The position numbers and the translations under genes were made by a program. Of a stretch of 64,000 nucleotides of DNA, positions 1 to 64,000 are shown in pieces. Below the pieces are notes generated by a model, which saw only the letters and a list, made by a program, of their open reading frames with translations, ran no database searches and was not told where the DNA came from. The DNA comes from a virus: positions 13,057 through 77,056 of the IMG/VR virus record IMGVR_UViG_3300050343_000268; one strand, given 5' to 3'. Each line of letters opens with the position of its first letter. The first letter of the stretch is position 1.

Positions 1-2
1 CA

Positions 3-1169
3 GCAACAATTAAGGGAATCCTGACAAGCAACAAGTATAGAGAAATCTTTCCAATGGTGAGATTATCTAAGATTAAGAGGTCAGATGAATATTGGTCAAT
101 TGACTATGAATTTGCAGGAATTGATACAGCAGGGGAAGAAGCATTTACCATTGCATGTGGTGGTCTCAAAGGGGCTATTACTTCCAAAAGATCGCAGCTG
201 GTTCTTATCGATGACCCTATTAAATCAGCAGCGTCAATCAACAACCCTGACATTCGTCGCGAGATGGAACAGACTTGGTCAAACGTCATCGCACCTACCA
301 TGTTCCAAGGTGCACGAGCAGTATGCCTGGGGACACGTTTTCACTTTGACGATATCCACGCCACTCTATTTGTACCAAAACATAATTGGAAACAGATTGT
401 TCAAAAAGCAGTAATAACAGACAGCGAAGGAAGGCAGCGTTCGTATTGGCCTGAGTTTTGGTCAATGAAATATCTTAATGAACGAAAACTTGAAAATCGT
501 ATTGCATTTGCTTACCAGTATTTAAACACTGCTGTTCAATCCAGTGATGTTGGGATTTCACCTGATCTAATTGTGCACGGGGAAGTGCCGGAAGATTATG
601 ATTGTTTGGGTGTAGGAATTGACTTAAGTGCTGGCTTGAACGAAAAGAACGACTGGACAGTCTTTACGTTAGGGGGTATCAAGGATGGAAAGATTTATTT
701 AATTGACCAACGTAGGGTAAAGAGCATGGGTAATCTTGAAAAGATGGATACGCTGTGCGAAATGCTAGCGGATTGGAACATTGTTCTTGAAAATGATGAA
801 GGCCAATATTTTCCTTCGATGTCGCCTTGTATGATATGGCCAGAAGCAGTTGCTTATCAATCATCGTTTGAAGGTGACTTTAAGAGAGTTATGTTTGATC
901 AACGTGCTCTATATAACCTGAGCTGTTCACCAGTCAAAGGATTTAAAGGTGACAAGTTAGCAAGACTACGTGGAGTGCTTGGCTTATATGAGCACCGTAA
1001 GGTTGTATGGAACAAGTGGCGTAAGTGGAACATTCTTGAAGATGAACTCATTAACTTTGGCCATTCGCCGCATGATGATGCAGTTGATTCAATGGTGCTG
1101 ACTATGGGCGGACTTCTAAGACGTGGTGCATTACAGATGGAATTCAGTGACGATTCAGGGAATCTATAA
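3..1169 (+). CDS. terL: Terminase large subunit, 5'-truncated by window edge
   Basis: Frame open from position 3; Walker B-like VLIDDPIK, coupling motif LGTRFH, nuclease motifs GIDLSAG and HDDAVDS. Confidence 0.9.
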   Translation, partial: ATIKGILTSNKYREIFPMVRLSKIKRSDEYWSIDYEFAGIDTAGEEAFTIACGGLKGAITSKRSQLVLIDDPIKSAASINNPDIRREMEQTWSNVIAPTMFQGARAVCLGTRFHFDDIHATLFVPKHNWKQIVQKAVITDSEGRQRSYWPEFWSMKYLNERKLENRIAFAYQYLNTAVQSSDVGISPDLIVHGEVPEDYDCLGVGIDLSAGLNEKNDWTVFTLGGIKDGKIYLIDQRRVKSMGNLEKMDTLCEMLADWNIVLENDEGQYFPSMSPCMIWPEAVAYQSSFEGDFKRVMFDQRALYNLSCSPVKGFKGDKLARLRGVLGLYEHRKVVWNKWRKWNILEDELINFGHSPHDDAVDSMVLTMGGLLRRGALQMEFSDDSGNL

Positions 1170-1220
1170 TAAATAACCTTGATATAATAAATAAAATAGT
1201 AGTTTAATCAGAGAAATATA

Positions 1221-2006
1221 ATGGCATTTGTTCCTTCACAGAGCTATATTGATGCAATGAATAGGGCAGGCCGTAAAGGTGACGGTAGCGGAGAACCTCT
1301 AAACCCTAATCCATCAGCCACTAGCACCACCACTATCAGCCATAGCAGCGGGAAACCGATGCTTTCGACTAATTATCTAGAAGATGCAAAAAGGGGATTA
1401 ACAACTAAACAGTCTAATGACGCACGTAGAGCTGCTTGGGCAGCAATGGAAGCTTCAAACAAAGCTAAACCAAAACCTACACCTACACCTACACCAAGGC
1501 CCACACCAAGACCAACACCAACACCAACACCAACACCAAGACCTACCCCAAAGCCTACGCCAGCACCTACACCTACACCTACACCAAGACCAATAGAGGA
1601 AAAAGTGAAGCTTATTCCGGGCTTAGAAGAGCGGATAAGTACACCAGCCCCTGAAGGCACAGACAAAATCACACTTCTTGTAGGCAAAAATGGTGACATG
1701 ACGACCACCATCGGTGATGACAATGAAATTACAAGATCTGATATTGGTAACGATAACAGTGAAACAGAACTTCGGCTGAAAGTAGCTCCTATAGTTATTC
1801 CCGCTACAGATGAGCAAATAGCAATTAGATCTGAAGCAAAAGAAAAAGCACAGAACTTTCTAGATCTGTTTGGAAGTGTTGGGAAAACAGGTGATATGAC
1901 AACCTCTATTGGCAATAGGAACATTATTACTGATTCTAGTATTGGCAACGATAATAGTAAAACCTATGCTTCCTTTGACTATGGCACTGGATTAAATTTC
2001 TCGTAA
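1221..2006 (+). CDS. Pro/Thr-rich protein with two GKxGDM..IGxxNxIT.SxIGNDNS repeats (paralogue 1)
   Basis: 261 aa ORF; PT linker; C-terminal half homologous to 2051..2677. Confidence 0.75.
1470..1592 (+). repeat. Coding (Pro-Thr/Arg/Lys)n tandem repeat
   Basis: cctaca/ccaaca hexamer repeats encoding [12 protein letters not shown]... Confidence 0.9.
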
Positions 2007-2050
2007 ATCATATTTGTTAAAATCAGAATATCTAAATCATAAGTCACAAG

Positions 2051-2677
2051 ATGGGATTAAATACATCAGCTAAAAAGTCAAATGAGGGGACCACAACTCA
2101 TTATGGCCATATGGACTATGCACGTGATGTAGCCAATGGTATGAGTGACTCAGAAATCTTGAGTCAAATTCATGCCGAGCCTGGAAAGATGGGAAACGGT
2201 GGCGTAGGTGGTGACTTATATAACCAAATTGCAGCTGGAGCAAACTCAGGTGGAAGCAGCGGCGGCGGCGGTGGCGGCGGCGGTGGCGGTGGTGGTGGTG
2301 GTGGATACGGCCCTAGGCCAACACCCCGTCCAATTTCAGGTGATCTACCAGGTGCCGATCGTCCTGTAATCAACGATGCTGACCGTATTACTATCGGTGT
2401 TGGTAAAGATGGAGATATGTATACAGGTATTGGTAATGACAATGTTATTACCAATTCAGACATTGGAAATGACAATAGTGAGACAACTCTCAGGATGCGT
2501 ATGGACGCAGCTGAGCGAGCACAAAATCACCTAGACCTATTAGCTGATTTTGGCAAAAAGGGGCACATGACTACTGAAATTGGAGATAGGAACGTTATTA
2601 CTGATTCTAGGATTGGTAATGATAATAGTATTACATCGGCATGGATTGATTTTGGTACTGGGCTCGATTTTTCTTGA
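2051..2677 (+). CDS. Poly-Gly protein with two IGNDNS repeats (paralogue 2)
   Basis: 208 aa; G15 tract at 2261-2305; ends DFGTGLDFS versus DYGTGLNFS in paralogue 1. Confidence 0.75.
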   Translation: MGLNTSAKKSNEGTTTHYGHMDYARDVANGMSDSEILSQIHAEPGKMGNGGVGGDLYNQIAAGANSGGSSGGGGGGGGGGGGGGGYGPRPTPRPISGDLPGADRPVINDADRITIGVGKDGDMYTGIGNDNVITNSDIGNDNSETTLRMRMDAAERAQNHLDLLADFGKKGHMTTEIGDRNVITDSRIGNDNSITSAWIDFGTGLDFS

Positions 2678-2731
2678 TTTAAAGAGAAACTGATTACATA
2701 TATAATATAGAAAGATTTATGTCTAGAAGAG

Positions 2732-4564
2732 ATGGCCAAACCTGTTCCTGTTGGTAAGTTCGATAATTACGGAGTTAATGAAGCCAAAGGCCGCAAGGCA
2801 AAGCAGCTTGAAATAGCAGAGGGTTTTGCTTCGAGCCCACAGAATGTATGGACAAGGTCTGCTGGTAACCATGCAAAAAAGCAAGCGAATTGGGCACAAA
2901 CAAACCTTACAAATAGAGAGGGTTATCAGCAAAATCAAACCGACTTTGCTTCCTGGGAAAATCTTGACAACTATTTCAATGACACTGCCGGTGCCTTTAA
3001 ACAACAGGGTGGAAGTAGAAAAAATAAGTTTGGAAAAAAAGACGTTGAATATCTTACTAAAGTAGGAGTGAATCAAGATGTTATTAATTCGCATGTAAGC
3101 GGATTAGATAAAAGCGGAATCCATCAAAACTATTGGAATAACGATGCTGCAAAGCACCTACATACTGATGGATGGGACTCCGGTGCGCACTTTAATAACA
3201 GTGATCGTAAATATGTAAAAGACAATAATATGAATCTGGTAGACCAGATCAACGCATATGGCGCAAGAAGGAGCTCTAAAAAAGGCGGCACATCCCATTT
3301 AGATAATGCATCTAAAAAAGCATTACAAGAAGCTGGGCAATATCAAGACTACATGAGCCAATTTGCTCAAGGTCACACCAAAGAGGCTGGGATCAATTCA
3401 TACAACAGAGAAGGAAGTAAGAATATTATTGGCGCAGATATTCGGTATTTGGAAAGTCAAGGATACTCTAATAAAGACATTACAAATTGGATGGCGTCAC
3501 AGAAAAAGAATGACAAAGGCGAAGGTAAAGGAGTAAATCATTGGGCAGCAAGCTGGATGAATAAGCAAGGTATGGTCGATACCTATGAAAACTATCAAGC
3601 CCCTTCTACGCCTCAATCAGACGCAAAAGAACGCGCTCAAAACCAGTTAGCCAAAGGTGGTAAGACTGTTAATAACAACCAATCTTATGGAGCAAGTGAC
3701 TACAACAACTCTATAAACGATAGTTACAATAAGTCATCATCTCAAGTAGCAAAAGACAGCTACAATAGACAGCTGACTAATACTACTAACAACAATCAAA
3801 ACAAGTCTGTAAACGATAGCAATAATAGACAGCTGACTAATACTACTAACAACAATCAAGACCAAAGAAGATACGACCAGCGCGATCAATCAGTACAAGA
3901 TAGCAATAACTCATCCTCATCATTGAATTACTCACCTACTTCTACTAACACTACATCAAATAGCAATAATTCTGCATCAGCTGTAAAATATGATGCAACA
4001 TCAACATCCAATAGCAACAACAGAACTCAAACCAATCAACAACAAAACCTACTGACGTCTAATTCAAATAATGTAACTGATAGTGGTAACCTTAGCGCGA
4101 CTATGAATTCTGATATTAAATCAGGTAAAACTGGTAACATGACATTTAATTTAGGGGATAACAATGATGTAATGGGCTCCGCACTGGGTAACGATAATAG
4201 TGTGACTATTACAGGTGGTACAAGCGGTGGTATGGACAATATGTTAGGTCTCGCTGCTTACCAAGCCTTGAACAATAATCAATTTGCAAGATCAAGCCAG
4301 GGGTTGAACGGCACAGGCCGTAGTGCAATGCAAATAAAACAGATGAATGATTCGATCGGTGCCCAGGATACAGCCAAAAATGCATACAACATGGCAGGAA
4401 TGTACCAACAGTATTTCAACGATTCTTCTAAAGCAATGCAAGGATCTTGGGCTGGAGATATCTTTGACTTCAACGCACCTGAATGGATGCAGGGTTCAAC
4501 ACCATCAAACCCCAAAGATGACACCAAAAATATTTTTAAAAATGGGATGATGCAGTTCAGTTAA
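2732..4564 (+). CDS. N/S/Q/T-rich protein with one LGNDNS repeat (paralogue 3)
   Basis: 610 aa; GKTGNMTFNLGDNNDVMGSALGNDNS and DAKERAQN motifs shared with the two upstream ORFs. Confidence 0.75.
   Translation: MAKPVPVGKFDNYGVNEAKGRKAKQLEIAEGFASSPQNVWTRSAGNHAKKQANWAQTNLTNREGYQQNQTDFASWENLDNYFNDTAGAFKQQGGSRKNKFGKKDVEYLTKVGVNQDVINSHVSGLDKSGIHQNYWNNDAAKHLHTDGWDSGAHFNNSDRKYVKDNNMNLVDQINAYGARRSSKKGGTSHLDNASKKALQEAGQYQDYMSQFAQGHTKEAGINSYNREGSKNIIGADIRYLESQGYSNKDITNWMASQKKNDKGEGKGVNHWAASWMNKQGMVDTYENYQAPSTPQSDAKERAQNQLAKGGKTVNNNQSYGASDYNNSINDSYNKSSSQVAKDSYNRQLTNTTNNNQNKSVNDSNNRQLTNTTNNNQDQRRYDQRDQSVQDSNNSSSSLNYSPTSTNTTSNSNNSASAVKYDATSTSNSNNRTQTNQQQNLLTSNSNNVTDSGNLSATMNSDIKSGKTGNMTFNLGDNNDVMGSALGNDNSVTITGGTSGGMDNMLGLAAYQALNNNQFARSSQGLNGTGRSAMQIKQMNDSIGAQDTAKNAYNMAGMYQQYFNDSSKAMQGSWAGDIFDFNAPEWMQGSTPSNPKDDTKNIFKNGMMQFS
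3764..3859 (+). repeat. 36-bp exact direct repeat with 60-nt period
   Basis: aatagacagctgactaatactactaacaacaatcaa at 3764-3799 and 3824-3859 (NRQLTNTTNNNQ x2). Confidence 0.9.
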
Positions 4565-4607
4565 TCACTCTCTTCGTTAGACTAATTAGGGATATAAATA
4601 AATAGAA

Positions 4608-6875
4608 ATGAAACACAATAGTCAGCAGTTTCAAGAAATACTTAATGCAGCAAAAGAGAAACGTGGTGACTTACCTGTAGACACAATGATTGTGTCTTCA
4701 CATCTAGCACAAATGCGTCTTTTTATTCTAAGGCGTGGGGTTGAATTTTTCTGCGGTCAGGACACGTACGGCAACCGACGTGAATTTATTAAAAACGTTT
4801 ATGAGAGCAATATGCTCGAAATGAAACTAGATAGTATTATTGATTATTTCTTGTGTGATGGTCAAGGGTTGTTTTACTTTAGACCAGCTGGAGATTCATA
4901 TCAACTATTATATTTTCCAAAAGAAAGCTATAGATGTTACCGCGATCAATCAAGTGAGATTGAGCATGTAGAGCTTATCTACACCTTCGAGGTCAAAGAG
5001 CCATCTATGCTTGATGCTTATGCCACTCCAGGTAAACGCGGTGGACGTAAGAAATATATAAAACTCAAAGTATATAAAGACCGTATTGAACAAACAATAT
5101 CAAATGAGAAAATAGAGTTCGAGAATTCTGGTGGTTCACTCGTAATGCCACAGGCTGGTCAGACTGAGACACTGAGTAATAGCCTTGGTTTTATCCCTGC
5201 TGTAGAGGTCTTCAATCATCTGGATTGCACAGGCGAATCGACAGGAGTTGGTGAATTTGATTGGATGGCAAATCAAATCCTTTTCCATGATGAATTAGTA
5301 CGAAATGTTCGCAAGAACATGAAGTTCTTTGGAAATCCAACTCTGGTATCAAGCCGACCTCGACACGATATTTTGGAAAGTGGGGATGAAGGTACTTTTA
5401 GACCAACAATTAGTTCTCAGGCTGGGTTTTACGCACAGGACAGGCCAAGTACACGAGTCAGCCAGCCTGGATTTAGCGCGGGTGCGGATGGGCAAATTAA
5501 AGTTCCACGTGTGATTGCCAATCTTGAACCAACCGATCGTGTCTCTTATATGACACCAGATGCGGTAAGTGGGGATCAGAATATGTACGTAAAACAGTAC
5601 AGATCCGAAATCCGACTTGCACTTGGTGGGGTAGATGATCTTGATTTTAATATGGCATCATCAGCTTACGAGATGAAATCTCTATACGGACGGTGTGCAG
5701 CAACTGCTGAAAAGAAGGCTAAAGCCTTGTTTGAGTATGGTTTATGCAAGTTATTTGCACTAATGATTCAGCATGAAGAATATTTATTTGAACAATCATT
5801 CGCCACAGCAATTGGGCTAGCTGTACCCGAACCCCCATTACAGGAACAATATGATGATCCTGAGTTATTTGAAAAGGCTCAGCAGGATTATCAAATCTCG
5901 ATGCAGAAATACCAGTCTAAGTATGATAAACAGTTTTCTGCTAGTATTGAGTCAGGTGAAATACCTAATGGGGTTACTGGTTTAATCCCTGATGGCAGCA
6001 GTAAAGTCAATTGGCGCTGGACTGGTGAAATTTTTGAAGAGGATTCACAAGGCATACTAAACAACAGTATTGTCGTAAGAAACCTTCAGGAACTTGGAGT
6101 TGATTCCATTGAATCTCTCAAATACCTATTCCCAAGCAAAACTGACGAAGAACGCGCTGCAATGCTAACCGGCTTCCCTTTCAGGATGGTCGAAAAATCA
6201 CAACAAGCGTTTAATCAATTTATTTCGATGGTTGGTCAGTTGTATCAACTACCCCATCCACAAATGCCCAATCAGCCATTAGCAGCTGATCCGAATCTTG
6301 ATATCACAGGGTTCCTATATAGATCACTCGAATTTTTACGTAAGGAGTTAAGTTACAGTGGAAAGTACAAGCCCGACAATGGCGAGCAGCTCCCAAGCAA
6401 GCTCACCGATGCAGACCGCCGCCGCGCCGAACTTGGCCTCCCCGTCAGGGACGAGCAGCCCATCAAGCTACCAGGCGTCGCCCCAGGTTTCAGTGGCACC
6501 CCAGGCTCCAATGGGTTACCAGCCAATGGCGGCCCCGCAGGCTTCGGCGGCCCCGGCAGCAGCAGCGAATCCTTGGCAGGAAGCGTTCCAGGCACTCAGC
6601 GCAAGCCTGAATACACCTCAAGCGTCCCCGGCCCAGGCGTCGTACTCGGCTTATCAGACGCCAACGACTCAGGCCAGTACCCAGGCCAGTTGGGGCTATC
6701 AGCCCCAGCCATGGGCAGACCAGGGGCACCAGACCTACAGTCCCCAAGCTTCAACCCCGGCTTATTCGGCCCAGGAGCTCAACCAAATCCAGCAGCTGGT
6801 GGCTCAGCAGCAGTATCAGCAGCAGGCAGCAGCACAGGCTCAGTATCTAAGCCAAGGCGCAAGCGAGGCAGGTGA
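4608..6875 (+). CDS. Probable portal protein with Gly/Pro-rich C-terminal tail
   Basis: 755 aa; position between terminase and capsid genes; portal-like segments NSLGFIPAVEVFN and GVGEFDWMANQI. Confidence 0.65.
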   Translation: MKHNSQQFQEILNAAKEKRGDLPVDTMIVSSHLAQMRLFILRRGVEFFCGQDTYGNRREFIKNVYESNMLEMKLDSIIDYFLCDGQGLFYFRPAGDSYQLLYFPKESYRCYRDQSSEIEHVELIYTFEVKEPSMLDAYATPGKRGGRKKYIKLKVYKDRIEQTISNEKIEFENSGGSLVMPQAGQTETLSNSLGFIPAVEVFNHLDCTGESTGVGEFDWMANQILFHDELVRNVRKNMKFFGNPTLVSSRPRHDILESGDEGTFRPTISSQAGFYAQDRPSTRVSQPGFSAGADGQIKVPRVIANLEPTDRVSYMTPDAVSGDQNMYVKQYRSEIRLALGGVDDLDFNMASSAYEMKSLYGRCAATAEKKAKALFEYGLCKLFALMIQHEEYLFEQSFATAIGLAVPEPPLQEQYDDPELFEKAQQDYQISMQKYQSKYDKQFSASIESGEIPNGVTGLIPDGSSKVNWRWTGEIFEEDSQGILNNSIVVRNLQELGVDSIESLKYLFPSKTDEERAAMLTGFPFRMVEKSQQAFNQFISMVGQLYQLPHPQMPNQPLAADPNLDITGFLYRSLEFLRKELSYSGKYKPDNGEQLPSKLTDADRRRAELGLPVRDEQPIKLPGVAPGFSGTPGSNGLPANGGPAGFGGPGSSSESLAGSVPGTQRKPEYTSSVPGPGVVLGLSDANDSGQYPGQLGLSAPAMGRPGAPDLQSPSFNPGLFGPGAQPNPAAGGSAAVSAAGSSTGSVSKPRRKRGR

Positions 6876-7407
6876 TTCCTACCTCAGTCAAATCTCTGAC
6901 GTAAGCCTTGAAGTTCTTGAGCATTTTGGCGCTGAAGCTCCTGCATTGCTGAATAACTATGCATGTGCCGTTGAGGATGCACTGATCGAACAGGTTGGCC
7001 GTAACGGCACCATGGATTTGATGCTGGATGCAGCTTCAGAAGAGCGTGCTGCAATGAACATCATGCTCACCGACCCTGATGTCCTGGCTGATTATGTCAA
7101 CGGATTCTTCGGTGCTAATGGTCCTTACCCAACACCAACGCAAGCAGAAGCTGCTGCAATCAATGAGTACCTAGCACGTGAGCAGTTTGCTCAAGAGATC
7201 GCACATCAAGAAGAGCGTGGAGTTCCTAACAACTTCCAACGCCCAGTAATGGATATGCCTACGCCTGGTCGTCAGCAGAGCGCAGCCAACTCTTTCTGGG
7301 GTGACTTCAGCGAGCTAATGGATAACAACCCTGAAAATGCATGGCAGTACCTTTCCGGTGCACCAGCTCAGGCTTTCCAAAGCAAATTGCTTGTTCAGGA
7401 CTACTGA
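6358..7407 (+). CDS. Probable capsid scaffolding/assembly protein overlapping the portal in the +1 frame
   Basis: GTG start about 10 nt after TAAGGAG (6341-6347); Q/A/S/P-rich N-terminus and acidic helical C-terminus; function inferred from position. Confidence 0.55.
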   Translation: MESTSPTMASSSQASSPMQTAAAPNLASPSGTSSPSSYQASPQVSVAPQAPMGYQPMAAPQASAAPAAAANPWQEAFQALSASLNTPQASPAQASYSAYQTPTTQASTQASWGYQPQPWADQGHQTYSPQASTPAYSAQELNQIQQLVAQQQYQQQAAAQAQYLSQGASEAGDSYLSQISDVSLEVLEHFGAEAPALLNNYACAVEDALIEQVGRNGTMDLMLDAASEERAAMNIMLTDPDVLADYVNGFFGANGPYPTPTQAEAAAINEYLAREQFAQEIAHQEERGVPNNFQRPVMDMPTPGRQQSAANSFWGDFSELMDNNPENAWQYLSGAPAQAFQSKLLVQDY

Positions 7408-7419
7408 TAAATAAAGCTA

Positions 7420-7450
7420 AGGGTTCTCTATTAAAGGGAACCCTAGTTTG
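7420..7450 (+). terminator. Hairpin after the putative scaffold gene
   Basis: agggttctct-attaa-agggaaccct followed by agtttg. Confidence 0.45.
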
Positions 7451-7517
7451 ACTTAATAAGGAAAATTCTTATTTAAGTTAATTTTATTAGAATAGAACTA
7501 TTGAATGTTATTGAAAA

Positions 7518-7976
7518 ATGGCTCAACGTATTACTCAATTACCTTACGAGGCAATCCCTGCCGCACAAGCAACCATGTCACGAGCATTGGTTGAACAAGG
7601 GAATGGAGCGATGGGGCTTCCAAATGTAGGTAGACCTAATAGTACTGATGCTGGCGATTTCACAAACCTTGCAGCTAATCCTCAAGGAATGCGTAATATG
7701 CAACAGAAAAGTCAGGAATACCAGCAAAATGCAATCACTGGTGCATCTGGATTGGCAGCGCAAAACTTAGGAATGGTCCGTAATGGCCTCACTGAACAAA
7801 GTCAAGCTGAATATAAAGCTCAAATAAATTTCAATAACTATAAAGCTAACGTGATACATGAGCGCATCCCAGGTGGAGGAGAAGCCGTTGCAGAAATGGC
7901 AAACCCAGATCTGTTGCCCAAGAGAATGGAAGACGTACAATTTTCACGTATGATGGGCCAAGAACGTTCTACATAA
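7518..7976 (+). CDS. Hypothetical protein
   Basis: 152 aa ORF preceded by TAGAAT at 7488. Confidence 0.6.
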   Translation: MAQRITQLPYEAIPAAQATMSRALVEQGNGAMGLPNVGRPNSTDAGDFTNLAANPQGMRNMQQKSQEYQQNAITGASGLAAQNLGMVRNGLTEQSQAEYKAQINFNNYKANVIHERIPGGGEAVAEMANPDLLPKRMEDVQFSRMMGQERST

Positions 7977-8029
7977 CTAATTAAATTTATAAGTTTACTA
8001 CAATAAAGTATAAGTAGTAGGTTAGTCTT

Positions 8030-8320
8030 GTGGCTCAATTGCGGAAAGCTGGCGATGAGGTAACACCTGAGGTTTATCAAAACATTTGGAAACACCTTAA
8101 GTCAGATGGAGTGCCAGATCAAGCTGCCAATCAAATGGCTGCAGAAATGGTTACACATGATGACTTTGAAGGCTCAGTTGAAAAGTATCAGCAATACGAA
8201 GACATTTATAAGTCAAAAGGGTTTAATGAGCATGCTGCTCAAGCGATGGCAGTAGAGGCATTAGAAGGAAGAGAAGAGGAACCTTCAGAATCAATTAGGT
8301 TTGCAAGACTTCGCGGTTAA
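8030..8320 (+). CDS. Hypothetical protein with internal helical repeat
   Basis: KSDGVPDQAANQMAAE / KSKGFNEHAAQAMAVE. Confidence 0.6.
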   Translation: MAQLRKAGDEVTPEVYQNIWKHLKSDGVPDQAANQMAAEMVTHDDFEGSVEKYQQYEDIYKSKGFNEHAAQAMAVEALEGREEEPSESIRFARLRG

Positions 8321-8322
8321 TG

Positions 8323-8351
8323 TTGACTTAGCTAGAATTTACAGCTATAGT
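8323..8351 (+). promoter_or_regulatory. Canonical sigma70 promoter of the sigma-factor gene
   Basis: TTGACT (8323-8328) -17 nt- TATAGT (8346-8351), 23 nt before the ATG. Confidence 0.65.
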
Positions 8352-8374
8352 TAATACATAGGAAAGCGAATTAT

Positions 8375-9316
8375 ATGTCAACAGCAAAGCAATCAGGAGA
8401 CTCAGTACGTTCATATTTAAGAGATATTGGACGCATACCGCTCTTAGAGCATGCAGAAGAAATCCTTCTTGGACGCAAGGTCCAACGACTAATGGAGATC
8501 AAAGATCTTGAAAAAGAAATGGAAGTACAAAGTCAAGCTGATTTGGCTGGGATTCTTGGTATCACTACTCTTGAACTAAAACGTCAATTGAGGGAGGGTA
8601 CTAAAGCGAAAGATAAGATGGTGACTGCAAACTTGCGTCTTGTTGTAAGTGTTGCCAAGAAGTATACTAAAAGGAATATGGAGCTTTTAGATATCATTCA
8701 AGAGGGAACAATTGGTTTAGTACGTGGTGTTGAAAAGTTTGACCCTAGCCGTGGCTATAAGTTTAGTACCTATGCTTATTGGTGGATCCGTCAAGGCATC
8801 ACGCGGGCCATTGCGGAGAAATCGCGGGCAATACGCTTACCAATTCACGTTACAGAAAACCTCAACAAGCTTAAGAAAGCTCAACGTGAGCTAAGCCAAA
8901 TCAACGGTGAAATGCCATCCGTGTTCCAACTTGCTGATTACATGGAAATCACAGTAGATGAAATAAAGGATCTGATGTATAAGTCACAACAGCCCACATC
9001 ACTAGAAATAAAGATTGGTGAAAATCGTGATACAGCTTTAATCGATTTACTAGAAGACGAATCTCAACTACCAGACACTCTGCTAAATCGTCAATCAATA
9101 AAAGATAATATAAATGATGTGCTTTCTGAGCTGCCGGAGATGCAAGCAGCCGTGATCAAAATGAGATACGGAATTGGAACAGACATATTAGAACCCATGT
9201 CTATGACAGCAATTGGTCAAGTATTGAATATGAGCAGAGACAGGGTTAGGACAATCGAAAATAAAGCCTTGAAAACAATCCGTGAGTGCTCAAACGGACT
9301 TACTGACCATCTTTAA
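8375..9316 (+). CDS. RpoD/SigA-family (cyanobacterial group 2-like) RNA polymerase sigma factor
   Basis: DSVRSYLRDIGRIPLL (region 1.2), ANLRLVVSVAKKY, DIIQEGTIGL, KFSTYAYWWIRQGITRAI, SRDRVRTIE (4.2); no region 1.1. Confidence 0.95.
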   Translation: MSTAKQSGDSVRSYLRDIGRIPLLEHAEEILLGRKVQRLMEIKDLEKEMEVQSQADLAGILGITTLELKRQLREGTKAKDKMVTANLRLVVSVAKKYTKRNMELLDIIQEGTIGLVRGVEKFDPSRGYKFSTYAYWWIRQGITRAIAEKSRAIRLPIHVTENLNKLKKAQRELSQINGEMPSVFQLADYMEITVDEIKDLMYKSQQPTSLEIKIGENRDTALIDLLEDESQLPDTLLNRQSIKDNINDVLSELPEMQAAVIKMRYGIGTDILEPMSMTAIGQVLNMSRDRVRTIENKALKTIRECSNGLTDHL

Positions 9317-9341
9317 TACAATAAAGAAAATGGCAAGATAG

Positions 9342-10037
9342 TTGATGGATGTCACTAAGGATATTGAAGCAAGACACATTGCTTATGGAGCAAGTGACTA
9401 CACAGCAGCAGACGGCAATGCTGCATCAAAACAATTAAATTTCAGTATTGGTCCATCTATAACTCGCCCTGACAATCAAAATGTCAGTGTGATTCCACAT
9501 ACATTTAAATACGAAGGATCTGTAGGACTGTTTGGTTCAGAAAACTACTTTACCAAAATTCAATTATCAATCGTAGGGGATATCGTCAAATCATGCTTTG
9601 AGGAAGAGTTTTGGAGCTGCGCTTCGCTACGACAGTCAAGTATAAGCATTGAAAACCAATTTGAAGAAGCAGAAATAGATTTCAACAGCTTTCCTGTTGT
9701 TAATCAATACGAGGAAGCTCTTGCAAATTCTGATAGGCTGCCATACCTGCCTGGTGGAAGAGGATTTTTAAGTATTGAAGTAACAAACTTAAAAACTAAT
9801 AATGAATTTAAGGACAAAGACTTAGATATCCGCTTATACACCAGTGACAAAGAGGAACACGCATTTAACAAGATGTATGTTCAAGTCTACGATCATTTCT
9901 ATATAGGATTTCATGCAAGAAATACTAGAGTCCTAGACTACAACGTAGAGTGCACGATTGGTACTGAACTAAGATCATATGATTCAATCACTGATAAGTC
10001 ACTAATCATGAAGAGACTTAAGTCAGGCAGTTTTTAG
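9342..10037 (+). CDS. Hypothetical protein
   Basis: 231 aa ORF. Confidence 0.6.
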   Translation: MMDVTKDIEARHIAYGASDYTAADGNAASKQLNFSIGPSITRPDNQNVSVIPHTFKYEGSVGLFGSENYFTKIQLSIVGDIVKSCFEEEFWSCASLRQSSISIENQFEEAEIDFNSFPVVNQYEEALANSDRLPYLPGGRGFLSIEVTNLKTNNEFKDKDLDIRLYTSDKEEHAFNKMYVQVYDHFYIGFHARNTRVLDYNVECTIGTELRSYDSITDKSLIMKRLKSGSF

Positions 10038-10759
10038 GAATCTTCCTCTTCCTGTACCTCAACTTCAGGCTCTGGTGTGACTGTTACTACACGGAACCCT
10101 GAAATAGGACTGTCTTTCACAATCACATTATCAGTAGAAACAACGCATGTAATACCAGCACTGCCAGAATCAACTTTAGCTATTACAGATGCTTGATCAG
10201 TTGGACCAACAAATTCTCCCTCTCCAGTCAAACTCCACGAATAAAATAAATCGGAAGCATTACCAGACACCATTGCGTTAAATGTTGAACGCTCACCAGC
10301 ATCAACGGTCATCGGTCCAGTCACAGTTACTGTACCAATTTCGACTACAACTGAAGGACGTTCTACTGCATTAACAGGAGTCACTGTCATGGTACGACCC
10401 CTGCTGATCTTAGGGAATACGTAGTGTTCAATGAGTTGATTGTCAAGCGTGAACAGAGCTCCCCTTGATACACCTTTGAAGTTACTAAAGGAGAAGTTAA
10501 AGGCACCATCATGATCAATGCGAACGCTTGAATAAGCGCTGGCTTCAACAGCAAGCAGTAAGCTTTGACCCGCTGAGGTTACTTTGAAAACTGCACAGGG
10601 CACTAACTGAACCTGCCCTGCATTGACGGCCCACCATTTTTTAACAGTAGAGAAATTACCACGCTTCGGCAACTGAAGCTTAAGCTCAGAACCTTTATGA
10701 TTTTTTACTTCCTTAAAACCCTTGAGCAAGAGACTATCGGCCATCACAAATAATATCAA
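10034..10759 (-). CDS. Hypothetical virion protein with C-terminal Ig/PKD-like domain
   Basis: Beta-strand pattern VTVTGPMTV..FNAMVSG..LFYSWS..ITCVVS. Confidence 0.5.
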   Translation of the reverse strand: MILFVMADSLLLKGFKEVKNHKGSELKLQLPKRGNFSTVKKWWAVNAGQVQLVPCAVFKVTSAGQSLLLAVEASAYSSVRIDHDGAFNFSFSNFKGVSRGALFTLDNQLIEHYVFPKISRGRTMTVTPVNAVERPSVVVEIGTVTVTGPMTVDAGERSTFNAMVSGNASDLFYSWSLTGEGEFVGPTDQASVIAKVDSGSAGITCVVSTDNVIVKDSPISGFRVVTVTPEPEVEVQEEEDS

Positions 10760-10796
10760 TTTATTCTATTTTAACCGTATCTAGATAATGAATGAT

Positions 10797-11132
10797 TCAA
10801 ATATTAGTGGAGCTCTTGTGACGATAATCATCATTAATAGAAAGCCATTTAAGATTTTGAACATGATTATTCAATTTATTGTTATCAATATGAGTTAGTA
10901 CACAGCACCCCTTGTGTCTACCCATAGGGGTAGGTGGGTTTCCAAGAAAAGCTAGAGCTACAAGAGTATGCACACAAACTTGCTTCTCACCTTTTTGCCC
11001 TAATCTCTGCTGAAGTACTAGTTTTCGATAACCATTTTTTGTAATGTCGAAGTCACTTATAGCCGTCACGAGAACTATTTAGCATTCAAATCCAGGAGTT
11101 ACCCACTCTTGTGTATCAACAAATTCGCTCAT
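10797..11132 (-). pseudogene. NUMOD4/HNH homing endonuclease, broken or mis-sequenced
   Basis: GYRKLVL, VHTLVALAFLG, HIDNNKLNNHVQNLKW; N-terminal MSEFVDTQEWV..PGFE lies in another frame. Confidence 0.75.
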
Positions 11133-11180
11133 AATTAATGTGGATTGATGTGGCTAATGACTATTAGTTTGGAGTTTCCT

Positions 11181-12322
11181 ATGTGGATTGATAAGCTTCT
11201 TGGTGCAGAACTTTACCGTCCTCATCCTGCCTACATCATTGAGATGGCAGTTGAGCCAGTGGTAGTACACGATTTTTCTAAGCAGCCCGGCCAGACCGTG
11301 CAGCTTGATCGTTACCGCTTCTGGGGTAAGCCTGGCACTAAGGAGTCCCGTGAGCGGACAGCCGATCAAACCCTCGGAACCGCATCAGCTCGCAACATCG
11401 TCAAGGACAAAGTACTTGGTCACCTCTGCGTGAGTACACCGGTCCTGCCGATACCCGCGACAGTGCACAGCCTTCTACCTTCAAGGTTGCACGTGAAACC
11501 CTGATCACTGCACAGCGTCTGCTGCTTGATACAGGTAACTTGAATGTATTCCACCAGTCAATCGGTAGCTTGACGCTGCTTGATGACTACCGTCGTTGGC
11601 GTGACCGCGTCTTTGCAAACGAACTGCTTAAGGCTGAAGCCTGAAGGCAAGTCTTCGAAAGAGCAAGGCGGTTACTACCTTCCCGGTGGCAAAGCAAAAG
11701 ATGCCACTGGCGGCACTCTTGGGTGTTACCTACGCAGCTGGCGAATCTGCCAAGTTTGATATCACTACTGACCTTCTCGAAGTTGTTAAGGACATGCGTA
11801 AGCGCAATGTTCCCACCTTCGCAGATGGTTACTACCGCTGTATCGTTGACCCCACGGCAATGATGCACCTTCGTCAGAATTCTGACTTCCGCGAGATTGC
11901 TCGCTACCCCGGTACTGGGATGATTAATCCCATGTCCCCCAACCAGGCACCCAACGCTAATTTCTACCAAGGAATGGGTCCTGCTTACGGACAAGCCGGT
12001 TTTGTGGCTGGTCAGCCCGTAATGCCTACAGGCTTCCTCTTTGAGGGTGTCCGTTGGTTCGAGTCAACCAACCTTCCCGAAACCAATTACAACTTGGTTA
12101 TTACTGATGAGAACGCAGCTGCTGCTGACTATGCAGCATCGCAGCTTGATCTTCTTCGGTCCTCAAGCCGTTGGCGTGGGTATCGGTGGTAATAACGCTC
12201 AGATTCTTCTGAACAACAATGATGACTTCTCACGATTCATCATCATGATCTGGAGTCTGTTCGCCGGTTTTGAAACCTTGAATAAGGATTTCATCACGGT
12301 TGGTTACTCTTTCGTATATTGA
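11181..12322 (+). CDS. Major capsid protein (several indels in assembly)
   Basis: Segments LLGAELYRPHP..QPGQTVQLDRY, DLLEVVKDMRKRNVP, FEGVRWFESTN, FFGPQAVG..DDFSRFIIMIW join across frames; GGAG 6 nt before ATG. Confidence 0.8.
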
Positions 12323-12338
12323 TAGGAGTTAACTAATC

Positions 12339-12981
12339 ATGACTGTAATTTTTCCAGGTAACTATGTAGCCCAACTGAACGCCTATCGCGATCAGGGTGT
12401 TGTGGCTATCCCCGGTGTTGAGTTTTATCGCGCTGTTGGCGCACTGTAGTGCTTAACCCAGACAACGACAGCATGTACTGATGCCAGCGGTACGCTTGAC
12501 AGCAGGAAGCTACACGCCTCAGATCTTGTCTCCTGACCTTCGTCAGGACGACAAGCCACGTAAGGATCGTCCTTTGACTATTCCTGCAAATGCTGTTGTA
12601 TATCGCACAGCAATTTCAGCACCTGGTGTGAAAGAAGCAACTGTTGCCGGTAGCGGCACCATTGTTCTTGGAACACTTGGTTCTAATGCACCAACTAGTT
12701 CAACGCTTACTGCTGAAGCCGACGGCTTCTTCCCAGAAGCTGGAACTTCATCCGCGCTTAACAGCATTGTTGATGGCACCGCTATCAGCACAAGTGCTGC
12801 TACTGCTGTGACTGTAACCACTGATGTGAGTTATATTCCTGAAGTCAAGCCTTCCCCTGGTGCTGGTCGTAAGTCACCTTCTGCCATTTTGGTTGAAGTG
12901 TGCTACTACATTCCCGCCCCTGCGCCTTCCTACGACGACGTAAGTATTCCTTACGCTGTTGAAGCTGGCCAAGGTTATTGA
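12339..12981 (+). CDS. Capsid-associated (decoration/minor capsid) protein, frameshifted near 12450-12480
   Basis: AGGAG then ATG at 12339 (MTVIFPGNY...); continues into ORF 12481..12981; directly follows the capsid gene. Confidence 0.55.
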
Positions 12982-13001
12982 TTTATAATCAATAAGTAAT
13001 T

Positions 13002-13033
13002 AAGAACGTCTTTTAAAGAGGCGTTCTTTTTTT
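13002..13033 (+). terminator. Intrinsic terminator of the capsid operon
   Basis: aagaacgtctt-ttaa-agaggcgttctt followed by a T tract. Confidence 0.75.
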
Positions 13034-13068
13034 ATGCCTATAATAAACAAGTGTAGTAAGTCATAGTA

Positions 13069-13497
13069 ATGAGTAACTTATTTCAGGACCAGAAAACAGG
13101 TAAGCTTGTTGAATTTATCAATAAGCATGACAAAGCATTTGCAATGGTTCGAGATGCAGGAGGAAATATTACTTATGTCCTTGATCAGTTAGTTCCCTAT
13201 GACCGGGAGAAAGGACGACTGGCAAAAGTCGCTGCACCACAAATTGCACCTGAGCCTGAAGAAGAAATGCCCACACAGTAGTTCCTATTGAAGATACACG
13301 TTTGAATTTGAATACAGCACCTGCTGAACAGATTGCAAAACGTCTGCCTGGTGTTGGTTATGCAACAGCAAACGTATTGTTGAACTACGAATGTCATCTG
13401 AGTGGTGAGCGGTTTGCAAACCTCAAGCAACTAGAAAATATTCCACGTGTGAATTGGGAACAGCTTGATTGAAGAAGACCTTATCTTCATTAGTTAA
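13069..13497 (+). CDS. Helix-hairpin-helix (ComEA-like) DNA-binding protein, frameshifted
   Basis: LNLNTAPAEQIAKRLPGVGYATA..RFANLKQLENIPRV in frames downstream of ORF 13069..13281. Confidence 0.7.
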
Positions 13498-13526
13498 AAT
13501 ATTAATAACAAAGGTGTAGATCAGTA

Positions 13527-13927
13527 ATGGACCCACGTATTGAACAAGTGCTTCTAGCACAAGCAGCACAAGAAGCTGAACAGGGTCCACGCTTAGTGAC
13601 ATGGTTGCACTTGGGTTCTGGAACTGGTGCAGCACTGGGCGCACTAACCGGTGCTGTGCCTCACATGCAGTTGGTAAAGGATTGGCCATCTGCGTGGAAC
13701 TAACCAATGATGAAACCAGGTGCTCGTATGGCAGGTGGTCTAGTTGGTCTGCAATTGTTGGGGGAGGCTTAGGTGCAGCTGCTCAAATGCAAATGGCTAA
13801 TCAAACGGACCTGCTGGTGCAATGCTTGCCAAGATTCAGGCACAAGGTGGAATGATGCCAGGCGATGAAGCAAGGCTAGGAAGCAGTCTTGCGTGATGCA
13901 TATTCACAACAGGGGTTACTTGGCTGA
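13527..13927 (+). CDS. Hypothetical Gly/Ala-rich protein, frameshifted
   Basis: MDPRIEQVLLAQAAQEAEQGP start; TGA overlaps the next ATG. Confidence 0.45.
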
Positions 13928-14408
13928 TGGAATTAGATGATCTGCTGAAATCAAAAGCTCGATTCCATCATTGGAATCAATGCAGGTGCTCAAATCCCTG
14001 CTGGTGATAGAGCGCGTTTAGAAGAAGCAATGGCACTCATCCCAGATGAATTGGTACAATCAAATAGTTAATCACATTAGAAGATGTGATTCCGCTTGGA
14101 ACAATAGTGAGTATTTTCCAGAAGACTCTGGAGGTTCTCCAAATTACAGTAGGCTGGAGCAAATTGCAGGAGACGTGCAACGAACAATTGCAACGTCCGA
14201 TCCCTTAAAGGGAGATGAGTATTTTCGAGAAATCTATTTACGAGAAGTAGATAGACTTGCTGAAACACTATATGTAGCAAACTATCGCAGGCCTGAAGTA
14301 CGAAGATACTTATTTGAAAGAGCTGGATCTGAATTCATCATGTCTATTCCAGGACCTGCTGACACAGCAGTTGGGACAAGAATTATGCTAAATCTTATTT
14401 GGCGTTAA
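13927..14408 (+). CDS. Hypothetical virion protein (possible head-tail connector), frameshifted
   Basis: MELDDLLKSKARFH..GAQIPAGDRARLEEAM joins ORF 14046..14408. Confidence 0.45.
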
Positions 14409-14441
14409 CTGTAGAATAAATATAGGAATAATTAGACAATT

Positions 14442-14885
14442 ATGGCAACTCAAAAAATTACGATGGGTCGCGGTAGAGATACTGATTACCAGTCAAAACT
14501 GGCGGCAGCTACAGCACAAGCCGGTATGGGTGGTGATTACGTATGGGGTCTACAAACTGGGATGCAGCAAGTTTATCAAAACGGAACAGGCACAGCTTCA
14601 AAAGCATCCCGTAGTCCAAAATACGGAAATGTGAACATCACTACAGGTGATGCACTCGACGGTACATTTGGCAACTTTAAGCCAATGACCGACAGTGCTG
14701 GGAATCAAGTAACTGAGGAACCACGGAATCAAACTGGTTACCTTGAAGGTCAGTATTCAGCAACTGTTCAGCCACAGATTGATAGCGAAATTGCAGGACA
14801 ACAGGCTGCAGAACGTATTCAGATGCTGGCTCAAGGACGCCAATTCATGGGTCTAAACAATCGTCAACAAATGTACCAGGCATAA
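14442..14885 (+). CDS. Hypothetical virion protein
   Basis: 147 aa, Q/G-rich. Confidence 0.55.
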   Translation: MATQKITMGRGRDTDYQSKLAAATAQAGMGGDYVWGLQTGMQQVYQNGTGTASKASRSPKYGNVNITTGDALDGTFGNFKPMTDSAGNQVTEEPRNQTGYLEGQYSATVQPQIDSEIAGQQAAERIQMLAQGRQFMGLNNRQQMYQA

Positions 14886-14886
14886 A

Positions 14887-15612
14887 ATGGCTAATTCAAA
14901 GAAACTTGCAAACAGATTAAAGGCGGGGGATAGAGACCCTAACCAAAGGACAGTGTCCACAGATACAACAAGTGGAATTCCTACTGATCTAAATCAACCA
15001 CTGCCTGGTCAGCCACAAGGGCCAGGCAACATGTTAGGCAACCCCCTTAATTACCGCTCGGCAGGATCTGGTGTACAACCACAAAGGAGCATAGATCCAA
15101 ATGCCACACACTCTCCTTACGGTGATCCAGTCTTTGACAATGAACAACTAAAACAAGTAGGAGCAGTTGGCTTTGCCACTAATAGTGGAAAAAATGGAAA
15201 TCAGGTGCCTGGCCAAAGATTAAATGCAATGGATTACGGCGCAGCAATCCAACCCAAAGAAGGCGAAAGTATGGATATGCTTTATGGTTATTATGCAGGA
15301 AGTTCTGCAAACAAGACAGCTGAAAGTGCGTACGCAAGAACTGGTGATGTAACGCCTTCTTATGCAATTGGTTTCATGGGACCAATGGGTATTGCTGCAG
15401 ATTCAAATGCCAAAGGTGCTCTAAATCGTGGGCAAATGCCATCACAAATGATGATGCAAAGTCCACAGTCATTGCCCTTACAAGGTGTAAATACAACTCA
15501 AAGCTTGAATGGCTCTGGACCAGAAGTGATGGGTCCTGGAAACACTGGAAGCTTAGGCATGAACACAGGCCCAGGTGGTGGCCGCAACAAAAGACCAAAT
15601 CAATCAGCATAA
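14887..15612 (+). CDS. Hypothetical low-complexity virion protein
   Basis: 241 aa, G/P/Q/M-rich. Confidence 0.55.
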   Translation: MANSKKLANRLKAGDRDPNQRTVSTDTTSGIPTDLNQPLPGQPQGPGNMLGNPLNYRSAGSGVQPQRSIDPNATHSPYGDPVFDNEQLKQVGAVGFATNSGKNGNQVPGQRLNAMDYGAAIQPKEGESMDMLYGYYAGSSANKTAESAYARTGDVTPSYAIGFMGPMGIAADSNAKGALNRGQMPSQMMMQSPQSLPLQGVNTTQSLNGSGPEVMGPGNTGSLGMNTGPGGGRNKRPNQSA

Positions 15613-15623
15613 GGTAAATAACA

Positions 15624-16142
15624 ATGGCATCAACCTCAACTAACAAACAACCGCTTCTAGTCGATCGCGTACTACACGAAGTAATTGACCTTGCAGGTGC
15701 TACTGTCGCACAAAATGCAGGCGTTGATATTGCTGGTACGAACAACGCTTCAATTGTTGTTGATAGCACAACCCAAGACGGTTGCATTATCGAAGACATC
15801 TATGCAATCGCTCGTACAATTTCTACAGGCTACAAAATCAATCTGTATCTAAGTTCTGCATCTGATTACTTGCGACAACAGCAAGCTATCTTTGTGGCAA
15901 CATTGACATCTGGAACAACAACAGGTGATAGAACTCATATCACTTTGTTGCCGTATATTTTGGCTCCCGTACCACAAGGTGGGAATGTAGGGACTGAACT
16001 AGCTAACACGCATTTCCAGTACCGCTACAGAGCACTGTATGTACCAAAAGGAAAAGCACTATGGGCTGCGGTAGAACAGCAATCGTCCGGTGACCAGGCT
16101 GCTGCTGCACCTCTACTGGGGGTTCAAGGTGGTTGGTATTAA
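15624..16142 (+). CDS. Hypothetical structural protein
   Basis: 172 aa, beta-rich. Confidence 0.55.
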   Translation: MASTSTNKQPLLVDRVLHEVIDLAGATVAQNAGVDIAGTNNASIVVDSTTQDGCIIEDIYAIARTISTGYKINLYLSSASDYLRQQQAIFVATLTSGTTTGDRTHITLLPYILAPVPQGGNVGTELANTHFQYRYRALYVPKGKALWAAVEQQSSGDQAAAAPLLGVQGGWY

Positions 16143-17929
16143 TGCCAAGAAAGCAAAACGGCTTTGGTAATGCAAAGTCGTTTGGATTAAAACCATTTAA
16201 GTCAACTGAAAAAAGTACTAGAACTGGTAAAGGTGGAGGCCCTGCTCCTTCAGACAGAAGGTTCGGAAGCACAGTTCATAAATCTATAATTGACAAATAT
16301 AATATTAATTCTGATTGGGTGAAATGGCGAAAGGGATTTGAGTATTACAACCAGATGGCATGGTATGAATTAGATACCTTTGATCCTATAACAGAAAATT
16401 ATACAAGGACAGAATTATTCTCAAAACTGTACCAAGGTACTGATGATGAACTGTCAGTAAAATTTGAAGGATATAAGTTTTCAACACAGAACTCAGACAG
16501 CAACAATCACTATGTAATGAAAAGAATCCCAATATCAAATGCAGATATTGGAAGAATAACTACAGTAAAGAATGATCCTTTTGTAGACTTAAACAATAAA
16601 TTGAACAATGAAGTCTGGTGCACTTTTAGTAATGGTCCAAACTATTCGATGTTGCTACAGATGCTAGGAGAAAGGATAGATGACGGAGAAACTGAAGCCA
16701 CAATATCCTACGTATTAAATTCAAGCTCGTATCCAGCGATATATAACGGCAAGTCAGAAGAATTAAGCACAACTGTTGAAGTCACAATAGATATACCAGA
16801 TTTGGATTACGCTACGGGTGTAGATCCAATAACTAATTACAGCGACTTAGTTGATCAGATAGTATTCGTACCTGGCTTTTTTGTAAATAAGAACAAAACA
16901 GATATAGACAATCTAGAATTTAATGATGACATCGAAAGTTTCACTGTTGATTTAACCGACAGCGCATCAGGGCAAACCATAGAAATATTGAACAGAGATG
17001 ATTTCGAACTCCCGCCATCACTGTTTGACATAAGTCAATTAAACAGCAGTGTAAGTACTACTAACGGTACTTACGAAGTAAAAGGTAAATTTAGTTTTGA
17101 CAAAAACAGTTACCAAAGATTTTTTGGAAGAAAATATTTAACCGCAGGATTAGTAGACAGCAATACGAATAAGGCGTCTTACGCAATTATGCCATTCAGC
17201 ATTCTAGGAGTAGAAGTGATTAACAACAAACTAATATTAAAATCTGTGCCAGCAAGAACAGAACTAAAACTTACATCAGATCCGGCGAATGGAACGATAA
17301 TTTTCTCAGACAATAGCTTTACGAAAACATCGATAGATTCATATGACGGTGAATACTATCATAATGATGAATTGAATGCTGATCAATGGAAACTATTTGA
17401 CACCGATATAGATCCATGGATGGACGAAGTTTTTACATCAGGAAATGCGTTAAAGCCATCAACGTTGTTTTCATGTAGTTGCCCAAATTATTCGAAGTCA
17501 TTGCTAAGTGCACCGCAGTCAACTCAAAATGCAAGTGAGAGAAAAGTGAACAGGCAACAAAGGTATCCATTGCCTAGTGCTATGAGCCCAACTGATTATG
17601 AAATGCATGGTCGAAGCCAAGTGGCGGGAAAGATCACCAGTTGGGAACGGAGTAAGGACAAATTGCGATTCAAAATGTGCAAGCATACAATAGCTGCAAG
17701 ATTTATTGAACATATCAAAACCAAAGAACCAAATGAATATCCTACTGTTGAAATAAGAGAGAACTTTGATGAGAAACTAACAAAGGAAATCAAGGAGGTC
17801 GCCGACCGCTTTGTTAGTTCCTACAAACGAGGTGGCATAACTACCTTAGAATTAATATTTGCATTAGGACAAGGATTAAATCTAGATGATGTTGAAATTG
17901 CATACGTATTATTTGGGACAAAGTTCTAA
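16142..17929 (+). CDS. Large protein with C-terminal split SWIM-type Zn finger
   Basis: FSCSCPNY ... MCKHTIAA. Confidence 0.65.
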   Translation: MPRKQNGFGNAKSFGLKPFKSTEKSTRTGKGGGPAPSDRRFGSTVHKSIIDKYNINSDWVKWRKGFEYYNQMAWYELDTFDPITENYTRTELFSKLYQGTDDELSVKFEGYKFSTQNSDSNNHYVMKRIPISNADIGRITTVKNDPFVDLNNKLNNEVWCTFSNGPNYSMLLQMLGERIDDGETEATISYVLNSSSYPAIYNGKSEELSTTVEVTIDIPDLDYATGVDPITNYSDLVDQIVFVPGFFVNKNKTDIDNLEFNDDIESFTVDLTDSASGQTIEILNRDDFELPPSLFDISQLNSSVSTTNGTYEVKGKFSFDKNSYQRFFGRKYLTAGLVDSNTNKASYAIMPFSILGVEVINNKLILKSVPARTELKLTSDPANGTIIFSDNSFTKTSIDSYDGEYYHNDELNADQWKLFDTDIDPWMDEVFTSGNALKPSTLFSCSCPNYSKSLLSAPQSTQNASERKVNRQQRYPLPSAMSPTDYEMHGRSQVAGKITSWERSKDKLRFKMCKHTIAARFIEHIKTKEPNEYPTVEIRENFDEKLTKEIKEVADRFVSSYKRGGITTLELIFALGQGLNLDDVEIAYVLFGTKF

Positions 17930-17975
17930 TTAGTAACAGATAAGGGTAAAATAAAGAGAACTGACTGATAAGAAC

Positions 17976-18191
17976 GTGTTTAAAGAATCTGACTTCCAAC
18001 TACCTTTAGAAAAAGAATTGAGGCTACAGGTAATTAAAACAGAAATAGAACAATGTAATGATACAGAAGCTCTAAAAGAACAACTAAGTTCCTGTGCTGA
18101 CGCATTGATGAGATATCAGCATCTGCTGGGAAAGGCAGTTGAAATGAATTTAATGGGATTGATTGATCTTATAGAGAGTGAAAATAGCTAG
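17976..18191 (+). CDS. NblA-like small helical protein
   Basis: LPLEKELRLQVIKTEIEQC..EALKEQL..LMRYQHLL resembles the NblA pattern LSLEQQFxL..MSREQ. Confidence 0.5.
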   Translation: MFKESDFQLPLEKELRLQVIKTEIEQCNDTEALKEQLSSCADALMRYQHLLGKAVEMNLMGLIDLIESENS

Positions 18192-18252
18192 AAGAGAAGT
18201 ATAGCAAGTTAAACTAGAAAGAGGGTTACTATTCCGGTAAAGGTTTAATAAA

Positions 18253-21200
18253 ATGGCAAAGATTCAATTAAAGAAATCTACAATCCTAGATGGAGCAAAC
18301 GCTTTAGAGCCAACTAACACACAGATGTTGTTTGGCGAACTTGCTGTTAATTACAACGCAGATGATCCTTGTATCTTTTTTAAAGATAGTGATGAAAGTA
18401 TTATTCGAATTGCAGGAAAGAACGCAATTGGGAACAGGGCGATTGATATTGAAGGCTATCCAACATTAACTGATGGTCTGGGAGCTGAACTAGATGATAG
18501 ATATTTAAAACTTAATTCAACAGGCACACAAGTAATTGGAACAACAGGTCTTACAGAATTCAGTGGTGGTATTAAGGTCGCTGATAGTGATACAAATCTA
18601 CTTGAGCTCTCTGAAGGTGGTAGCTCGAAAGTTGTGGTCACAAATGATGGAAAAATGGGTGTAGGTACATCCACGCCTACAAATGTGTTGCAAGTAGTAG
18701 GTACGGTTGCAGCAACCACTGCAACAATATCTTCAAACCTTACAGCGGCTCAAATCATTTCGACAGTAGCAGATGGTACTTCACCGCTATCTGTGACAAG
18801 TACAACAAGAGTAAACAATTTCAATTCAGATACTGTTGATGGTCTACATGCCGCAAGTTTTTTAAGATCTGATATAGATATTGTTGCTAGTAACAAGATT
18901 ACGTTTTCTGATGAAATCACAGTAAATAGTGATGTCAAGTTAATCACAGACAGCAAAGTAATATTCGGTTCTAATGACTTGGATATGTATGCCAGTTCAG
19001 ATGGTAGCTTTTATATAGATAATAAAACTGATAATAATATTAAAATCCGAGAAGATGGTGTCAATTCTATCATTATTGATACTGCTAGTCGCATCGTAAA
19101 GCCCAGCGTTAATAATACAGGAAGTATTGGTACTTCAACTAGGAAATGGAACGCGGGATATTTACAAAATTTAGATAGCACAGGGACTATCACCGCTAAT
19201 ATTATTAACGCTACAACAATTACAGGAGCTATTAATGCTTCTAATTTGACAGGAACTATTAATACAGCTAGGTTGCCTGCAACATACACTTTAGCTGATG
19301 GGATCACTATTGAGGCGACAGGTTCTCTTGGATACTTAACATTAAATGCTGACAAAAATATTGGATTAACAGCATCAGGATCAAACAGCTTTGTACGCTT
19401 TCGAGGCAACAATGGCCAAGGATCATATCGTTTCACAAAAGCCGGCCAATCAACAATTGAAGGCCTTCTAGATTTTGAAAGTTTAACAAGTGATAGAACA
19501 TTTACCTATCCTGATATTTCAGGTACGATTGCGCTTACAACTTCCACAATTGATAATGCAGATAAAGTAGATAATTTGCATGCATCAAGTTTCATAAGAT
19601 CAGATGCTGACGATTCAAAAACTGGTAATTTGATACTAGACACAGCAAGCAATACTAAGCATCTTTATATTGGCAGAACAGCTAGCACTGTTAATGAATA
19701 TACAAAAATAGGTCGAGATGATGCCGCAACTATCTTTTATACAAAGAACGACGAAAGTTCATCAAGGGTTGTATTTCAATTCGAGAATACAGACACTGAA
19801 GGCGCTAACGTTGGAGCAAATTCTAGCAATAGAACCATTAAGTTAATCTCTAATCAAACTAATGCGTCAATAACTGTAGAAGATAATTTAGTTTGGCATG
19901 AAGGAAATGATGGAGCCGGTAGTTCTTTAGATGCAGACTTATTAGATGGTCAGCATGGTTCTTACTACACAGGATATACAGATACAGCTGTTGCTAATTT
20001 GATCGATAGTTCACCAGGAACTCTGAATACATTAAATGAATTAGCATCAGCATTGGGTGATGACGCTAACTTCTCAACAACGATCACAAATAGTCTTGCG
20101 ACAAAACTGCCATTAGCTGGTGGCGCAATGACTGGCAATATCACATTTTCAGGAACACAAACAGTTGACGGTCGTGACCTTTCAGTTGATGGTTCAAAAT
20201 TAGATGGTATTGAAACTGGGGCAACAGCCGATCAGACTGCATCTGAAATTCTTAACTTACTTAAAACAGTAGACACAAATGGCAGCGGACTTAATGCCGA
20301 CAAACTTGATGGTCAACAAGGCAGTTACTATCAAGCAGCATCTACTGCTGTCAATACAAGTACTACCTTTGGCGGAGATGTTGTAGGTACTTACAATGCT
20401 CTTGCAGTCGTAAATGATTCGCATACCCATGACACTAGGTATTTTACCGAGACGGAAGCGGATGCACGATTCCTTGGAATTACAGCTAAGGCTGCAGATT
20501 CAGATAAACTTGATAACTTAACCTCAGGATCATTCTTAAGGTCCAATGCTGATCATACATATACAGGTATCATTACTGGAAATAGATTACTGCTTGGTGG
20601 TAGTCAAATTGTAACTAGTACTGCTAAGTTACAGGTGAATGGGTTCATGAGAACCGGAAACATAAATCTTCATGAAGGGGGGAATAGCCCAAATTCAAAC
20701 AATAAAGTTTTAAGCAATAATAGTGGAGTCTTACAGTGGGATGGGGATACAGTATGGACATCTTCTAATAATGGCGCAGGATCTTCATTGAATGCGGATC
20801 AGGTAGATGGATACGAAGGTGCAGATCTATTGAAGTCAAGCGAAAATGATTCTTTCAGTGGTAATTTGACCGGAAGTGGAACTATATATACTACCGGTAC
20901 TTATATGGGTATTAAGGGGGACGGTGGTGGCGTCTGCCTAACAACGAATGATGGCGGTGGTAATGCTAATGTTACCTTTAATCATAAAGCTTTGGTACCA
21001 GATCAAGCAGGTTCTTCAGGACGTATTGAATGTGCTGTAGATGGTGGCACTGCAGCAATGTATTTTGAATTAAAAGATAATGTAACAGCCGGTTCACTTC
21101 TACCGGATTAACCAATATATTGACATTAACAACGTCAAATTTTACGGCATTTGGCAATACGGTGTGGCATGCAGGTAATCATGGAGCCACATCTACATTA

Positions 21201-24200
21201 GATGCTGATTTACTAGATGGCCAGCATGGATCGTACTACACGGGCTACACAGACACAGCTATTGCAAATCTCATTGCTTCTTCACCGTCGTCCCTCAACA
21301 CACTCAATGAGTTAGCAGCGGCATTGGGAGATGATGCTAATTTTTCAACAACAATTACGGACAGTATTGGTTTAAAACTACCCAAGACTGGCGGTACAAT
21401 GAGTGGCAATATTGTATTTACAGGGAGCCAAACCGTAGATGGCAGAGACTTATCTGTTGATGGTGCAAAATTAGATGGAATTGAAGCCGGTGCAACTGGA
21501 GATCAAACTGCAGCTGAAATTCTTAATTTACTTAAAACAGTAGATACTAATACTAGCGGACTAAATGCTGATACTCTTGATGGCATTCAAGCCTCTAACT
21601 TTTTGAAGTCCAATGAAAATGATAGTTTTGAAGGTGATACATTAACATTTAGTTCTAATACCATTGACCCCGTCATTTTAATACGAGGGACTGGTCCTAA
21701 CTTTATAACATTCACATCGGGTGGGACATCAACGGTAGATTCTGATTCTATCAATCTTATCTACAGATCAACTCCCAACACGTTAGGCTTTGAAAGAGCG
21801 TCAGACGACACTACTCTTTTCAGTGTAGACGCGGATAATGCACGGGCAACATTTAGCGAAAATATTGTTGTAGCAGGGACAGTAGAAGTTGGAGATATCC
21901 CTAATGATAAGTATGGCTCATTCCAGTATGCAACATCCGATGGATATGGTTTTAATTGGGAATTTAATCAATCGGTCGTAATCGTAAACGAACAAGGTAC
22001 AACCCATCAAGCACTTGTATTAGGGGATGTGAGTGCTAATAGTGGTAAGTCTGGATTATTTGGTATTTCTCACACAACAGACTCAGGCAGTACATGGACT
22101 AAAAAACTAGATTTGCAAGGTGATGGTGAACTTTTTATTGGAACTACAGGTACTAGTAAGGTCTGGCACGCAGGCAATGACGGTGATACTAGTGGTTTGG
22201 ACGCTGACTTACTCGATGGGCAAGAAGGTAGTTACTATCAAAATGCAACGAACCTAACATCTGGATCAATTCCTGGTGCACGAATTACTGATATTGGAGA
22301 CTCTCAAGCAAGAATTATTACTTTTGATAATCTAGAGAAAAGTAATCTTACTGCTGATGGGCAACTAGGTTTTGATTCTTCTCAAGGACTACTTGTTTAT
22401 CGAATACAACAAGGAACTTCCGGTGCTACTACAGCTGTTCTAGATGGATGGAATGTTGCCGCAGGTACTGGCATATCAATTACCAACCTTGGAGCCGGAG
22501 GTACAACCACTGAAGAATTTACATTCAGTGTAACAAGCGCACCAAAATGGACTACAGCAAGAACTGTATCTTTAACTGGAAATGTAAGTGGATCAGCTTC
22601 AATTGACGGAAGTGCAAATGCTTCAATTAGTACGACTGTTAATACTTTGGGTGATATTAACAACGAAACTCATACTTCTGATGGTCAGTACGATATAACA
22701 CTATTTGGTGCTAAGGATGGTGCTGCTCAAAGTGGTGCCTTTAGTAGTAAACTAGTCCTCAAAGGTGGTAGTAGTCAGACAAGAAGTCTTGAACTGTTCC
22801 AAGACCGTGATGGTTATGCAACTATTAATACTTCTTATGCTTCTAACTACTTAGATTTTACTGGTTTTAATAGACTTAGATTAAATCAACAACTTGATTT
22901 AAATGGTAATAATATTATAGAAGTAGAAGATATTGGTCTAAGACATAGAATATTCCATGATGGTGATACTAATTGTTATATTGAATTCCATGCTAATGAT
23001 CAATGGAGAGTCGTAACTGGTAATAATGAAAGATTAGAAGTTAATAATACTCAAACAACCATTAATCAAAATGCAACTATAGTAGGATCAACTACTATCA
23101 CAAAAGATGGAGATGCACTCAATTTAAGGTCAACAACTAATGGTGAACCTGTTCGTGTAACATTTAGTTCTGATGTTCCTGATGATCAGATTGGTCATAT
23201 TGAATACAATCACCTAGATGCTGAATCATACGGCAGCTCTGAGGCATTTATTTTAGGTGGAACAGAAGTCACTAGGACTATTCTTGCTGATGGCAAGTTG
23301 ATGTACAAAGAGGGTATATATTCTAAACCTGGATCGGGAACTGGTGCGGGTACAAGAAAAGATGCTAATTGGGATACTGCTCATGGGTGGGGTGATCACA
23401 GTGCTGCTGGTTATGCTCAGCTGAGCGGAGCAACTTTTACAGGTGATCTGAGGGTAGACAATGACGCAGACTTAAGGATCGGAGATGGATCCGCAAACGA
23501 AAGAATCCTAATCCAAAAAGCGGATAATGGCGTTTCTGATCATATTATCTTTTACAACGGCACTACCCGCATGGGTGAGATTGGATGTCATGACACTACT
23601 TGGTTGAGACTCAACCAAACGACCAACAAAAACATCTACACCCCTCGCTACATCCGTGCAGATGGAGGTTTCTTTGTTGACGGTACGTCCAAAGGCATTA
23701 ATGGCTCTGGTAACTTCACCGGAGGAACAATTGCAGGAGCTTCTGACTACTCAACTCTCTTGAGGTCTAATACTGACGACACCATGACTGGTGCGTTAAC
23801 CATCACCGTTAATGACAAGGAAACTGGTGCATTACGTATTCTTGCTAACCAAACGAATCCTGCGCTGAATTATTACTTCGCCCAAGAGATTGAATCAACT
23901 CTATCTGGTTCAAACACATTTACCGGAGACCACCACCAGGGTGGACTTTGGATTGATGTGGACTCTACTGCTACTGGCGGAGGTACCTCCCATGAACACC
24001 GCGCATACGGAATATTCGTTGACCTTGATGTCACAGGTGATGCTGATAATGCTTACGCAATATATGCTGACTCTACTGTCACCCCTACTACGGGAACAGT
24101 TACAAATGTAACTGGAGTTTATGGTCGTGCAGAAGACAACGGAGGTGCTGGTGCTGTAACTAATGTTATTGGTGTAAAAGGTGAAGCTGTCTCAGATAAT

Positions 24201-26221
24201 TCTAATTCAGACATTAATAATATGTACGGAGGTTACTTTAAATCTACCAATATTGCTGATACTGGAACCATTAATGCTGCTCATGGATGTTACGCAGAAA
24301 TAGAAATACCAAATAATACTGGCGATCATTACGGAACTATGTATGTATTCCGAGCAGAATTTGATGATAATGATGACGTTGCACAGACTGGTACATCGTA
24401 CTTATATTATGGTAACTATGCCGGAACTAACCCGACAGATGCTTGGGGTGTTCATATAGCTGACGATGTTCCAAATTATTTTGGTGGTAGCATCGGCATC
24501 GGTACATCAGCTCCAGCCGCAAAATTAGACGTAAATGGAAACATCCATGGTACAAAACTTGCTGTTGGAACAGCATCTAATCCTGGAACTAACTTAGATA
24601 TTTGTTTAGGTGCTGATAACGATACTGGATTCTCATGCCCTTCTGACGGTAATTTGAAGTTTTGGTGTAACAATTCTGAAGTTGCTTCATGGACAGCTAG
24701 TACTCTGGCTTTTGCCAAGGACACAACATTTAATGGTCGTGTCAATATTCGTGGGCACTTAGACTTTGCTGATGAGGAATATGCTTACTTTGGTGGCAGT
24801 GACGATACAAGCATCAGACATAACAGCAACGGTTGGACATACGTTGACTTCAAACAAAATGGCATTGCCTTCCGAGACAACGGTGTAGACACAACTATAT
24901 TAGAAGACTCAGGGATTTTTAGACCACAAGTTAGTGGCACAGGGTCTATTGGTACTGATACAAAATACTGGGGCGCTTCTTACTTTACTTCAGGAACATT
25001 CTCAACTAGTGGCAACCAATTATTGCTCCACAATCCAGATGATGAAACTGTTATTCATAGAAATGATGGAGGTATTTACTATATATTGTTGTCTGCTGCA
25101 GGAGCAGATCCATCAGGATCATGGTCCACCATGAGACCTTTTTTCATTAACCTCCAGACTGGTATGTTAGGTTCAGAGAACAGTCAGAAGTTTAGCGGCG
25201 GCACAACAATTGAAAATTCTCCTTTACTTGTTGAAAGTGACACTGGCAACTCTATTACATTAAGCACAAAAGTTGGCAATGGTAATGATTCAACATTTAT
25301 AATCCAAAAATCCAGAGGTGGATCTGGTGGCCCATCTCAAATCACAGCTGGTGATTCTCTGGGTCAAATCTTATGGAAAGGATATGATGCAGATTCGTAC
25401 AATGATGCAGCATCTATCACGTGCGTTTCTACTGCTAATACTGGTGATTTTAATGCAAACCTTATATCAGTGTAGGAGGCAATGCATCTACATTCTCATC
25501 TTCAGGACTTGCAGTTACCGGAACCATTAATAGTACGGGAGAGATTAAATCATCATCAAATAATATTCAAGTCGGTGAAGGAAGTGGCAGTCTTGCAATG
25601 ACCATTAATGATGGTCAAGGTAATTGTAATCTTACTTTTAATCATGCCTTTGGTGAACCTGATCAGAGTGGTAGTTCTGCTCGTATTGAAAGCCCTGTTG
25701 ATGGTACAAATGCCAGACTAATATTTGAACTAAAGGATAGTGTTACTGGAGGTACAAGCACAAATTTGACCAATATAATGACAATGGACCTTGGTGCGGT
25801 AACTGTCACAGGATCCATTAGTGCCACCGCAGATATCACTGCATATTCATCTGACAGACGATTGAAGGAAAACTTCAGAAGTATTGAAGAACCGATTGAT
25901 AAAATTAAAAAACTAAATGGTTATATATTTGATTGGAACGACAAATCTGAAGAAGTAGGTTTTAATCCTAGACGTAAAAAAGATGAAGTTGGCTTGATCG
26001 CTCAAGAGGTTCAAGATGTAATACCACAGGCGGTAGCACCCGCACCCTTTGATTCCGAACTTAACCATGAAGGAACGGAATTCATTTCACTCTCTGGTGA
26101 AAACTATCTTACTGTTCAATATGAAAAGTTAGTGCCACTTTTAATTGAATCAATTAAAGAACAACAAACACAAATTGATGAACTAAGACAAGAAATTAAA
26201 AACCTTAAAGGTGATAAATAA
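18253..26221 (+). CDS. Giant tail fibre with C-terminal peptidase S74 intramolecular chaperone (two 1-nt indels, near 21095 and 25467)
   Basis: Repeated VWHAGNDG..LDADLLDG and LNTLNELA.ALGDDANF; SDRRLKENF..GLIAQEV..YEKLVPLLIESIKE; the three ORFs rejoin with single-base corrections. Confidence 0.8.
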
Positions 26222-27042
26222 TGGCATTACAATCATCTGGGTCAATCTCACTATCAGAGATTGCTGCTGAGTTTGGCGGCTCTACGCCTCATAGCTTAAG
26301 CGAGTACTACGCTGCCGCTTCTGGTGTGCCATCCAGCGGCGCTCTAGATTTTTCTGATTTTTATGGAACAAGTTCCAGTTCTGGCCCCCCATCAAGTGGG
26401 CTAATCATGCACATGGAACCTAGTGCTTACAGTTCTGGTAGCACTTGGAACGACTCCGAAGGAACAAATAATCAAATGACTAAAGTTGGTTCACCTTCTT
26501 ATACCAGCAGTTCGCCTGAATATTTTACAACCAGTAATAGCAACCATTGGCAAGTCACGACTAGACCTACTGGAAGTTACTCTTCTGCCACATTTATTGC
26601 ATGGGTCTATAGGGGTGCATCCAAAACTCAAGGTATATTTGATATAAGGTATGGGAACGGCACATCGTTTGGAATGGAGGTAGGTTACGACGGCGAAGAG
26701 TTTGGATACTTTTGGAACAATAATAATTCTGGTACTTATACTTATCTGACAAATTTAGATACTCCACTCAATGCTTGGTGCATGGTAGGTGTTGGAGTTG
26801 ACTCAAGTTCAGCTAAGTTTTTCATGAGAACATCCTCAGCTGAATCTATTGACACTCGAACTTACACTCACTCATCGCAGACAATTGGATCAACTTCAAC
26901 TATATATTATGGAGCAGATCCAGAAAGCTCATTTAGAGGTTGGGAAGGCCGCTTAGGTCACTTTTATATGTATAACAGGAAACTTTCTACATCAGAGTTC
27001 CAAACCATATACAATTTAAATAAGTCAGATTATGGGCATTGA
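26221..27042 (+). CDS. Tail-associated protein with LamG/ConA-like domain
   Basis: N-terminal MALQSSGSISLSEIAAEFGG..SLSEYY; LamG-like WEGRLGHFYMYNRKLS. Confidence 0.75.
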   Translation: MALQSSGSISLSEIAAEFGGSTPHSLSEYYAAASGVPSSGALDFSDFYGTSSSSGPPSSGLIMHMEPSAYSSGSTWNDSEGTNNQMTKVGSPSYTSSSPEYFTTSNSNHWQVTTRPTGSYSSATFIAWVYRGASKTQGIFDIRYGNGTSFGMEVGYDGEEFGYFWNNNNSGTYTYLTNLDTPLNAWCMVGVGVDSSSAKFFMRTSSAESIDTRTYTHSSQTIGSTSTIYYGADPESSFRGWEGRLGHFYMYNRKLSTSEFQTIYNLNKSDYGH

Positions 27043-27443
27043 AAATGAATTTTGATATTAATTGGAGAGTTACAAATCTGACGCGAGACCTATCAGATGG
27101 CTACGTCAAAAAAGTAAATTACGTCGCTGAAATTGTTTATAAAGATGCTGTCGAAGTTACACATTCTTATACCCGATCTAGCGAATTAAATCTTGACCGT
27201 CCTGAGACACTTATTGCATATAGTGACTTGACAAACGAATTAGTTGTTGGTTGGATCAAAGAACAGTTAGGCAATGAAAATTGTAAATTCATTGAAGAAT
27301 CGCTGACTAAAGAAATTAATGAGCAAATGTCGCCAACTCTAGGATATGGATTCCCTTGGCCTCGCGAAACAGTCGATGACTCCGCTGAAGATGATACTGA
27401 GGATGCAGGTGTAGATGAGAGTGAAGAAAACCCTAACGAATAG
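27039..27443 (+). CDS. Tail-fibre-associated hypothetical protein
   Basis: LIAYSDLTNELVVGWIKEQLG and G.PW motifs common in proteins beside marine phage fibres. Confidence 0.55.
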   Translation: MKMNFDINWRVTNLTRDLSDGYVKKVNYVAEIVYKDAVEVTHSYTRSSELNLDRPETLIAYSDLTNELVVGWIKEQLGNENCKFIEESLTKEINEQMSPTLGYGFPWPRETVDDSAEDDTEDAGVDESEENPNE

Positions 27444-27497
27444 CTGCCACTTTACTACTATTAAGTGACTATACTAATAGAGAGTTAATTTATAATC

Positions 27498-27686
27498 ATG
27501 GCTTGTAAAAAATCTGAATTTGTTACTGCTGTCAACAGCTATGCCGCTGCTCGTACAACAGGTGATGTTAATTTACAACGGCTTTCGGGAGCATTGCTAG
27601 AGCAGCTCCTCAATACCCTTGAATTTGCAGAAGAAGTAGTCGAAGGTGAAACAGAAGTGAGTGAATCGGAAGTTGTTCCTGACTAA
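27498..27686 (+). CDS. Hypothetical protein
   Basis: 62 aa with TATACT box at 27470. Confidence 0.55.
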   Translation: MACKKSEFVTAVNSYAAARTTGDVNLQRLSGALLEQLLNTLEFAEEVVEGETEVSESEVVPD

Positions 27687-28143
27687 CTAGTTGCTAATTT
27701 AACTTCAGCATCTCGCCTTTTAACAAGGCCCAACAATGGGCCGGTATTCCCATTAACCCATTTTGGGAATTCTTCCTGAAAACACAATGCTTTCTTCTCG
27801 CCGTTATTGATACGACGAGTAAAAGTACTGTTTTCTAGTGCATTACTGCCAACGTTAAATGCAAAACTTACAATTGCATCAAATTCATGTTGAGTTAGAA
27901 CAGGTAAAATGATCTTGACGACCTGCTCTTCAAACCACATGAGGTCCTTGCGTAATAACTCTTCTGCATCATCTTCAGTAATTACCTGACCATCAAATAC
28001 CTGCTGAGTGTGGCCATATCCAATCGTGAGTACTGAACTGGCGCAATAGTACGCTTTAAGCTCTAAGCCCTCAAAAGACTTGATAAGGTCAACACCAGCT
28101 TGTGATGTGCGGGTAGGCTCAACCGAATGAGCTCCCGCCTTTA
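27683..28143 (-). CDS. GH24 phage lysozyme domain lacking its own start codon (-1 frame of the upstream peptidase)
   Basis: TSQAGVDLIKSFEGLELKAYYCASSVLTIGYGHT..FDAIVSFAFNVG..GLVKRRDAE; first in-frame ATG (27940) is downstream of the catalytic motif. Confidence 0.9.
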
Positions 28144-28150
28144 CTTTTTT
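28109..28150 (-). promoter_or_regulatory. Candidate -1 programmed frameshift signal
   Basis: A_AAA_AAG (28150-28144) before TAA, 5-nt spacer, hairpin GCGGG-A-GCTCA-TTCGGT-TGAGC-CTA-CCCGC. Confidence 0.7.
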
Positions 28151-28851
28151 AGATTTGGATCACTAACATCCATATACCATCCACTACCTTCACCTTCAAC
28201 AATCCAACGTGGGTTAAAGTTTTTGTAGCTGTATTTTATCCCTGCACCATCAAGGTTATTTGTATAGCCACCACTGCGAAGTGATGCTTCTCCATTTGGA
28301 TCATTGACCACCCACACTTCGTTGTCGTCGTCATAGCCAATAATTACTGAGTAATGACCAGACCCTGAAGGTGAGCTAACAGGCCCCTCAAATAACCAAC
28401 CTACTGCTACTGGTTTTCCAGCATCAATAGCGTCTTTCAAGGCTCGTGTCGTACCGTCAAACTTAAACTCTGCATCAAGATTAAGAGACTTCAGAGTGTT
28501 AACTTGTGATTGCGCATTCGTTGTATCTCCATATTGCTTACGGATCGCGTTGTAATCGTCATCATTATCTATCTTTCCGTAGTACATTGCAACCATTGCC
28601 ATGCTACTTGAAAAGCATTCTCTAAATCCCGATCCCGATGAATTATCATTTTGACTTTGAAATGGCACACTTAATATGGTGCTGCTTGTAACCCCAGGCT
28701 TGTCACGGTAGGTCTTAACCCAAGCGTGTTGATCATCTTTAAGCACATCTCGCATCTGCTCGTACAAAACTTGCACACCAGCCTTTTGCTGAGGTTCTGA
28801 TTTGTAATACTTGAAAAAGTTTTCAAACTCTTTGAATGATAGATTAGCCAT
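28141..28851 (-). CDS. C39-like cysteine peptidase (lysin)
   Basis: LSVPFQSQ, ECFSSSMAM (Cys), GHYSVIIGYD (His), VNDP (Asp). Confidence 0.85.
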   Translation of the reverse strand: MANLSFKEFENFFKYYKSEPQQKAGVQVLYEQMRDVLKDDQHAWVKTYRDKPGVTSSTILSVPFQSQNDNSSGSGFRECFSSSMAMVAMYYGKIDNDDDYNAIRKQYGDTTNAQSQVNTLKSLNLDAEFKFDGTTRALKDAIDAGKPVAVGWLFEGPVSSPSGSGHYSVIIGYDDDNEVWVVNDPNGEASLRSGGYTNNLDGAGIKYSYKNFNPRWIVEGEGSGWYMDVSDPNLKK

Positions 28852-28909
28852 TTTATATTTCTATTCTTAAGCATTCTAACTACTACAATATAATAAATGA
28901 GTCTTTATT

Positions 28910-29185
28910 ATGACACCTGAAGAACGCACTGACTTCTGGAAAGCTGTAGAAAGTGGAGAAAATCCTCTATTGTCTGTACTTCACAACTTAGTTGAAAAAT
29001 GGGGATTGCCTGCAATTATTATGTGTTTAGGTGATATTTCTAATGTCTTATCTGAAGATGCTGAAACAGCACCACTAAGCCCAAATCAGCGTGGATTAAT
29101 CTTAGGTGCTTGTGCTCAAGTGTGCGCTCTAAGTGATCAAATGCATGCTGAGATGGATTTCCTTACTCTTACAGACAATGGATAA
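28910..29185 (+). CDS. Hypothetical protein
   Basis: 91 aa ORF with TACAAT box. Confidence 0.55.
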   Translation: MTPEERTDFWKAVESGENPLLSVLHNLVEKWGLPAIIMCLGDISNVLSEDAETAPLSPNQRGLILGACAQVCALSDQMHAEMDFLTLTDNG

Positions 29186-29306
29186 ACACGAGAAAGACAA
29201 CTGGGCTAAAGTAAAAGATGCTCTGGAAAAAGCCAATAAAACTGATTGTTATTTTTACAAACGTGCAGTAGCAATTATTGCAGGCAAACCGGACCCATTA
29301 CAATAA
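29178..29306 (+). CDS. Small hypothetical protein (42 aa)
   Basis: MDKHEKDNWAKVKDALEKANKTDCYFYKRAVAII..., read manually. Confidence 0.5.
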   Translation: MDKHEKDNWAKVKDALEKANKTDCYFYKRAVAIIAGKPDPLQ

Positions 29307-29329
29307 ATGTATAGTTTATAAATAATATT

Positions 29330-29629
29330 ATGGCTGCACGACTTCCGGTTCGGCCTAAAGCTAAAGCTCCTGCCAAGAGTAAAAAGAAGGGTGCTATGAA
29401 AGGCATGACTGTCAAAGGAGGACATAAACTTTCAGTTAAAGCTGGCGCAGGCCTTACCGAGAAGGGCCGTAAGGCAATTAACAAGAAGACTGGTTCTAAC
29501 CTTAAAGCTCCCGCACCTAATGGTAAACCTGGAACAAAAGAAGGTGCACGTAAGAAATCATTCTGTGCTCGTTCTAAAGGATGGAAAGGTGAAAGAGGTA
29601 AAGCTGCACGAGCGAGGTGGAAATGCTAA
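29330..29629 (+). CDS. Lys-rich basic protein
   Basis: GAGLTEKGRK..GSNLKAP..RKKSFCARS..WKC. Confidence 0.65.
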   Translation: MAARLPVRPKAKAPAKSKKKGAMKGMTVKGGHKLSVKAGAGLTEKGRKAINKKTGSNLKAPAPNGKPGTKEGARKKSFCARSKGWKGERGKAARARWKC

Positions 29630-29832
29630 TTCGTATGGCAGGTCAAGCATTAAAACCAATGGTAAATACAGGTGAAGGTTGTGCATCTAAGCCTGAAACT
29701 TATCCAGCAAAACCCCGTGGTGGAACAAGCCATGGCCCACAACTACTAGGTCAAAAGTATGTCTAAACCAGCAAAGAAACCCGTAAAACCTAAAGGCAAT
29801 TGCGGCTGTAAGCACAGTAAAGGTAAAAAGTA

Positions 29833-30246
29833 ATGGCTGACGGAACTGCTAAAAAGAAAGATCCAGCAAAGTGGGCAGCTGCTAAATCAAGAGCTAAAGC
29901 CAAGATGGGTGGCAAGCACAGTGCTCGTGCGATGCAACTGGCAACTAAATACTACAAAGATAGTGGTGGTAGTTATGCAGGTAAAAAACCTACTTCTAAA
30001 ACTAATAAGCTCAAAAAATGGGGCAAAGAGAAGTGGCAAACCAAAGACGGTGCTGGTGACAAAGCCAAGCAGTCTGATGGTTCGACTAAACGATATCTTC
30101 CTAAGAAGGCTTGGAGCAAATTAACGCCGAAACAGAAAGCCGCAACAGATGCTAAAAAACGAGCAGCATCTAAGAGTGGGCAGAAAGTGACACCAAACAC
30201 GAAAGCTGCAAAAACTGCAGGCAAATCAGCTAGAAATTCTAAGTAG
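29833..30246 (+). CDS. Lys/Ala-rich basic protein
   Basis: HSARAMQLA..LKKWGKEKW..RYLPKKAW. Confidence 0.65.
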   Translation: MADGTAKKKDPAKWAAAKSRAKAKMGGKHSARAMQLATKYYKDSGGSYAGKKPTSKTNKLKKWGKEKWQTKDGAGDKAKQSDGSTKRYLPKKAWSKLTPKQKAATDAKKRAASKSGQKVTPNTKAAKTAGKSARNSK

Positions 30247-30284
30247 AAGCTTAGTTAAAATAATAGTAATGTAACTGCTTATGA

Positions 30285-31372
30285 TTGATGATTAATAATG
30301 CAAATAAAGCCTTAGGTTATGCGGAAGTTTATTACAACTATAGAACTGAGAAGTTTTTTACAGATGCTGTAGGTAACCAATTTCTAGAACTAGATATTAC
30401 TTTTGAAGGTGGCGGTGACAGTTCCGGTGTTAGTAGCATCATCGCAGGTAATGGAATTTCTGTAGATCAGTCATCAGGAGATGTCACAATTACTGCTGAT
30501 ACAGAGTCAAGTACTCTTGATGACGTTACCGGAAGAGGCTCAACTACAACCAATGATATTAGCATTGGAAGGCTGACAGCATCTAAAATAGGACTACCTT
30601 CTCTCAGTGCACTTCCAACTACTAATTTAAACTTTGGTGATCTTTGCGCTTTAACTAGCGACAACCGTCCATATTTCTACGATGGGACCGATTGGCGTAA
30701 GCTTTATTTAGTTGACGTACCTCCTGCAGCAGGAGATCCCGATACTGACTGGGATCAGGTCATTTTGCGACTCACATTCGATACGAACCTTAGTGACGGA
30801 TCAGATAATGTATATTCAGATAGTCACGATGATGCTTCCGTGCGTATTGGAAGCCCTAAAAAGTTTGGCACCCATTCGGTAAAATTAGAGGAAAGTAACT
30901 CTATTATGCGAACATACCTAATTTTGTTGCTAGTGCATTTACTATAGAATTTTGGATATATCTTGATAATCATGTCTCCCAATCTAACCTCACTAAAATT
31001 GTAACTTTATTCGATTACGACAGTACAGCGTTTAAGTATTCGGCAACAAATGGAAGTGATACAGTAACTTTTTTGTTATATGATTCTAATGGCTCAAATA
31101 CTATACAGAGCGGTGTTACCTTTACTAAACAAACTTGGCATCACATTGCATTTACCAGGAATGCAACTACAGGTGTAATCACCTTTTACCTGAATGGGAA
31201 TTCACAGGGAACAACAAGTGGTAATGATATCTCTAGCGACAACGCAAATTGGACAAGGCTCGGAGACTATAATTGGGGTGATTATTTTATGGATGATGTT
31301 AGAATCTCTAGTTTTGAGCGCTATACATCAAACTTCACTCCTCCAACCGCTGCTTTGCCTACTAGCGATTAA
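30285..31372 (+). CDS. LamG-domain virion protein, frameshifted near 30920
   Basis: KKFGTHS, FTIEFWIY, WHHIAFTR, YFMDDVRIS..RYTSNFTPPT. Confidence 0.7.
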
Positions 31373-31470
31373 TCAGAAACCCTAACGTGGTTCTTCTTTA
31401 AGTTTCATAATTGTATTGGCTATTATTTATAACTCATATCTACTAAGATCAAGTTAGTTGATAACATAAT

Positions 31471-31914
31471 ATGTCAAATTTTTCTAGCTGGTTTTCTCGT
31501 TGTGCAGGTGACTGGAAATCTTATAGGCGATACCTAACATTACCATCGTACAAAGATGATTCATACAACACTGAGTTTACTATTAAAGTCGAAGACGACA
31601 AAGTAAATATCAGTTGGAATGGTGAAGTGAGTTCAGGTAATATGAACCTGACAATTGATGGGGATCTATTGCATCGTGATATTGGTTACTTTACTGATGA
31701 CCCTAACGACAGCAAACTGACGTTGCTTGATGAAGACACTGTCGTTTTACACAGCGCATATGACGGTATGGAATTCCGTGAAGAGATTCGCCTGCTTGAT
31801 GATGACAAGCATCGTCTTCGACAGACAGTTGGATATCGCAAAGGGAAGCCTTTTTTAGTAGGCCAGTACTGGGAGGAACGTCAAACACCTGTGGAAAAAA
31901 TTGGCTTTGAATGA
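31471..31914 (+). CDS. S/U/V-type (CpcS/CpeS/CpcV-like) phycobiliprotein lyase
   Basis: WFSRCAGDWKSYRRY, LHRDIGYF, FREEIRLL..RLRQT..LVGQYWEER. Confidence 0.75.
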   Translation: MSNFSSWFSRCAGDWKSYRRYLTLPSYKDDSYNTEFTIKVEDDKVNISWNGEVSSGNMNLTIDGDLLHRDIGYFTDDPNDSKLTLLDEDTVVLHSAYDGMEFREEIRLLDDDKHRLRQTVGYRKGKPFLVGQYWEERQTPVEKIGFE

Positions 31915-31984
31915 TAAGCACAGCTGATTGTTCAAGGCATGATTATGGGGTACAGTTAGGCAACAACGCTAATAGCGGAAGGAG

Positions 31985-32002
31985 CGAATCCCTCCCTCTC
32001 CG
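31985..32002 (+). other. Putative attP core resembling the 3' end of a tRNA-Ser
   Basis: CGAATCCCTCCCTCTCCG = T-loop half, T-stem, acceptor strand (complement of GGAGAGG) and G discriminator; 78 nt upstream of the integrase. Confidence 0.7.
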
Positions 32003-32013
32003 TTCTCTAGCTT

Positions 32014-32040
32014 AAACCTCACCCAAGGGTGGGGTTTTTT
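32014..32040 (+). terminator. Terminator following the attP core
   Basis: aaacctcaccc-aa-gggtggggttt followed by T tract. Confidence 0.75.
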
Positions 32041-32080
32041 GTTAGATATGTATTGGCGTTGCTTATAACCCGAATACACA

Positions 32081-32887
32081 ATGAAAGTCTCTCAATTGCT
32101 CTTAAGAGTTCGCGATGAACAAGACATTCGCGATTCAACATTTAAATGCTGGCTTAAAGCAGCTAAGCCTATAGCTGATGTTGAGGTCAACGACATCGAC
32201 AGGGCTACAGTTACTCGTTATTGGCAGTCTCAGCTCAAGCCAATCGGTCCCCTCTCTCCTGAGACACTGCGCCGCCGCCTAAGCCTGCTGACAGGCATCT
32301 GGAATATGGGAATAGAAGATGAATTTATTGATGTGCCTAACTACTGGAGTAAGGCAAGCAAGAAGATAAAACTAAAAACTGATTACAACCGCTTAGGTAA
32401 AGAGTATCTAGTCAGACCCTTTAGTTTCTACGGGAGGTATCAGGCAGATCCCATCTTCCTAGCCATCTGGTTTCATGGCTTCCGCATCGGTGAAATTGCA
32501 GGTCTGTTGCCAAACGAAATACGGTTCGACAATCAGATCCCATACTTCAGAATTAGAGATAATAGCCTTAGGAATATCAAGCCCGGTGCTCAGAGAGACC
32601 TGCCTATTCATCCTGAGTTCTATCCACATGTCAATCGTCTTAGAACTGACTACAGCCAAAACCCAGGCAAGAACTGGAGTCAGATGTTTAGCGAGCGATT
32701 GGAGCTACCAAAGGGTGAAGCAGCACACTCACTGCGTCACAACTTCATTACTCGCTGTAGGTCAGCAGAGCTGCAGGACTCGATGATCTCTAAGATCGTA
32801 GGCCACAAAATAAATGGAATGACAGCACGATACGGAACTTGGACTTTGGAGGATAAGTTAAAAGCAATTCGTCAAGTAAGGCAGTAG
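32081..32887 (+). CDS. int: Tyrosine recombinase/integrase
   Basis: HGFRIGEIAGL (R), IKPG (K), HSLRH, IVGH, TARY (Y). Confidence 0.92.
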   Translation: MKVSQLLLRVRDEQDIRDSTFKCWLKAAKPIADVEVNDIDRATVTRYWQSQLKPIGPLSPETLRRRLSLLTGIWNMGIEDEFIDVPNYWSKASKKIKLKTDYNRLGKEYLVRPFSFYGRYQADPIFLAIWFHGFRIGEIAGLLPNEIRFDNQIPYFRIRDNSLRNIKPGAQRDLPIHPEFYPHVNRLRTDYSQNPGKNWSQMFSERLELPKGEAAHSLRHNFITRCRSAELQDSMISKIVGHKINGMTARYGTWTLEDKLKAIRQVRQ

Positions 32888-32902
32888 TTCGATACTTAGT
32901 TG

Positions 32903-33010
32903 CTACGCTAACCACACTACTCTCTATAAACTGCATAAATAAATCCCTATAGGGAGGGGATTACGGAATAGGTTTATAGGATTAACCGTAGTTTAGTGTG
33001 GTTTGCGTGG
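32903..33010. repeat. ~107-bp palindromic element, copy A
   Basis: CTACGCTAACCACACTA ... TCCCTATAGGGA ... TAGTGTGGTTTGCGTGG; 22 bp (32914-32935) are the exact reverse complement of 60403-60424. Confidence 0.85.
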
Positions 33011-33041
33011 TATATAGAATAGAAGTAGTTGAAAACATATT

Positions 33042-33185
33042 ATGGCTATTCTTGAATCAGCAGTATTTTGGATCATCTTGGCGGCAGCTAGTGAAATCAT
33101 TGCTCTAAGTCCCCTGAAAGACAATTCAATCATTCAGCTTGTATTTCATACATTGAAATCACTTAAGCCCGGAAAAAAGATCTAA
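33042..33185 (+). CDS. Small membrane protein (holin-like, 47 aa); candidate -1 frameshift extension to 33430
   Basis: MAILESAVFWIILAAASEIIALSPLKDNSIIQLVFHTLKSLKPGKKI; ends GGA AAA AAG ATC TAA. Confidence 0.65.
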   Translation: MAILESAVFWIILAAASEIIALSPLKDNSIIQLVFHTLKSLKPGKKI

Positions 33186-33215
33186 ACATCCCTGACGATG
33201 GTCAGTGGATATTTA
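33173..33215 (+). promoter_or_regulatory. Candidate -1 programmed frameshift signal
   Basis: A_AAA_AAG at 33173-33179, then hairpin TAAA-C-ATCC-CTGAC-GATG-GTCAG-T-GGAT-A-TTTA. Confidence 0.7.
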
Positions 33216-33484
33216 CGTTTGACACTCTAGGTAATGCTGAACGCTTAAAGCGTCTAATACAAGCACGTAAGTTTTATGCAACGCTTCCTCACAAGCTAGA
33301 TGCTGCTGAGGAAAAATGGCTTGCGTCTCAACCAACAGACAAAACAGTAGAGTTTACAGAAATTACTGATGGAGAAACACCTTTAGGTGGAGAAATGCGT
33401 CTGTCATTAAAGACTAAAAACAAGGATTAGAAATAATGAATCAATGTGTAGTTAGACTTATTTTAGGTTGCTAACAACAACTAC

Positions 33485-33880
33485 ATGGGATACGCAGAAG
33501 ATTGGGGAGAACTTATGTTCAATCTCCAGTGCCTTTCAAAAGGCTCCGCCAAGCGACAGTTTAGAGAAGACATTCGTTACAGTTTTGGAGGACTATGTGC
33601 TTATTGCCGAATAAGAAGAGCTGACACTCTTGATCACTTGAAACCACGCTGCAAAGGTGGAAGTAATTTAAGGTCAAATTTAGTTCCTTGTTGCAGAGAA
33701 TGCAATCACTCCAAAGGAAGTGAATTATGGCTACCCTGGTATCAACGACAGCTTTTTTATAATGCTGTTGCACAAGAGCTTATTGAAGAATGGATTGCTA
33801 ACAAGCGTATTGACTTAGATGATTATGACGAACGAATTGACAATCGAACAGAGGTTTGCCTTACAGCGAGCACGATATGA
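33485..33880 (+). CDS. HNH endonuclease (Zn-binding type)
   Basis: CAYC..TLDHLKPRCKGG..NLVPCCRECNHSKG. Confidence 0.9.
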   Translation: MGYAEDWGELMFNLQCLSKGSAKRQFREDIRYSFGGLCAYCRIRRADTLDHLKPRCKGGSNLRSNLVPCCRECNHSKGSELWLPWYQRQLFYNAVAQELIEEWIANKRIDLDDYDERIDNRTEVCLTASTI

Positions 33881-34151
33881 AGTGGCTCGAATGAGTAGAG
33901 GTGCACTAGAGAAAACCGCTGTACGGTTGCTCAAGTCACGCATGGAACAGAAGAATGGAGTTCAAGAGTTGCTAATGGGCAATGGAATCCTATTTAAGGT
34001 GCAAGAGCTTCAACAAGGTATGCCTGAAATTATTTCTGAAGATACTTTCATCGAGCTATTAAAAATGCAAGATGATATATTACCTGCTGACATCATGGAT
34101 GAGGGTTGGGAGATTGATGATATTGATGATGACGGTCTCACTATGATGTGA
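33825..34151 (+). CDS. nblA: NblA-like phycobilisome degradation protein with acidic C-terminal extension
   Basis: ELTIEQRFALQRARYEVARMSRGALEKTAVRLLKSRMEQKN matches the NblA pattern L(S/T)xEQxF..MSRE. Confidence 0.7.
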   Translation: MTNELTIEQRFALQRARYEVARMSRGALEKTAVRLLKSRMEQKNGVQELLMGNGILFKVQELQQGMPEIISEDTFIELLKMQDDILPADIMDEGWEIDDIDDDGLTMM

Positions 34152-34185
34152 TTTATATTAGACTAATTTTAGTTTAGATATAAAT

Positions 34186-34413
34186 ATGGAATACATAATC
34201 ATTGGGCCTATCTTGGCACTTCTTGTGAGCATGAAGTTTACAGATTATAAATCCAAAGAAGCGGAAGCTAGACTCACCACTTTGGAAAATAAAATTGAAA
34301 TTGTAACAAGTGTCTTAGAGCAGTCTGAAGCTGATGCACCTAAGAAAACCATGATGATTGTCGCTCCTGTCGCTAAGGCAGTAAAAGACCTTCAGTCAGC
34401 TATTGGTGTTTGA
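34186..34413 (+). CDS. Small membrane-anchored coiled-coil protein
   Basis: N-terminal hydrophobic helix YIIIGPILALLVSM. Confidence 0.6.
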   Translation: MEYIIIGPILALLVSMKFTDYKSKEAEARLTTLENKIEIVTSVLEQSEADAPKKTMMIVAPVAKAVKDLQSAIGV

Positions 34414-34586
34414 TGCACTTAACTCAAATCTTTAAGCATTACAGAGAGCCTCATCAGATAGCTGCAATCAATATGCTTGAGGAAGCTTTACCTGTTGAAT
34501 TGTTAGAAAGACATGCAGACTGGATAACCTGCTTCTTTGCAGAACCTGAGCCAAAAGAACCACTTATAATAGTAGAAAAGCTGTGA
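34413..34586 (+). CDS. Stand-alone homologue of the lysin N-terminal domain (57 aa)
   Basis: MHLTQIFKHYREPHQIAAINMLEEAL..DWITCF aligns with FENFFKYYKSEPQQKAGVQVLYEQM..AWVKTY. Confidence 0.55.
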   Translation: MHLTQIFKHYREPHQIAAINMLEEALPVELLERHADWITCFFAEPEPKEPLIIVEKL

Positions 34587-34593
34587 AATCATA

Positions 34594-34902
34594 GTGTCTG
34601 CTTTTAGGAATGCACCTATCGACCAACGTCGATTAAATATGAGAGACAGAAGTGACCTGCGTTCTGGTGGCGGCAAAGCTAATGAGGAAAAAGCGCAAAG
34701 TTATTTACGTGCTTACAAAGGTCAAATGGACTACGAAGGTAAACGTCAAGAACGTACAACAACGCAGACACCAGGAACTGGCGGTATGACGCAGGGATTG
34801 AGTATTCAGCAGGACAGACAGCGACAGATCGGTGACGAGAAACGAAGGGCTAAAGAATTACGGCCAGAGATGGAAGATAACATCTACGACATTTACGATT
34901 AA
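34594..34902 (+). CDS. Hypothetical protein
   Basis: 102 aa, TATAAT at 34565. Confidence 0.55.
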   Translation: MSAFRNAPIDQRRLNMRDRSDLRSGGGKANEEKAQSYLRAYKGQMDYEGKRQERTTTQTPGTGGMTQGLSIQQDRQRQIGDEKRRAKELRPEMEDNIYDIYD

Positions 34903-35699
34903 TAACCAATAAGCTTTTTATAGCTGGCAGGTGATTGCCATCCAAAATCATCACCGGCCCAATAACGGCCATCTCTGCCACGTTCACCAACGATGTACAG
35001 ACCTCCGTTATTTAACTCAGCTTTTTGAGACAGATCTTGCAACCGTTGATCTCTTTGCCGGATCATTGAATCAACGTTTTGTGCTGCTTTAATACGCCGA
35101 TCGTTATGAGGAACGCTAGGCCGGAAGAAGTCTTTACGGAAGTGAGTGGCAGCTTGAGGCAAGCTCATGCCATCTGTTTCGCCACTTAATGCGCCAGTAA
35201 ACCCTGAGAGACTTGCCCCTGGAGCAGGGTCATATTTACCTGCATATTCAGCTGCTGCATAAGGCATTTGAAACCCTGCCATGTCGTTAGGATCACCGCC
35301 ATCTTTAATGTATTCAAGACGGGCTTGATCGTAAGGATCACGTCGAGCATGAGTGTACTGAGCTACGCCTCGACCTTCACCTGCATTTACTTCAACAACG
35401 TCAGTGTTACTCAGTGTTGGATCACCGGTTTCAACAATATAATTACCAGTCAATGCAGAGGCAGATGATGTGGACATTGGCATAATGGTCCCATCGGACA
35501 GCTCATTCATCTTGTATGTCGTAAATCCATCATGTAGTATTTCAACATCTGGTGGAATGTTAGGACGACTTACGTTACTTACAGGTACGGCTTTTTGAGC
35601 CATAGGTGTTGGTGGTTCAGGCAGGACTTGCCTCACAGCGTCACTGACTTTCCCATAAATGCCTCCGGCAAACCGGTTAAGACTGCCAAGTATATCCAT
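34899..35699 (-). CDS. Phage tail lysozyme-like protein
   Basis: GNYIVETG, GRGVAQYT..RR, AATHFRKDFFRP..RRIKAA. Confidence 0.6.
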   Translation of the reverse strand: MDILGSLNRFAGGIYGKVSDAVRQVLPEPPTPMAQKAVPVSNVSRPNIPPDVEILHDGFTTYKMNELSDGTIMPMSTSSASALTGNYIVETGDPTLSNTDVVEVNAGEGRGVAQYTHARRDPYDQARLEYIKDGGDPNDMAGFQMPYAAAEYAGKYDPAPGASLSGFTGALSGETDGMSLPQAATHFRKDFFRPSVPHNDRRIKAAQNVDSMIRQRDQRLQDLSQKAELNNGGLYIVGERGRDGRYWAGDDFGWQSPASYKKLIGY

Positions 35700-35755
35700 T
35701 TAACTGACATAAATACTACTTCTATTGTATGAAAAAAGTGAAAAAGGAGCCTGCG

Positions 35756-36064
35756 TTAGCAGGCGTCCATAGCATCAAGTAAATTTTGAGCTAAATATGT
35801 GCGGCGATATCCGAAATGTGGAAGCATTAAAAGAAGAAAGTTTTTAACTTTAGCTTTAGTGCCTAATCTCCAATCCCATATGGGTTTGTGATGAGGAGCA
35901 GTAAGTGGACGACGTTTAATTGTTCCGCCAAACATTTCTTCGAAACGTTCTAGGATATCTAAGTCTGTCATTTTTATATGAACAGAATAGTCGTGCTTAA
36001 GCGGACTAAATTTTCTTATATAGCCTTCACCTTCGAATAGGCCAGCAGCCCATTCGATTGACAT
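35756..36064 (-). CDS. Free-standing single-motif LAGLIDADG endonuclease
   Basis: WAAGLFEGEG, MTDLDILERF..FGG. Confidence 0.85.
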   Translation of the reverse strand: MSIEWAAGLFEGEGYIRKFSPLKHDYSVHIKMTDLDILERFEEMFGGTIKRRPLTAPHHKPIWDWRLGTKAKVKNFLLLMLPHFGYRRTYLAQNLLDAMDAC

Positions 36065-36127
36065 TCATAAAGTACATTGGACTTTATAAGTATAAATAGA
36101 AAGCCCCTTAAATGTGGGGCTTAAATA

Positions 36128-36310
36128 CTATTTAGTGTATGTACGCCCACGGTATACAAAGGTGCCGTGAGTCTCTGCTGGTTCGTGGTGGATTGAATAA
36201 CGAGTGCCGCGATAAACAGTATCGTTAATTTTGGCAAGCTCAAGCTCTTTACGAGCACGCGCCATTTTCTTGCGAGCAGATTCAATGCTCATGATTTGAA
36301 TGTTAGACAT
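36128..36310 (-). CDS. DUF4278-like small protein
   Basis: Twin YRG motifs VYRGTRY / VYRGRTY; downstream of a glutamine riboswitch. Confidence 0.7.
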   Translation of the reverse strand: MSNIQIMSIESARKKMARARKELELAKINDTVYRGTRYSIHHEPAETHGTFVYRGRTYTK

Positions 36311-36338
36311 TGGAAACTCCTAATGAGGGGAAATTTCC

Positions 36339-36395
36339 CGTTCCTTCAGCACTTAACTTGCTTACTTGCGTCTCAACAATATGTTGAGATGAACG
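36339..36395 (-). ncRNA. Glutamine riboswitch (glnA RNA motif)
   Basis: P1 CGTTC/GAACG, P2 TCTCAACA/TGTTGAGA, junction CGCAAGTA, P3 AGCA/TGCT, GAAG; E-loop AGUA/GAA; TACACT box just upstream. Confidence 0.85.
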
Positions 36396-36420
36396 TATTA
36401 CTAGTGTAGCAATTGATCGA

Positions 36421-36675
36421 TTAGCCTGGGAAATCTCTAGGCCTTTCTTCAATTACATCTTTACCACCCGCTTTGCGAGCAGTTGCTTGAAACGAGGCTC
36501 GTTTATACCTATTAGCAAAAACATCAGGTAGCCAATAGGTTTCTAGCCAGTTTATTTCAGGGCATAGTTCAAAATGTTTCTCAACTGAATGGTTGAAGAT
36601 TCCAATTTGAATATACCCATCATGAGTTATACAGCGATCCTTTACTCTGTATATATACAGTGATTTGTTGGTCAT
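36421..36675 (-). CDS. Hypothetical protein
   Basis: 84 aa ORF in operon context. Confidence 0.55.
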   Translation of the reverse strand: MTNKSLYIYRVKDRCITHDGYIQIGIFNHSVEKHFELCPEINWLETYWLPDVFANRYKRASFQATARKAGGKDVIEERPRDFPG

Positions 36676-36677
36676 TC

Positions 36678-36863
36678 TTACTTTGTGGGTCTATTGAAAT
36701 CGAATTCAAATACACATCCTTGCAGTGCTGGTTTAATACCCAGCAAGCATTCTTGATCAAGTTCTCCTTGTCCGGCCCACTTATCTAAAGTAAAGACCAC
36801 AGCAGAATGAAGCGCTCGTACTGAACGCTCATTCATTGTAAATGTAATTTCAGTCTCTTCCAT
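36678..36863 (-). CDS. Hypothetical protein
   Basis: MEETEITFTMNERSVRALH..., ATG 13 nt after the polymerase stop. Confidence 0.5.
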   Translation of the reverse strand: MEETEITFTMNERSVRALHSAVVFTLDKWAGQGELDQECLLGIKPALQGCVFEFDFNRPTK

Positions 36864-36876
36864 AGACTTAATTATA

Positions 36877-38187
36877 TCAATGTGTATCTTGCCAACTTGC
36901 TCCAGTATCAGCAGCTGCTGTAATCGGCACACGGAACTTGTAATACTGTCCAGCGATAGGAGCAGCTTTAACAAGTAGTTCTGCTACATGATCAGCTTCA
37001 GTTGGTACAACAGAGAGTTGAACTTCATCGTGTACGTAGGCGCAACGGGTGTAGTCACGGTTGTAGGTAAGCCCTGCTTGGTTAAGCAAGTCTTGCCCAA
37101 CTACCACCCAACGCTTGCTGAGTATGGCTCCACATGACTGGAGTAAATAGTTGAGTGACGCATGCTCTGCGCGACAGAAAATAGGGCGGCCATCGAGGCC
37201 CCTAAGACGACCGGTATCACGGACTTTTTGTTTAACAGCATCGATAAGTGGCTCCAAACCAGGAATGGCGTCAAGGAATTTGCGTCGCAGCTCTTGACCT
37301 AGCTGCTTCTTCTGTGGGTCGGACAGCTCAGGGCTGAGGCTGTGCCCCATCTTCACGTCACCAGCGCCATAGATAAACGCATAGGTGAGCGTCTTGACTT
37401 CCTTACGTGTGCAACCCACACGGTCTGCGTTCTGCTGATGAATATCACCGTTAAGGACAACGTCAGCAAAGGCCCCCTCATCAAAGACAGATAGGTAGTG
37501 CCCCAACGCCCGAAGTTCCAGGCCTTCCAAGTCAGCCCCGACCATGACGTGGCCAGGGTGCGGAATAAACAGCTGCCGCGCCCACGGTGCAGATACAACT
37601 TGGCCCAGGTTGGGACCACGGTGTGCGTTCCTCCCGGTCTGCGTAGCGAGGCTGCAGCTGTGATGGATGCAGTTGTCATGCTCAATAGTGTTGAACCAGG
37701 AGTTAGCACCTTCAGACAGCTGCCCTAGCCACTTCTGCAGATGTGAATAGACGTATGAACATCTCGCACTCTTCATGCAGCAGTTCGTTCTTTTGCTGCA
37801 GTGCAAGGTCACGGATCTCAGCTAGGCAAGCTTCATCAACCTTGAGGCTTACCGCTAGGTCGGTGAGCCGTGTAAAGCGAGCACCACGGAAGGTGCTGTA
37901 GCGCCCATGACAATGTTCAGTCTGCTAGTGGGATTGAAATCAAGCAGCTTAGTGAAAGGTGCACCAGCTACATAGCCCTTTAGCTTTGTTCTGTCTCTTA
38001 GGCGTAAAGACTTTGCCTGGCACATAAGGGAAGCGCTTAAGATAATTGCTGCTTCTAGGTCCTGCATCTCAGCAGAGAGTTCGTTGCGTACACGTTCTGC
38101 AGCTTGTACATCAAAGCGGAAGCCTGATGCTTCTTGCTGAGACATGATCTCAGCCATACGCATTTCAAGATGTACACAATCAAGCAT
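36877..38187 (-). CDS. Family A (T7-like) DNA polymerase, polymerase domain only; indels at 37750-38040
   Basis: TQTGRNAHRGPNLGQV, motif A ADLEGLELR, motif B RKEVKTLTYAFIYGAG, motif C YVHDE. Confidence 0.92.
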
Positions 38188-38419
38188 TGTCAGGTTTCTC
38201 CTTATTGAATCCGAATTTTTCAGTCACTTCTTTTTCGCGTTCGTCTGCTCGCTTCTTCTGTGCAAGCTTCGCTACATTCTCCATGATCTTGAGAGAATCT
38301 TCAACTGTTGTTTCATCAGGCATAACAGCACGTACTACTGAAAAGAGTTCATAAAACTCTTTAGCAGCAACTTGCATCTCTTTTTTAGTTAATGGATCAG
38401 TTTTCTTAGGCATAATCAT
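38180..38419 (-). CDS. Small protein inserted between exonuclease and polymerase genes
   Basis: 79 aa helical ORF overlapping both neighbours by a few bases. Confidence 0.6.
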   Translation of the reverse strand: MIMPKKTDPLTKKEMQVAAKEFYELFSVVRAVMPDETTVEDSLKIMENVAKLAQKKRADEREKEVTEKFGFNKEKPDNA

Positions 38420-38934
38420 TCATCCTGCGGAGCATGAGCTCATATAGTTTTACGGTAACTTCTGTATCTTGAATACAGTAGTCAAGCATTTCTGGGGTGT
38501 AAACATCCCAAGCAGCTTCGTGCTTACCGAAGTCACCTTTGAAACACTTAAGGCGATAGCCCCATGCCTCTAGGCTATGACGGCCATAGAGCTTTTGTGG
38601 CATACCGATTGGCCGACGTTCGTGATCACGGTCAGCAATGTGTGGATAGAACAGACTGACTAAGAACAAGAGTGTCGATGACTTGACCTTGATAGTCAAA
38701 GTCGTATGTCTCTTTAATTAGAGGAATGTCATAGCCAATAATATTGTGTCCAATAAGTACATCAGCTTGGCGTAGGCTTTCAATGCCATCATCAAGATCT
38801 AAGCGCGGAGCATCCCACACAAGTGGCTTGTCAGATTGACTTAAGTCACGTGCAACAATGCAATGAATTTTAGAACCACGACGCAAGAGGCCAGTAGATT
38901 CAAGGTCAAATAGAAGTGCTGTTGTTGTTTTCAT
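38406..38934 (-). CDS. 3'-5' exonuclease domain of the split DNA polymerase (indel near 38660)
   Basis: ExoI FDLES, ExoII GHNIIGYD, IDTLVLS, HSLEAWG, ExoIII YCIQD; own stop codon. Confidence 0.88.
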
Positions 38935-39493
38935 TGATTTGTTCGTCATATTGTGAAGCATCGAAACTGCTTGATTCTGTCGGGCTATGCGTGTAGAGAT
39001 CTTTGTCTTGGAATTGTTGTTCCCTGTCATCGAATCTAGGAGCTTGATTGTTGTTTTCAAAGCGTTCGTCTGCATCGTCAAATAGTGGTTCAATGGATAT
39101 AAAAAGTTCTCGTGCTAATCGTGCTGCACGTCTAAATTCGTCCTTGTAATAAGGCTCCCATTCGTGAGCTAGGACGATAATTTTGCGAATGCCCATCAGA
39201 TAAAGCTGAAAGACGGACGCAGAGAATGGGTATCGTGTCGAGTAAATAACTGCACCAGTGATAGGTGTGCCACGTTTACAGGCAGTGGCAATAGCATATG
39301 TAATGCAATCCAGCTCTACTTTGCAGTCAGCCAGAATACTTCTACCATCACCGCAAATCTCTCGATCACGGATAATTACACATCCACCAGGAGCAATAGG
39401 GTGAGTACTGCCAGTAGATACTTGCTTGGCAAGATCCATAAAGTATTTATCCTTGTTTTTGATAAAGGTTGGGTCTGACTTTGGTGCAGGCAT
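38906..39493 (-). CDS. dCMP-deaminase-fold protein lacking catalytic residues
   Basis: YFMDLAKQVS..GCVIIRD; HAE replaced by DCI and PCxxC by PFSAS. Confidence 0.75.
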   Translation of the reverse strand: MPAPKSDPTFIKNKDKYFMDLAKQVSTGSTHPIAPGGCVIIRDREICGDGRSILADCKVELDCITYAIATACKRGTPITGAVIYSTRYPFSASVFQLYLMGIRKIIVLAHEWEPYYKDEFRRAARLARELFISIEPLFDDADERFENNNQAPRFDDREQQFQDKDLYTHSPTESSSFDASQYDEQINENNNSTSI

Positions 39494-39543
39494 ATCTCAC
39501 ATATTGAGTCGGTTGTTTCTATATTAGATAAGTGAACTAATAA

Positions 39544-39897
39544 ATGAGACATATGGATTACGGCAAGTTCAAAAAAGAATATGACGAATTTGAGGAATAT
39601 AATATGAATCGCATGCCATATGAATCAATTAACAAAAAATCCTTGGCCTGGCTTGATGTTCGTAATAATTATGGCAAGCAAGATATGGTCAACAGTCCAG
39701 CTCATTACACACGAGGCAGTCAGGAAGTCATTGACATTATTGAGCAAGCTATCACTGATGCACCTGGTAATACAGAAGGATATCTACAAGGCCAAGCGTT
39801 GAAATATCTGTTGCGTGTATGGCTTAAGGACAACCCTAAGCAAGACTGTGAGAAAGCGGTCTGGTATTTAAATCGACTTATCGATAAACTCGACTAA
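39544..39897 (+). CDS. DUF3310 (T7 gp1.7-like) protein
   Basis: DMVNSPAHY..EVIDII..GYLQGQALKY..QDCEKAVWYL. Confidence 0.85.
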   Translation: MRHMDYGKFKKEYDEFEEYNMNRMPYESINKKSLAWLDVRNNYGKQDMVNSPAHYTRGSQEVIDIIEQAITDAPGNTEGYLQGQALKYLLRVWLKDNPKQDCEKAVWYLNRLIDKLD

Positions 39898-39903
39898 CAA
39901 ATG

Positions 39904-39919
39904 GCCGGCGTTAGCCGGC
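39904..39919. repeat. CCGG-N6-CCGG hairpin, copy 1
   Basis: GCCGGC-GTTA-GCCGGC. Confidence 0.85.
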
Positions 39920-40341
39920 TAACATCGTTGAAAGTAAAGGTCACCGTCTGCATGTGAGAGAGATTCAAACTCTTGAATATGGGGGCGGATTTTTTCTAAC
40001 AAGGTTTTAGTGTCTATAGAGGCGTGTTTGAAAGTACAGGCATAGCCTTGAGAGAATGGTATGTGCTGATGAATTGGTATGTACCACATTAAAGGAATAA
40101 GGCAGTCCCAAGGCTCAAGACCCTGTGATGCCCAACAATTAAGCTCTTCTAACCGAGCTGCCGTCTTAATAATATGAGCTTCATGTGCTTCAGATTCAGG
40201 TATAAATAATTCATTATATGGAGAAACGATAGCATGCCTCCACATTATGGTTCCATCTCTATGTATTAAACGACAGGGATGAACTTGGTTACCAGAAGGT
40301 AAGTTATAAAGAGACGCTGGCGAAAGATGCTTAACCATCAA
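39919..40341 (-). CDS. Peptidase M15-like protein lacking Zn ligands
   Basis: IPES..IIKTAARLEEL..LMWYIP..FSQGYACTF resembles M15 SWYR..SxHxxGxAAD. Confidence 0.5.
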   Translation of the reverse strand: MMVKHLSPASLYNLPSGNQVHPCRLIHRDGTIMWRHAIVSPYNELFIPESEAHEAHIIKTAARLEELNCWASQGLEPWDCLIPLMWYIPIHQHIPFSQGYACTFKHASIDTKTLLEKIRPHIQEFESLSHADGDLYFQRC

Positions 40342-41008
40342 ACGTTACCTTTACGCTCTTCGTAATATTCAAGATCTCTTTGCCAAGAATCACCAGTAAA
40401 CTCATTTAATACTACTCGACCGATATCACGAAAACTATTATAGAAAAGTGAAACTTTGTCTACAGAGGTAATCGTCACATCTACTGGTGGTCCATAGATA
40501 ATAAGGTTCCAGGTTGAAGGGCAGACTGGTTCAAATCCTTTGGCAGTAGCCCTTAGCTGTTTAATACGTTTGAATGGAATACAGAAGGGATAGTCAAGCA
40601 AAGCGGGTGCTGCTCGTAGAATCTCAGATGCATTAGTGAAGAAAACAAAACTATTGATATGGTGATTACGATACTCATTAATTGTTTTATTCAGCCAGAT
40701 GCGAGTTGTACGTACAGCTCCTTTTGGTGCGACAAACACATTCCCATGCCAGTGTTCCTGTAATGGGTTAGCTTCTACAGACGGTACAGAAGTAGCATCG
40801 ACAAGCACTTGTTGTACAGGGTCAGAAGTAGGATCAAAGTCAATTGATCCCATGACAGTACGTGCACGTTCAATGATTTGAGGGGTGGGTATAACGGGAG
40901 TTTTAATCCAGAAGCTTTTAGCTTATCCGCTAAATTCTGCTGTGATCGCTCTGAGGCTTTCTTGGCCCCCTCCTGCTTCGAGACTAAATGTTCTTGTTCC
41001 AGCATCAC
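40338..41008 (-). CDS. Phage N6-adenine DNA methyltransferase-like protein with NPPY replaced by APKG (indel near 40887)
   Basis: TPQIIERARTVMGSIDFDPTS, WHGNVFVAPKG, DYPFCIPFKRIK. Confidence 0.7.
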
Positions 41009-41345
41009 TGATCAATGTAATTAATACGTTTTTAGACCAGTCATTCTCGTCAATTTCCTCAAGCAGTGAACGCAAAAACTCCACAATTTCTGTATCCTCT
41101 TCGCGTTCAGCAGAGACTAAATCAGATTCAACATCATGGCCTGACATATATGTTGTGGAGTCGTTAACTAAATTGATGACTAAGGAGCCGGCACCTGAGG
41201 TTTCAACTCCATTCATAGCAACGTTGATTAAGTCTGTAAGAATAAGTTCAGCAGTAGCAGCCAAAAACTTTTGTTCATTGGTTTTTTCTTCGCCGAATTT
41301 ATCGGATTGAAGAAGTTGCTGAAGTAAATCTGTACGTCTAGACAT
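40923..41345 (-). CDS. Hypothetical acidic protein
   Basis: 140 aa ORF. Confidence 0.6.
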   Translation of the reverse strand: MSRRTDLLQQLLQSDKFGEEKTNEQKFLAATAELILTDLINVAMNGVETSGAGSLVINLVNDSTTYMSGHDVESDLVSAEREEDTEIVEFLRSLLEEIDENDWSKNVLITLISDAGTRTFSLEAGGGQESLRAITAEFSG

Positions 41346-41377
41346 AATTGAATGACTCTTTGTTTAGGATAAGTAAT

Positions 41378-42193
41378 TTAAAATTCTTCTGTGGGGTTTT
41401 CATCGTTTTCCTCGTTATCAGTTGGAGCACGAAACAAACCAGGATTAGAAGGTTCTGTTTGAGAGATATGTTTGCCAGCTAAAATATCGGTCATAACAGC
41501 TTCAAACCTATCAACATACTGCGTGTTTGGATCTAGCAAGAGCGCTGCCCTAGCTTCGATTTCAGCAGTATCATCTTTCTTCTGCTCCTCTTTAATTGCT
41601 TCTTCAATTACATATTCTTGTACTTGTTGACGTAACGTGTGTAATTGACAAGCTAGTTCAAAGGAATCGACGTAACTGTCTTGATCTACAAATACTCCAA
41701 CGTGTTGAGGAATCAGATGGAAAGGGTTGCAGCAATACTTTTCACCACAGGTAGTCTTTACACCAGTAAAACCTAAGTCTCCCCATGTGAACCACATAGC
41801 TACACGTTGTGGGTGATGTTGAGTTGAGGTAGAGATACCAGGCCTGCGCCATGCAAACTGAGGCTGCTTGGTTCTAGGATTTACTACTCCGTTCCACATC
41901 CAGCATTCGTCTGGTTGACCAATATCAACTTGTGACCAAAACTTGAGTGCTTTATTCCTGTATTTTTTCATCAAGCGATCAATATCAAATGACAACATGC
42001 CTTCCCTTGCGGAGCTTACGCATCGCACACAGGCCTGATGGCTGTCATAGCGCATTGAGTGAGAACTAAATCTACCAAGAGAGTGACCACTGTAGATACA
42101 CAGTTCGCCTTCTTCAGCAGTATTGGACATTTGCAAATGGCGTCTACCGTAAGCATGTCCTCCTCTTCGTTTATTAGGTTGAGCTTCAGCCAT
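41378..42193 (-). CDS. HNH-endonuclease-like protein lacking the catalytic His
   Basis: KFWSQVD..DECWMWNG, PQRVAMW (for AHR), VKTTCGEKYCCNPFHL (for VxHxCDNxxCVNPxHL). Confidence 0.65.
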   Translation of the reverse strand: MAEAQPNKRRGGHAYGRRHLQMSNTAEEGELCIYSGHSLGRFSSHSMRYDSHQACVRCVSSAREGMLSFDIDRLMKKYRNKALKFWSQVDIGQPDECWMWNGVVNPRTKQPQFAWRRPGISTSTQHHPQRVAMWFTWGDLGFTGVKTTCGEKYCCNPFHLIPQHVGVFVDQDSYVDSFELACQLHTLRQQVQEYVIEEAIKEEQKKDDTAEIEARAALLLDPNTQYVDRFEAVMTDILAGKHISQTEPSNPGLFRAPTDNEENDENPTEEF

Positions 42194-42430
42194 TTAGTTC
42201 TCTGATTTGGTACTAGCAAACGTGCCGCCCAATGCTGGGTATTGATCATCGGCTGGCAATGCAGTCAATTGATGGTTAATCATGTATTCATAACGTGTGC
42301 TATTTTCATACTTTATACGAACAAGTTTAGTGTTGGGGGTGTAGTACTCAGGCTTACCTACAACAAGCGCTGTCATGTCATTAGAAGACACACGTACCCG
42401 CAATCCAATCTGAATATCTGATGATTTCAT
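42194..42430 (-). CDS. Small SH3/KOW-like protein
   Basis: DIQIGLRVRV..ALVVG..VRIKY. Confidence 0.5.
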   Translation of the reverse strand: MKSSDIQIGLRVRVSSNDMTALVVGKPEYYTPNTKLVRIKYENSTRYEYMINHQLTALPADDQYPALGGTFASTKSEN

Positions 42431-42450
42431 TTATAAAAAATATATAGTGT

Positions 42451-44674
42451 TTAAAAGTCGTTGAGAATATGATCGTCAGTTAATGGATCGTCAGTAGGAC
42501 GAATCCATAGTCGAACTGATTTAACCTTATTCGTAACAGGATCTTTGCGTGAAGTGTTTAATCGTCTCCAGCCAAGTGTTTGTAAAACATCAGCTACTCG
42601 ACGAGCTTCGCGTCGTCCTTGCTGCCTGGGGTCAAGGTCAAGTGCTTTGGTAAGAACCTCAGCAGCTGAAACCTCTTCTTTCAGACTGACGTAATGACTA
42701 ATCTTTTCCATCCAAGGATCTGGATCGCCAAACTCTTGGATGTACTCAGCGATCTGAGCGATCTCACCGCTATTGAATTCATATGAATTGCCATCACGAT
42801 AAGCTTGAACAGCTGATGCCCATAGGGAATCACGTTCTTCACTAATCTGCTTCCAAGGAATTAAGAAGCCGCTGCCGATCTCAAGAGGTACAAAGCGGCG
42901 ATTGCCTGTACTATCAACGAGAAACTGGTTACGATTAGTCGTGCCAATCATAACAAAGCGACGAAGTAGTCGCTCAGGAAGACTAGCATATGGTCTTCTT
43001 ACTTCATCACAACGTGTTGTAATTAGGTTCTTGAAGTTCTCAATGTTGCGTGATTGGAAGAAGTGGTCAATCTCAGGGAGCTCTAGCAACCAAGCAACGT
43101 GCAACCTGTATTGCTCTTTCATTAAGGTCTCTAATGGAGTAGAGACTTCAGCAAAGAGCTTCTCAGGGACAAGACTACGGCTAAACATTGACTTACCTAC
43201 ACCTTGAGCACCAACTAAGATTGGGAGCCAGGACATAGAACAGCCAGGGTTATAAGCACGAGCTACTGCACCAATCATCATGCGCTGCATGGCAAGCGTT
43301 GACAGATGATTTTTGTTGCCTAAGAACACTTCACCAATACGATCCCAATCTTTATGTGGGATGGCGTGAGCGGAGCAAGAATCCAAGTAACGTCTAATAG
43401 GGCAGTACCTGTTCTTACCAGCTGCGTATTGAATGGCAGCTTTTATACGCTGCTTCAGGAATAAAGACTCCGTGCTCGCAAGCAAGCTTGGTAGTCATTA
43501 AGTCAAGGTCATTACCCTCTAGCTCAATGGTTTTACCATTAGCGTCGTCATATTCAATTGCCCCTGTAAGTTCGTTCTTACGAAGGTTAGTCAAAATTTC
43601 TTTGACCTTTTTTACATCGTCTTCGCGCTCTTTAGCAGCATCACTGCCTGAACGCTTGGGTCTACCTTTTGTTCTTTTAGCTTGAGAAGCATCAGGTATG
43701 GGCTCAAATTCAGGATCCAATTTCACCTCCAGGTTATTAATTACATCATCAAAGTTTGGTAGAGCATCAAATTCTATGTAGCCTACCGCCGATCCAACAG
43801 CACCAAAGCGTAACTCTGGCGGTAATTGTGATGACCAACTACTGCTTTGTCTTTTTGCTAGTGAGTATAACTTAGCAGGTCCACTATGATTACCGAGACC
43901 GCGCCATTTAAATGGTTGAATATTCTCACGTTTCTCGCCGTGATGTCCACGCAATACCCAGTCAACCCAGTCATCAAACACAGGCTGACCAATAGCTGCA
44001 CAGGCAGCCATAACAGGTACATAGCGAGTTTCATACTCGCCATCTTCTGATGGTACTAAGAAGTTTCTTAGTAACCACTGACAACGCTTGATGTCTGCAT
44101 CAGTTACGTCTGAAGCAACAAAGTCTGTTGGATCATCGTAATCAATGTCAGTTAGCAGAAACTCAGGGACTAATGCATCTGCATTGATAAGCCATTCAGC
44201 CTTGGTGTTGCCATACCAAAGCCGCTCAGGCTTCTGTCCGCAGTTATCTTTGATTGTCTCAATACCAAGGTCAGCAAATAGTCTGTTGACTACAAGCCAG
44301 TAAGCACCGCGATGCTGTGACGTGGTCTTAAGTTCTAGCTCAAGGGGAAACAAAGCACGGAACCTGTGCTCTGATTCGGTATGACTAGCAGTGGTATAAG
44401 TAGCAACACACCAGTTACGGGCAGTATCTGTATTCCAAAATGCATCGAGGGTAGTGTCGCCATCGATATCTACAACAACTAAGTTGCTGCCTGATGCATT
44501 ATCAACACGTCTGTGCCTGCCAACAAAATGAGTGGCGCACCAGCCATAGCCAGCTTCCACCCATCCTCGTAGCCATGTGAGACTTTCTTCAATGTTTAAC
44601 CAGCCCTGAGCTGGTTGCTTTTCTTTGTTGCGGCAGTCTTTATGAACTGCAATCCGCAGCTTCATTATTGTCAT
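42451..44674 (-). CDS. Primase (PriCT-2-containing) fused to VirE/VapE-type helicase; indel near 43450
   Basis: VVDID, YTTASH..HRFR, KPERLWYG; Walker A GAQGVGKS, ELPEID, GTTN, DSTGNRRF. Confidence 0.85.
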
Positions 44675-45416
44675 CCTCTGGATATAGTTCGTGGAACATT
44701 TTTGCTCTTTTTAAAAAGCGTGATTCATAGAGTTCAAGCTGGTCTCCATCAATGAAGATCGCTTGAGTTGTCTCTTCAGTGGCTACCAAAATCAGTGCCA
44801 CGTCACATAGAAACCCGACACGCTCGTTCAATGCGTATCGATATGCAGCCATCTGCTGCGCACACTTTTGAAACTTTCTCCATCCGCCATACCCGACACG
44901 ATCACCTCTGTCTGGTGAAAAGGCGGAGTATGGGCCATTGCTGGTTTTGAAGTCAGCAATTACTTTTACACCACCAATCTCTCCAATGAGATCAGGGCAT
45001 CCAGCAAATAAATGTTCAGTACTCCAGACATATGCGACTTCTTTGTCATCACTACGTAAGTTATTCCAGTCAGGGCGAAGTGGTCGCTCAGACCAATGAA
45101 TTGTATCAAACCAATCTAGGTATTGGGATAACCCATTCCAAAATGGTTGATATTCTTCAGGTACTCCTGGATCTAACCCACGTAGATAATTTTCACACCC
45201 AAGGTGAATAGCAGTGCCACGTGTCGCAGCAGCTTCTAGCGCACCTGGGTTTTTGTCCTGCCACTGCCGCAAGCCTGCTTTCGACTTTTCACTTTCAGTA
45301 CCTGAAAGGACGGTCGTGACTGACGGCATGTAGAGACCCGAACATAGATATTTGCGGTGTCCTGCCGACGTCTGTATACGATAAGGCTTATCATGAGTGG
45401 TTGAGTTTGTCATCAA
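44640..45416 (-). CDS. PD-(D/E)XK exonuclease
   Basis: PSVTTVL, RGTAIH, GCPDL, ADFKTS, QMAAY. Confidence 0.85.
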   Translation of the reverse strand: MMTNSTTHDKPYRIQTSAGHRKYLCSGLYMPSVTTVLSGTESEKSKAGLRQWQDKNPGALEAAATRGTAIHLGCENYLRGLDPGVPEEYQPFWNGLSQYLDWFDTIHWSERPLRPDWNNLRSDDKEVAYVWSTEHLFAGCPDLIGEIGGVKVIADFKTSNGPYSAFSPDRGDRVGYGGWRKFQKCAQQMAAYRYALNERVGFLCDVALILVATEETTQAIFIDGDQLELYESRFLKRAKMFHELYPEDDNNEAADCSS

Positions 45417-45799
45417 TAATCTGATTCTTGTTCTACGCTTTGTGCAAAGTTTTGACTGTACGTTGGGCCTTGGCTAAATTCCTGCCCTTGAGCATTGCTT
45501 TCGGGTGACGGTTGAAACATTTGATATAAAGTCCCCACTGCCTGACCAACTGCATCAACAACATTTGAATTTGCATCAAGTTGCTGTTTTAATTCATTCA
45601 CTTCTTGGCGAAGTGCAATGATGTGATCCATCAAGGAAGGTGGCTTAACTACCTGTGGTTGTTGTGCAGCAACTGGTGCTGGTTGAGTTGGTGCAGCTGG
45701 TGCGTTATCTCCAGGCACTTGTCCAGCCATGATTTGAGCCAGACGAGCTTGCATTTCTGGAGGTAGATTTTGTAATGCAGGTGAAATTGGTTGAGACAT
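45413..45799 (-). CDS. Hypothetical Q/P-rich coiled-coil protein
   Basis: 128 aa ORF. Confidence 0.55.
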   Translation of the reverse strand: MSQPISPALQNLPPEMQARLAQIMAGQVPGDNAPAAPTQPAPVAAQQPQVVKPPSLMDHIIALRQEVNELKQQLDANSNVVDAVGQAVGTLYQMFQPSPESNAQGQEFSQGPTYSQNFAQSVEQESDY

Positions 45800-45801
45800 A
45801 A

Positions 45802-46542
45802 TTAAAATTCAGTATTATCTTGTTCTGGTGCTTGGCTAGATACAGTTGGTGCAACTACAGCGCCTCGCTTATCTTGTCCGCCAGCCGGGAGACCTTTTTC
45901 GTCAGTTGAACGTCCATCAAAAGGATCCTTTCCTTCAAAGAAGTTGGGGAGCCAAATACTATCTCGTGAGGTCTGCCATTCCTTAATAATTTTCTCCGGT
46001 ACTTTACGTACCTTTGGAAGGATTGAATATGTAGTTTCCAACCCAGCTCCCTTACGGCTGATTTTAATCGAAAAGTTTGCCAAACCTTCCTCTGTCCAAG
46101 TGTAATCTTCAATTTCTTGAAGGACTTCTGTAAGTTGATCACGGATTGATTTCTGCTCAATGAATAAAACTTCTAATCTTCCACGAGTTGCTGAGGTAGC
46201 AACCCATGCAAGGAAACGACGGGGCTTGACATAACTTCCATCGATTTTTGGTCGATCTGGTTTGGACCAGTCGGTCTCACGGGCAATGTCAGCAGGAGAA
46301 CCAGGGTGGCTCCTAGTAACGACGTAGCCATTAAAACGGAGGTCACCGGTCTTGGGATCCTTGATTTCTGATGCGTACTGCCATCCAGTGATTGCATGTC
46401 CGGTGTCGTAGCATCCAAGCAAACGAAATTCTTCGGATTCTCCATCTTTAAGTGAGCTAGGTTTCCAGTATGGTTGTGCTTCTTTAGTTTCAATTTTATC
46501 TTTAGTTTCCAGTAATTCTGGAGGTAGGACTTGAAGTGTCAT
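45802..46542 (-). CDS. Probable ssDNA-binding/annealing protein
   Basis: LKDGESEEFRLL, IKISRKGAGLETTYSILP, acidic/Phe C-terminus; beside the exonuclease. Confidence 0.6.
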   Translation of the reverse strand: MTLQVLPPELLETKDKIETKEAQPYWKPSSLKDGESEEFRLLGCYDTGHAITGWQYASEIKDPKTGDLRFNGYVVTRSHPGSPADIARETDWSKPDRPKIDGSYVKPRRFLAWVATSATRGRLEVLFIEQKSIRDQLTEVLQEIEDYTWTEEGLANFSIKISRKGAGLETTYSILPKVRKVPEKIIKEWQTSRDSIWLPNFFEGKDPFDGRSTDEKGLPAGGQDKRGAVVAPTVSSQAPEQDNTEF

Positions 46543-46607
46543 TATTTATTATTAGTAGACTCTTCAAATGTAAGATATATAATATATAAATGTGAGCTCC
46601 AGTAATT

Positions 46608-46919
46608 ATGCGATTAGCAGGTATATTTGCCGAACAATTAGGCACCCCTCTCCATGTATCAGCGGCAGATGCACCAATTAATTATGGAGTAATTGGAAGT
46701 GAAATAGGTCACACAGCTGGGGTACTCGATGGATTAAAAGAATATGGCAATGCACTATTGTCTCCTTTTACTGGTGGGTTTAACCAACCATTAGGAGAAA
46801 CAGATCTCTATGGACGCAACCCAGATGGTTCTGGAAGATCAATGGGTGAAGCAATGGAATACATAGAAAAAGGTGTTAGAAACCGTGAGGATGCCGTAAG
46901 AATGCTGTTAAAAAAGTAA
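46608..46919 (+). CDS. Hypothetical protein
   Basis: 103 aa ORF with upstream TATAAT. Confidence 0.5.
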   Translation: MRLAGIFAEQLGTPLHVSAADAPINYGVIGSEIGHTAGVLDGLKEYGNALLSPFTGGFNQPLGETDLYGRNPDGSGRSMGEAMEYIEKGVRNREDAVRMLLKK

Positions 46920-46978
46920 GCATCTATAAATGAAGCGGTTAAGGGTATCTAATCGCTTCATACTCATCTATTAAAAAA

Positions 46979-46994
46979 GCCGGTGTTAGCCGGC
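46979..46994. repeat. CCGG-N6-CCGG hairpin, copy 2 (followed by T6 on - strand, terminator-like)
   Basis: GCCGGT-GTTA-GCCGGC. Confidence 0.85.
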
Positions 46995-47001
46995 AATGGT
47001 T

Positions 47002-47662
47002 TTAATAGTCAGGTGTTGGATCAACTTCGGTATATCCTGCTGCTGAACCACTTGATTGTGGATTAGTTGACTTTCGCGGTTGTTCTTGACGTGTGCTGAA
47101 ATCGGTTGCAACGATTGCGCGATATGGACTATCGGAATCATCTTTACGATATTCACGGATATAGCCTTGTACACAAATAGCGCGACCTTTACGCACACGA
47201 TCAGTAAGTTTTTTAAGGCGTGACTCGTGCGCTTCAAGATACAGCCAAGTTGTCACACTAGAGTTGTCTAGTGTTGTTCCAATCTTGACTGCGACTGTAC
47301 CATTCTTGCGTTCTTTAATTTCATCACTACCAAAGAATGCATTACCAAGAACGACTTGGTTGCAGTACATATCTTGAGGGATATTAGTTTCAATAGTCGT
47401 AACAATTAGATCTAGTGGCTTGGCAGTATCGTCACTGAAAACGATATTACCGGTAATCAATGCACGTGTACCTGGCTTCCAACCTTGGAACGTTGTAAGT
47501 TTTGCACCTGCCCTGTCATAGCAGAGGAGCCTGAGTTTAACTTCTGATCCACTGCTGCCAGCGGGCACCACAGCGTCAGCACCCCTATAGTCCAACCCAT
47601 AAGCGTTGATCGGATCATTAATTGGGCGATTTGAATTCAACGGTTGCTGCTATAAAGTTCAT
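47002..47662 (-). CDS. ssb: Tandem OB-fold single-stranded DNA-binding protein (indel near 47630)
   Basis: NQVVLGN, TTWLYLEA, RKGRAICVQGYIREY, acidic tail. Confidence 0.7.
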
Positions 47663-47703
47663 TTAGACAGATATAGATATTATCAGTCTTAATCTTACGC
47701 AGT

Positions 47704-48347
47704 TTAGTAGTTAATTGTGGGATGTGGCCACATTGCTTCTGTAATTGTTGGCAGTTTTTCTCGAATAATCTCCATTGCATTTAGTGCAATTTGTGTATGC
47801 TCCCATTGGGTGCCATGCCAACTTCGCAAGTCGATGTAATGCAGCCAACTACGGATTGTGCCCGACATATACAGCCTAGTTTTGGTGTTCATAGGCAGAA
47901 CTGCACGTGCACACTCCTTAGCAACGCCTGCATCAAGCATCCGTTCGTGAGTTTCATGCCTTCACAAAAGTGAATTGAGCAATATCTGAGCCGAAGTTCT
48001 CATTAACCGACTGTGGTATGTCGTCAATTGAGTTCTGACGGTTGACTACGTCTTGCCTACGAAGATGTGGAAGTTCAAATTCAGTAGCAACTGCATAGCG
48101 TTGACTAAATTCTTGAAAAGAAAATGAACGATGTCTTAAGATCTGCGGTGCAATCGCTCGTGTTGTCTCAATCTCTAAGCACATGGAAGCCATTTCAAAC
48201 GGGCTCCAGTGCTTGTGCTTAATTAAGATACTTAAGAAGACCAACAACGTTAGGATTGTCTTCGTTAGCTGGGTTTGAAACCCTAGCAATTTTACCGATT
48301 AGTTTTTCAGCGTCTGGAGTAATCCAAACAAGTTTGGCGTCATGCAT
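47704..48347 (-). CDS. thyX: Flavin-dependent thymidylate synthase (two indels)
   Basis: [48 protein letters not shown]. Confidence 0.93.
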
Positions 48348-48395
48348 AAAATTATATAATAGTTACAATTAATCTAGAGAATATTTTGATTTGTT

Positions 48396-49091
48396 ATGGC
48401 GTTTGGAAATTATAGACCAAAGAGTGCATTGGCTATGCGCTTTGGCAATGAAGATCGTAAAGCAGGAGATGTTTGGTATGGTGGCTATACTCCTTCAAGT
48501 AAAAGCAATAGCAGCAATAAAACTAGTGAATCTTCGTTGAAATTGGGGGTTAAAGATTCTACGAGGAATTATGGTGGCCCCACTAAGGAGTCCGAAGCCG
48601 CTAAAGCTGAGCAAATAACAAAAGCCGCTAAAGTTTCAGAGCCTTTAGTAAATGGCGGGTTTACAAACGATAAAAGCCCACAACCAGTAACTTACGACGA
48701 AGATCAATATAGATACTATGTGAGTGACTTTGGTACAGGAACTGGGGCTGAAGCATATTCAACAGATATGGAAAATTACCAAGGGTGGGTAGACATGAAC
48801 AATGGTGATGGAGGTGCAGCTGGTCATCTGGGGTTAGTAGCTCAAATGATGCATCCTGATTGGGGACGTTCACAGAGAGCTGGTGGTGGGGCTGAAGCAC
48901 CTGTAGCGCAAGACTATGCGACTAAACCTAACTTTGCACCTGGAAGCAAACAAGCAGCGGTATTTGAGAGAGATTTCCCCGGTGCATTCGGAGGCAACGA
49001 TGAAAGTTATCAAGGTAAAAAGGTACAAAAAGGATTGCAAATGCCGGATAAATACGGAAGGGTGCGTCCAAAGTACAAAGGTTGGAATTAA
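48396..49091 (+). CDS. Hypothetical protein
   Basis: 231 aa ORF on + strand. Confidence 0.55.
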   Translation: MAFGNYRPKSALAMRFGNEDRKAGDVWYGGYTPSSKSNSSNKTSESSLKLGVKDSTRNYGGPTKESEAAKAEQITKAAKVSEPLVNGGFTNDKSPQPVTYDEDQYRYYVSDFGTGTGAEAYSTDMENYQGWVDMNNGDGGAAGHLGLVAQMMHPDWGRSQRAGGGAEAPVAQDYATKPNFAPGSKQAAVFERDFPGAFGGNDESYQGKKVQKGLQMPDKYGRVRPKYKGWN

Positions 49092-49380
49092 TCTTAACTT
49101 TTTACATAGCTAGACAGTAGAACTCTCAATTGTTTTACTGTCATTTTATCGAGTTGCTTGTCAATATATTCAAGTAGCTTTTGCTTATAATCAGCTTTGT
49201 TCATTTAGCTTTTCGGTTAGCCTATCTAATTCAAGAACTTGCTCAGCATGGTATTTCCTCCATGAGCTTAATGCAAGTTTAAAAGCTTCGACTAGATTGT
49301 CGCCATATGCAGGCGCATCATAAGAGGCATCGGCGATAATATCAGAGAACATTTCTACGTAATGTTCTTTGCTTCCATAA

Positions 49381-49722
49381 TCAATCATCATTTGTTTCTC
49401 CTGTTTTAATTTTTCCGTATAGATTTGGGCGTACATTGCCGTAGCCAGATCTTATATCTAATACACTACCGTTTTGTGATTTAAGTTTATCGTGGTAGGC
49501 ATCAAATATGTCAACCTTAGTGTAGCCACGTACAGCGTCATATAGAGTCTTGCCACCTAATACATACATAACAATGTGTATATCAGTTGGCAAGCCTTTG
49601 TCGTCAAATAGATCTGGGTTTATTTCTTGTGCGTGTACTTGGATTTTATTTAGTTCTTTAGCTGTAAATTGAAGCATTAATAGCTTATGCGTATTGAGGT
49701 AGGTTTTGGTTGGCAGTCTCAA
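49381..49722 (-). CDS. Hypothetical protein
   Basis: LPTDIHIV..DAVRGYTKVDIFDAYHD..YGNVRPNLY. Confidence 0.55.
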   Translation of the reverse strand: MRLPTKTYLNTHKLLMLQFTAKELNKIQVHAQEINPDLFDDKGLPTDIHIVMYVLGGKTLYDAVRGYTKVDIFDAYHDKLKSQNGSVLDIRSGYGNVRPNLYGKIKTGETNDD

Positions 49723-50428
49723 AAAACGCCGGCATTCTGCTAGCTCTAGTGTCTGCTAGTCCAACAGCTTTCCCTGATGTGTAGAGGCTATCCGAACATC
49801 CCATCCAGAAGTTTGACGAGAGATGTTTGTGATCAGCTTCCCCTTTGAGGGATTGAAGAGTCCAAGCAATCGTAGCTCTTCTAAGCTTATCGAGCTCTTT
49901 GTCAGTCTTAAGACCGAGCTCTTGGCAGACGATTGTGTTCGCCGCGACGTGTGTTGTTTCGTCCCGGCTAATATCTGCAGAAGTGGTGCGTAATCCTGTA
50001 TCTCCGAGGAATCGGAATATGGGCAGGAGCACGAAGAACACAGACCGTTCGAGGACGACTGCTTTGAGAACAGGGTGCCTGTCAAGTTCGAGCCACGCCT
50101 TAGTAATGCGAGCAGCTTCCTTCTCAAATTGAGCGGGGATCTTATGTGCTTCAGCCGCGAAATTAAGGGCAATGTCATGCTTTTCCTCATCTTTTACGTT
50201 AGATAACAGCAGCTCTCTACAGCCTTCAGCTTCAGTGCCTTGTGGCAGCTCGCCTTTCATAGCCTGTGAAATAAAATCTCCAACTGGGATTTCTAGGCTC
50301 CGCAAAGACAGTGCTCGTTGCACTGCTTCTTCACCACCAGCTAATAGCTGACCAGCAGATACTTGAACTGGGGTCCATGTACGCTTGCGCTGATGAAGGT
50401 GGATGTATTTAGTAGCTGCTTTGGTCAT
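49685..50428 (-). CDS. nrdB: Ribonucleotide reductase small (beta, ferritin-like) subunit
   Basis: WTPVQ, LRSLE, DEEKH, VLERSVFF, DISRDETTH; adjacent to the alpha subunit. Confidence 0.8.
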   Translation of the reverse strand: MTKAATKYIHLHQRKRTWTPVQVSAGQLLAGGEEAVQRALSLRSLEIPVGDFISQAMKGELPQGTEAEGCRELLLSNVKDEEKHDIALNFAAEAHKIPAQFEKEAARITKAWLELDRHPVLKAVVLERSVFFVLLPIFRFLGDTGLRTTSADISRDETTHVAANTIVCQELGLKTDKELDKLRRATIAWTLQSLKGEADHKHLSSNFWMGCSDSLYTSGKAVGLADTRASRMPAFFETANQNLPQYA

Positions 50429-50446
50429 TTCAATATGTTGTTAGGT

Positions 50447-51868
50447 TTACTCTGCACAACCCACACACATAGTGGGGTCGCTGAACACGTCGTAATTAGG
50501 CGTTGATTCGTCTGTCTCATTAATGTCAGAGAAGTCAAAATCAAACTGATCATCTAAGGCAACCATGGCATCATCTTTGGCTTGAGTATTTTGCATTACT
50601 TGAAGTGAGTAATACATACTTGTTTGCGGTGATGACAACCACTCATCCACAAAATGATCGGTGTAAGTAATTACATCGCTCCATGTGTTGTAGCTGTAGC
50701 CGTGACATAGATTTGTACGCATCAGCATTTCCATGATGCCATCGACAACTTTTTTATAGACATCCCAACCAACTTGGTCTGCTGTCTCAACGTTGCCGTA
50801 GTCGTAATGTTCTACGCCAAATGTGGAGCTGTCCCTATCAACCTGACGCCCAATCGGTGGTGCGATTTCGGGTGCAGTTGTATAGCCTGCTCGGTCCTTG
50901 TAGCGGTATGAGCAAGAAGCTGTCGGTGCAATCGCAAATGCTCGGTCCATGTTGGCGGACTTTGCAATATCTGATGCAGCGTCAATCCCTTCCTGAAGTG
51001 CTTTTACAATCTTAAGGGCTTCAGGAGTCACTAAATAATCTGCATCTGCATACAGATGATGGTTCAATGCTTCAGCAAATTGTGAATAGCTAACCTCTTC
51101 CAGTGCAAGGAGATTGGCAAGCCCAAGCATGCCTAAACCGACTTGACGATCATCTTCTTGAGAAAGATACTCGCCAGTTTTCTCAACACCAGTTTTGCCA
51201 TGGAGTTCGATCAGTTCAGTCATTCCTGTTGAGAATGCACCGACAATATCTTCTGGCCTACAGCCGCCAAGGTTTATGTGCTCCAGCAAGCAGGTACCAC
51301 GGCTCTTTAGGAAGACTTCAAGACATACATTCGCGTAGATACGCTCGCCTTTGCCGTCATTCCGAATCTTAGCTAGCCAGATATCTCCACGTGAGATCCC
51401 TTTAAGGATTGCATTACGTACTTCTTCACTAGCATCTTCCCACATTTTTTCGTTGAGATTGATGCATCGTTTAGCCCATGGAATCTCATGGCGTGGAGTT
51501 TCAATAAACTCAAGGATATCTGCATGAGACAAATCTAGGTGGAGGACTACTGCACCATTTTTATATACACCACCGCGACGCAGCTGCTCATTTAGGCAGG
51601 AATAAATCTTGCCAAACGAGACAGGACCAGAGGCTACTAACCCTTTGCCGTTATTTTCACCAGCAGGACGTAACTTGCTTAGATGAACTGCAACGCCTGC
51701 ACCGTACCTAAGGCCATGACTGACATAACGCCAGCTAGCTTCAATACCGTTAGGCCCTTCCATGCTGTCATCTACAACAAATACCGTACAGCTAACTGGT
51801 AAGCGGCTGGTAGGGTTATCAATCCAGTTCTGAACACGGCCAGTCCGTGCAATGAGACTATTTTCCAT
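50447..51868 (-). CDS. nrdA: Ribonucleotide reductase large (alpha) subunit, compact cyanophage type
   Basis: PVSCTVF, ASGPVSF, RRGG, NVCLEV, AIAPTASCS, SMYY, C-terminal CVGCAE. Confidence 0.9.
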   Translation of the reverse strand: MENSLIARTGRVQNWIDNPTSRLPVSCTVFVVDDSMEGPNGIEASWRYVSHGLRYGAGVAVHLSKLRPAGENNGKGLVASGPVSFGKIYSCLNEQLRRGGVYKNGAVVLHLDLSHADILEFIETPRHEIPWAKRCINLNEKMWEDASEEVRNAILKGISRGDIWLAKIRNDGKGERIYANVCLEVFLKSRGTCLLEHINLGGCRPEDIVGAFSTGMTELIELHGKTGVEKTGEYLSQEDDRQVGLGMLGLANLLALEEVSYSQFAEALNHHLYADADYLVTPEALKIVKALQEGIDAASDIAKSANMDRAFAIAPTASCSYRYKDRAGYTTAPEIAPPIGRQVDRDSSTFGVEHYDYGNVETADQVGWDVYKKVVDGIMEMLMRTNLCHGYSYNTWSDVITYTDHFVDEWLSSPQTSMYYSLQVMQNTQAKDDAMVALDDQFDFDFSDINETDESTPNYDVFSDPTMCVGCAE

Positions 51869-52298
51869 GGGTATCGTAATCAATAATTGTTGGTCGTGGG
51901 AAACATTCAGCTAAGTCAGGTGGTTGATAGTTAGGTCCTTTCAATACCTTGCCATCGGCTCTGAAGATAGCTTTTCCTTGTTCATCTAGTTTACTAAGAT
52001 TGGACTCCATTACGAGGTCCATTGCTTTATCTAGATCAAGATTAAAAGCAGCAGCAAACTGATAACACACAAAGACAAGGTCGGATAACTCTTTAAGAAG
52101 CTCGTGCCTTGTTTCTTGATTCTCTGGGTCAGCAAAGACTTCATCAGATGCATCTAAAAACTCCCTTGCTTCTTCAGTGATAAGACCCACTTGCATGTCC
52201 CATAGTTTCTTTTTAATGAAGCCATAGCGGGAGATATTGTCTAGTGATTCTTGTTGGAATACTTCACGGAATTGCCGTGCTTGTTCTAGTAATGTCAT
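51858..52298 (-). CDS. MazG-like NTP pyrophosphohydrolase
   Basis: LITEEAREF, KELSDLVFV, SNLSK, DGKVLKGPNY. Confidence 0.85.
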   Translation of the reverse strand: MTLLEQARQFREVFQQESLDNISRYGFIKKKLWDMQVGLITEEAREFLDASDEVFADPENQETRHELLKELSDLVFVCYQFAAAFNLDLDKAMDLVMESNLSKLDEQGKAIFRADGKVLKGPNYQPPDLAECFPRPTIIDYDTHGK

Positions 52299-52299
52299 T

Positions 52300-52527
52300 T
52301 TATTTTTCTCTTAAGGTAATGCGTCCTCTTGATAAATCAAAAGGACTGAGTTCAACAGTGACACGGTCTCCAACTAATAGTTGAATCTTCCGTGTAATTA
52401 GTTTACCTGACGCACGACATAAACATCGATGTCCCTCAGGGTCTTCTAATTCAACATTGAAATAACCATTACCGCTCTCTTTATATATCACGCCTTTAGC
52501 TGATATTACATTAGCTTTCTTACTCAT
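52300..52527 (-). CDS. infA: Translation initiation factor IF-1
   Basis: FNVELE..SGKL..IQLLVGDRVTVELSPFDLSRGRITLR. Confidence 0.9.
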   Translation of the reverse strand: MSKKANVISAKGVIYKESGNGYFNVELEDPEGHRCLCRASGKLITRKIQLLVGDRVTVELSPFDLSRGRITLREK

Positions 52528-52831
52528 ATGCTTTCATAAATTGTTCGCTTAACTTATCTCTTAGTTCATTGACACGTTCAGTATTATATTGTTTAAAATT
52601 GCCGCGTTTCTCTACTTTTTTGTAGTAGTGGAGAGCATTAATAATAATTGTATAATCTTCAATCGTCAGATTTAAATTCAGATCCATTTAGTTCTTCAAA
52701 GGAATATGTTTCAATTAGCGCATTCTCATATTGAGCAGTAGAGTCAAATTCATCTAATAAATGATCAACAAGACTAGGTCTACATTGAAGAATCATTGTA
52801 ACCTTATACTTCTTTTTAAATGTCAGTGGCT

Positions 52832-53182
52832 TCATTCCGGTGGATTGGCGTATGTGTATGCATCAATAGTTGAATCGAGGTGCTCAATGATTGAATTGGC
52901 ACCAATGAAACGTTCTACTGCTTCTTCTGTATAGTCACAATCCTCATCACCATCTGCGTCAACCCTGCAATGCAAGCCTTCGTAAGCTACAACTAAAGTC
53001 GGAGTTAGCTCTACTTCAAGCTCCTCTGCAAGAGCTGTTCGATGACCATTAGGCGCACGTAGAGGGACATAGTGCAATGATGCTTGCTGAGCCTCTGTAA
53101 GACAGCTCACGTGAGCCTTAAGCTTCTCGCAGGGAGGACACTCAGGCTGAGTAAAGACATAGAGTTCGTATTGTTTCATCAT
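52832..53182 (-). CDS. Thioredoxin/glutaredoxin-like protein
   Basis: VFTQPECPPC, TPTLVV, ERFIG. Confidence 0.75.
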   Translation of the reverse strand: MMKQYELYVFTQPECPPCEKLKAHVSCLTEAQQASLHYVPLRAPNGHRTALAEELEVELTPTLVVAYEGLHCRVDADGDEDCDYTEEAVERFIGANSIIEHLDSTIDAYTYANPPE

Positions 53183-53348
53183 TTGTTATCAATATAAGAA
53201 GAAAGTAAACGTTCAAATTGATAGTACATATCAGAGCAATCAAAATTCATCCACATATACTCAGTGACAATAGGTATGTCGTCAGTAGATAAGGGACAGT
53301 CAGGATTGTCATCTATGTAGTCGAGCAAGAAACTTTCTATAAAAGATT

Positions 53349-54655
53349 TCATGCTTTAGTTCCATCTGTGTAATAGAAACCGCCTAAGCAGTTACTAGAG
53401 TTAGATACAATTACGTTCCTGTTATGCATATAGGAACGCATACCATGATGATACACGAGCATGACAGGTTCGCCAACATTAACTGTATCAAGTCTTGAAC
53501 ACAAGATAGTTTTAATTGCTGGCTCTTTACGCTTGTATTGCATCTCTGCTTCATAAGCAAGATGTTCGGTTTCTTCCAATGTGGTTGAGTTAAACACAGC
53601 TACCATGTGCGGCTCAGACACAGGAATAGCTTCCATCTCAGTGATGTATGGGTTCATTTGTTTGAGGAAGTTTTGTTGAAGGTAATAATGATTTGGTCTT
53701 CTGATTCACGGTTGGAATGCAGGACTGAGACACGCCTCCAATCTCCATTGAGTATGGAGGCAATGTTATTCAGTTGCGTTTCAACGATGACTGCTGTTTC
53801 AGCATCAGTCATTAGCTCTCAAAACTAATGGTTAATAACGCGGCATCGTCAAGAAGCTGTTCACGGACAACTCCGCTGTCAACATCAGATCCACGAAAAT
53901 GATACTCAGCTACATTTTCAAGGTAGTAATTGATTTCATTTTGGACATGTTGATCAAGTGATGCCATAAGAAACTTACGGAAGTTTCTCTTTTGAACTGA
54001 GTTGAGTGTCATAAGCTGTCAGTAATGATGGACTGTGCTGCTGCGTTAGAGCTTGCTTCGTTAGGACGAACAAGTTTCAACGGAGGCAGATACTTTTTCT
54101 CAGCAAGGTAGACTTCGACTTCTTCTCGCATTCCAGGATATTTAAAAGCGTCAAGACGCCCAAGTATCTCGTTGATATAGAACGAAGGAAGCTCTGGTGA
54201 GTCTTGGGCCAATGCCGCGTGGCACAGGCATACGAGGTCGAGCAATTCATAATCAGGAACTTTAATTGTTGTTGACATTTAGTAGCTCGTAGTATTCATC
54301 AGGATTTTCAGCAAAGTGATCAAGCATTACAAGCAAAGTTGCAACAGTTGTTTCGCTGGGTTTGATTGGCAAGTTAAGGAGTACAGCAGTTAAATTTCTG
54401 CGCACATTCCGCAACCTGCCGACAGTGTCAGCTGTCATCTTCTTCGATTTCTTTTTTAGAGATGTTTAATTTGGTTTTTGCATAATGGCTTACCACTTCG
54501 TCTACAACGTCTTCTAGATGTTCTGTGTCGAACCAATCTAAGGACATTGAGCAAACGGAGCGGCGTGTAGCCATATTCATTGCAGGGTAGTTTTCTACTA
54601 AATATTCATCAATATTAAAAGAAAACTCCCGATCGTAATCAGGATTTGCAGGCAT
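53349..54655 (-). other. Run of small hypothetical early genes (53349-53657, 53812-54012, 54009-54278, 54428-54655 and shorter ORFs)
   Basis: Abutting short co-oriented ORFs; no recognisable motifs. Confidence 0.55.
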
Positions 54656-55320
54656 CAGAACTCTGTAGTGTCGTTAGCTTGCTCAGTCACATCAATGACT
54701 TGAGGTAGCTCTAGGGGAGCGTCTCCACCTGCAAGCTGTGCACTGATGAGCTCTACGGCATCACGCATGATTGCGTCAGTCTTGAGCTTGTCTTTGTCGC
54801 TACGTGCTTGAGCGAGTGCTTCATAAGTATCGTCGTGCGTAACTTTGACAGCACCGTCACGAACTGCAGCAAAGCAGGGACGCATCTTGGAAGTACCTTT
54901 CCAAGTGTCGATAGTGATGAGGTGGTCAAGAGACTCGTTAGCACAGAGACCCATGAGGCAAGTCATCAGGCACTGTGACCAGATGGTTGCAAGACCAGAG
55001 GTAAGCATCAAGGATGTACCATTCTGTGTCTTAAGAAAAACATTGAGCTTGCTGCCGTTGAAGCCAGTGTCTTCGTAGACATTGTCAATGATGGTGAGGC
55101 CAGTAAGAAATACTTGGCCGATACGAGTGCAAGGCTTACCTGATGCCTCCATCAGTGCAGTCTTTTGCTCATCACCTTGGTATTGGAAGAAGACAGCATC
55201 GCTGTCCTTAACCAAGCCAACGCCAATCATAAAGTCAACAGACTGTGAAGCTTGTCCGCCAAGTTCGGCGATAAGTGCAGAGGTGTCGGCAGTAGGATTA
55301 GCAGTTGAAATAACAGTCAT
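54655..55320 (-). CDS. Hypothetical protein
   Basis: 221 aa; acidic tail ending TTEF, similar to the putative SSB. Confidence 0.6.
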   Translation of the reverse strand: MTVISTANPTADTSALIAELGGQASQSVDFMIGVGLVKDSDAVFFQYQGDEQKTALMEASGKPCTRIGQVFLTGLTIIDNVYEDTGFNGSKLNVFLKTQNGTSLMLTSGLATIWSQCLMTCLMGLCANESLDHLITIDTWKGTSKMRPCFAAVRDGAVKVTHDDTYEALAQARSDKDKLKTDAIMRDAVELISAQLAGGDAPLELPQVIDVTEQANDTTEF

Positions 55321-55372
55321 TTTATTTTTAGGTAGGTTGAACGACTGCCCATTACGGGCATTAATTTAAATA

Positions 55373-55388
55373 GCCGGCGTTAGCCGGC
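55373..55388. repeat. CCGG-N6-CCGG hairpin, copy 3
   Basis: GCCGGC-GTTA-GCCGGC. Confidence 0.85.
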
Positions 55389-55615
55389 AAAGGTTTATAC
55401 AGTTGGAACTAACTCGCCAGCAAGCTCAGCTTGTTTGGCTATAGCTAGACATTCCACGATCTTCCAGACCATTTCACCAGATAACTGGTGCTGGTCACAT
55501 GCATACTCAATCGTGTCTTCAATCACCTCAGTGAGTTCGTTTAACACGTCTGAATTAATTTCCATTTAGCTCAAGATATAATTTGCTTTAGCCCTTTCGG
55601 ACACTCTTAACTATA

Positions 55616-55631
55616 GCCGGCATTTGCCGGC
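55616..55631. repeat. CCGG-N6-CCGG hairpin, copy 4
   Basis: GCCGGC-ATTT-GCCGGC. Confidence 0.75.
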
Positions 55632-55705
55632 CATGGCTGTTGTTTACCAGAAGTAAACATTAAACATTAGGCAGGGTCCTGCGTAGAACCCACCTATAAC
55701 AGAAA

Positions 55706-55909
55706 TCAAAATACACCGGGGATGAGCTGCCCGGTTACTGCGTAAGCACCGATCAGGCAGGGTCCTGCTGCGATTACGCCAAGCATTGCTAGACGACCGT
55801 TGAGCTTTTCTGCCTTTTCGTTGTGTGTCACGGAGACCTCCATAATTTCCATTTGTGGTTCTTTTGCGTAGATATTTGTGCGACCGCCGTCTTCTGTTAC
55901 TGTCGTCAT
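55706..55909 (-). CDS. hli: High-light inducible protein
   Basis: AEKLNGRLAMLG..TGQLIPGVF. Confidence 0.93.
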   Translation of the reverse strand: MTTVTEDGGRTNIYAKEPQMEIMEVSVTHNEKAEKLNGRLAMLGVIAAGPCLIGAYAVTGQLIPGVF

Positions 55910-55942
55910 TAGTTTCTCTTAATTATTAATTATTGTAACTGA

Positions 55943-56248
55943 TTAATGTTGGCTCAGTGAGATTCTGTCCAACTTGCTTTCTATCCTAATCATGTGAGCT
56001 TCAACTTTAGCGATAATTTCGTTTAAGTCTTTTTTGCTTACATATTGTTCGGCAAGGCGAAGCTCAAGATTGTCTACACGCCTGTCTATTTCTGTGAGGT
56101 GTGATTTAGTTACATATTTCTCTACAATGCGCAGCTCGATTGCGTCTAGCCTCTTGTCACTTTCGTTAATTCGATTATGTACGCGAGTCGTTAGAGCTCC
56201 CACTCCGGTGATGACGCCAATCGCAGCGACAATAGATGCTTCTAACAT
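55943..56248 (-). CDS. Membrane-anchored coiled-coil protein with internal duplication
   Basis: TM helix, then DKRLDAIELRIVEKYVTK / DRRVDNLELRLAEQYVSK. Confidence 0.6.
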   Translation of the reverse strand: MLEASIVAAIGVITGVGALTTRVHNRINESDKRLDAIELRIVEKYVTKSHLTEIDRRVDNLELRLAEQYVSKKDLNEIIAKVEAHMIRIESKLDRISLSQH

Positions 56249-56286
56249 TGGTCAATAGACAAACACGGTTACCTTTAGTTTAACAA

Positions 56287-56511
56287 TTAGTCCCCACGGA
56301 TACACTCAGATAGGGACTCTTCGGCCCACTCTAAGTACGCTGAGCGTTGAAACTGAGGAGAGTCTTTTGATGTAGTAATCGCATTTTCTACAGTGCTGAC
56401 AATGATGTCAAACTCTTTGTAACGAGGATTGGTAAGACTAATATTGTGATTTTGGTAATGCTTGAGTGCATTGATTACATCTCGCATTTGTTCTGTTGAT
56501 AGCTTAATCAT
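56287..56511 (-). CDS. Hypothetical protein
   Basis: 74 aa ORF. Confidence 0.5.
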   Translation of the reverse strand: MIKLSTEQMRDVINALKHYQNHNISLTNPRYKEFDIIVSTVENAITTSKDSPQFQRSAYLEWAEESLSECIRGD

Positions 56512-56526
56512 TTAATTTATTGCATT

Positions 56527-56550
56527 AAAAAGGCCCACATAAGTGAGCCT
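56527..56550 (-). terminator. Terminator after psbA
   Basis: aggctcac-ttat-gtgggcct-tttt on - strand. Confidence 0.75.
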
Positions 56551-56557
56551 ATAACAA

Positions 56558-57646
56558 TTAGCCGATAGATGGTGCAACTAGGGCCACAGGTGTGGAGCTA
56601 GTTGACGCAAGATCGAGCGGGAAGTTGTGAGCGTTACGTTCGTGCATGACTTCCATTCCGAGACCTGCTCGGTTGAGGATGTCTGCCCAGGTGTTAACGA
56701 CGTGTCCATCGGAGGACTGGATTGATTGGTTGAAGTTAAAGCCATTAAGATTAAACGCCATAGTACTTACGCCCAAGGCAGTAAACCAGATACCAACCAC
56801 AGGCCAGGCAGCGAGAAAGAAGTGCAAGCTACGACTGTTATTAAAGGAAGCGTACTGAAAGATAAGGCGACCAAAGTAGCCATGAGCAGCCACAATGTTA
56901 TACGTCTCTTCTTCTTGCCCAAATTTATAGCCATAGTTTTGTGATTCTGTTTCAGTTGTCTCGCGAACGAGTGAGCTTGTAACCAAGCTTCCGTGCATAG
57001 CAGAAAACAAACTACCGCCAAAGACACCAGCCACCCCAAGCATGTGGAAAGGGTGCATGAGAATATTGTGCTCAGCTTGGAATACCAACATGTAGTTGAA
57101 TGTTCCGCTGATTCCGAGGGGCATTGCATCAGAGAAAGAACCTTGACCGAATGGATAAACAAGGAACACTGCAGTTGCTGCAGCCACGGGAGCTGAGTAA
57201 GCAACCATGATCCAAGGGCGCATACCTAATCGATAGCTAAGTTCCCATTCGCGTCCCATGTAAGAGAAGATACCGATAAGGAAGTGGAAGACAACAAGCT
57301 GGAAAGGTCCGCCGTTGTACAGCCACTCATCGAGTGAGGCTGCTTCCCAGATTGGATAGAAGTGAAGTCCGATTGCGTTTGAAGACGGGACAACTGCTCC
57401 TGAAATGATGTTATTTCCGTAGAGGAGCGATCCAGCAACTGGTTCACGTATGCCATCGATATCAACAGGAGGGGCAGCAATAAAAGCAATAATGAAGCAT
57501 GTTGTAGCGGCAATAAGAGTAGGGATCATCAGTACTCCGAACCAACCTACGTAGAGGCGGTTGTTGGTACTTGTGACCCACTCAGTAAAGCCATCCCAGG
57601 CTTCCTTAATAGGATTAGCCTTGGGTGAAAGAATAGATGTTGACAT
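56558..57646 (-). CDS. psbA: Photosystem II D1 protein
   Basis: [36 protein letters not shown]; intact and uninterrupted. Confidence 0.99.
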
Positions 57647-57749
57647 TTAAATAAGACATTGTTTGTGTATTAAGGCGAGTAACTCGGCACGGTGGCCTAC
57701 GTTACAATTCTACACGTCAATGTGTTGAAATCGTGATAGTAATTTATAC

Positions 57750-57992
57750 TTAGTCGTTAAAGAAAGTTTCAGCGAAGGACGCTATTTTCATATCGTCGAA
57801 GTCTGTAGGAATATGACGAGATAGACGATTAACAGGAGAAATATTAACCTGATGTAATCGAGCATCTGTTTTCAATCCGTTTAGTTGGCGACGTTCGCTC
57901 ATCGTGTGAGGATGCCTAAGCCCAGTGCTGGACTCAGTTTGTCGTCTGTAAGTTCTAGACATAATTAACTCCTTCGTAGATAGCCGGAGCAT
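57750..57992 (-). CDS. Hypothetical basic protein
   Basis: AAGGAG precedes MSRTYRR. Confidence 0.5.
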   Translation of the reverse strand: MLRLSTKELIMSRTYRRQTESSTGLRHPHTMSERRQLNGLKTDARLHQVNISPVNRLSRHIPTDFDDMKIASFAETFFND

Positions 57993-58044
57993 CGGAATGC
58001 CCCGACTTATTTATAATTTATCGCGGAACTCACATAATTGTGAG

Positions 58045-58401
58045 TTACAGATAAGTAACAGTAGTCCACGCTACACCTGGTCCAAGAAGACCAATAGAAG
58101 AGGCAGCACCATAACTAAGGTCAAGATCCCGGCCACTAATAAATGGTCCTCTGTCGTTGATACGGACATCCACGCAGCCTTGATAGCAGACACGAAGTCT
58201 TGTGCCAAATGGGAGGGTTTTGTGAGCTGCGGTATGTGACCACATATCAAACCTTTCCCCGTTGGCTGTAGTTCGACCGTGGAAGTAATGGGCATAATAT
58301 GAAGTATGCATACTTCCACTTGCTGCTTTGCCGCTGATGGGCAAGGAAGCAACCAGAAAGGTGGCACTAGCTAGCAAACTAGCAGTTAGTTTTTTAAACA
58401 T
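58045..58401 (-). CDS. RlpA-like double-psi beta-barrel lytic transglycosylase with signal peptide
   Basis: SYY..FHGRTTANGERFD..TAAHKTLPFGT..VRINDRGPF..LDLSYGAA. Confidence 0.9.
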   Translation of the reverse strand: MFKKLTASLLASATFLVASLPISGKAASGSMHTSYYAHYFHGRTTANGERFDMWSHTAAHKTLPFGTRLRVCYQGCVDVRINDRGPFISGRDLDLSYGAASSIGLLGPGVAWTTVTYL

Positions 58402-58486
58402 AGTTAATTGATATATGTACTTACGTGCTTACATGCACGAACATAAACATTAACAAATTATTAATGGATATGTTCGTTATATATTC

Positions 58487-59444
58487 CTAAGCAGTGACTA
58501 AATCACGAGCTACAGCAAATGCACGTTTACTAATCTGTGCACCGGCACCGAATGTGCCACGAGCAAACTGTGAACGACCCTTAGCAGCGGTAGTGCCACG
58601 AGTGCTTGTTTCTACTTGTGTGATGGCATTGATGCCAGTCCAGACAGAGAAAGGTGCATACTCTTGGCCGTGTCCAACACGAAAAGCTGTCTCAAGGTGT
58701 TGACGTTTACGGAAGACTTGACCTTCATCAATGTTGTAGACCTCATCAACGAATTCGTTAAATGAAGATACGCTCATTGATGCACGTGAGAACTCACGCA
58801 TAAGCTCGCACTCTGCGGTGAAGTCTTGCCTGGCTACGTCGATGCTGTTGATAAGAGCATCAAAGTTAGCGTTAGCAGTTCCCTTATGGGTAACGCTTGC
58901 AGAAGCGCCACTTTCACGGAGTGCAGCAGTCAATGTGTTTTGACAGACAACACGAATGTTGGTGAACTTTGCGCCACAACCAGTCTTACCGTCATGGCCT
59001 AAGTAGCCGACGATTCTCCTTTTGATTGTGTCTCCAGGGACGATGTCCGCTTCCGCACCACGGAGTGTGGCGGTAAAGCAGACTTTGGCACCATCCGATA
59101 GAACGATGACGCAGTCCATGTCAATCTCTTCCCGGATGAACTCTGCCATCCGAAGGAGCGAATCGTTCTGACGATTTCGTATTGCTTGGACTGACAACCC
59201 CGAGTAAGGCTTGGGTGTCTGTACGGACGACACCAAATGAACCGGATGGTTGATAGAAGGGCAGAGTTCTGCCTTCATCTCCAGGTTCTGTTGGGTAGAA
59301 AAGCTCTCGTTTCTCAACAGTGAATAGTGCGTCTGCTGTTTCAAACGCCTCTCGCGCTGGAAGTGTGCCTTCGGTAACGACGCCAAGGCCGTGCCATGCA
59401 TGCTCCGCGTTGCCGAGCCAGCCAGATGTGAAATTTGAAGCCAT
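58487..59444 (-). CDS. DUF932 family protein (indels near 59170-59190)
   Basis: AWHGLG, VVRTDT..LGVVS, GHDG, IRVVCQNTL, NAITQ. Confidence 0.8.
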
Positions 59445-59483
59445 GGGGTTGAATCCATATAAACAGTTCCCCGAATGGGGCAC

Positions 59484-59514
59484 AAAAAAAAAGAGCAGCC
59501 GTTAGGCCGCTCTC
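59484..59514 (-). terminator. Intrinsic terminator with C(UAAC)G loop
   Basis: gagagcggcc-taac-ggctgctc followed by T tract on - strand. Confidence 0.8.
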
Positions 59515-59658
59515 ATTATGTTGATTCAAAAAGTGCGAGATGGTAATCGATGATGCTTATTTTTTGAGTTTATTGTGTTTGAGTATGTAGGCTGATATAG
59601 GTGTTTAGTTAATACCAATTAAACCTTTATGCGTAAGTAGGTTTGCGTAGTGTAACGC

Positions 59659-59997
59659 TTAGTTGACTTCCTCGTTTGAAGTCGAATTGGAGCAAGTGAA
59701 TATTTCATATTTTTGATCTTTTTGCCAAGTGCCTGTATAAGCGCCTACACGGCATTCAACTTGTCGTGTACATGTGAGGCAGTCTTCTCCCCAGCACTCT
59801 TTAGCAATGCGTTTGTCTGTTTTTATCTTCCTGAATCTGAATATTCCATTGATGTGGCCACATTTATCACTGTGTTTATGCATATACATTTTTGCAGCTT
59901 CGTACATGACTTCGGACATGGTGACATCAAAGGCACTGCAGTAGTCCTTCAACGCAGCATGTTCGTTGTCATCCATCGTGACCTGAACCTTTTTCAT
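59659..59997 (-). CDS. Ribbon-helix-helix-like regulator with Cys-rich C-terminus
   Basis: MKKVQVTMDDNEHAALKDYC..VTMSEVMYEAA; CWGEDCLTCTRQVEC. Confidence 0.6.
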   Translation of the reverse strand: MKKVQVTMDDNEHAALKDYCSAFDVTMSEVMYEAAKMYMHKHSDKCGHINGIFRFRKIKTDKRIAKECWGEDCLTCTRQVECRVGAYTGTWQKDQKYEIFTCSNSTSNEEVN

Positions 59998-60039
59998 TTG
60001 TTGGGAATGGTTCTCAGTATTTTAACTCTGCCGTTTTTC

Positions 60040-60210
60040 TTATCTACAGTAATCACAGCCTTCTGTATCTACAGTTCCCTGTAAATACAGTGCTAGAGCA
60101 TCTGACATGATATCGTTCATTGTTATCCCTAGCTGTGCAGACTTAATTTTTAAGTTCATATGAGCTTCTGGGGCCAGGAGAACCGTTACTCGTACTTTTT
60201 TGGGCTCCAT
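60040..60210 (-). CDS. Ribbon-helix-helix (CopG/ParG-like) protein, 56 aa
   Basis: MEPKKVRVTVLLAPEAHMNLKIKSAQLGITMNDIMSDALALYL, read manually. Confidence 0.7.
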   Translation of the reverse strand: MEPKKVRVTVLLAPEAHMNLKIKSAQLGITMNDIMSDALALYLQGTVDTEGCDYCR

Positions 60211-60329
60211 GCTCTTTTGCTAGATCTGCATAGTATAAATGCTTAAGGGGGATTGTCATTACCACGTTAGAAGTGTGGTTTTCTAAACCGTGGCTATGAC
60301 TGCGTTTTTAGCCAATATTTACCTAAATA

Positions 60330-60435
60330 CCGCGTAAGCCACACTATTATCCTTATATATCTCTTTTTTAATACATACACCCTATCTATAGACTATTTAA
60401 TTTGCAGTTTATAGAGAGTAGTGTAGTAAGCGTGG
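60330..60435. repeat. ~107-bp palindromic element, copy B (inverted relative to copy A)
   Basis: CCGCGTAAGCCACACTA ... TCTATAGA ... TGCAGTTTATAGAGAGTAGTGTAGTAAGCGTGG. Confidence 0.85.
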
Positions 60436-60443
60436 TTTTGTAG

Positions 60444-61163
60444 TTATCCGTAAGTTGAAGCAGAGAAGGAAAGGTTTGATGCTGCAAGGTTATTTAGCAA
60501 ATTAGCTTTTTGGTTAGATCTTGCTTCCACTTTGGCTTTATTAGTAGCGAGGGTTGTGGGATCTTCTTCGATGTAAGCTTTCGTAAGGTTAGTTGCATAA
60601 TTATCTTTGAAAGACTGAGCTGCATTTTCACTCCGGCTAAAAAGTCGATCGCCTGTATTATCAAGACTATTATTAAAATTTTCCACATTATTACTTGCGG
60701 AACTCAGCTCTTCGGATAGCTCAACGGGTCTGTTGTCTACAGGGTCAGGATCAGGAAGAGATTCATAAGAGGATGCTAGTTCAGCAAATCTCCTGTCCAT
60801 TTCTTTTCTATTATTAGCGTCTTCAATAAACTGATACATTTGAGCAATATCAGTCTTGCTATTGATGTTGCTGATATTGGCGGCTTCAGCTACTTTCCGC
60901 CAAGCTTCGTTATCTTTATATGATTGGGGGTCAAAGGTTTCTTTAGTGCCGGTCTTGCGCTTTGCACGACCATCACCCGCTCCTCGGTACTCCCAGACAT
61001 CGCTAGTTTTAGTGTTATAGCCGTCATAGACTTGAGCCAGCATATGGTCATGCTGCTTTTTAGTCATATTGTGCGGATCAAATCCTTCCATAAAGTCAGG
61101 GGTATTGTCTATACCGAAATTGCGTAGATCTCGGTAATCCATATCCCATGCAGATTTGCCCAT
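60444..61163 (-). CDS. Hypothetical protein (possible internal virion protein)
   Basis: 239 aa; upstream TACAAT box. Confidence 0.55.
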   Translation of the reverse strand: MGKSAWDMDYRDLRNFGIDNTPDFMEGFDPHNMTKKQHDHMLAQVYDGYNTKTSDVWEYRGAGDGRAKRKTGTKETFDPQSYKDNEAWRKVAEAANISNINSKTDIAQMYQFIEDANNRKEMDRRFAELASSYESLPDPDPVDNRPVELSEELSSASNNVENFNNSLDNTGDRLFSRSENAAQSFKDNYATNLTKAYIEEDPTTLATNKAKVEARSNQKANLLNNLAASNLSFSASTYG

Positions 61164-61210
61164 TAGCTTATTCCAAGATATTGATAACTCAATCCATTGT
61201 AACTATTAGA

Positions 61211-61918
61211 TCATGCATAAAACTTGCGATCATCGCTACGCTTAAGCCTGTCTGCAATAGAAAGCTTGTATTGATTACTGAAGACTTTAGGTTGGTAAAT
61301 ATCTTCATCAAATGAATTTCTAGAATCTTGTGCTGCACGTAGTAAATCTTCTTTGCGTTGTGCTTCTGCTAAAACCTCAGGTGTCTGAGGTTGCCGATAC
61401 CTTTCAAGGTTTAAGTTGTAAGCATCGTTAAAGTCATTTTGTACAGAGTCATCCCTGGCAAACAGGTAATCACCCACTCTGCCTGCACCAAGTAAGTTTT
61501 CTTCAAAAGTCTTTTTATAAGCAAGTGCTTTGCCTAATTCAGGTGAATATTGAATTGCTGGCTCTTCTACTACTTCTACTGCAGGTGCAGCTTCTTCAAT
61601 AACTCTATCCGCTGCTAAATCATCAAAAAGTGCATCCATTGTGTTAATGGAAATGTACCCGTCTTTAAATTTCTTAGCAGCAGCTTCTTGTCCGTGAAGA
61701 TCAGAATACGCTTGTCTTACTTTGTCACTACCTTTTAGTTTTTCGTATTGTTCGTTAGTTAAATAACCTTCACCAAGAAGCTTATTCGATTTAGTCATGT
61801 TACCGTCGGTTGCGCCGGCATCTGCGTTAAAACCGCTGCCAACGTCACTGCCGTCTTGTAAACCAAATTCATTAATTAGTTGGTCTTTAGTAAAAGAGCC
61901 AAGACTATATTTAGACAT
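61211..61918 (-). CDS. Hypothetical protein, weakly paralogous to 60444..61163
   Basis: IQYSPELGKA..GDYLFAR versus VELSEELSSA..GDRLFSR. Confidence 0.55.
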   Translation of the reverse strand: MSKYSLGSFTKDQLINEFGLQDGSDVGSGFNADAGATDGNMTKSNKLLGEGYLTNEQYEKLKGSDKVRQAYSDLHGQEAAAKKFKDGYISINTMDALFDDLAADRVIEEAAPAVEVVEEPAIQYSPELGKALAYKKTFEENLLGAGRVGDYLFARDDSVQNDFNDAYNLNLERYRQPQTPEVLAEAQRKEDLLRAAQDSRNSFDEDIYQPKVFSNQYKLSIADRLKRSDDRKFYA

Positions 61919-61956
61919 TGCAACAAATATAAGTAAGTTACTACTATTCTAATCAA

Positions 61957-62028
61957 CGAGACATACCAGATTCGAACTGGTAATAACTGCGAGACAGGCA
62001 GTCGTGATAACCGTTTCACTAATGTCCC
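61957..62028 (-). tRNA. tRNA-Asp(GTC), no encoded CCA
   Basis: Acceptor GGGACAT/ATGTCTC+G, anticodon arm ACTGC-CTGTCTC-GCAGT, T arm ACCAG-TTCGAAT-CTGGT. Confidence 0.88.
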
Positions 62029-62064
62029 ATAAGGAAAGGCTAGCTGTAAGCCAGCCCTTATGTG

Positions 62065-62283
62065 TTAATTGAGATGACTTTCTAAAGTTTGTAGAATGTC
62101 ACGCATGGTTGCACGAGCATAGCCGCTTGAACCGGCATAGAACTCTGTTGGCTCAGCTTGCGTGTCATACATATCATCCTTAGTAAAGGTACGAGCCTTT
62201 TCACAGAATGTTGCTGAACGATCAAGCTGATCAATGAGCTGCAGTACAAGTGGTCGAGAGATACGGATCATCTCTTGTTCCAT
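62065..62283 (-). CDS. Hypothetical protein
   Basis: 72 aa ORF. Confidence 0.5.
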   Translation of the reverse strand: MEQEMIRISRPLVLQLIDQLDRSATFCEKARTFTKDDMYDTQAEPTEFYAGSSGYARATMRDILQTLESHLN

Positions 62284-62315
62284 GGCTGTTATCTGAGTTG
62301 GACACCTTTCTTATT

Positions 62316-62331
62316 CCCGGTGTTAGCCGGG
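62316..62331. repeat. CCGG-N6-CCGG hairpin, copy 5
   Basis: CCCGGT-GTTA-GCCGGG. Confidence 0.8.
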
Positions 62332-62570
62332 AAAGGTTTTGGCTGTCAATTGTCAATGAATTATTAGTGCCGCTGCAATACAACCAACGGAAAATCCTGA
62401 AAAAAGTGACAGCACTGTAAGTGTATTCACGTGTATATGAAGCGGTTACTTATTCAATTTAGCTCTAATTTTTTCAGCCTTCTTGATAAGCTTTTGACTT
62501 GTCTTGCGGTCAAGACATTGATCCGCTTTAGACATTGTTTTCAGCAGTTTTTTGTGCTGCTTGTTAATAT

Positions 62571-63095
62571 TCATAAGCCATATGCAAAGGTTTGCTCAGG
62601 GTGCTTGTCCCAATACTCGTTGTTTGTATTCAGCTGAATAGCATCAACACCTTGGAGTGCAGCACCTTGAATGTTTGCAGGTGAATCATCAAATAATGTA
62701 CCGACCATGCGGTACTTACTTTGTAGATACTGGATCATTGCCTGCTTGACGACACTAGATGTATCACCTTCAGTACTAAGTAATAGTAAATCGAAGGGAA
62801 TGTTGTGTCGTTGAAGCCATTCAAAGGTTTCTGGTAAACGACTTGATGGTCTTGCAGTTGCAATTGCAATGGCGTCACCAAAGCTGTGCAACATCTGTGT
62901 TACCTCAACCATAGCGTTATTCGCTGGAAAGTCTCTTGAGGCATCAAAGAACAACTCTTTTGTCATGCCGACATTATTGAAGTTGAGAGGCTTACAAGTA
63001 AGTGTGTCATCAACGTCAATTACGTGAACGACTTGGTCCTTAGATGGGTCAGTCATTGCAAGGCCTGTGAACAGGTCGCTTCCAATAGTTTTCAT
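62571..63095 (-). CDS. HAD-family phosphatase (PseT/PNKP phosphatase-like)
   Basis: VIDVDDTL, ATARP, TFEWL, LFDDS. Confidence 0.8.
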   Translation of the reverse strand: MKTIGSDLFTGLAMTDPSKDQVVHVIDVDDTLTCKPLNFNNVGMTKELFFDASRDFPANNAMVEVTQMLHSFGDAIAIATARPSSRLPETFEWLQRHNIPFDLLLLSTEGDTSSVVKQAMIQYLQSKYRMVGTLFDDSPANIQGAALQGVDAIQLNTNNEYWDKHPEQTFAYGL

Positions 63096-63126
63096 ACGTT
63101 TAATTCAAAGTTCATTAAAGCTAAAG

Positions 63127-63142
63127 GCCGGAGTTATCCGGC
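63127..63142. repeat. CCGG-N6-CCGG hairpin, copy 6
   Basis: GCCGGA-GTTA-TCCGGC. Confidence 0.8.
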
Positions 63143-63143
63143 A

Positions 63144-63539
63144 TCAGCGCTTGTTGAAGTGGGCCTTGTGCATTTTCATTCCTTCTTCTTGAGCCTTAAA
63201 GACATCACCAGCCATACGTAGTTTGTCATAGGCACTGTTTAATTCAGATCCAGACATTTGATCGTATGACTTTGTCGCTGGAGCAACAGTTTGATCTGCA
63301 ATAGGTGATGGTGTAGAAGGATCTCGCGTGAATGCAAAAGTCGAATTTAAGCCGCCAGAATTGCCGCCAAAAAGATAGGCGTATTGCTGCGGATCAAGTC
63401 TAATCAAACCACCATATGCGCCTAAATGTACATGACTGTCGTGGCCCTTTACGCCAGGTCCGAGGACTTCATTTGCAGAACCTTTAAGTAAATCACGGAG
63501 ATTCGAGGTGCGTTGTACATAACCAACGCCGTCAAGCTT
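63144..63539 (-). CDS. 3' part of a hypothetical gene, truncated upstream near 63540
   Basis: Frame open from KLDGVGYVQR..GHDSHVHLG into ORF 63144..63407 with no ATG start. Confidence 0.5.
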   Translation of the reverse strand, partial: KLDGVGYVQRTSNLRDLLKGSANEVLGPGVKGHDSHVHLGAYGGLIRLDPQQYAYLFGGNSGGLNSTFAFTRDPSTPSPIADQTVAPATKSYDQMSGSELNSAYDKLRMAGDVFKAQEEGMKMHKAHFNKR

Positions 63540-64000
63540 GCTCGTATCAATGCTTTATCTCCGAGTAAACGAGCTCTTGTTGAGCATAGTTTGCAATATT
63601 CAAATAATGATGCGCTTGATCAGTTATTGCGTCATTACGATGGTGGATCGGATGATCCTGTTATTCGTTTATTGTTAGATCCAGAATTTAAAGACGCAAT
63701 AGTTCACGGTGTTTCTGGTAAGGGATACAGATACCAAGATTCTCAGCCTGGTACAAGAGGCGATGGAAAGGGTAAATATCTTTTAATGGCTGACAAACCT
63801 ACTAATTACGGCCCTGAAGAGCAGGCCGCATTAGAGATTTTGGCATTAAGAAAAGAACTTGACTATGTACAGGGTGGGAGGATCGATCCTATTGACCCTC
63901 AAAGCACTTTATATCAAATGATTGCTCGTCACAATGCCAGCAACATTAGGCCTACTTCACTTATAGCAACAGGTGAAGGAGGTATTGATAAAGATAGGCG
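63534..64000 (+). CDS. Internal fragment of a hypothetical gene running off the window
   Basis: Stop-free frame KLARINALSPSKRALVEHSLQYSNNDALDQLLRHY... to the end. Confidence 0.5.

What the first reader, a model, noticed from the sequence alone, without database searches (positions are those of the whole stretch)
33042..33430. Second A_AAA_AAG plus hairpin frameshift extends a holin-like membrane peptide
Seen: the 47-aa hydrophobic ORF ends GGA AAA AAG ATC TAA and a hairpin (ATCC-CTGAC/GTCAG-T-GGAT) follows. The -1 frame is open for 83 further codons (DLNIPDDGQWIFTFD..RKFYATLPHKLDAAEEKW..LGGEMRL) with no early start codon and fills an otherwise empty 245-nt gap. Two independent sites of the same design make homopolymer error less likely. 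Inference: short and long (~129 aa) isoforms act like a holin/antiholin or membrane-anchor pair, so lysis would be dosed by frameshifting at two loci.
Basis: partly seen in the sequence, partly recalled or inferred. Interest (0 to 1): 0.75.

Follow-up and report, generated by a model that had tools for sequence, protein, structure and literature searches.

The report
Conserved frameshift in cyanophage lysis-membrane gene
A tiny membrane-protein gene of this marine cyanophage, and of more than 100 related phages, is built so that some ribosomes should slip back one base and make a longer second protein, and its usual place beside the cell-wall-digesting enzyme suggests that the pair helps control host lysis.

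Summary
The 47-aa hydrophobic ORF (33042-33185) ends GGA AAA AAG ATC TAA. The -1 frame then stays open for 83 codons to 33430 with no start codon, and a hairpin follows (-13.3 kcal/mol).

Comparison makes a programmed -1 ribosomal frameshift by far the best reading. Of 113 distinct related loci, 107 keep A_AAA_AAG in phase. These include the cultured Synechococcus phages S-CBS1 and KBS-S-2A. Two loci use G_GGA_AAG instead and one uses A_AAA_AAA. Three have lost both heptamer and extension. None in IMG/VR is fused in frame.

Synonymous-site identity is 1.00 at the two Lys codons, against about 0.45 elsewhere. Both parts are under purifying selection. Contigs from four independent studies show no indel at the A-run.

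The hairpin is not conserved across the family.

The function is inferred from gene order. In siphoviruses the gene sits directly upstream of the endolysin. In a T7-like contig it sits where T7 has its holin. In this window it closes the tail-fibre arm, among lysis-type genes. "Holin-like" is therefore reasonable, but a holin/antiholin pair is untested.

The papers I searched do not describe this site. First-stage notes of this scan flag a similar site in another genome.

The parts
33042..33185 (+). 0-frame ORF, 47 aa: N-terminal transmembrane helix (about residues 1-24, invariant W10, AA, S17, E18), amphipathic helix (28-41), basic tail KPGKK-I
   Evidence: Conserved in 49 aligned relatives. 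Matches phrog_22542, unknown function, E 2.6e-23. dN/dS about 0.17.
33173..33179 (+). Slippery heptamer A_AAA_AAG in X_XXY_YYZ phase
   Evidence: In phase in 107 of 113 distinct loci, and replaced by G_GGA_AAG or A_AAA_AAA in 3. Synonymous identity is 1.00 at both Lys codons.
33183..33185 (+). 0-frame stop TAA, one codon after the heptamer; it overlaps the conserved Leu codon of the -1 frame
   Evidence: The stop sits exactly one codon after the heptamer in 108 of the 110 loci that have a heptamer, and directly after it in the other 2.
33179..33430 (+). -1 frame extension, 83 codons plus stop; no start codon of its own. Core motifs IPxDGxW and KFYATLPxKLD, then a GETPLGGEM tail. The predicted transframe product is 129 aa.
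   Evidence: dN/dS about 0.2-0.3. AF2 gives a long helix at 19-50, pLDDT 69.
33188..33210 (+). Hairpin core (9 pairs with one bulge, GAUG loop), 8 nt after the heptamer; the predicted fold extends it to 33183-33215
   Evidence: -13.3 kcal/mol, z -2.6. Kept in the closest relatives only. Family-wide mean z is -0.3 and covariation is weak.
34186..34413 (+). Context: 75-aa protein with an N-terminal hydrophobic segment and a coiled-coil-like rest. It is the counterpart of the small protein just upstream of the frameshift gene in siphovirus and podovirus relatives.
34410..34586 (+). Context: 58-aa ORF homologous to the N-terminal domain (about 55 aa) of the endolysins that follow the frameshift gene in siphovirus relatives
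   Evidence: tblastn E down to 3e-7 against those endolysin N-termini, and alignment A5.
27686..28851 (-). Context: the window's other A_AAA_AAG site (28144-28150, minus strand). A C39-like peptidase ORF ends AAG TAA, and the -1 frame continues into a GH24 lysozyme with no start codon.
   Evidence: Heptamer and phase are kept in 4 distinct close relatives.

Best explanation
The locus is one gene read in two ways. Most ribosomes translate the 47-aa membrane peptide and stop at the TAA at 33183. A fraction should slip back one base on A_AAA_AAG, with the Lys tRNAs re-pairing from AAA-AAG to AAA-AAA. Those ribosomes continue in the -1 frame and make a 129-aa protein: the same membrane anchor with a helical C-terminal domain added after Lys-Lys.

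By the positive-inside rule (acidic N-terminus, KPGKK tail), that added domain should face the cytoplasm.

The gene belongs to a lysis-type module of marine cyanophages. The module holds a small TM/coiled-coil protein, this gene, and an endolysin with a conserved N-terminal domain. The short form is the constant, holin-like core. The long form is an accessory isoform made at a fixed ratio.

My odds:
- Ribosomal -1 frameshifting is used: about 0.85-0.9.
- The gene acts in lysis: about 0.6.
- The two isoforms form a holin/antiholin-type pair: about 0.3.

The confidence given for this explanation (0.6) is for frameshifting and a lysis-module role together.

Shown here: sequence design, conservation and gene order. 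Inferred: that slippage occurs, its efficiency, the topology, and the function.
For: Design: heptamer phase, nearby -1-frame stop upstream, no start codon.

Conservation:
- All 62 loci found through the extension keep the heptamer in phase, with the 0-frame stop one codon later.
- Of 113 distinct loci, 107 have A_AAA_AAG, 2 have G_GGA_AAG, 1 has A_AAA_AAA, 3 have lost both heptamer and extension, and none is fused.
- The codon before AAA always ends in A, although it encodes 9 different amino acids.
- Synonymous identity is 1.00 at the two Lys codons, against 0.49-0.62 at other Lys columns and a baseline of about 0.45.
- dN/dS is about 0.17 for the short ORF and about 0.3 for the extension.
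- The same design occurs in cultured S-CBS1 (gp22/gp23) and KBS-S-2A (CPKG_00007 plus an unannotated gap).

Not an assembly error: contigs of 4 studies show no indel.

The rare in-frame proteins in ENA read exactly as the predicted junction...KPGKK-ELNIP....

Lysis context:
- The gene lies directly upstream of, and often overlaps, endolysins of three catalytic types that share one N-terminal domain.
- In L044 it lies between a tail fibre and a T7-type small terminase. T7 has holin gp17.5 at that position; this is from my knowledge.
- In the window it sits at the end of the tail-fibre arm, close to a TM/coiled-coil gene, an endolysin-N-domain homologue and two lysozyme-type genes.
- These endolysins show no hydrophobic signal segment, so they would need a holin.
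Against: - Nothing here shows a transframe protein or measures slippage.
- No conserved stimulatory element was found. The hairpin is lineage-specific and no upstream SD-like motif is evident (contexts).
- No match to any holin family in Pfam, PHROGs or the PDB.
- At 47 aa the short form is smaller than the characterised holins I know of.
- The co-occurring TM/coiled-coil protein is an equally good holin candidate.
- In this window the gene is next to an integrase and an HNH gene, not an endolysin.
- A few in-frame fused proteins exist. Seven are singletons, and P0163 appears. A fused gene is therefore tolerated, or these are sequencing errors.
Confidence: 0.6

Rival explanations
1. The frameshift is real, but the gene is not a lysis gene. 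The membrane anchor with its variable C-terminal domain would serve another late or membrane function, such as superinfection exclusion, a virion-assembly or membrane tether, or host takeover.
For: - No holin family matches.
- In the window and its group the gene sits beside integrase, HNH and NblA genes.
- The extension's tail is modular and varies between clades.
Against: The gene is repeatedly adjacent to endolysins in many contigs and in two cultured phages. In L044 it lies where T7 has its holin. It co-occurs with the endolysin N-domain homologue in the window's own group.
Confidence: 0.25
2. These are two separate genes. The -1 ORF would be translated on its own from a non-canonical start, or by termination-reinitiation at the overlapping stop. 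The A-run would be conserved only because both frames encode Lys-Lys.
For: - The 0-frame stop always overlaps the second codon after the Lys-Lys of the -1 frame (YTR-R). In some lineages that codon is TTG or CTG.
- S-CBS1 gp23 is annotated as a separate gene.
Against: - In many lineages, this window included, that codon is CTA or TTA, and no ATG, GTG or TTG lies upstream of the conserved core.
- Lys-Lys coding does not explain the fixed AAA-AAG choice, nor the A-ending preceding codon across 9 amino acids, nor the swap to two other canonical heptamers.
- In-frame singletons show a continuous junction.
Confidence: 0.06
3. Slippage happens in the RNA polymerase, not the ribosome. A fraction of mRNAs would carry an extra A in the A-run, putting the two parts in frame.
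For: - The site is a homopolymer of 6-8 A.
- Adding one A would give exactly the fused product.
Against: - L092 and L096 use G_GGA_AAG, which has only three A's.
- The final G and the codon phase are invariant, which polymerase slippage does not require.
- From my knowledge, efficient transcriptional slippage needs runs of about 8-9.
- No RNA run was available to test this.
Confidence: 0.04
4. This is a homopolymer sequencing or assembly error, or a decaying gene. The true gene would be a plain in-frame protein of about 129 aa.
For: - Seven singleton in-frame proteins in ENA, and one cluster representative.
- Distant myovirus proteins (phrog_3316) carry a TM segment and the shared C-terminal motif in one frame.
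Against: - 110 of 113 distinct loci from many samples and two cultured phages are split in the same way, and none is fused in IMG/VR.
- Four independent studies show no indel.
- Both frames are under purifying selection.
- Every in-frame form is a single-member cluster, against up to 37 members for split forms.
Confidence: 0.02

Closest known systems
Programmed -1 frameshift sites of the dnaX / IS3-family (IS911) type in bacteria
   Same: The same A_AAA_AAG heptamer in X_XXY_YYZ phase. The 0-frame product ends just after the site. There are two products with a common N-terminus. In this window a 3' hairpin sits at a suitable spacing.
   Different: A different gene and setting. No conserved 3' structure and no 5' SD-like stimulator across the family. 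In dnaX the shifted product is the shorter one, whereas here it is the longer.
Phage tail assembly chaperone frameshift (lambda G/GT, G_GGA_AAG) and T7 capsid 10A/10B
   Same: A conserved phage -1 frameshift that sets a ratio between a short protein and a C-terminally extended one. Two relatives (L092, L096) use lambda's own heptamer G_GGA_AAG.
   Different: The gene here encodes a 47-aa membrane peptide in a lysis-type module, not a tail chaperone or a capsid protein.
Holin/antiholin pairs made from one gene (lambda S105/S107 dual-start motif)
   Same: A small membrane protein next to the endolysin, made in two isoforms at a ratio fixed by the translation machinery (inference).
   Different: The isoforms would differ at the C-terminus by about 80 residues, through frameshifting. 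In lambda they differ at the N-terminus by two residues, through alternative starts. There is no sequence relation to S or to any holin family, and antagonism is untested.
phrog_3316 proteins of T4-like cyanomyoviruses (for example the L013 127-aa protein; hits in ACG-2014f, S-SRM01, S-H34)
   Same: An N-terminal TM segment plus the shared C-terminal motif LD.A..Y...LEGETPLGGEMR (BLASTP E 1e-7; phrog hit). They sit among lysozyme-type genes and CpeT.
   Different: They are encoded in a single frame with no heptamer. Detectable homology is limited to the C-terminal third, and the N-terminal TM part is not detectably related.

Membership tests
Programmed -1 ribosomal frameshift site (X_XXY_YYZ type) | Canonical slippery heptamer in the correct phase of the upstream frame | tested here: met
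   GGA AAA AAG in the 0 frame. In phase in 110 of 113 distinct loci, using three canonical heptamers.
Programmed -1 ribosomal frameshift site (X_XXY_YYZ type) | Overlapping -1 ORF that codes for conserved protein and lacks its own start | tested here: met
   83 codons with no start. Conserved with dN/dS about 0.3. Most relatives have no start upstream of the core.
Programmed -1 ribosomal frameshift site (X_XXY_YYZ type) | Heptamer conserved beyond what the protein sequence requires | tested here: met
   Synonymous identity is 1.00 at both Lys codons, against about 0.45 baseline. The preceding codon always ends in A across 9 amino acids.
Programmed -1 ribosomal frameshift site (X_XXY_YYZ type) | Stimulatory element (3' hairpin or pseudoknot, or 5' SD-like sequence) | tested here: inconclusive
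   Hairpin in the window at -13.3 kcal/mol, z -2.6. Family mean z is -0.3. No synonymous constraint 3' of the site. Covariation is weak: 2 of 13 pairs change on both sides.
Programmed -1 ribosomal frameshift site (X_XXY_YYZ type) | Transframe protein detected, or slippage measured | not testable with these tools
   No proteome or reporter data, and no RNA run listed.
Phage holins | Small membrane protein with at least one TM helix and a charged C-terminus | tested here: met
   Hydrophobic residues 1-24, amphipathic helix 28-41, KPGKK tail.
Phage holins | Gene adjacent to the endolysin in a lysis cassette | tested here: inconclusive
   Met in S-CBS1, KBS-S-2A and many contigs. Not met in this window, where lysozyme-type genes lie 1.5 and 4.2 kb away.
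Phage holins | Sequence membership of a described holin family | tested here: not met
   No Pfam hit at E up to 0.1. PHROGs give only phrog_22542 and phrog_15106, both of unknown function. The Atlas neighbours are unnamed 48-51-aa clusters.
Phage holins | Timed membrane permeabilisation that releases endolysin | not testable with these tools
   Needs expression and lysis assays.
Spanins (Rz/Rz1-type overlapping lysis genes) | An embedded ORF with its own start, a signal sequence and a lipobox Cys (o-spanin) | tested here: not met
   The extension has no start codon, no hydrophobic leader and no Cys.

The most novel reading that the evidence does not exclude
Frameshifting at this site could be the lysis clock's ratio device. 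The short form would be the hole-former. The long form would be its inhibitor, or a cytoplasmic tether for the endolysin's conserved N-terminal domain. Lysis timing in a large group of marine cyanophages would then be set by slippage efficiency. Because that efficiency depends on Lys-tRNA decoding, timing could follow the host's translational or nutrient state. This would be a C-terminal, frameshift-based analogue of lambda's dual-start holin/antiholin. In this phage a second frameshift would also gate the lysozyme domain.
Probability: 0.25. Interest if true: 0.85.

Novelty: new variant of a known kind. Interest (0 to 1): 0.68.

Why it matters
Well-known conserved frameshifts in tailed phages are few: the tail chaperone, the T7-type capsid, and some others. 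This would add a widespread one in a different functional module.

- It corrects the annotation of cultured phages. The extension is unannotated in KBS-S-2A. In S-CBS1 it is called as a separate gene, gp23.
- It gives a concrete and testable candidate for the lysis genes of marine cyanophages. Only two cyanophage holin studies turned up in my searches, both on freshwater phages.
- If the isoform ratio controls lysis, it links burst timing of abundant ocean viruses to host translation.

Tried and rejected
- Complex prediction of the extension (A3) with the 58-aa endolysin-N-domain homologue (A5) returned 'no answer', score 0.00. It counts neither way.
The DNA behind the in-frame singleton proteins could not be inspected.
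- No RNA holder was listed among the sequencing runs. Expression and transcript slippage could not be examined.
- blastn of the region against the phage collection found nothing.
- A profile search of the extension against PDB sequences gave only chance-level hits, E at least 0.36.
- The AF2 model is of modest confidence (pLDDT 69) and mostly one long helix. I ran no fold search on it because the result would carry little meaning.
- The Protein Atlas gave only unnamed short clusters below 0.9.
- The promoter and terminator scan of 32700-33700 found none.
- A family-wide conserved 3' structure was sought by per-sequence folding, synonymous-site analysis and pair counting, and was not found.
- No upstream SD-like stimulator is evident in the contexts.
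- Literature searches for a frameshift in a cyanophage holin or lysis gene, or in S-CBS1 or KBS-S-2A, found nothing relevant. Subscription journals are not covered.
- The host's Lys-tRNA set was not examined.

Full report
**What is in the sequence.** The window belongs to a 77,056-bp IMG/VR virus record that is rated 97% complete. At 33042-33185 a 47-aa ORF reads, at its end, CCC GGA AAA AAG ATC TAA. A_AAA_AAG therefore lies at 33173-33179 in the X_XXY_YYZ phase. The -1 frame is closed four codons before the heptamer. It is then open for 83 codons to the TAG at 33428-33430, with no ATG, GTG or TTG until near its end. An open stretch of this length has a chance probability of about 0.006 from the window's stop frequency. 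The heptamer by itself is unremarkable: 30 copies in the window against 21 expected. A slip would give M...KPGKK-DLNIPDDGQW..., 129 aa in all. Its core is 33188-33210, 8 nt after the heptamer, at -13.3 kcal/mol and z = -2.6.

**Not an assembly error.** Contigs from four runs of four different studies span the site. They carry only substitutions, one of them a synonymous C>T at 33170, and no insertion or deletion.

**Relatives found through the extension.** Searching viral contigs with the -1 product, and then with its alignment, gave 62 loci. All 62 have the small hydrophobic ORF, A_AAA_AAG in phase, a 0-frame stop exactly one codon later, and the extension continuing in the -1 frame. Most have no start codon upstream of the conserved core.

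**Cultured phages.** Synechococcus phages S-CBS1 and KBS-S-2A have the same design. In S-CBS1 the small ORF is gp22, and the extension is annotated from an internal start as gp23. In KBS-S-2A the small ORF is CPKG_00007 and the extension lies in an unannotated gap.

**Relatives found through the short ORF.** It brought in further subfamilies with divergent extensions.

**Census of 113 distinct loci.**
- 107 have A_AAA_AAG in phase. The stop falls one codon later in 105 of them and immediately after in 2.
- 2 have G_GGA_AAG, the lambda G/GT heptamer (L092, L096).
- 1 has A_AAA_AAA (L105).
- 3 have neither heptamer nor extension (L107, L108, L119). In L119 the endolysin gene follows directly.
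- None is fused in frame.

**Selection acts on nucleotides, not only on Lys-Lys.**
- Among sequence pairs with the same amino acid, codon identity is 1.00 at both Lys codons and 0.84 at the codon before them.
- Other Lys columns score 0.49-0.62, and the gene-wide baseline is about 0.45.
- The signal falls back to baseline within two codons on either side.
- The codon before AAA encodes nine different amino acids but always ends in A (contexts).
- Both parts evolve as protein. dN/dS is about 0.17 for the short ORF and about 0.3 for the extension; against the closest relative the extension gives dN 0.105 and dS 0.577.

**What this says about the mechanism.** The swap between three canonical heptamers, the invariant final G and the invariant phase all point to ribosomal slippage. 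They argue against polymerase slippage and against independent initiation.

**The hairpin.** It is kept in the nearest relatives. Across 46 distinct sequences the 55 nt after the site fold no better than shuffles, with mean z -0.3. There is no synonymous constraint 3' of the site. In the closest subfamily, 70.8% of cells pair against 68.0% in shuffles, and only 2 of 13 pairs change on both sides. The outer stem comes from the conserved Ile-Pro and Trp codons. The hairpin may help in this lineage, but it is not a defining part of the signal. The feature that is strictly conserved is the 0-frame stop one codon downstream.

**In-frame forms.** A profile search of the large protein database returned 275 relatives. 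Most are the extension called from internal starts or misread upstream. Seven are in-frame fusions or fragments of them (P0011, P0013, P0019, P0025, P0027, P0036, P0037). Each is a single-member cluster, and each reads ...KPGKK-ELNIP... at the junction, exactly as predicted. A full-library profile search with the short ORF found one more fused representative, P0163. It also found some variants whose 0-frame runs on into non-conserved sequence. They may be homopolymer errors or rare natural variants. Either way they show that the predicted junction occurs in frame, and they do not outweigh the 110 split loci.

**The protein.** Residues 1-24 of the short form are hydrophobic and carry invariant W10, A14, A15, S17 and E18. 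Residues 28-41 form an amphipathic helix with a hydrophobic moment of about 0.5. The tail is basic. An acidic N-terminus and a basic C-terminus suggest an N-out, C-in topology, which would place the extension in the cytoplasm. That topology is inference. AF2 on 49 aligned extensions gives a long helix at 19-50 and a weak terminal beta-hairpin, with mean pLDDT 69. No Pfam, PDB or named PHROG family matches. The short ORF hits phrog_22542 (unknown function). The extension's tail hits phrog_3316 (unknown function). phrog_3316 proteins of T4-like cyanomyoviruses carry a TM segment and the shared LEGETPLGGEMR-type tail in a single frame. Detectable homology is limited to that tail.

**Gene order: siphovirus-type loci.** The order is tail fibre, then an 81-90-aa TM/coiled-coil protein (phrog_26178), then this gene, then the endolysin, which often overlaps the end of the extension. 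Those endolysins have three different catalytic make-ups: GH24 lysozyme, glucosaminidase plus C39-like peptidase, and one with no Pfam match. All share one N-terminal domain of about 55 aa, and none shows a hydrophobic signal segment.

**Gene order: T7-like contig L044.** Here the gene lies between a tail-fibre protein plus a 75-aa TM/coiled-coil protein and the T7-type small terminase. From my own knowledge, T7 encodes its holin gp17.5 at that position.

**Gene order: this window.** The + strand arm carries virion and tail-fibre genes up to about 26 kb, and the minus-strand arm beyond 34.9 kb carries replication genes. The frameshift gene sits near the end of the + arm, after an integrase. 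Downstream come an HNH gene, an NblA-like gene, a 75-aa protein with a hydrophobic N-terminus and a coiled-coil-like rest, and a 58-aa ORF homologous to the endolysin N-terminal domain. That ORF gives tblastn E down to 3e-7 against the siphovirus endolysins, and it is present in nearly all contigs of this group. A Phage_lysozyme2 gene lies convergent at 34899-35699.

**The window's other A_AAA_AAG site.** It lies on the minus strand at 28144-28150. It joins a Peptidase_C39_2 ORF to a Phage_lysozyme ORF that has no start codon. Four distinct close relatives keep the heptamer in phase. A myovirus contig encodes the same two domains as one 407-aa in-frame protein.

**Reading.** A conserved programmed -1 frameshift is well supported by sequence design and comparison, but it has not been shown directly. 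A role in lysis is the best-supported function, resting on repeated gene order and on the endolysins' apparent need for a holin. It remains an inference. The gene matches no holin family, 47 aa is very small for a holin, and the neighbouring TM/coiled-coil protein is a rival holin candidate. Three lineages keep only the short form, so the short form looks like the core and the long form like an accessory. That fits a regulator or tether, but does not prove one.

**Novelty.** Seven full-text searches found no description of a frameshift in a holin or lysis gene of cyanophages, nor any in S-CBS1 or KBS-S-2A. The library lacks most subscription journals. First-stage notes of this scan flag the same design in another genome, and a 46-aa membrane protein next to an endolysin in a third; both notes are unchecked. 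I class the finding as a new variant of a known kind: a familiar recoding mechanism in a new, widespread gene family and module.

Noticed in passing
window 27686-28851 (minus strand): A second A_AAA_AAG site (28144-28150). A Peptidase_C39_2 ORF ends AAG TAA, and the -1 frame continues into a GH24 Phage_lysozyme with no start. Heptamer and phase are kept in 4 distinct close relatives (L165-L169). A myovirus contig (L013) has the two domains fused in frame as a 407-aa protein.
   Followed up: partly
window 34410-34586 (+): A 58-aa ORF homologous to the conserved N-terminal domain (about 55 aa) of siphovirus endolysins that have three different catalytic make-ups. Here it stands alone. It co-occurs with the frameshift gene in nearly all contigs of this group. 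The domain has no Pfam match.
   Followed up: partly
window 34186-34413 (+); L043 3553-3825; L044 881-1108; L023 2079-2324: A small protein of 75-90 aa with an N-terminal TM segment and a coiled coil (phrog_26178 or phrog_12220; weak hits to XhlA-type 'hemolysin' and 'lipoprotein' families). It accompanies the frameshift gene in siphovirus, podovirus and window-type genomes. It could be the holin or an i-spanin-like partner.
   Followed up: partly
L119 about 1480-1640; L107 about 640-790; L108 about 1500-1653: Three lineages keep the short membrane ORF but have lost both the heptamer and the extension. In L119 the endolysin gene starts at the short ORF's stop (AAATGA).
   Followed up: partly
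window 33165-33212: In metagenome contigs of three studies, divergent relatives match the window at 90% or more only across this 48-nt island (end of the short ORF, heptamer, hairpin) and diverge on both sides.
   Followed up: no
window 31471-31914, 33485-33880, 33819-34151: A CpeS-like gene, an HNH endonuclease and an NblA-like phycobilisome-degradation gene surround the locus. The HNH and NblA genes sit between the frameshift gene and the TM/coiled-coil and 58-aa genes, as if inserted into a lysis module.
   Followed up: no
window 8375-9316 (+) and 61956-62029 (-): A phage-encoded RNA polymerase sigma factor (phrog_351, E 3e-80), and a single tRNA-Asp(GTC). No tRNA-Lys is encoded in the window.
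   Followed up: no
L084 and L083 (genome contigs): Two contigs binned as 'Rhodobacteraceae bacterium' and 'bacterium TMED88' carry the same frameshift gene. They are probably cyanophage contigs mis-binned into MAGs.
   Followed up: no

Follow-up and report, generated by a model that had tools for sequence, protein, structure and literature searches.

Four enzyme-like proteins lacking their catalytic motifs are conserved in the replication block of S-EIV1-like marine cyanophages

Results

We analysed a 64,000-nucleotide window of IMG/VR virus record IMGVR_UViG_3300050343_000268 (positions 13,057 to 77,056 of that record). The source phage, a widespread uncultured marine cyanophage with a psbA gene, is related to cyanophage S-EIV1. 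In one survey (PMC5332604), about 3% of cyanophage reads came from S-EIV1-like genomes. Four genes of pseudoenzyme type, here termed A to D, are located between the genes for the helicase-primase (42451..44674, minus strand; an AEP-type primase with a VapE/D5-like helicase) and the family A DNA polymerase (36877..38934, minus strand; split into several ORFs), in a block with the order F-D-E-C-B-(DUF3310)-A. Gene F (42194..42430, minus strand) encodes a conserved 78-aa protein of no recognised family. The first-pass annotation described a cluster of four co-oriented ORFs, and A to D are indeed all on the minus strand; however, gene E (40923..41345, minus strand), which encodes a very acidic, conserved protein of 140 aa with no recognised family, separates D from C, and B is separated from A by a DUF3310 gene on the opposite strand (39544..39897, plus strand; PHROG label of a 'nucleotide kinase'-associated domain). 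This DUF3310 gene, which does not count among the four, was present in every relative that spans the region.

The gene order from helicase to polymerase was identical in all 44 relatives that span this region. The start/stop overlaps of C with B and of F with D were also conserved, with the start of gene B overlapping the stop of gene C by 1 or 4 nt in 111/111 loci and a spacing of -4 to +2 nt between genes F and D, while gene E overlaps the start of gene C by 80-92 nt in relatives. Outside the S-EIV1-like marine lineage, genes A to D do not co-occur as a set. S-EIV1, the only cultured relative, has a D-like gene, with A and B absent, and an Alteromonas phage has a C-like gene alone of the four; the proposal that the four constitute a single functional module was not supported.

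Several reading frames are broken in the source contig. Gene C appears here as a 171-aa ORF (40338..40853, minus strand). Comparison with a contig of 99.8% identity shows that a 1-nt deletion at 40886 has shortened it; its true N-terminal 41 codons lie in a shifted frame at 40886..41008 (minus strand). Intact gene C in relatives encodes 221-223 aa and includes the N-terminal TP motif of the family. The primase-helicase is a single ORF of ~740 aa in relatives, and a +1 insertion at 43451 breaks it in this contig. In relatives the DNA polymerase naturally comprises three ORFs, one for the exonuclease, one of 79 aa and one for the polymerase (433-442 aa), and these are additionally disrupted by indels in the source contig. 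Since the indels are confined to the source contig and also affect essential genes, they indicate sequence error and not decay, and several further indels in this contig are probable assembly errors.

Gene A (38906..39493, minus strand; 195 aa) encodes a protein of CMP/dCMP-deaminase fold. It scored 24.9 bits against Pfam PF00383, at the borderline of the cut-off of 25, and matched the dCMP deaminase of phage R5C in a pairwise BLASTP comparison (E 5e-9). A profile built from 24 relatives matched the RibD deaminase domain (E 1.5e-5), dCMP deaminase 2hvv (E 0.0025) and TadA (E 0.02) in the PDB. The N-terminal helix and strand of the deaminases are recognisable (YFM..A......HP..GGCVIV), as are a matching spacing of the two motif helices and an (I/V)VVL strand. 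In alignments with 2hvv and the phage dCMP deaminase, however, the PCxxC column reads P-F-S-A-S and the HAE column reads D-C-I or Y-A-I, depending on the register. YP[FY]S[AT][SA] replaces PCxxC in 42/42 unique sequences, and D-C or D-P occupies the HAE region in 40 of these 42. The loss of both HAE and PCxxC implies a protein without zinc and without the catalytic Glu. Gene A further differs from the deaminases in an additional conserved HEWEPYYKDEFRRAARLAREL segment and a 50-aa acidic tail, and has a conserved polar cluster of its own (H31, C38, E60, D62 and H110-E-W-E113).

Sequence similarity of gene B (39919..40341, minus strand; 140 aa) to any family was not found. Its AF2 model (pLDDT 92.9) had as its top PDB match the Zn DD-peptidase 1lbu (Z 10.4, rmsd 2.6, 105 aligned residues), followed by hedgehog N-domains (ShhN), Ply500, LysB4 and VanY/VanX; the hedgehog domains scored Z 7.3-7.7. 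A Foldseek comparison with the PDB was weak (E 0.14), and the top viral match in BFVD was 'Peptidase M15A, C-terminal' (E 7.8e-4, TM 0.63). Gene B is thus predicted with high confidence to adopt the M15A/hedgehog fold of the LAS peptidases, with a match over the whole domain and a recognisable G-x-A-x-[D] strand. Mapped by motif and aligned ranges, the strand G99-Y-A-C-T103 stands at G-x-A-x-D, and the canonical Asp position varies freely (T, Y, I or E) among relatives. An alignment of the relatives contains no invariant His in loop 88-98 or strand 134-140. By this motif and range matching, the conserved His/Asp/His zinc triad of the LAS/M15A peptidases, H-x(3-6)-D ... H, is absent, as is the catalytic His of H-x-H. 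Invariant histidines are found elsewhere, at H56 in the long helix, H106 and H121, within a conserved polar cluster of E54, H56, H106, H121 and E126. The new conserved His/Glu/Cys clusters of A and B could be alternative active sites.

Gene C itself had no Pfam match, but phmmer returned 253 relatives, of which those with NPP[Y/G] exceed the cut-off of the Dam methylase family PF05869. Gene C matched proteins that pass this cut-off at E 1e-9 to 1e-5, and its matches include P0273, P0281, P0293, P0298, P0302 and P0308, whose PF05869 scores of 37-62 bits lie above the cut-off of 28.1. The protein resembles PF05869 Dam in its length, in a W-x-G-x-V strand leading into motif IV and in an N-terminal TP...G-x-I-D-x-D-P motif, which reads PTPQ...MGSIDFDPTS in the full-length relative L002. 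R50, G54, I56, D57, D59 and P60 are near-invariant and common to the true Dam members, with D57, D59 and P60 near-invariant over 50 sequences. In the motif IV column, where true members of PF05869 have NPPY, NPPF or NPPGG, gene C instead carries [A/S]PKG, with APKG in the source contig: APKG or SPKG was present in 68 of 75 unique relatives, including the source clade, and the broader pattern [AS][PSA]KG in 70 of 75. The closest outgroups of gene C likewise carry degenerate motifs.

Gene D (41378..42193, minus strand; 271 aa) had no direct Pfam match. It matched PHROG HNH families at E 1.5e-8 to 3e-5, and its language-model neighbour cluster was 76% PF13392. The AF2 model was too poor for a fold search (mean pLDDT 45.7, with the HNH region below 50), and because of this the assignment of D as an HNH_3-like His-Me-finger protein is sequence-based. 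D shares the CW.W..G...C....C.NP.HL framework of the HNH_3 (PF13392)/zf-His_Me_endon phage homing-type endonucleases, and C97, C149, C154, N156, P157 and H159 are invariant, so that the zinc Cys/His site is retained. Aligned with Corynebacterium phage StAB gp46, a protein with a PF13392 score of 54 bits, V-K-T-T-C of gene D stands opposite V-R-H-T-C, and the catalytic His is replaced by T147. KTTCG is fixed among relatives, the longer motif KTTCG[NED]KYCCNPFHL was found in 64 of 74 unique relatives, and the D-like protein of S-EIV1 has Arg at the catalytic His position. D also differs from the HNH_3 endonucleases in the replacement of the 'AHR' His by Gln, an extra N-terminal Cys/His-rich region, a long C-terminal helix and an acidic tail. 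The four enzyme scaffolds originally proposed, each with its catalytic or metal motif lost, were therefore all recovered, the deaminase, M15 and Dam folds by homology or modelling and D by sequence.

The acidic tail of gene D ends in ...PTEEF, and the tails of D and A both carry a net acidic charge of 4-5 in the last 15 residues. The terminal residue was F, Y or I in 71/88 sequences of gene D and I, L, V or F in 37/42 of gene A. Such ends occur in 8 of 100 ORFs in the window, and 5 of the 8 are located at 41378-47640. This phage's helicase-primase and SSB-like proteins share this type of tail end: the terminal residue was F in all 78 helicases and in p246 (35/35), Y or F in p128 (33/33) and Y in p212 (26/26), which has a weak SSB/OB match. 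An acidic run followed by an aromatic or hydrophobic last residue is also seen in T7 gp4, T7 gp2.5 and bacterial SSB, where the tails or tip dock onto the polymerase, partner proteins or a common hub. D, A and the other phage proteins with such tails are not homologous to T7 gp4 or gp2.5, and the likeness is one of analogy only. Phage early proteins often have acidic C-termini. The tail end of gene A is aliphatic and not aromatic, which weakens the analogy.

We scored the active-site substitutions in 42-85 unique relatives per gene, and found that the catalytic residues are not retained in close relatives. Pairwise dN/dS was 0.14-0.16 for A, 0.11-0.18 for B, about 0.10 for C and 0.07-0.10 for D, compared with 0.18 for E, 0.19 for F and 0.05-0.08 for the primase-helicase. 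Evolution of the four genes is therefore not neutral, with purifying selection at dN/dS of 0.07-0.18 and synteny in 44/44 spanning loci. Full-length genes with identical substitutions were present in more than 100 independent contigs. The substitutions fixed in relatives, together with low dN/dS and the same gene order, show that genes A to D represent exaptation and not decay, as the first-pass annotation had suggested. Searches of Pfam, PHROGs, NCBIfam, PADLOC and a library of papers found nothing describing such a system, in agreement with the first-pass annotation.

Discussion

Since the catalytic residues are absent from A to D, the four products are probably binding proteins and not enzymes. 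Pseudoenzymes are familiar from eukaryotic signalling and, to our knowledge, are seldom catalogued in phages. We propose, with about an even chance of being correct, that A to D are former enzymes that now serve as accessory, non-catalytic components of the replisome or of nucleotide supply and act by binding. These proteins, specific to the lineage of S-EIV1-like marine cyanophages, stem from genuine enzymes, namely a CMP/dCMP deaminase (A), an M15A/LAS zinc peptidase (B), a PF05869 Dam methyltransferase (C) and an HNH_3 His-Me-finger nuclease (D). The product of A may have a pyrimidine nucleotide, or else a partner oligomer, as its ligand, and that of B a peptide or protein. C is a candidate binder of SAM or DNA via its retained N-terminal IDxDP motif, and D a candidate DNA binder via its intact zinc-stabilised His-Me finger. 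By analogy with the T7 and SSB tails, those of D and A would serve to dock the two proteins on the polymerase or on a shared hub. One joint complex of all four would not be required.

Roles of A to D as decoys, sponges or sensors, as raised at the outset, are speculation. As counter-defence decoys or sponges, the dead scaffolds would imitate enzymes of the host or of its defence systems, and could poison the oligomers of defence deaminases, soak up SAM or signalling nucleotides, or occupy the target sites of nucleases and methylases. The IDxDP motif of C and the zinc site of D, both retained, would fit such a role, as would the neighbouring gene E, which is extremely acidic like DNA mimics. 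An active deaminase or Dam paralogue was not found in the genome, which is also compatible with this explanation and means that any enzyme partner would come from the host. However, a screen of A to F against PADLOC defence proteins gave no match at E <= 0.01. Counter-defence genes are typically patchy, variable and quick to evolve, whereas A to D are located in the core replication block, with invariant order in spanning relatives and very low dN/dS. We consider a decoy or sponge role unlikely.

Alternatively, A to D might still be enzymes, with active sites that have moved or chemistry that has changed. Purifying selection near the level of the helicase is compatible with this, B and A have the new invariant polar clusters described above, and some relatives of B have Glu at the Asp position. 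Many true PF05869 relatives have NPPGG instead of NPPY, which suggests that the family tolerates variation in motif IV. Against this, none of the three zinc ligands, nor the proton-shuttle Glu, is found in A, and the general-base His position of D is occupied by Thr in all relatives and by Arg in S-EIV1. In C, neither the N/D/S nor the second Pro of motif IV is present, and the ancestral Asp position of B is unconstrained. Four losses are also more parsimonious than four independent catalytic reinventions in adjacent genes, and we regard retained catalysis as still less probable than a decoy role.

The reading of A to D as decaying pseudogenes or artefacts of poor assembly, prompted by the frameshifts of the source contig, one of them in C, has a negligible probability and is refuted by the dN/dS values, the conserved gene order and the same fixed substitutions in intact genes across the independent contigs.

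A more ambitious reading is that the entire F-D-E-C-B-(DUF3310)-A block encodes a dedicated multi-subunit assembly made almost entirely of exapted, silent enzyme folds, docked on the polymerase and tethered by the acidic tails, which would sense nucleotides or SAM or shield replicating phage DNA. We regard this as very doubtful; if true, phages would possess a replisome accessory or counter-defence hub of a novel type.

In an abundant lineage of ocean cyanophages, the core replication block has kept four unrelated folds as neighbours after their silencing, and these are constrained nearly as tightly as the helicase. The labels 'dCMP deaminase', 'methyltransferase' and 'HNH endonuclease' that annotation pipelines would give to relatives are probably wrong as to function. 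The ligands of A to D would reveal how phages reuse enzyme scaffolds, and may point to further accessory factors of the replisome, or to novel means by which nucleotides, SAM or host defence are handled in cyanobacteria.

Genomic context of the cluster

The window takes up 64 kb of an IMG/VR viral contig (77 kb; completeness rating 97%), and encodes a terminase as well as psbA (photosystem II D1; 56558-57646), both subunits of a class Ia ribonucleotide reductase (49685-51883) and a sigma factor (8375-9316). Its family A polymerase shares 49% identity with the enzymes of T7-like cyanophages. A 755-aa virion protein is shared with only one cultured phage, Synechococcus phage S-EIV1 (79 kb), at 45% identity, and the best match to gene D was also in S-EIV1. 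Judged from psbA, the ribonucleotide reductase, the sigma factor and the S-EIV1 matches, this phage is a marine S-EIV1-like cyanophage. Marine genomes grouped with S-EIV1 have been reported to form a genus-level cyanophage cluster that accounts for 3.3% of cyanophage reads (PMC5332604). The same region was present in more than 100 IMG/VR contigs at 60-100% protein identity, and megablast of the whole region against cultured phages gave no match.

The cluster lies on the minus strand between the primase-helicase (42451-44674) and the polymerase (36877-38934). It comprises F (78 aa, 42194-42430), D (271 aa, 41378-42193), the very acidic E (140 aa, 40923-41345), C (40338-40853, with a displaced N-terminus at 40886-41008), B (140 aa, 39919-40341) and A (195 aa, 38906-39493), with a DUF3310 gene (39544-39897) on the plus strand between B and A. 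The polymerase, which follows A, is divided among three ORFs, one for the exonuclease, one of 79 aa and one for the polymerase proper. Relatives have this arrangement naturally, with separate ORFs for the exonuclease domain, for phrog_2171 (a conserved protein of 79 aa) and for a polymerase domain of 433-442 aa (relatives' loci L013:11066-13308 and L029:11350-13442). Some relatives also carry an ORF of 540-590 aa directly downstream of the polymerase (L051:13423-15138, L062:12082-13797, L111:12076-13836), which is absent from the window.

Ancestral folds and loss of catalytic motifs

A first-pass annotation had proposed that A, B, C and D are catalytically dead enzymes. Gene A scored 24.9 bits against Pfam PF00383 (cut-off 25) and matched two PHROG dCMP-deaminase families, and a profile of 24 relatives matched the RibD deaminase domain (E 1.5e-5), dCMP deaminase 2hvv (E 0.0025) and TadA. 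Alignment with 2hvv placed T-H-F-P-C-I-N-C over T-R-Y-P-F-S-A-S, with the HAE triplet in a gap adjoining E-I-D-C-V, and BLASTP alignment with the dCMP deaminase of Dinoroseobacter phage R5C placed H-A-E over Y-A-I and P-C-A-D-C over P-F-S-A-S. In neither register does A have a zinc ligand or the catalytic Glu, and YP[FY]S[AT][SA] was found in all 42 unique relatives.

Gene C, at full length, matched nothing in PADLOC, NCBIfam, Pfam or PHROGs. Using tblastn, we identified a protein of Alteromonas phage PT11-V22 (27% identity) that is annotated as a methyltransferase and itself passes PF05869, and a scan of 1.84 billion representatives yielded 253 relatives. Most of those aligned carry TP...M-G-x-I-D-L-D-P-A-S and W-x-G-x-V-F-x-N-P-P-[Y/G], and the six tested passed the PF05869 cut-off. 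The clade of the window has V-[A/S]-P-K-G at the motif IV column (68 of 75 unique sequences), and in its nearest outgroups the motifs are likewise degenerate and Pfam gives no hit. C keeps the N-terminal motif and lacks the canonical adenine-binding motif IV; since the former is retained, ligand binding is conceivable.

Gene B had no match in Pfam, PHROGs, NCBIfam or PADLOC and nothing significant by tblastn. Across its 184 marine homologues 24 positions are invariant, and the AF2 model of B reached a pLDDT of 92.9. Exhaustive structural search with this model identified the Streptomyces zinc DD-peptidase 1lbu as top match (Z 10.4, rmsd 2.6, 105 residues), followed by hedgehog N-domains (Z 7.2-7.5), with further matches to VldE, Ply500, LysB4, DacB, VanXY, VanY, MepA, VanX and T5 endolysin. 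The best entry in a viral structure library was 'Peptidase M15A, C-terminal' (E 7.8e-4, TM 0.63). Foldseek against the PDB alone was weak (E 0.14), and the fold was settled by the exhaustive search together with the viral structures. The LAS signature H-x-x-G-x-A-x-D appears in B as G99-Y-A-C-T103, with T, Y, I or E at the Asp position across relatives. The loop preceding G99 has no invariant His, the one six residues upstream being kept only in one subgroup, and the His of the last strand is wholly absent. The invariant H56 and H106 and near-invariant H121 and E126 are located elsewhere than the LAS site.

Residues 36-163 of gene D matched four PHROG HNH-endonuclease families. Alignment with gp46 of Corynebacterium phage StAB (PF13392, 54 bits) showed that D retains the framework C-W...V-x-[H]-x-C-x-[N]-x-x-C-x-N-P-x-H-L, with C97, C149, C154, N156, P157 and H159 invariant. 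T147 takes the place of the catalytic His, and P-Q-R that of the upstream A-H-R. This altered motif is fixed across relatives, and in the homologue from S-EIV1 the His is replaced by Arg. In the Protein Atlas, D recovered its own clusters and an HNH_3 lead, a language-model neighbour cluster with 76% PF13392 members. A wide protein search returned relatives at 72% identity or above only, too close to deepen the alignment, and the AF2 model from 19 close relatives was unusable (pLDDT 45.7). The HNH fold of D is therefore supported by sequence alone. Coiled-coil matches, the only ones obtained with the D profile against PDB sequences, were rejected as spurious. Elsewhere, in the structural region, a 93-aa open frame (10830-10973, minus strand) scored 24.1 bits against PF13392 HNH_3 (cut-off 24.8) and may encode a small, possibly active HNH endonuclease.

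Frame disruptions in the window

Unpaired 1-2-nt indels set the window apart from its near-identical relatives at 37740-38040, 38659, 40886, 43451, 47627 and 47725. In the polymerase, nine additional bases scattered across 37740-38040 create an in-frame stop (37855); the exonuclease has a +1 at 38659; and a +1 at 43451 splits the primase-helicase, a single ORF of approximately 740 aa in every relative. Because these indels strike essential genes and are confined to this contig, they are probably assembly errors. An alternative genetic code was rejected as the cause of the broken polymerase, since comparison with intact relatives shows the breaks to be indels. The ORFs of A, B and D are unbroken. 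In C, a -1 at 40886 (relative to a 99.8%-identical contig) means that the true protein is 221-223 aa, and the N-terminus missing from the window ORF bears the TP motif of the family.

Distribution and selection

Outside the lineage of the window A-D do not co-occur: S-EIV1 has only a D-like gene, close to its primase, with neither A nor B found in that phage, and in the Alteromonas phage a C-like gene is the only one of the set. Our search for active PF00383 and PF05869 paralogues in the phage's own genome found none, a weak test in that its loose first filter also missed A. The first-pass annotation had also raised a link to host defence, with A-D acting as counter-defence decoys. This is unlikely, as no protein of the cluster resembled a defence component in PADLOC; E and F, too, had no match in PADLOC, NCBIfam, Pfam or PHROGs, and E gave no usable Protein Atlas hit. 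That A-D are altered enzymes appears quite improbable.

We estimated dN/dS by the pairwise Nei-Gojobori method for pairs with dS of 0.05-1.5, and obtained 0.14-0.16 for A, 0.11-0.18 for B, 0.10 for C, 0.07-0.10 for D, 0.18 for E, 0.19 for F and 0.05-0.08 for the primase-helicase. The order F, D, E, C, B, DUF3310, A was identical in 44 of 44 loci spanning helicase to polymerase, a few of which are the same contig counted twice. The C and B genes share 1 or 4 nt in 111/111 loci, and the spacing between F and D ranges from -4 to +2 nt. In all relatives (111 loci; window 40923-41008) the end of E and the start of C overlap in different frames over 80-92 nt, which is unusually long for an overlap that is conserved. 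Together, the dN/dS values, synteny and conserved overlaps indicate that A-D are functional and their substitutions fixed, and the low dN/dS and conserved gene order exclude decaying genes or pseudogenes. The proposal of four enzyme scaffolds with lost catalytic or metal motifs is thus borne out by profile, structure and alignment evidence (for D, by sequence): the folds were recovered, the dead sites are fixed among relatives rather than catalytic, and evolution is not neutral (dN/dS 0.07-0.18). We found no published description of such a system, in agreement with the earlier annotation.

C-terminal tails and possible function

D ends in ...NPTEEF, and A in an acidic 50-residue tail with terminal I, L, V or F. 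Similar tails occur in the replication block (41378-47640 and 54655-55320): ...LNDF in the helicase and ...DNTEF, ...ESDY, ...TPDY and ...TTEF in the phage proteins p246, p128, p212 (a weak SSB/OB match) and p221, respectively. The terminal residue is Phe in 78/78 primase-helicases and 35/35 p246 sequences, Tyr or Phe in 33/33 of p128 and Tyr in 26/26 of p212. The product of gene F ends in ...GGTFASTKSEN in the window, where 63 of 69 relatives have a terminal Phe, and its C-terminus may be altered or extended here. Tails of just this kind serve T7 gp4, T7 gp2.5 and bacterial SSB for docking onto the polymerase or other partners, and we liken the tails of D and A to them. By this analogy, the acidic tails with invariant terminal Phe or Tyr may represent a shared docking motif. 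Complex prediction for C and B, a pair chosen for their overlapping genes, gave a score of 0.00, which speaks neither for nor against a complex.

The observation on A-D is real and non-trivial, and they are best read as four exapted pseudoenzymes. Any function of the four as a module is putative; given the likeness of the tails to those of T7 gp4, gp2.5 and bacterial SSB, we favour a role in which A-D would serve as non-catalytic accessory proteins for the replisome or for nucleotide handling.
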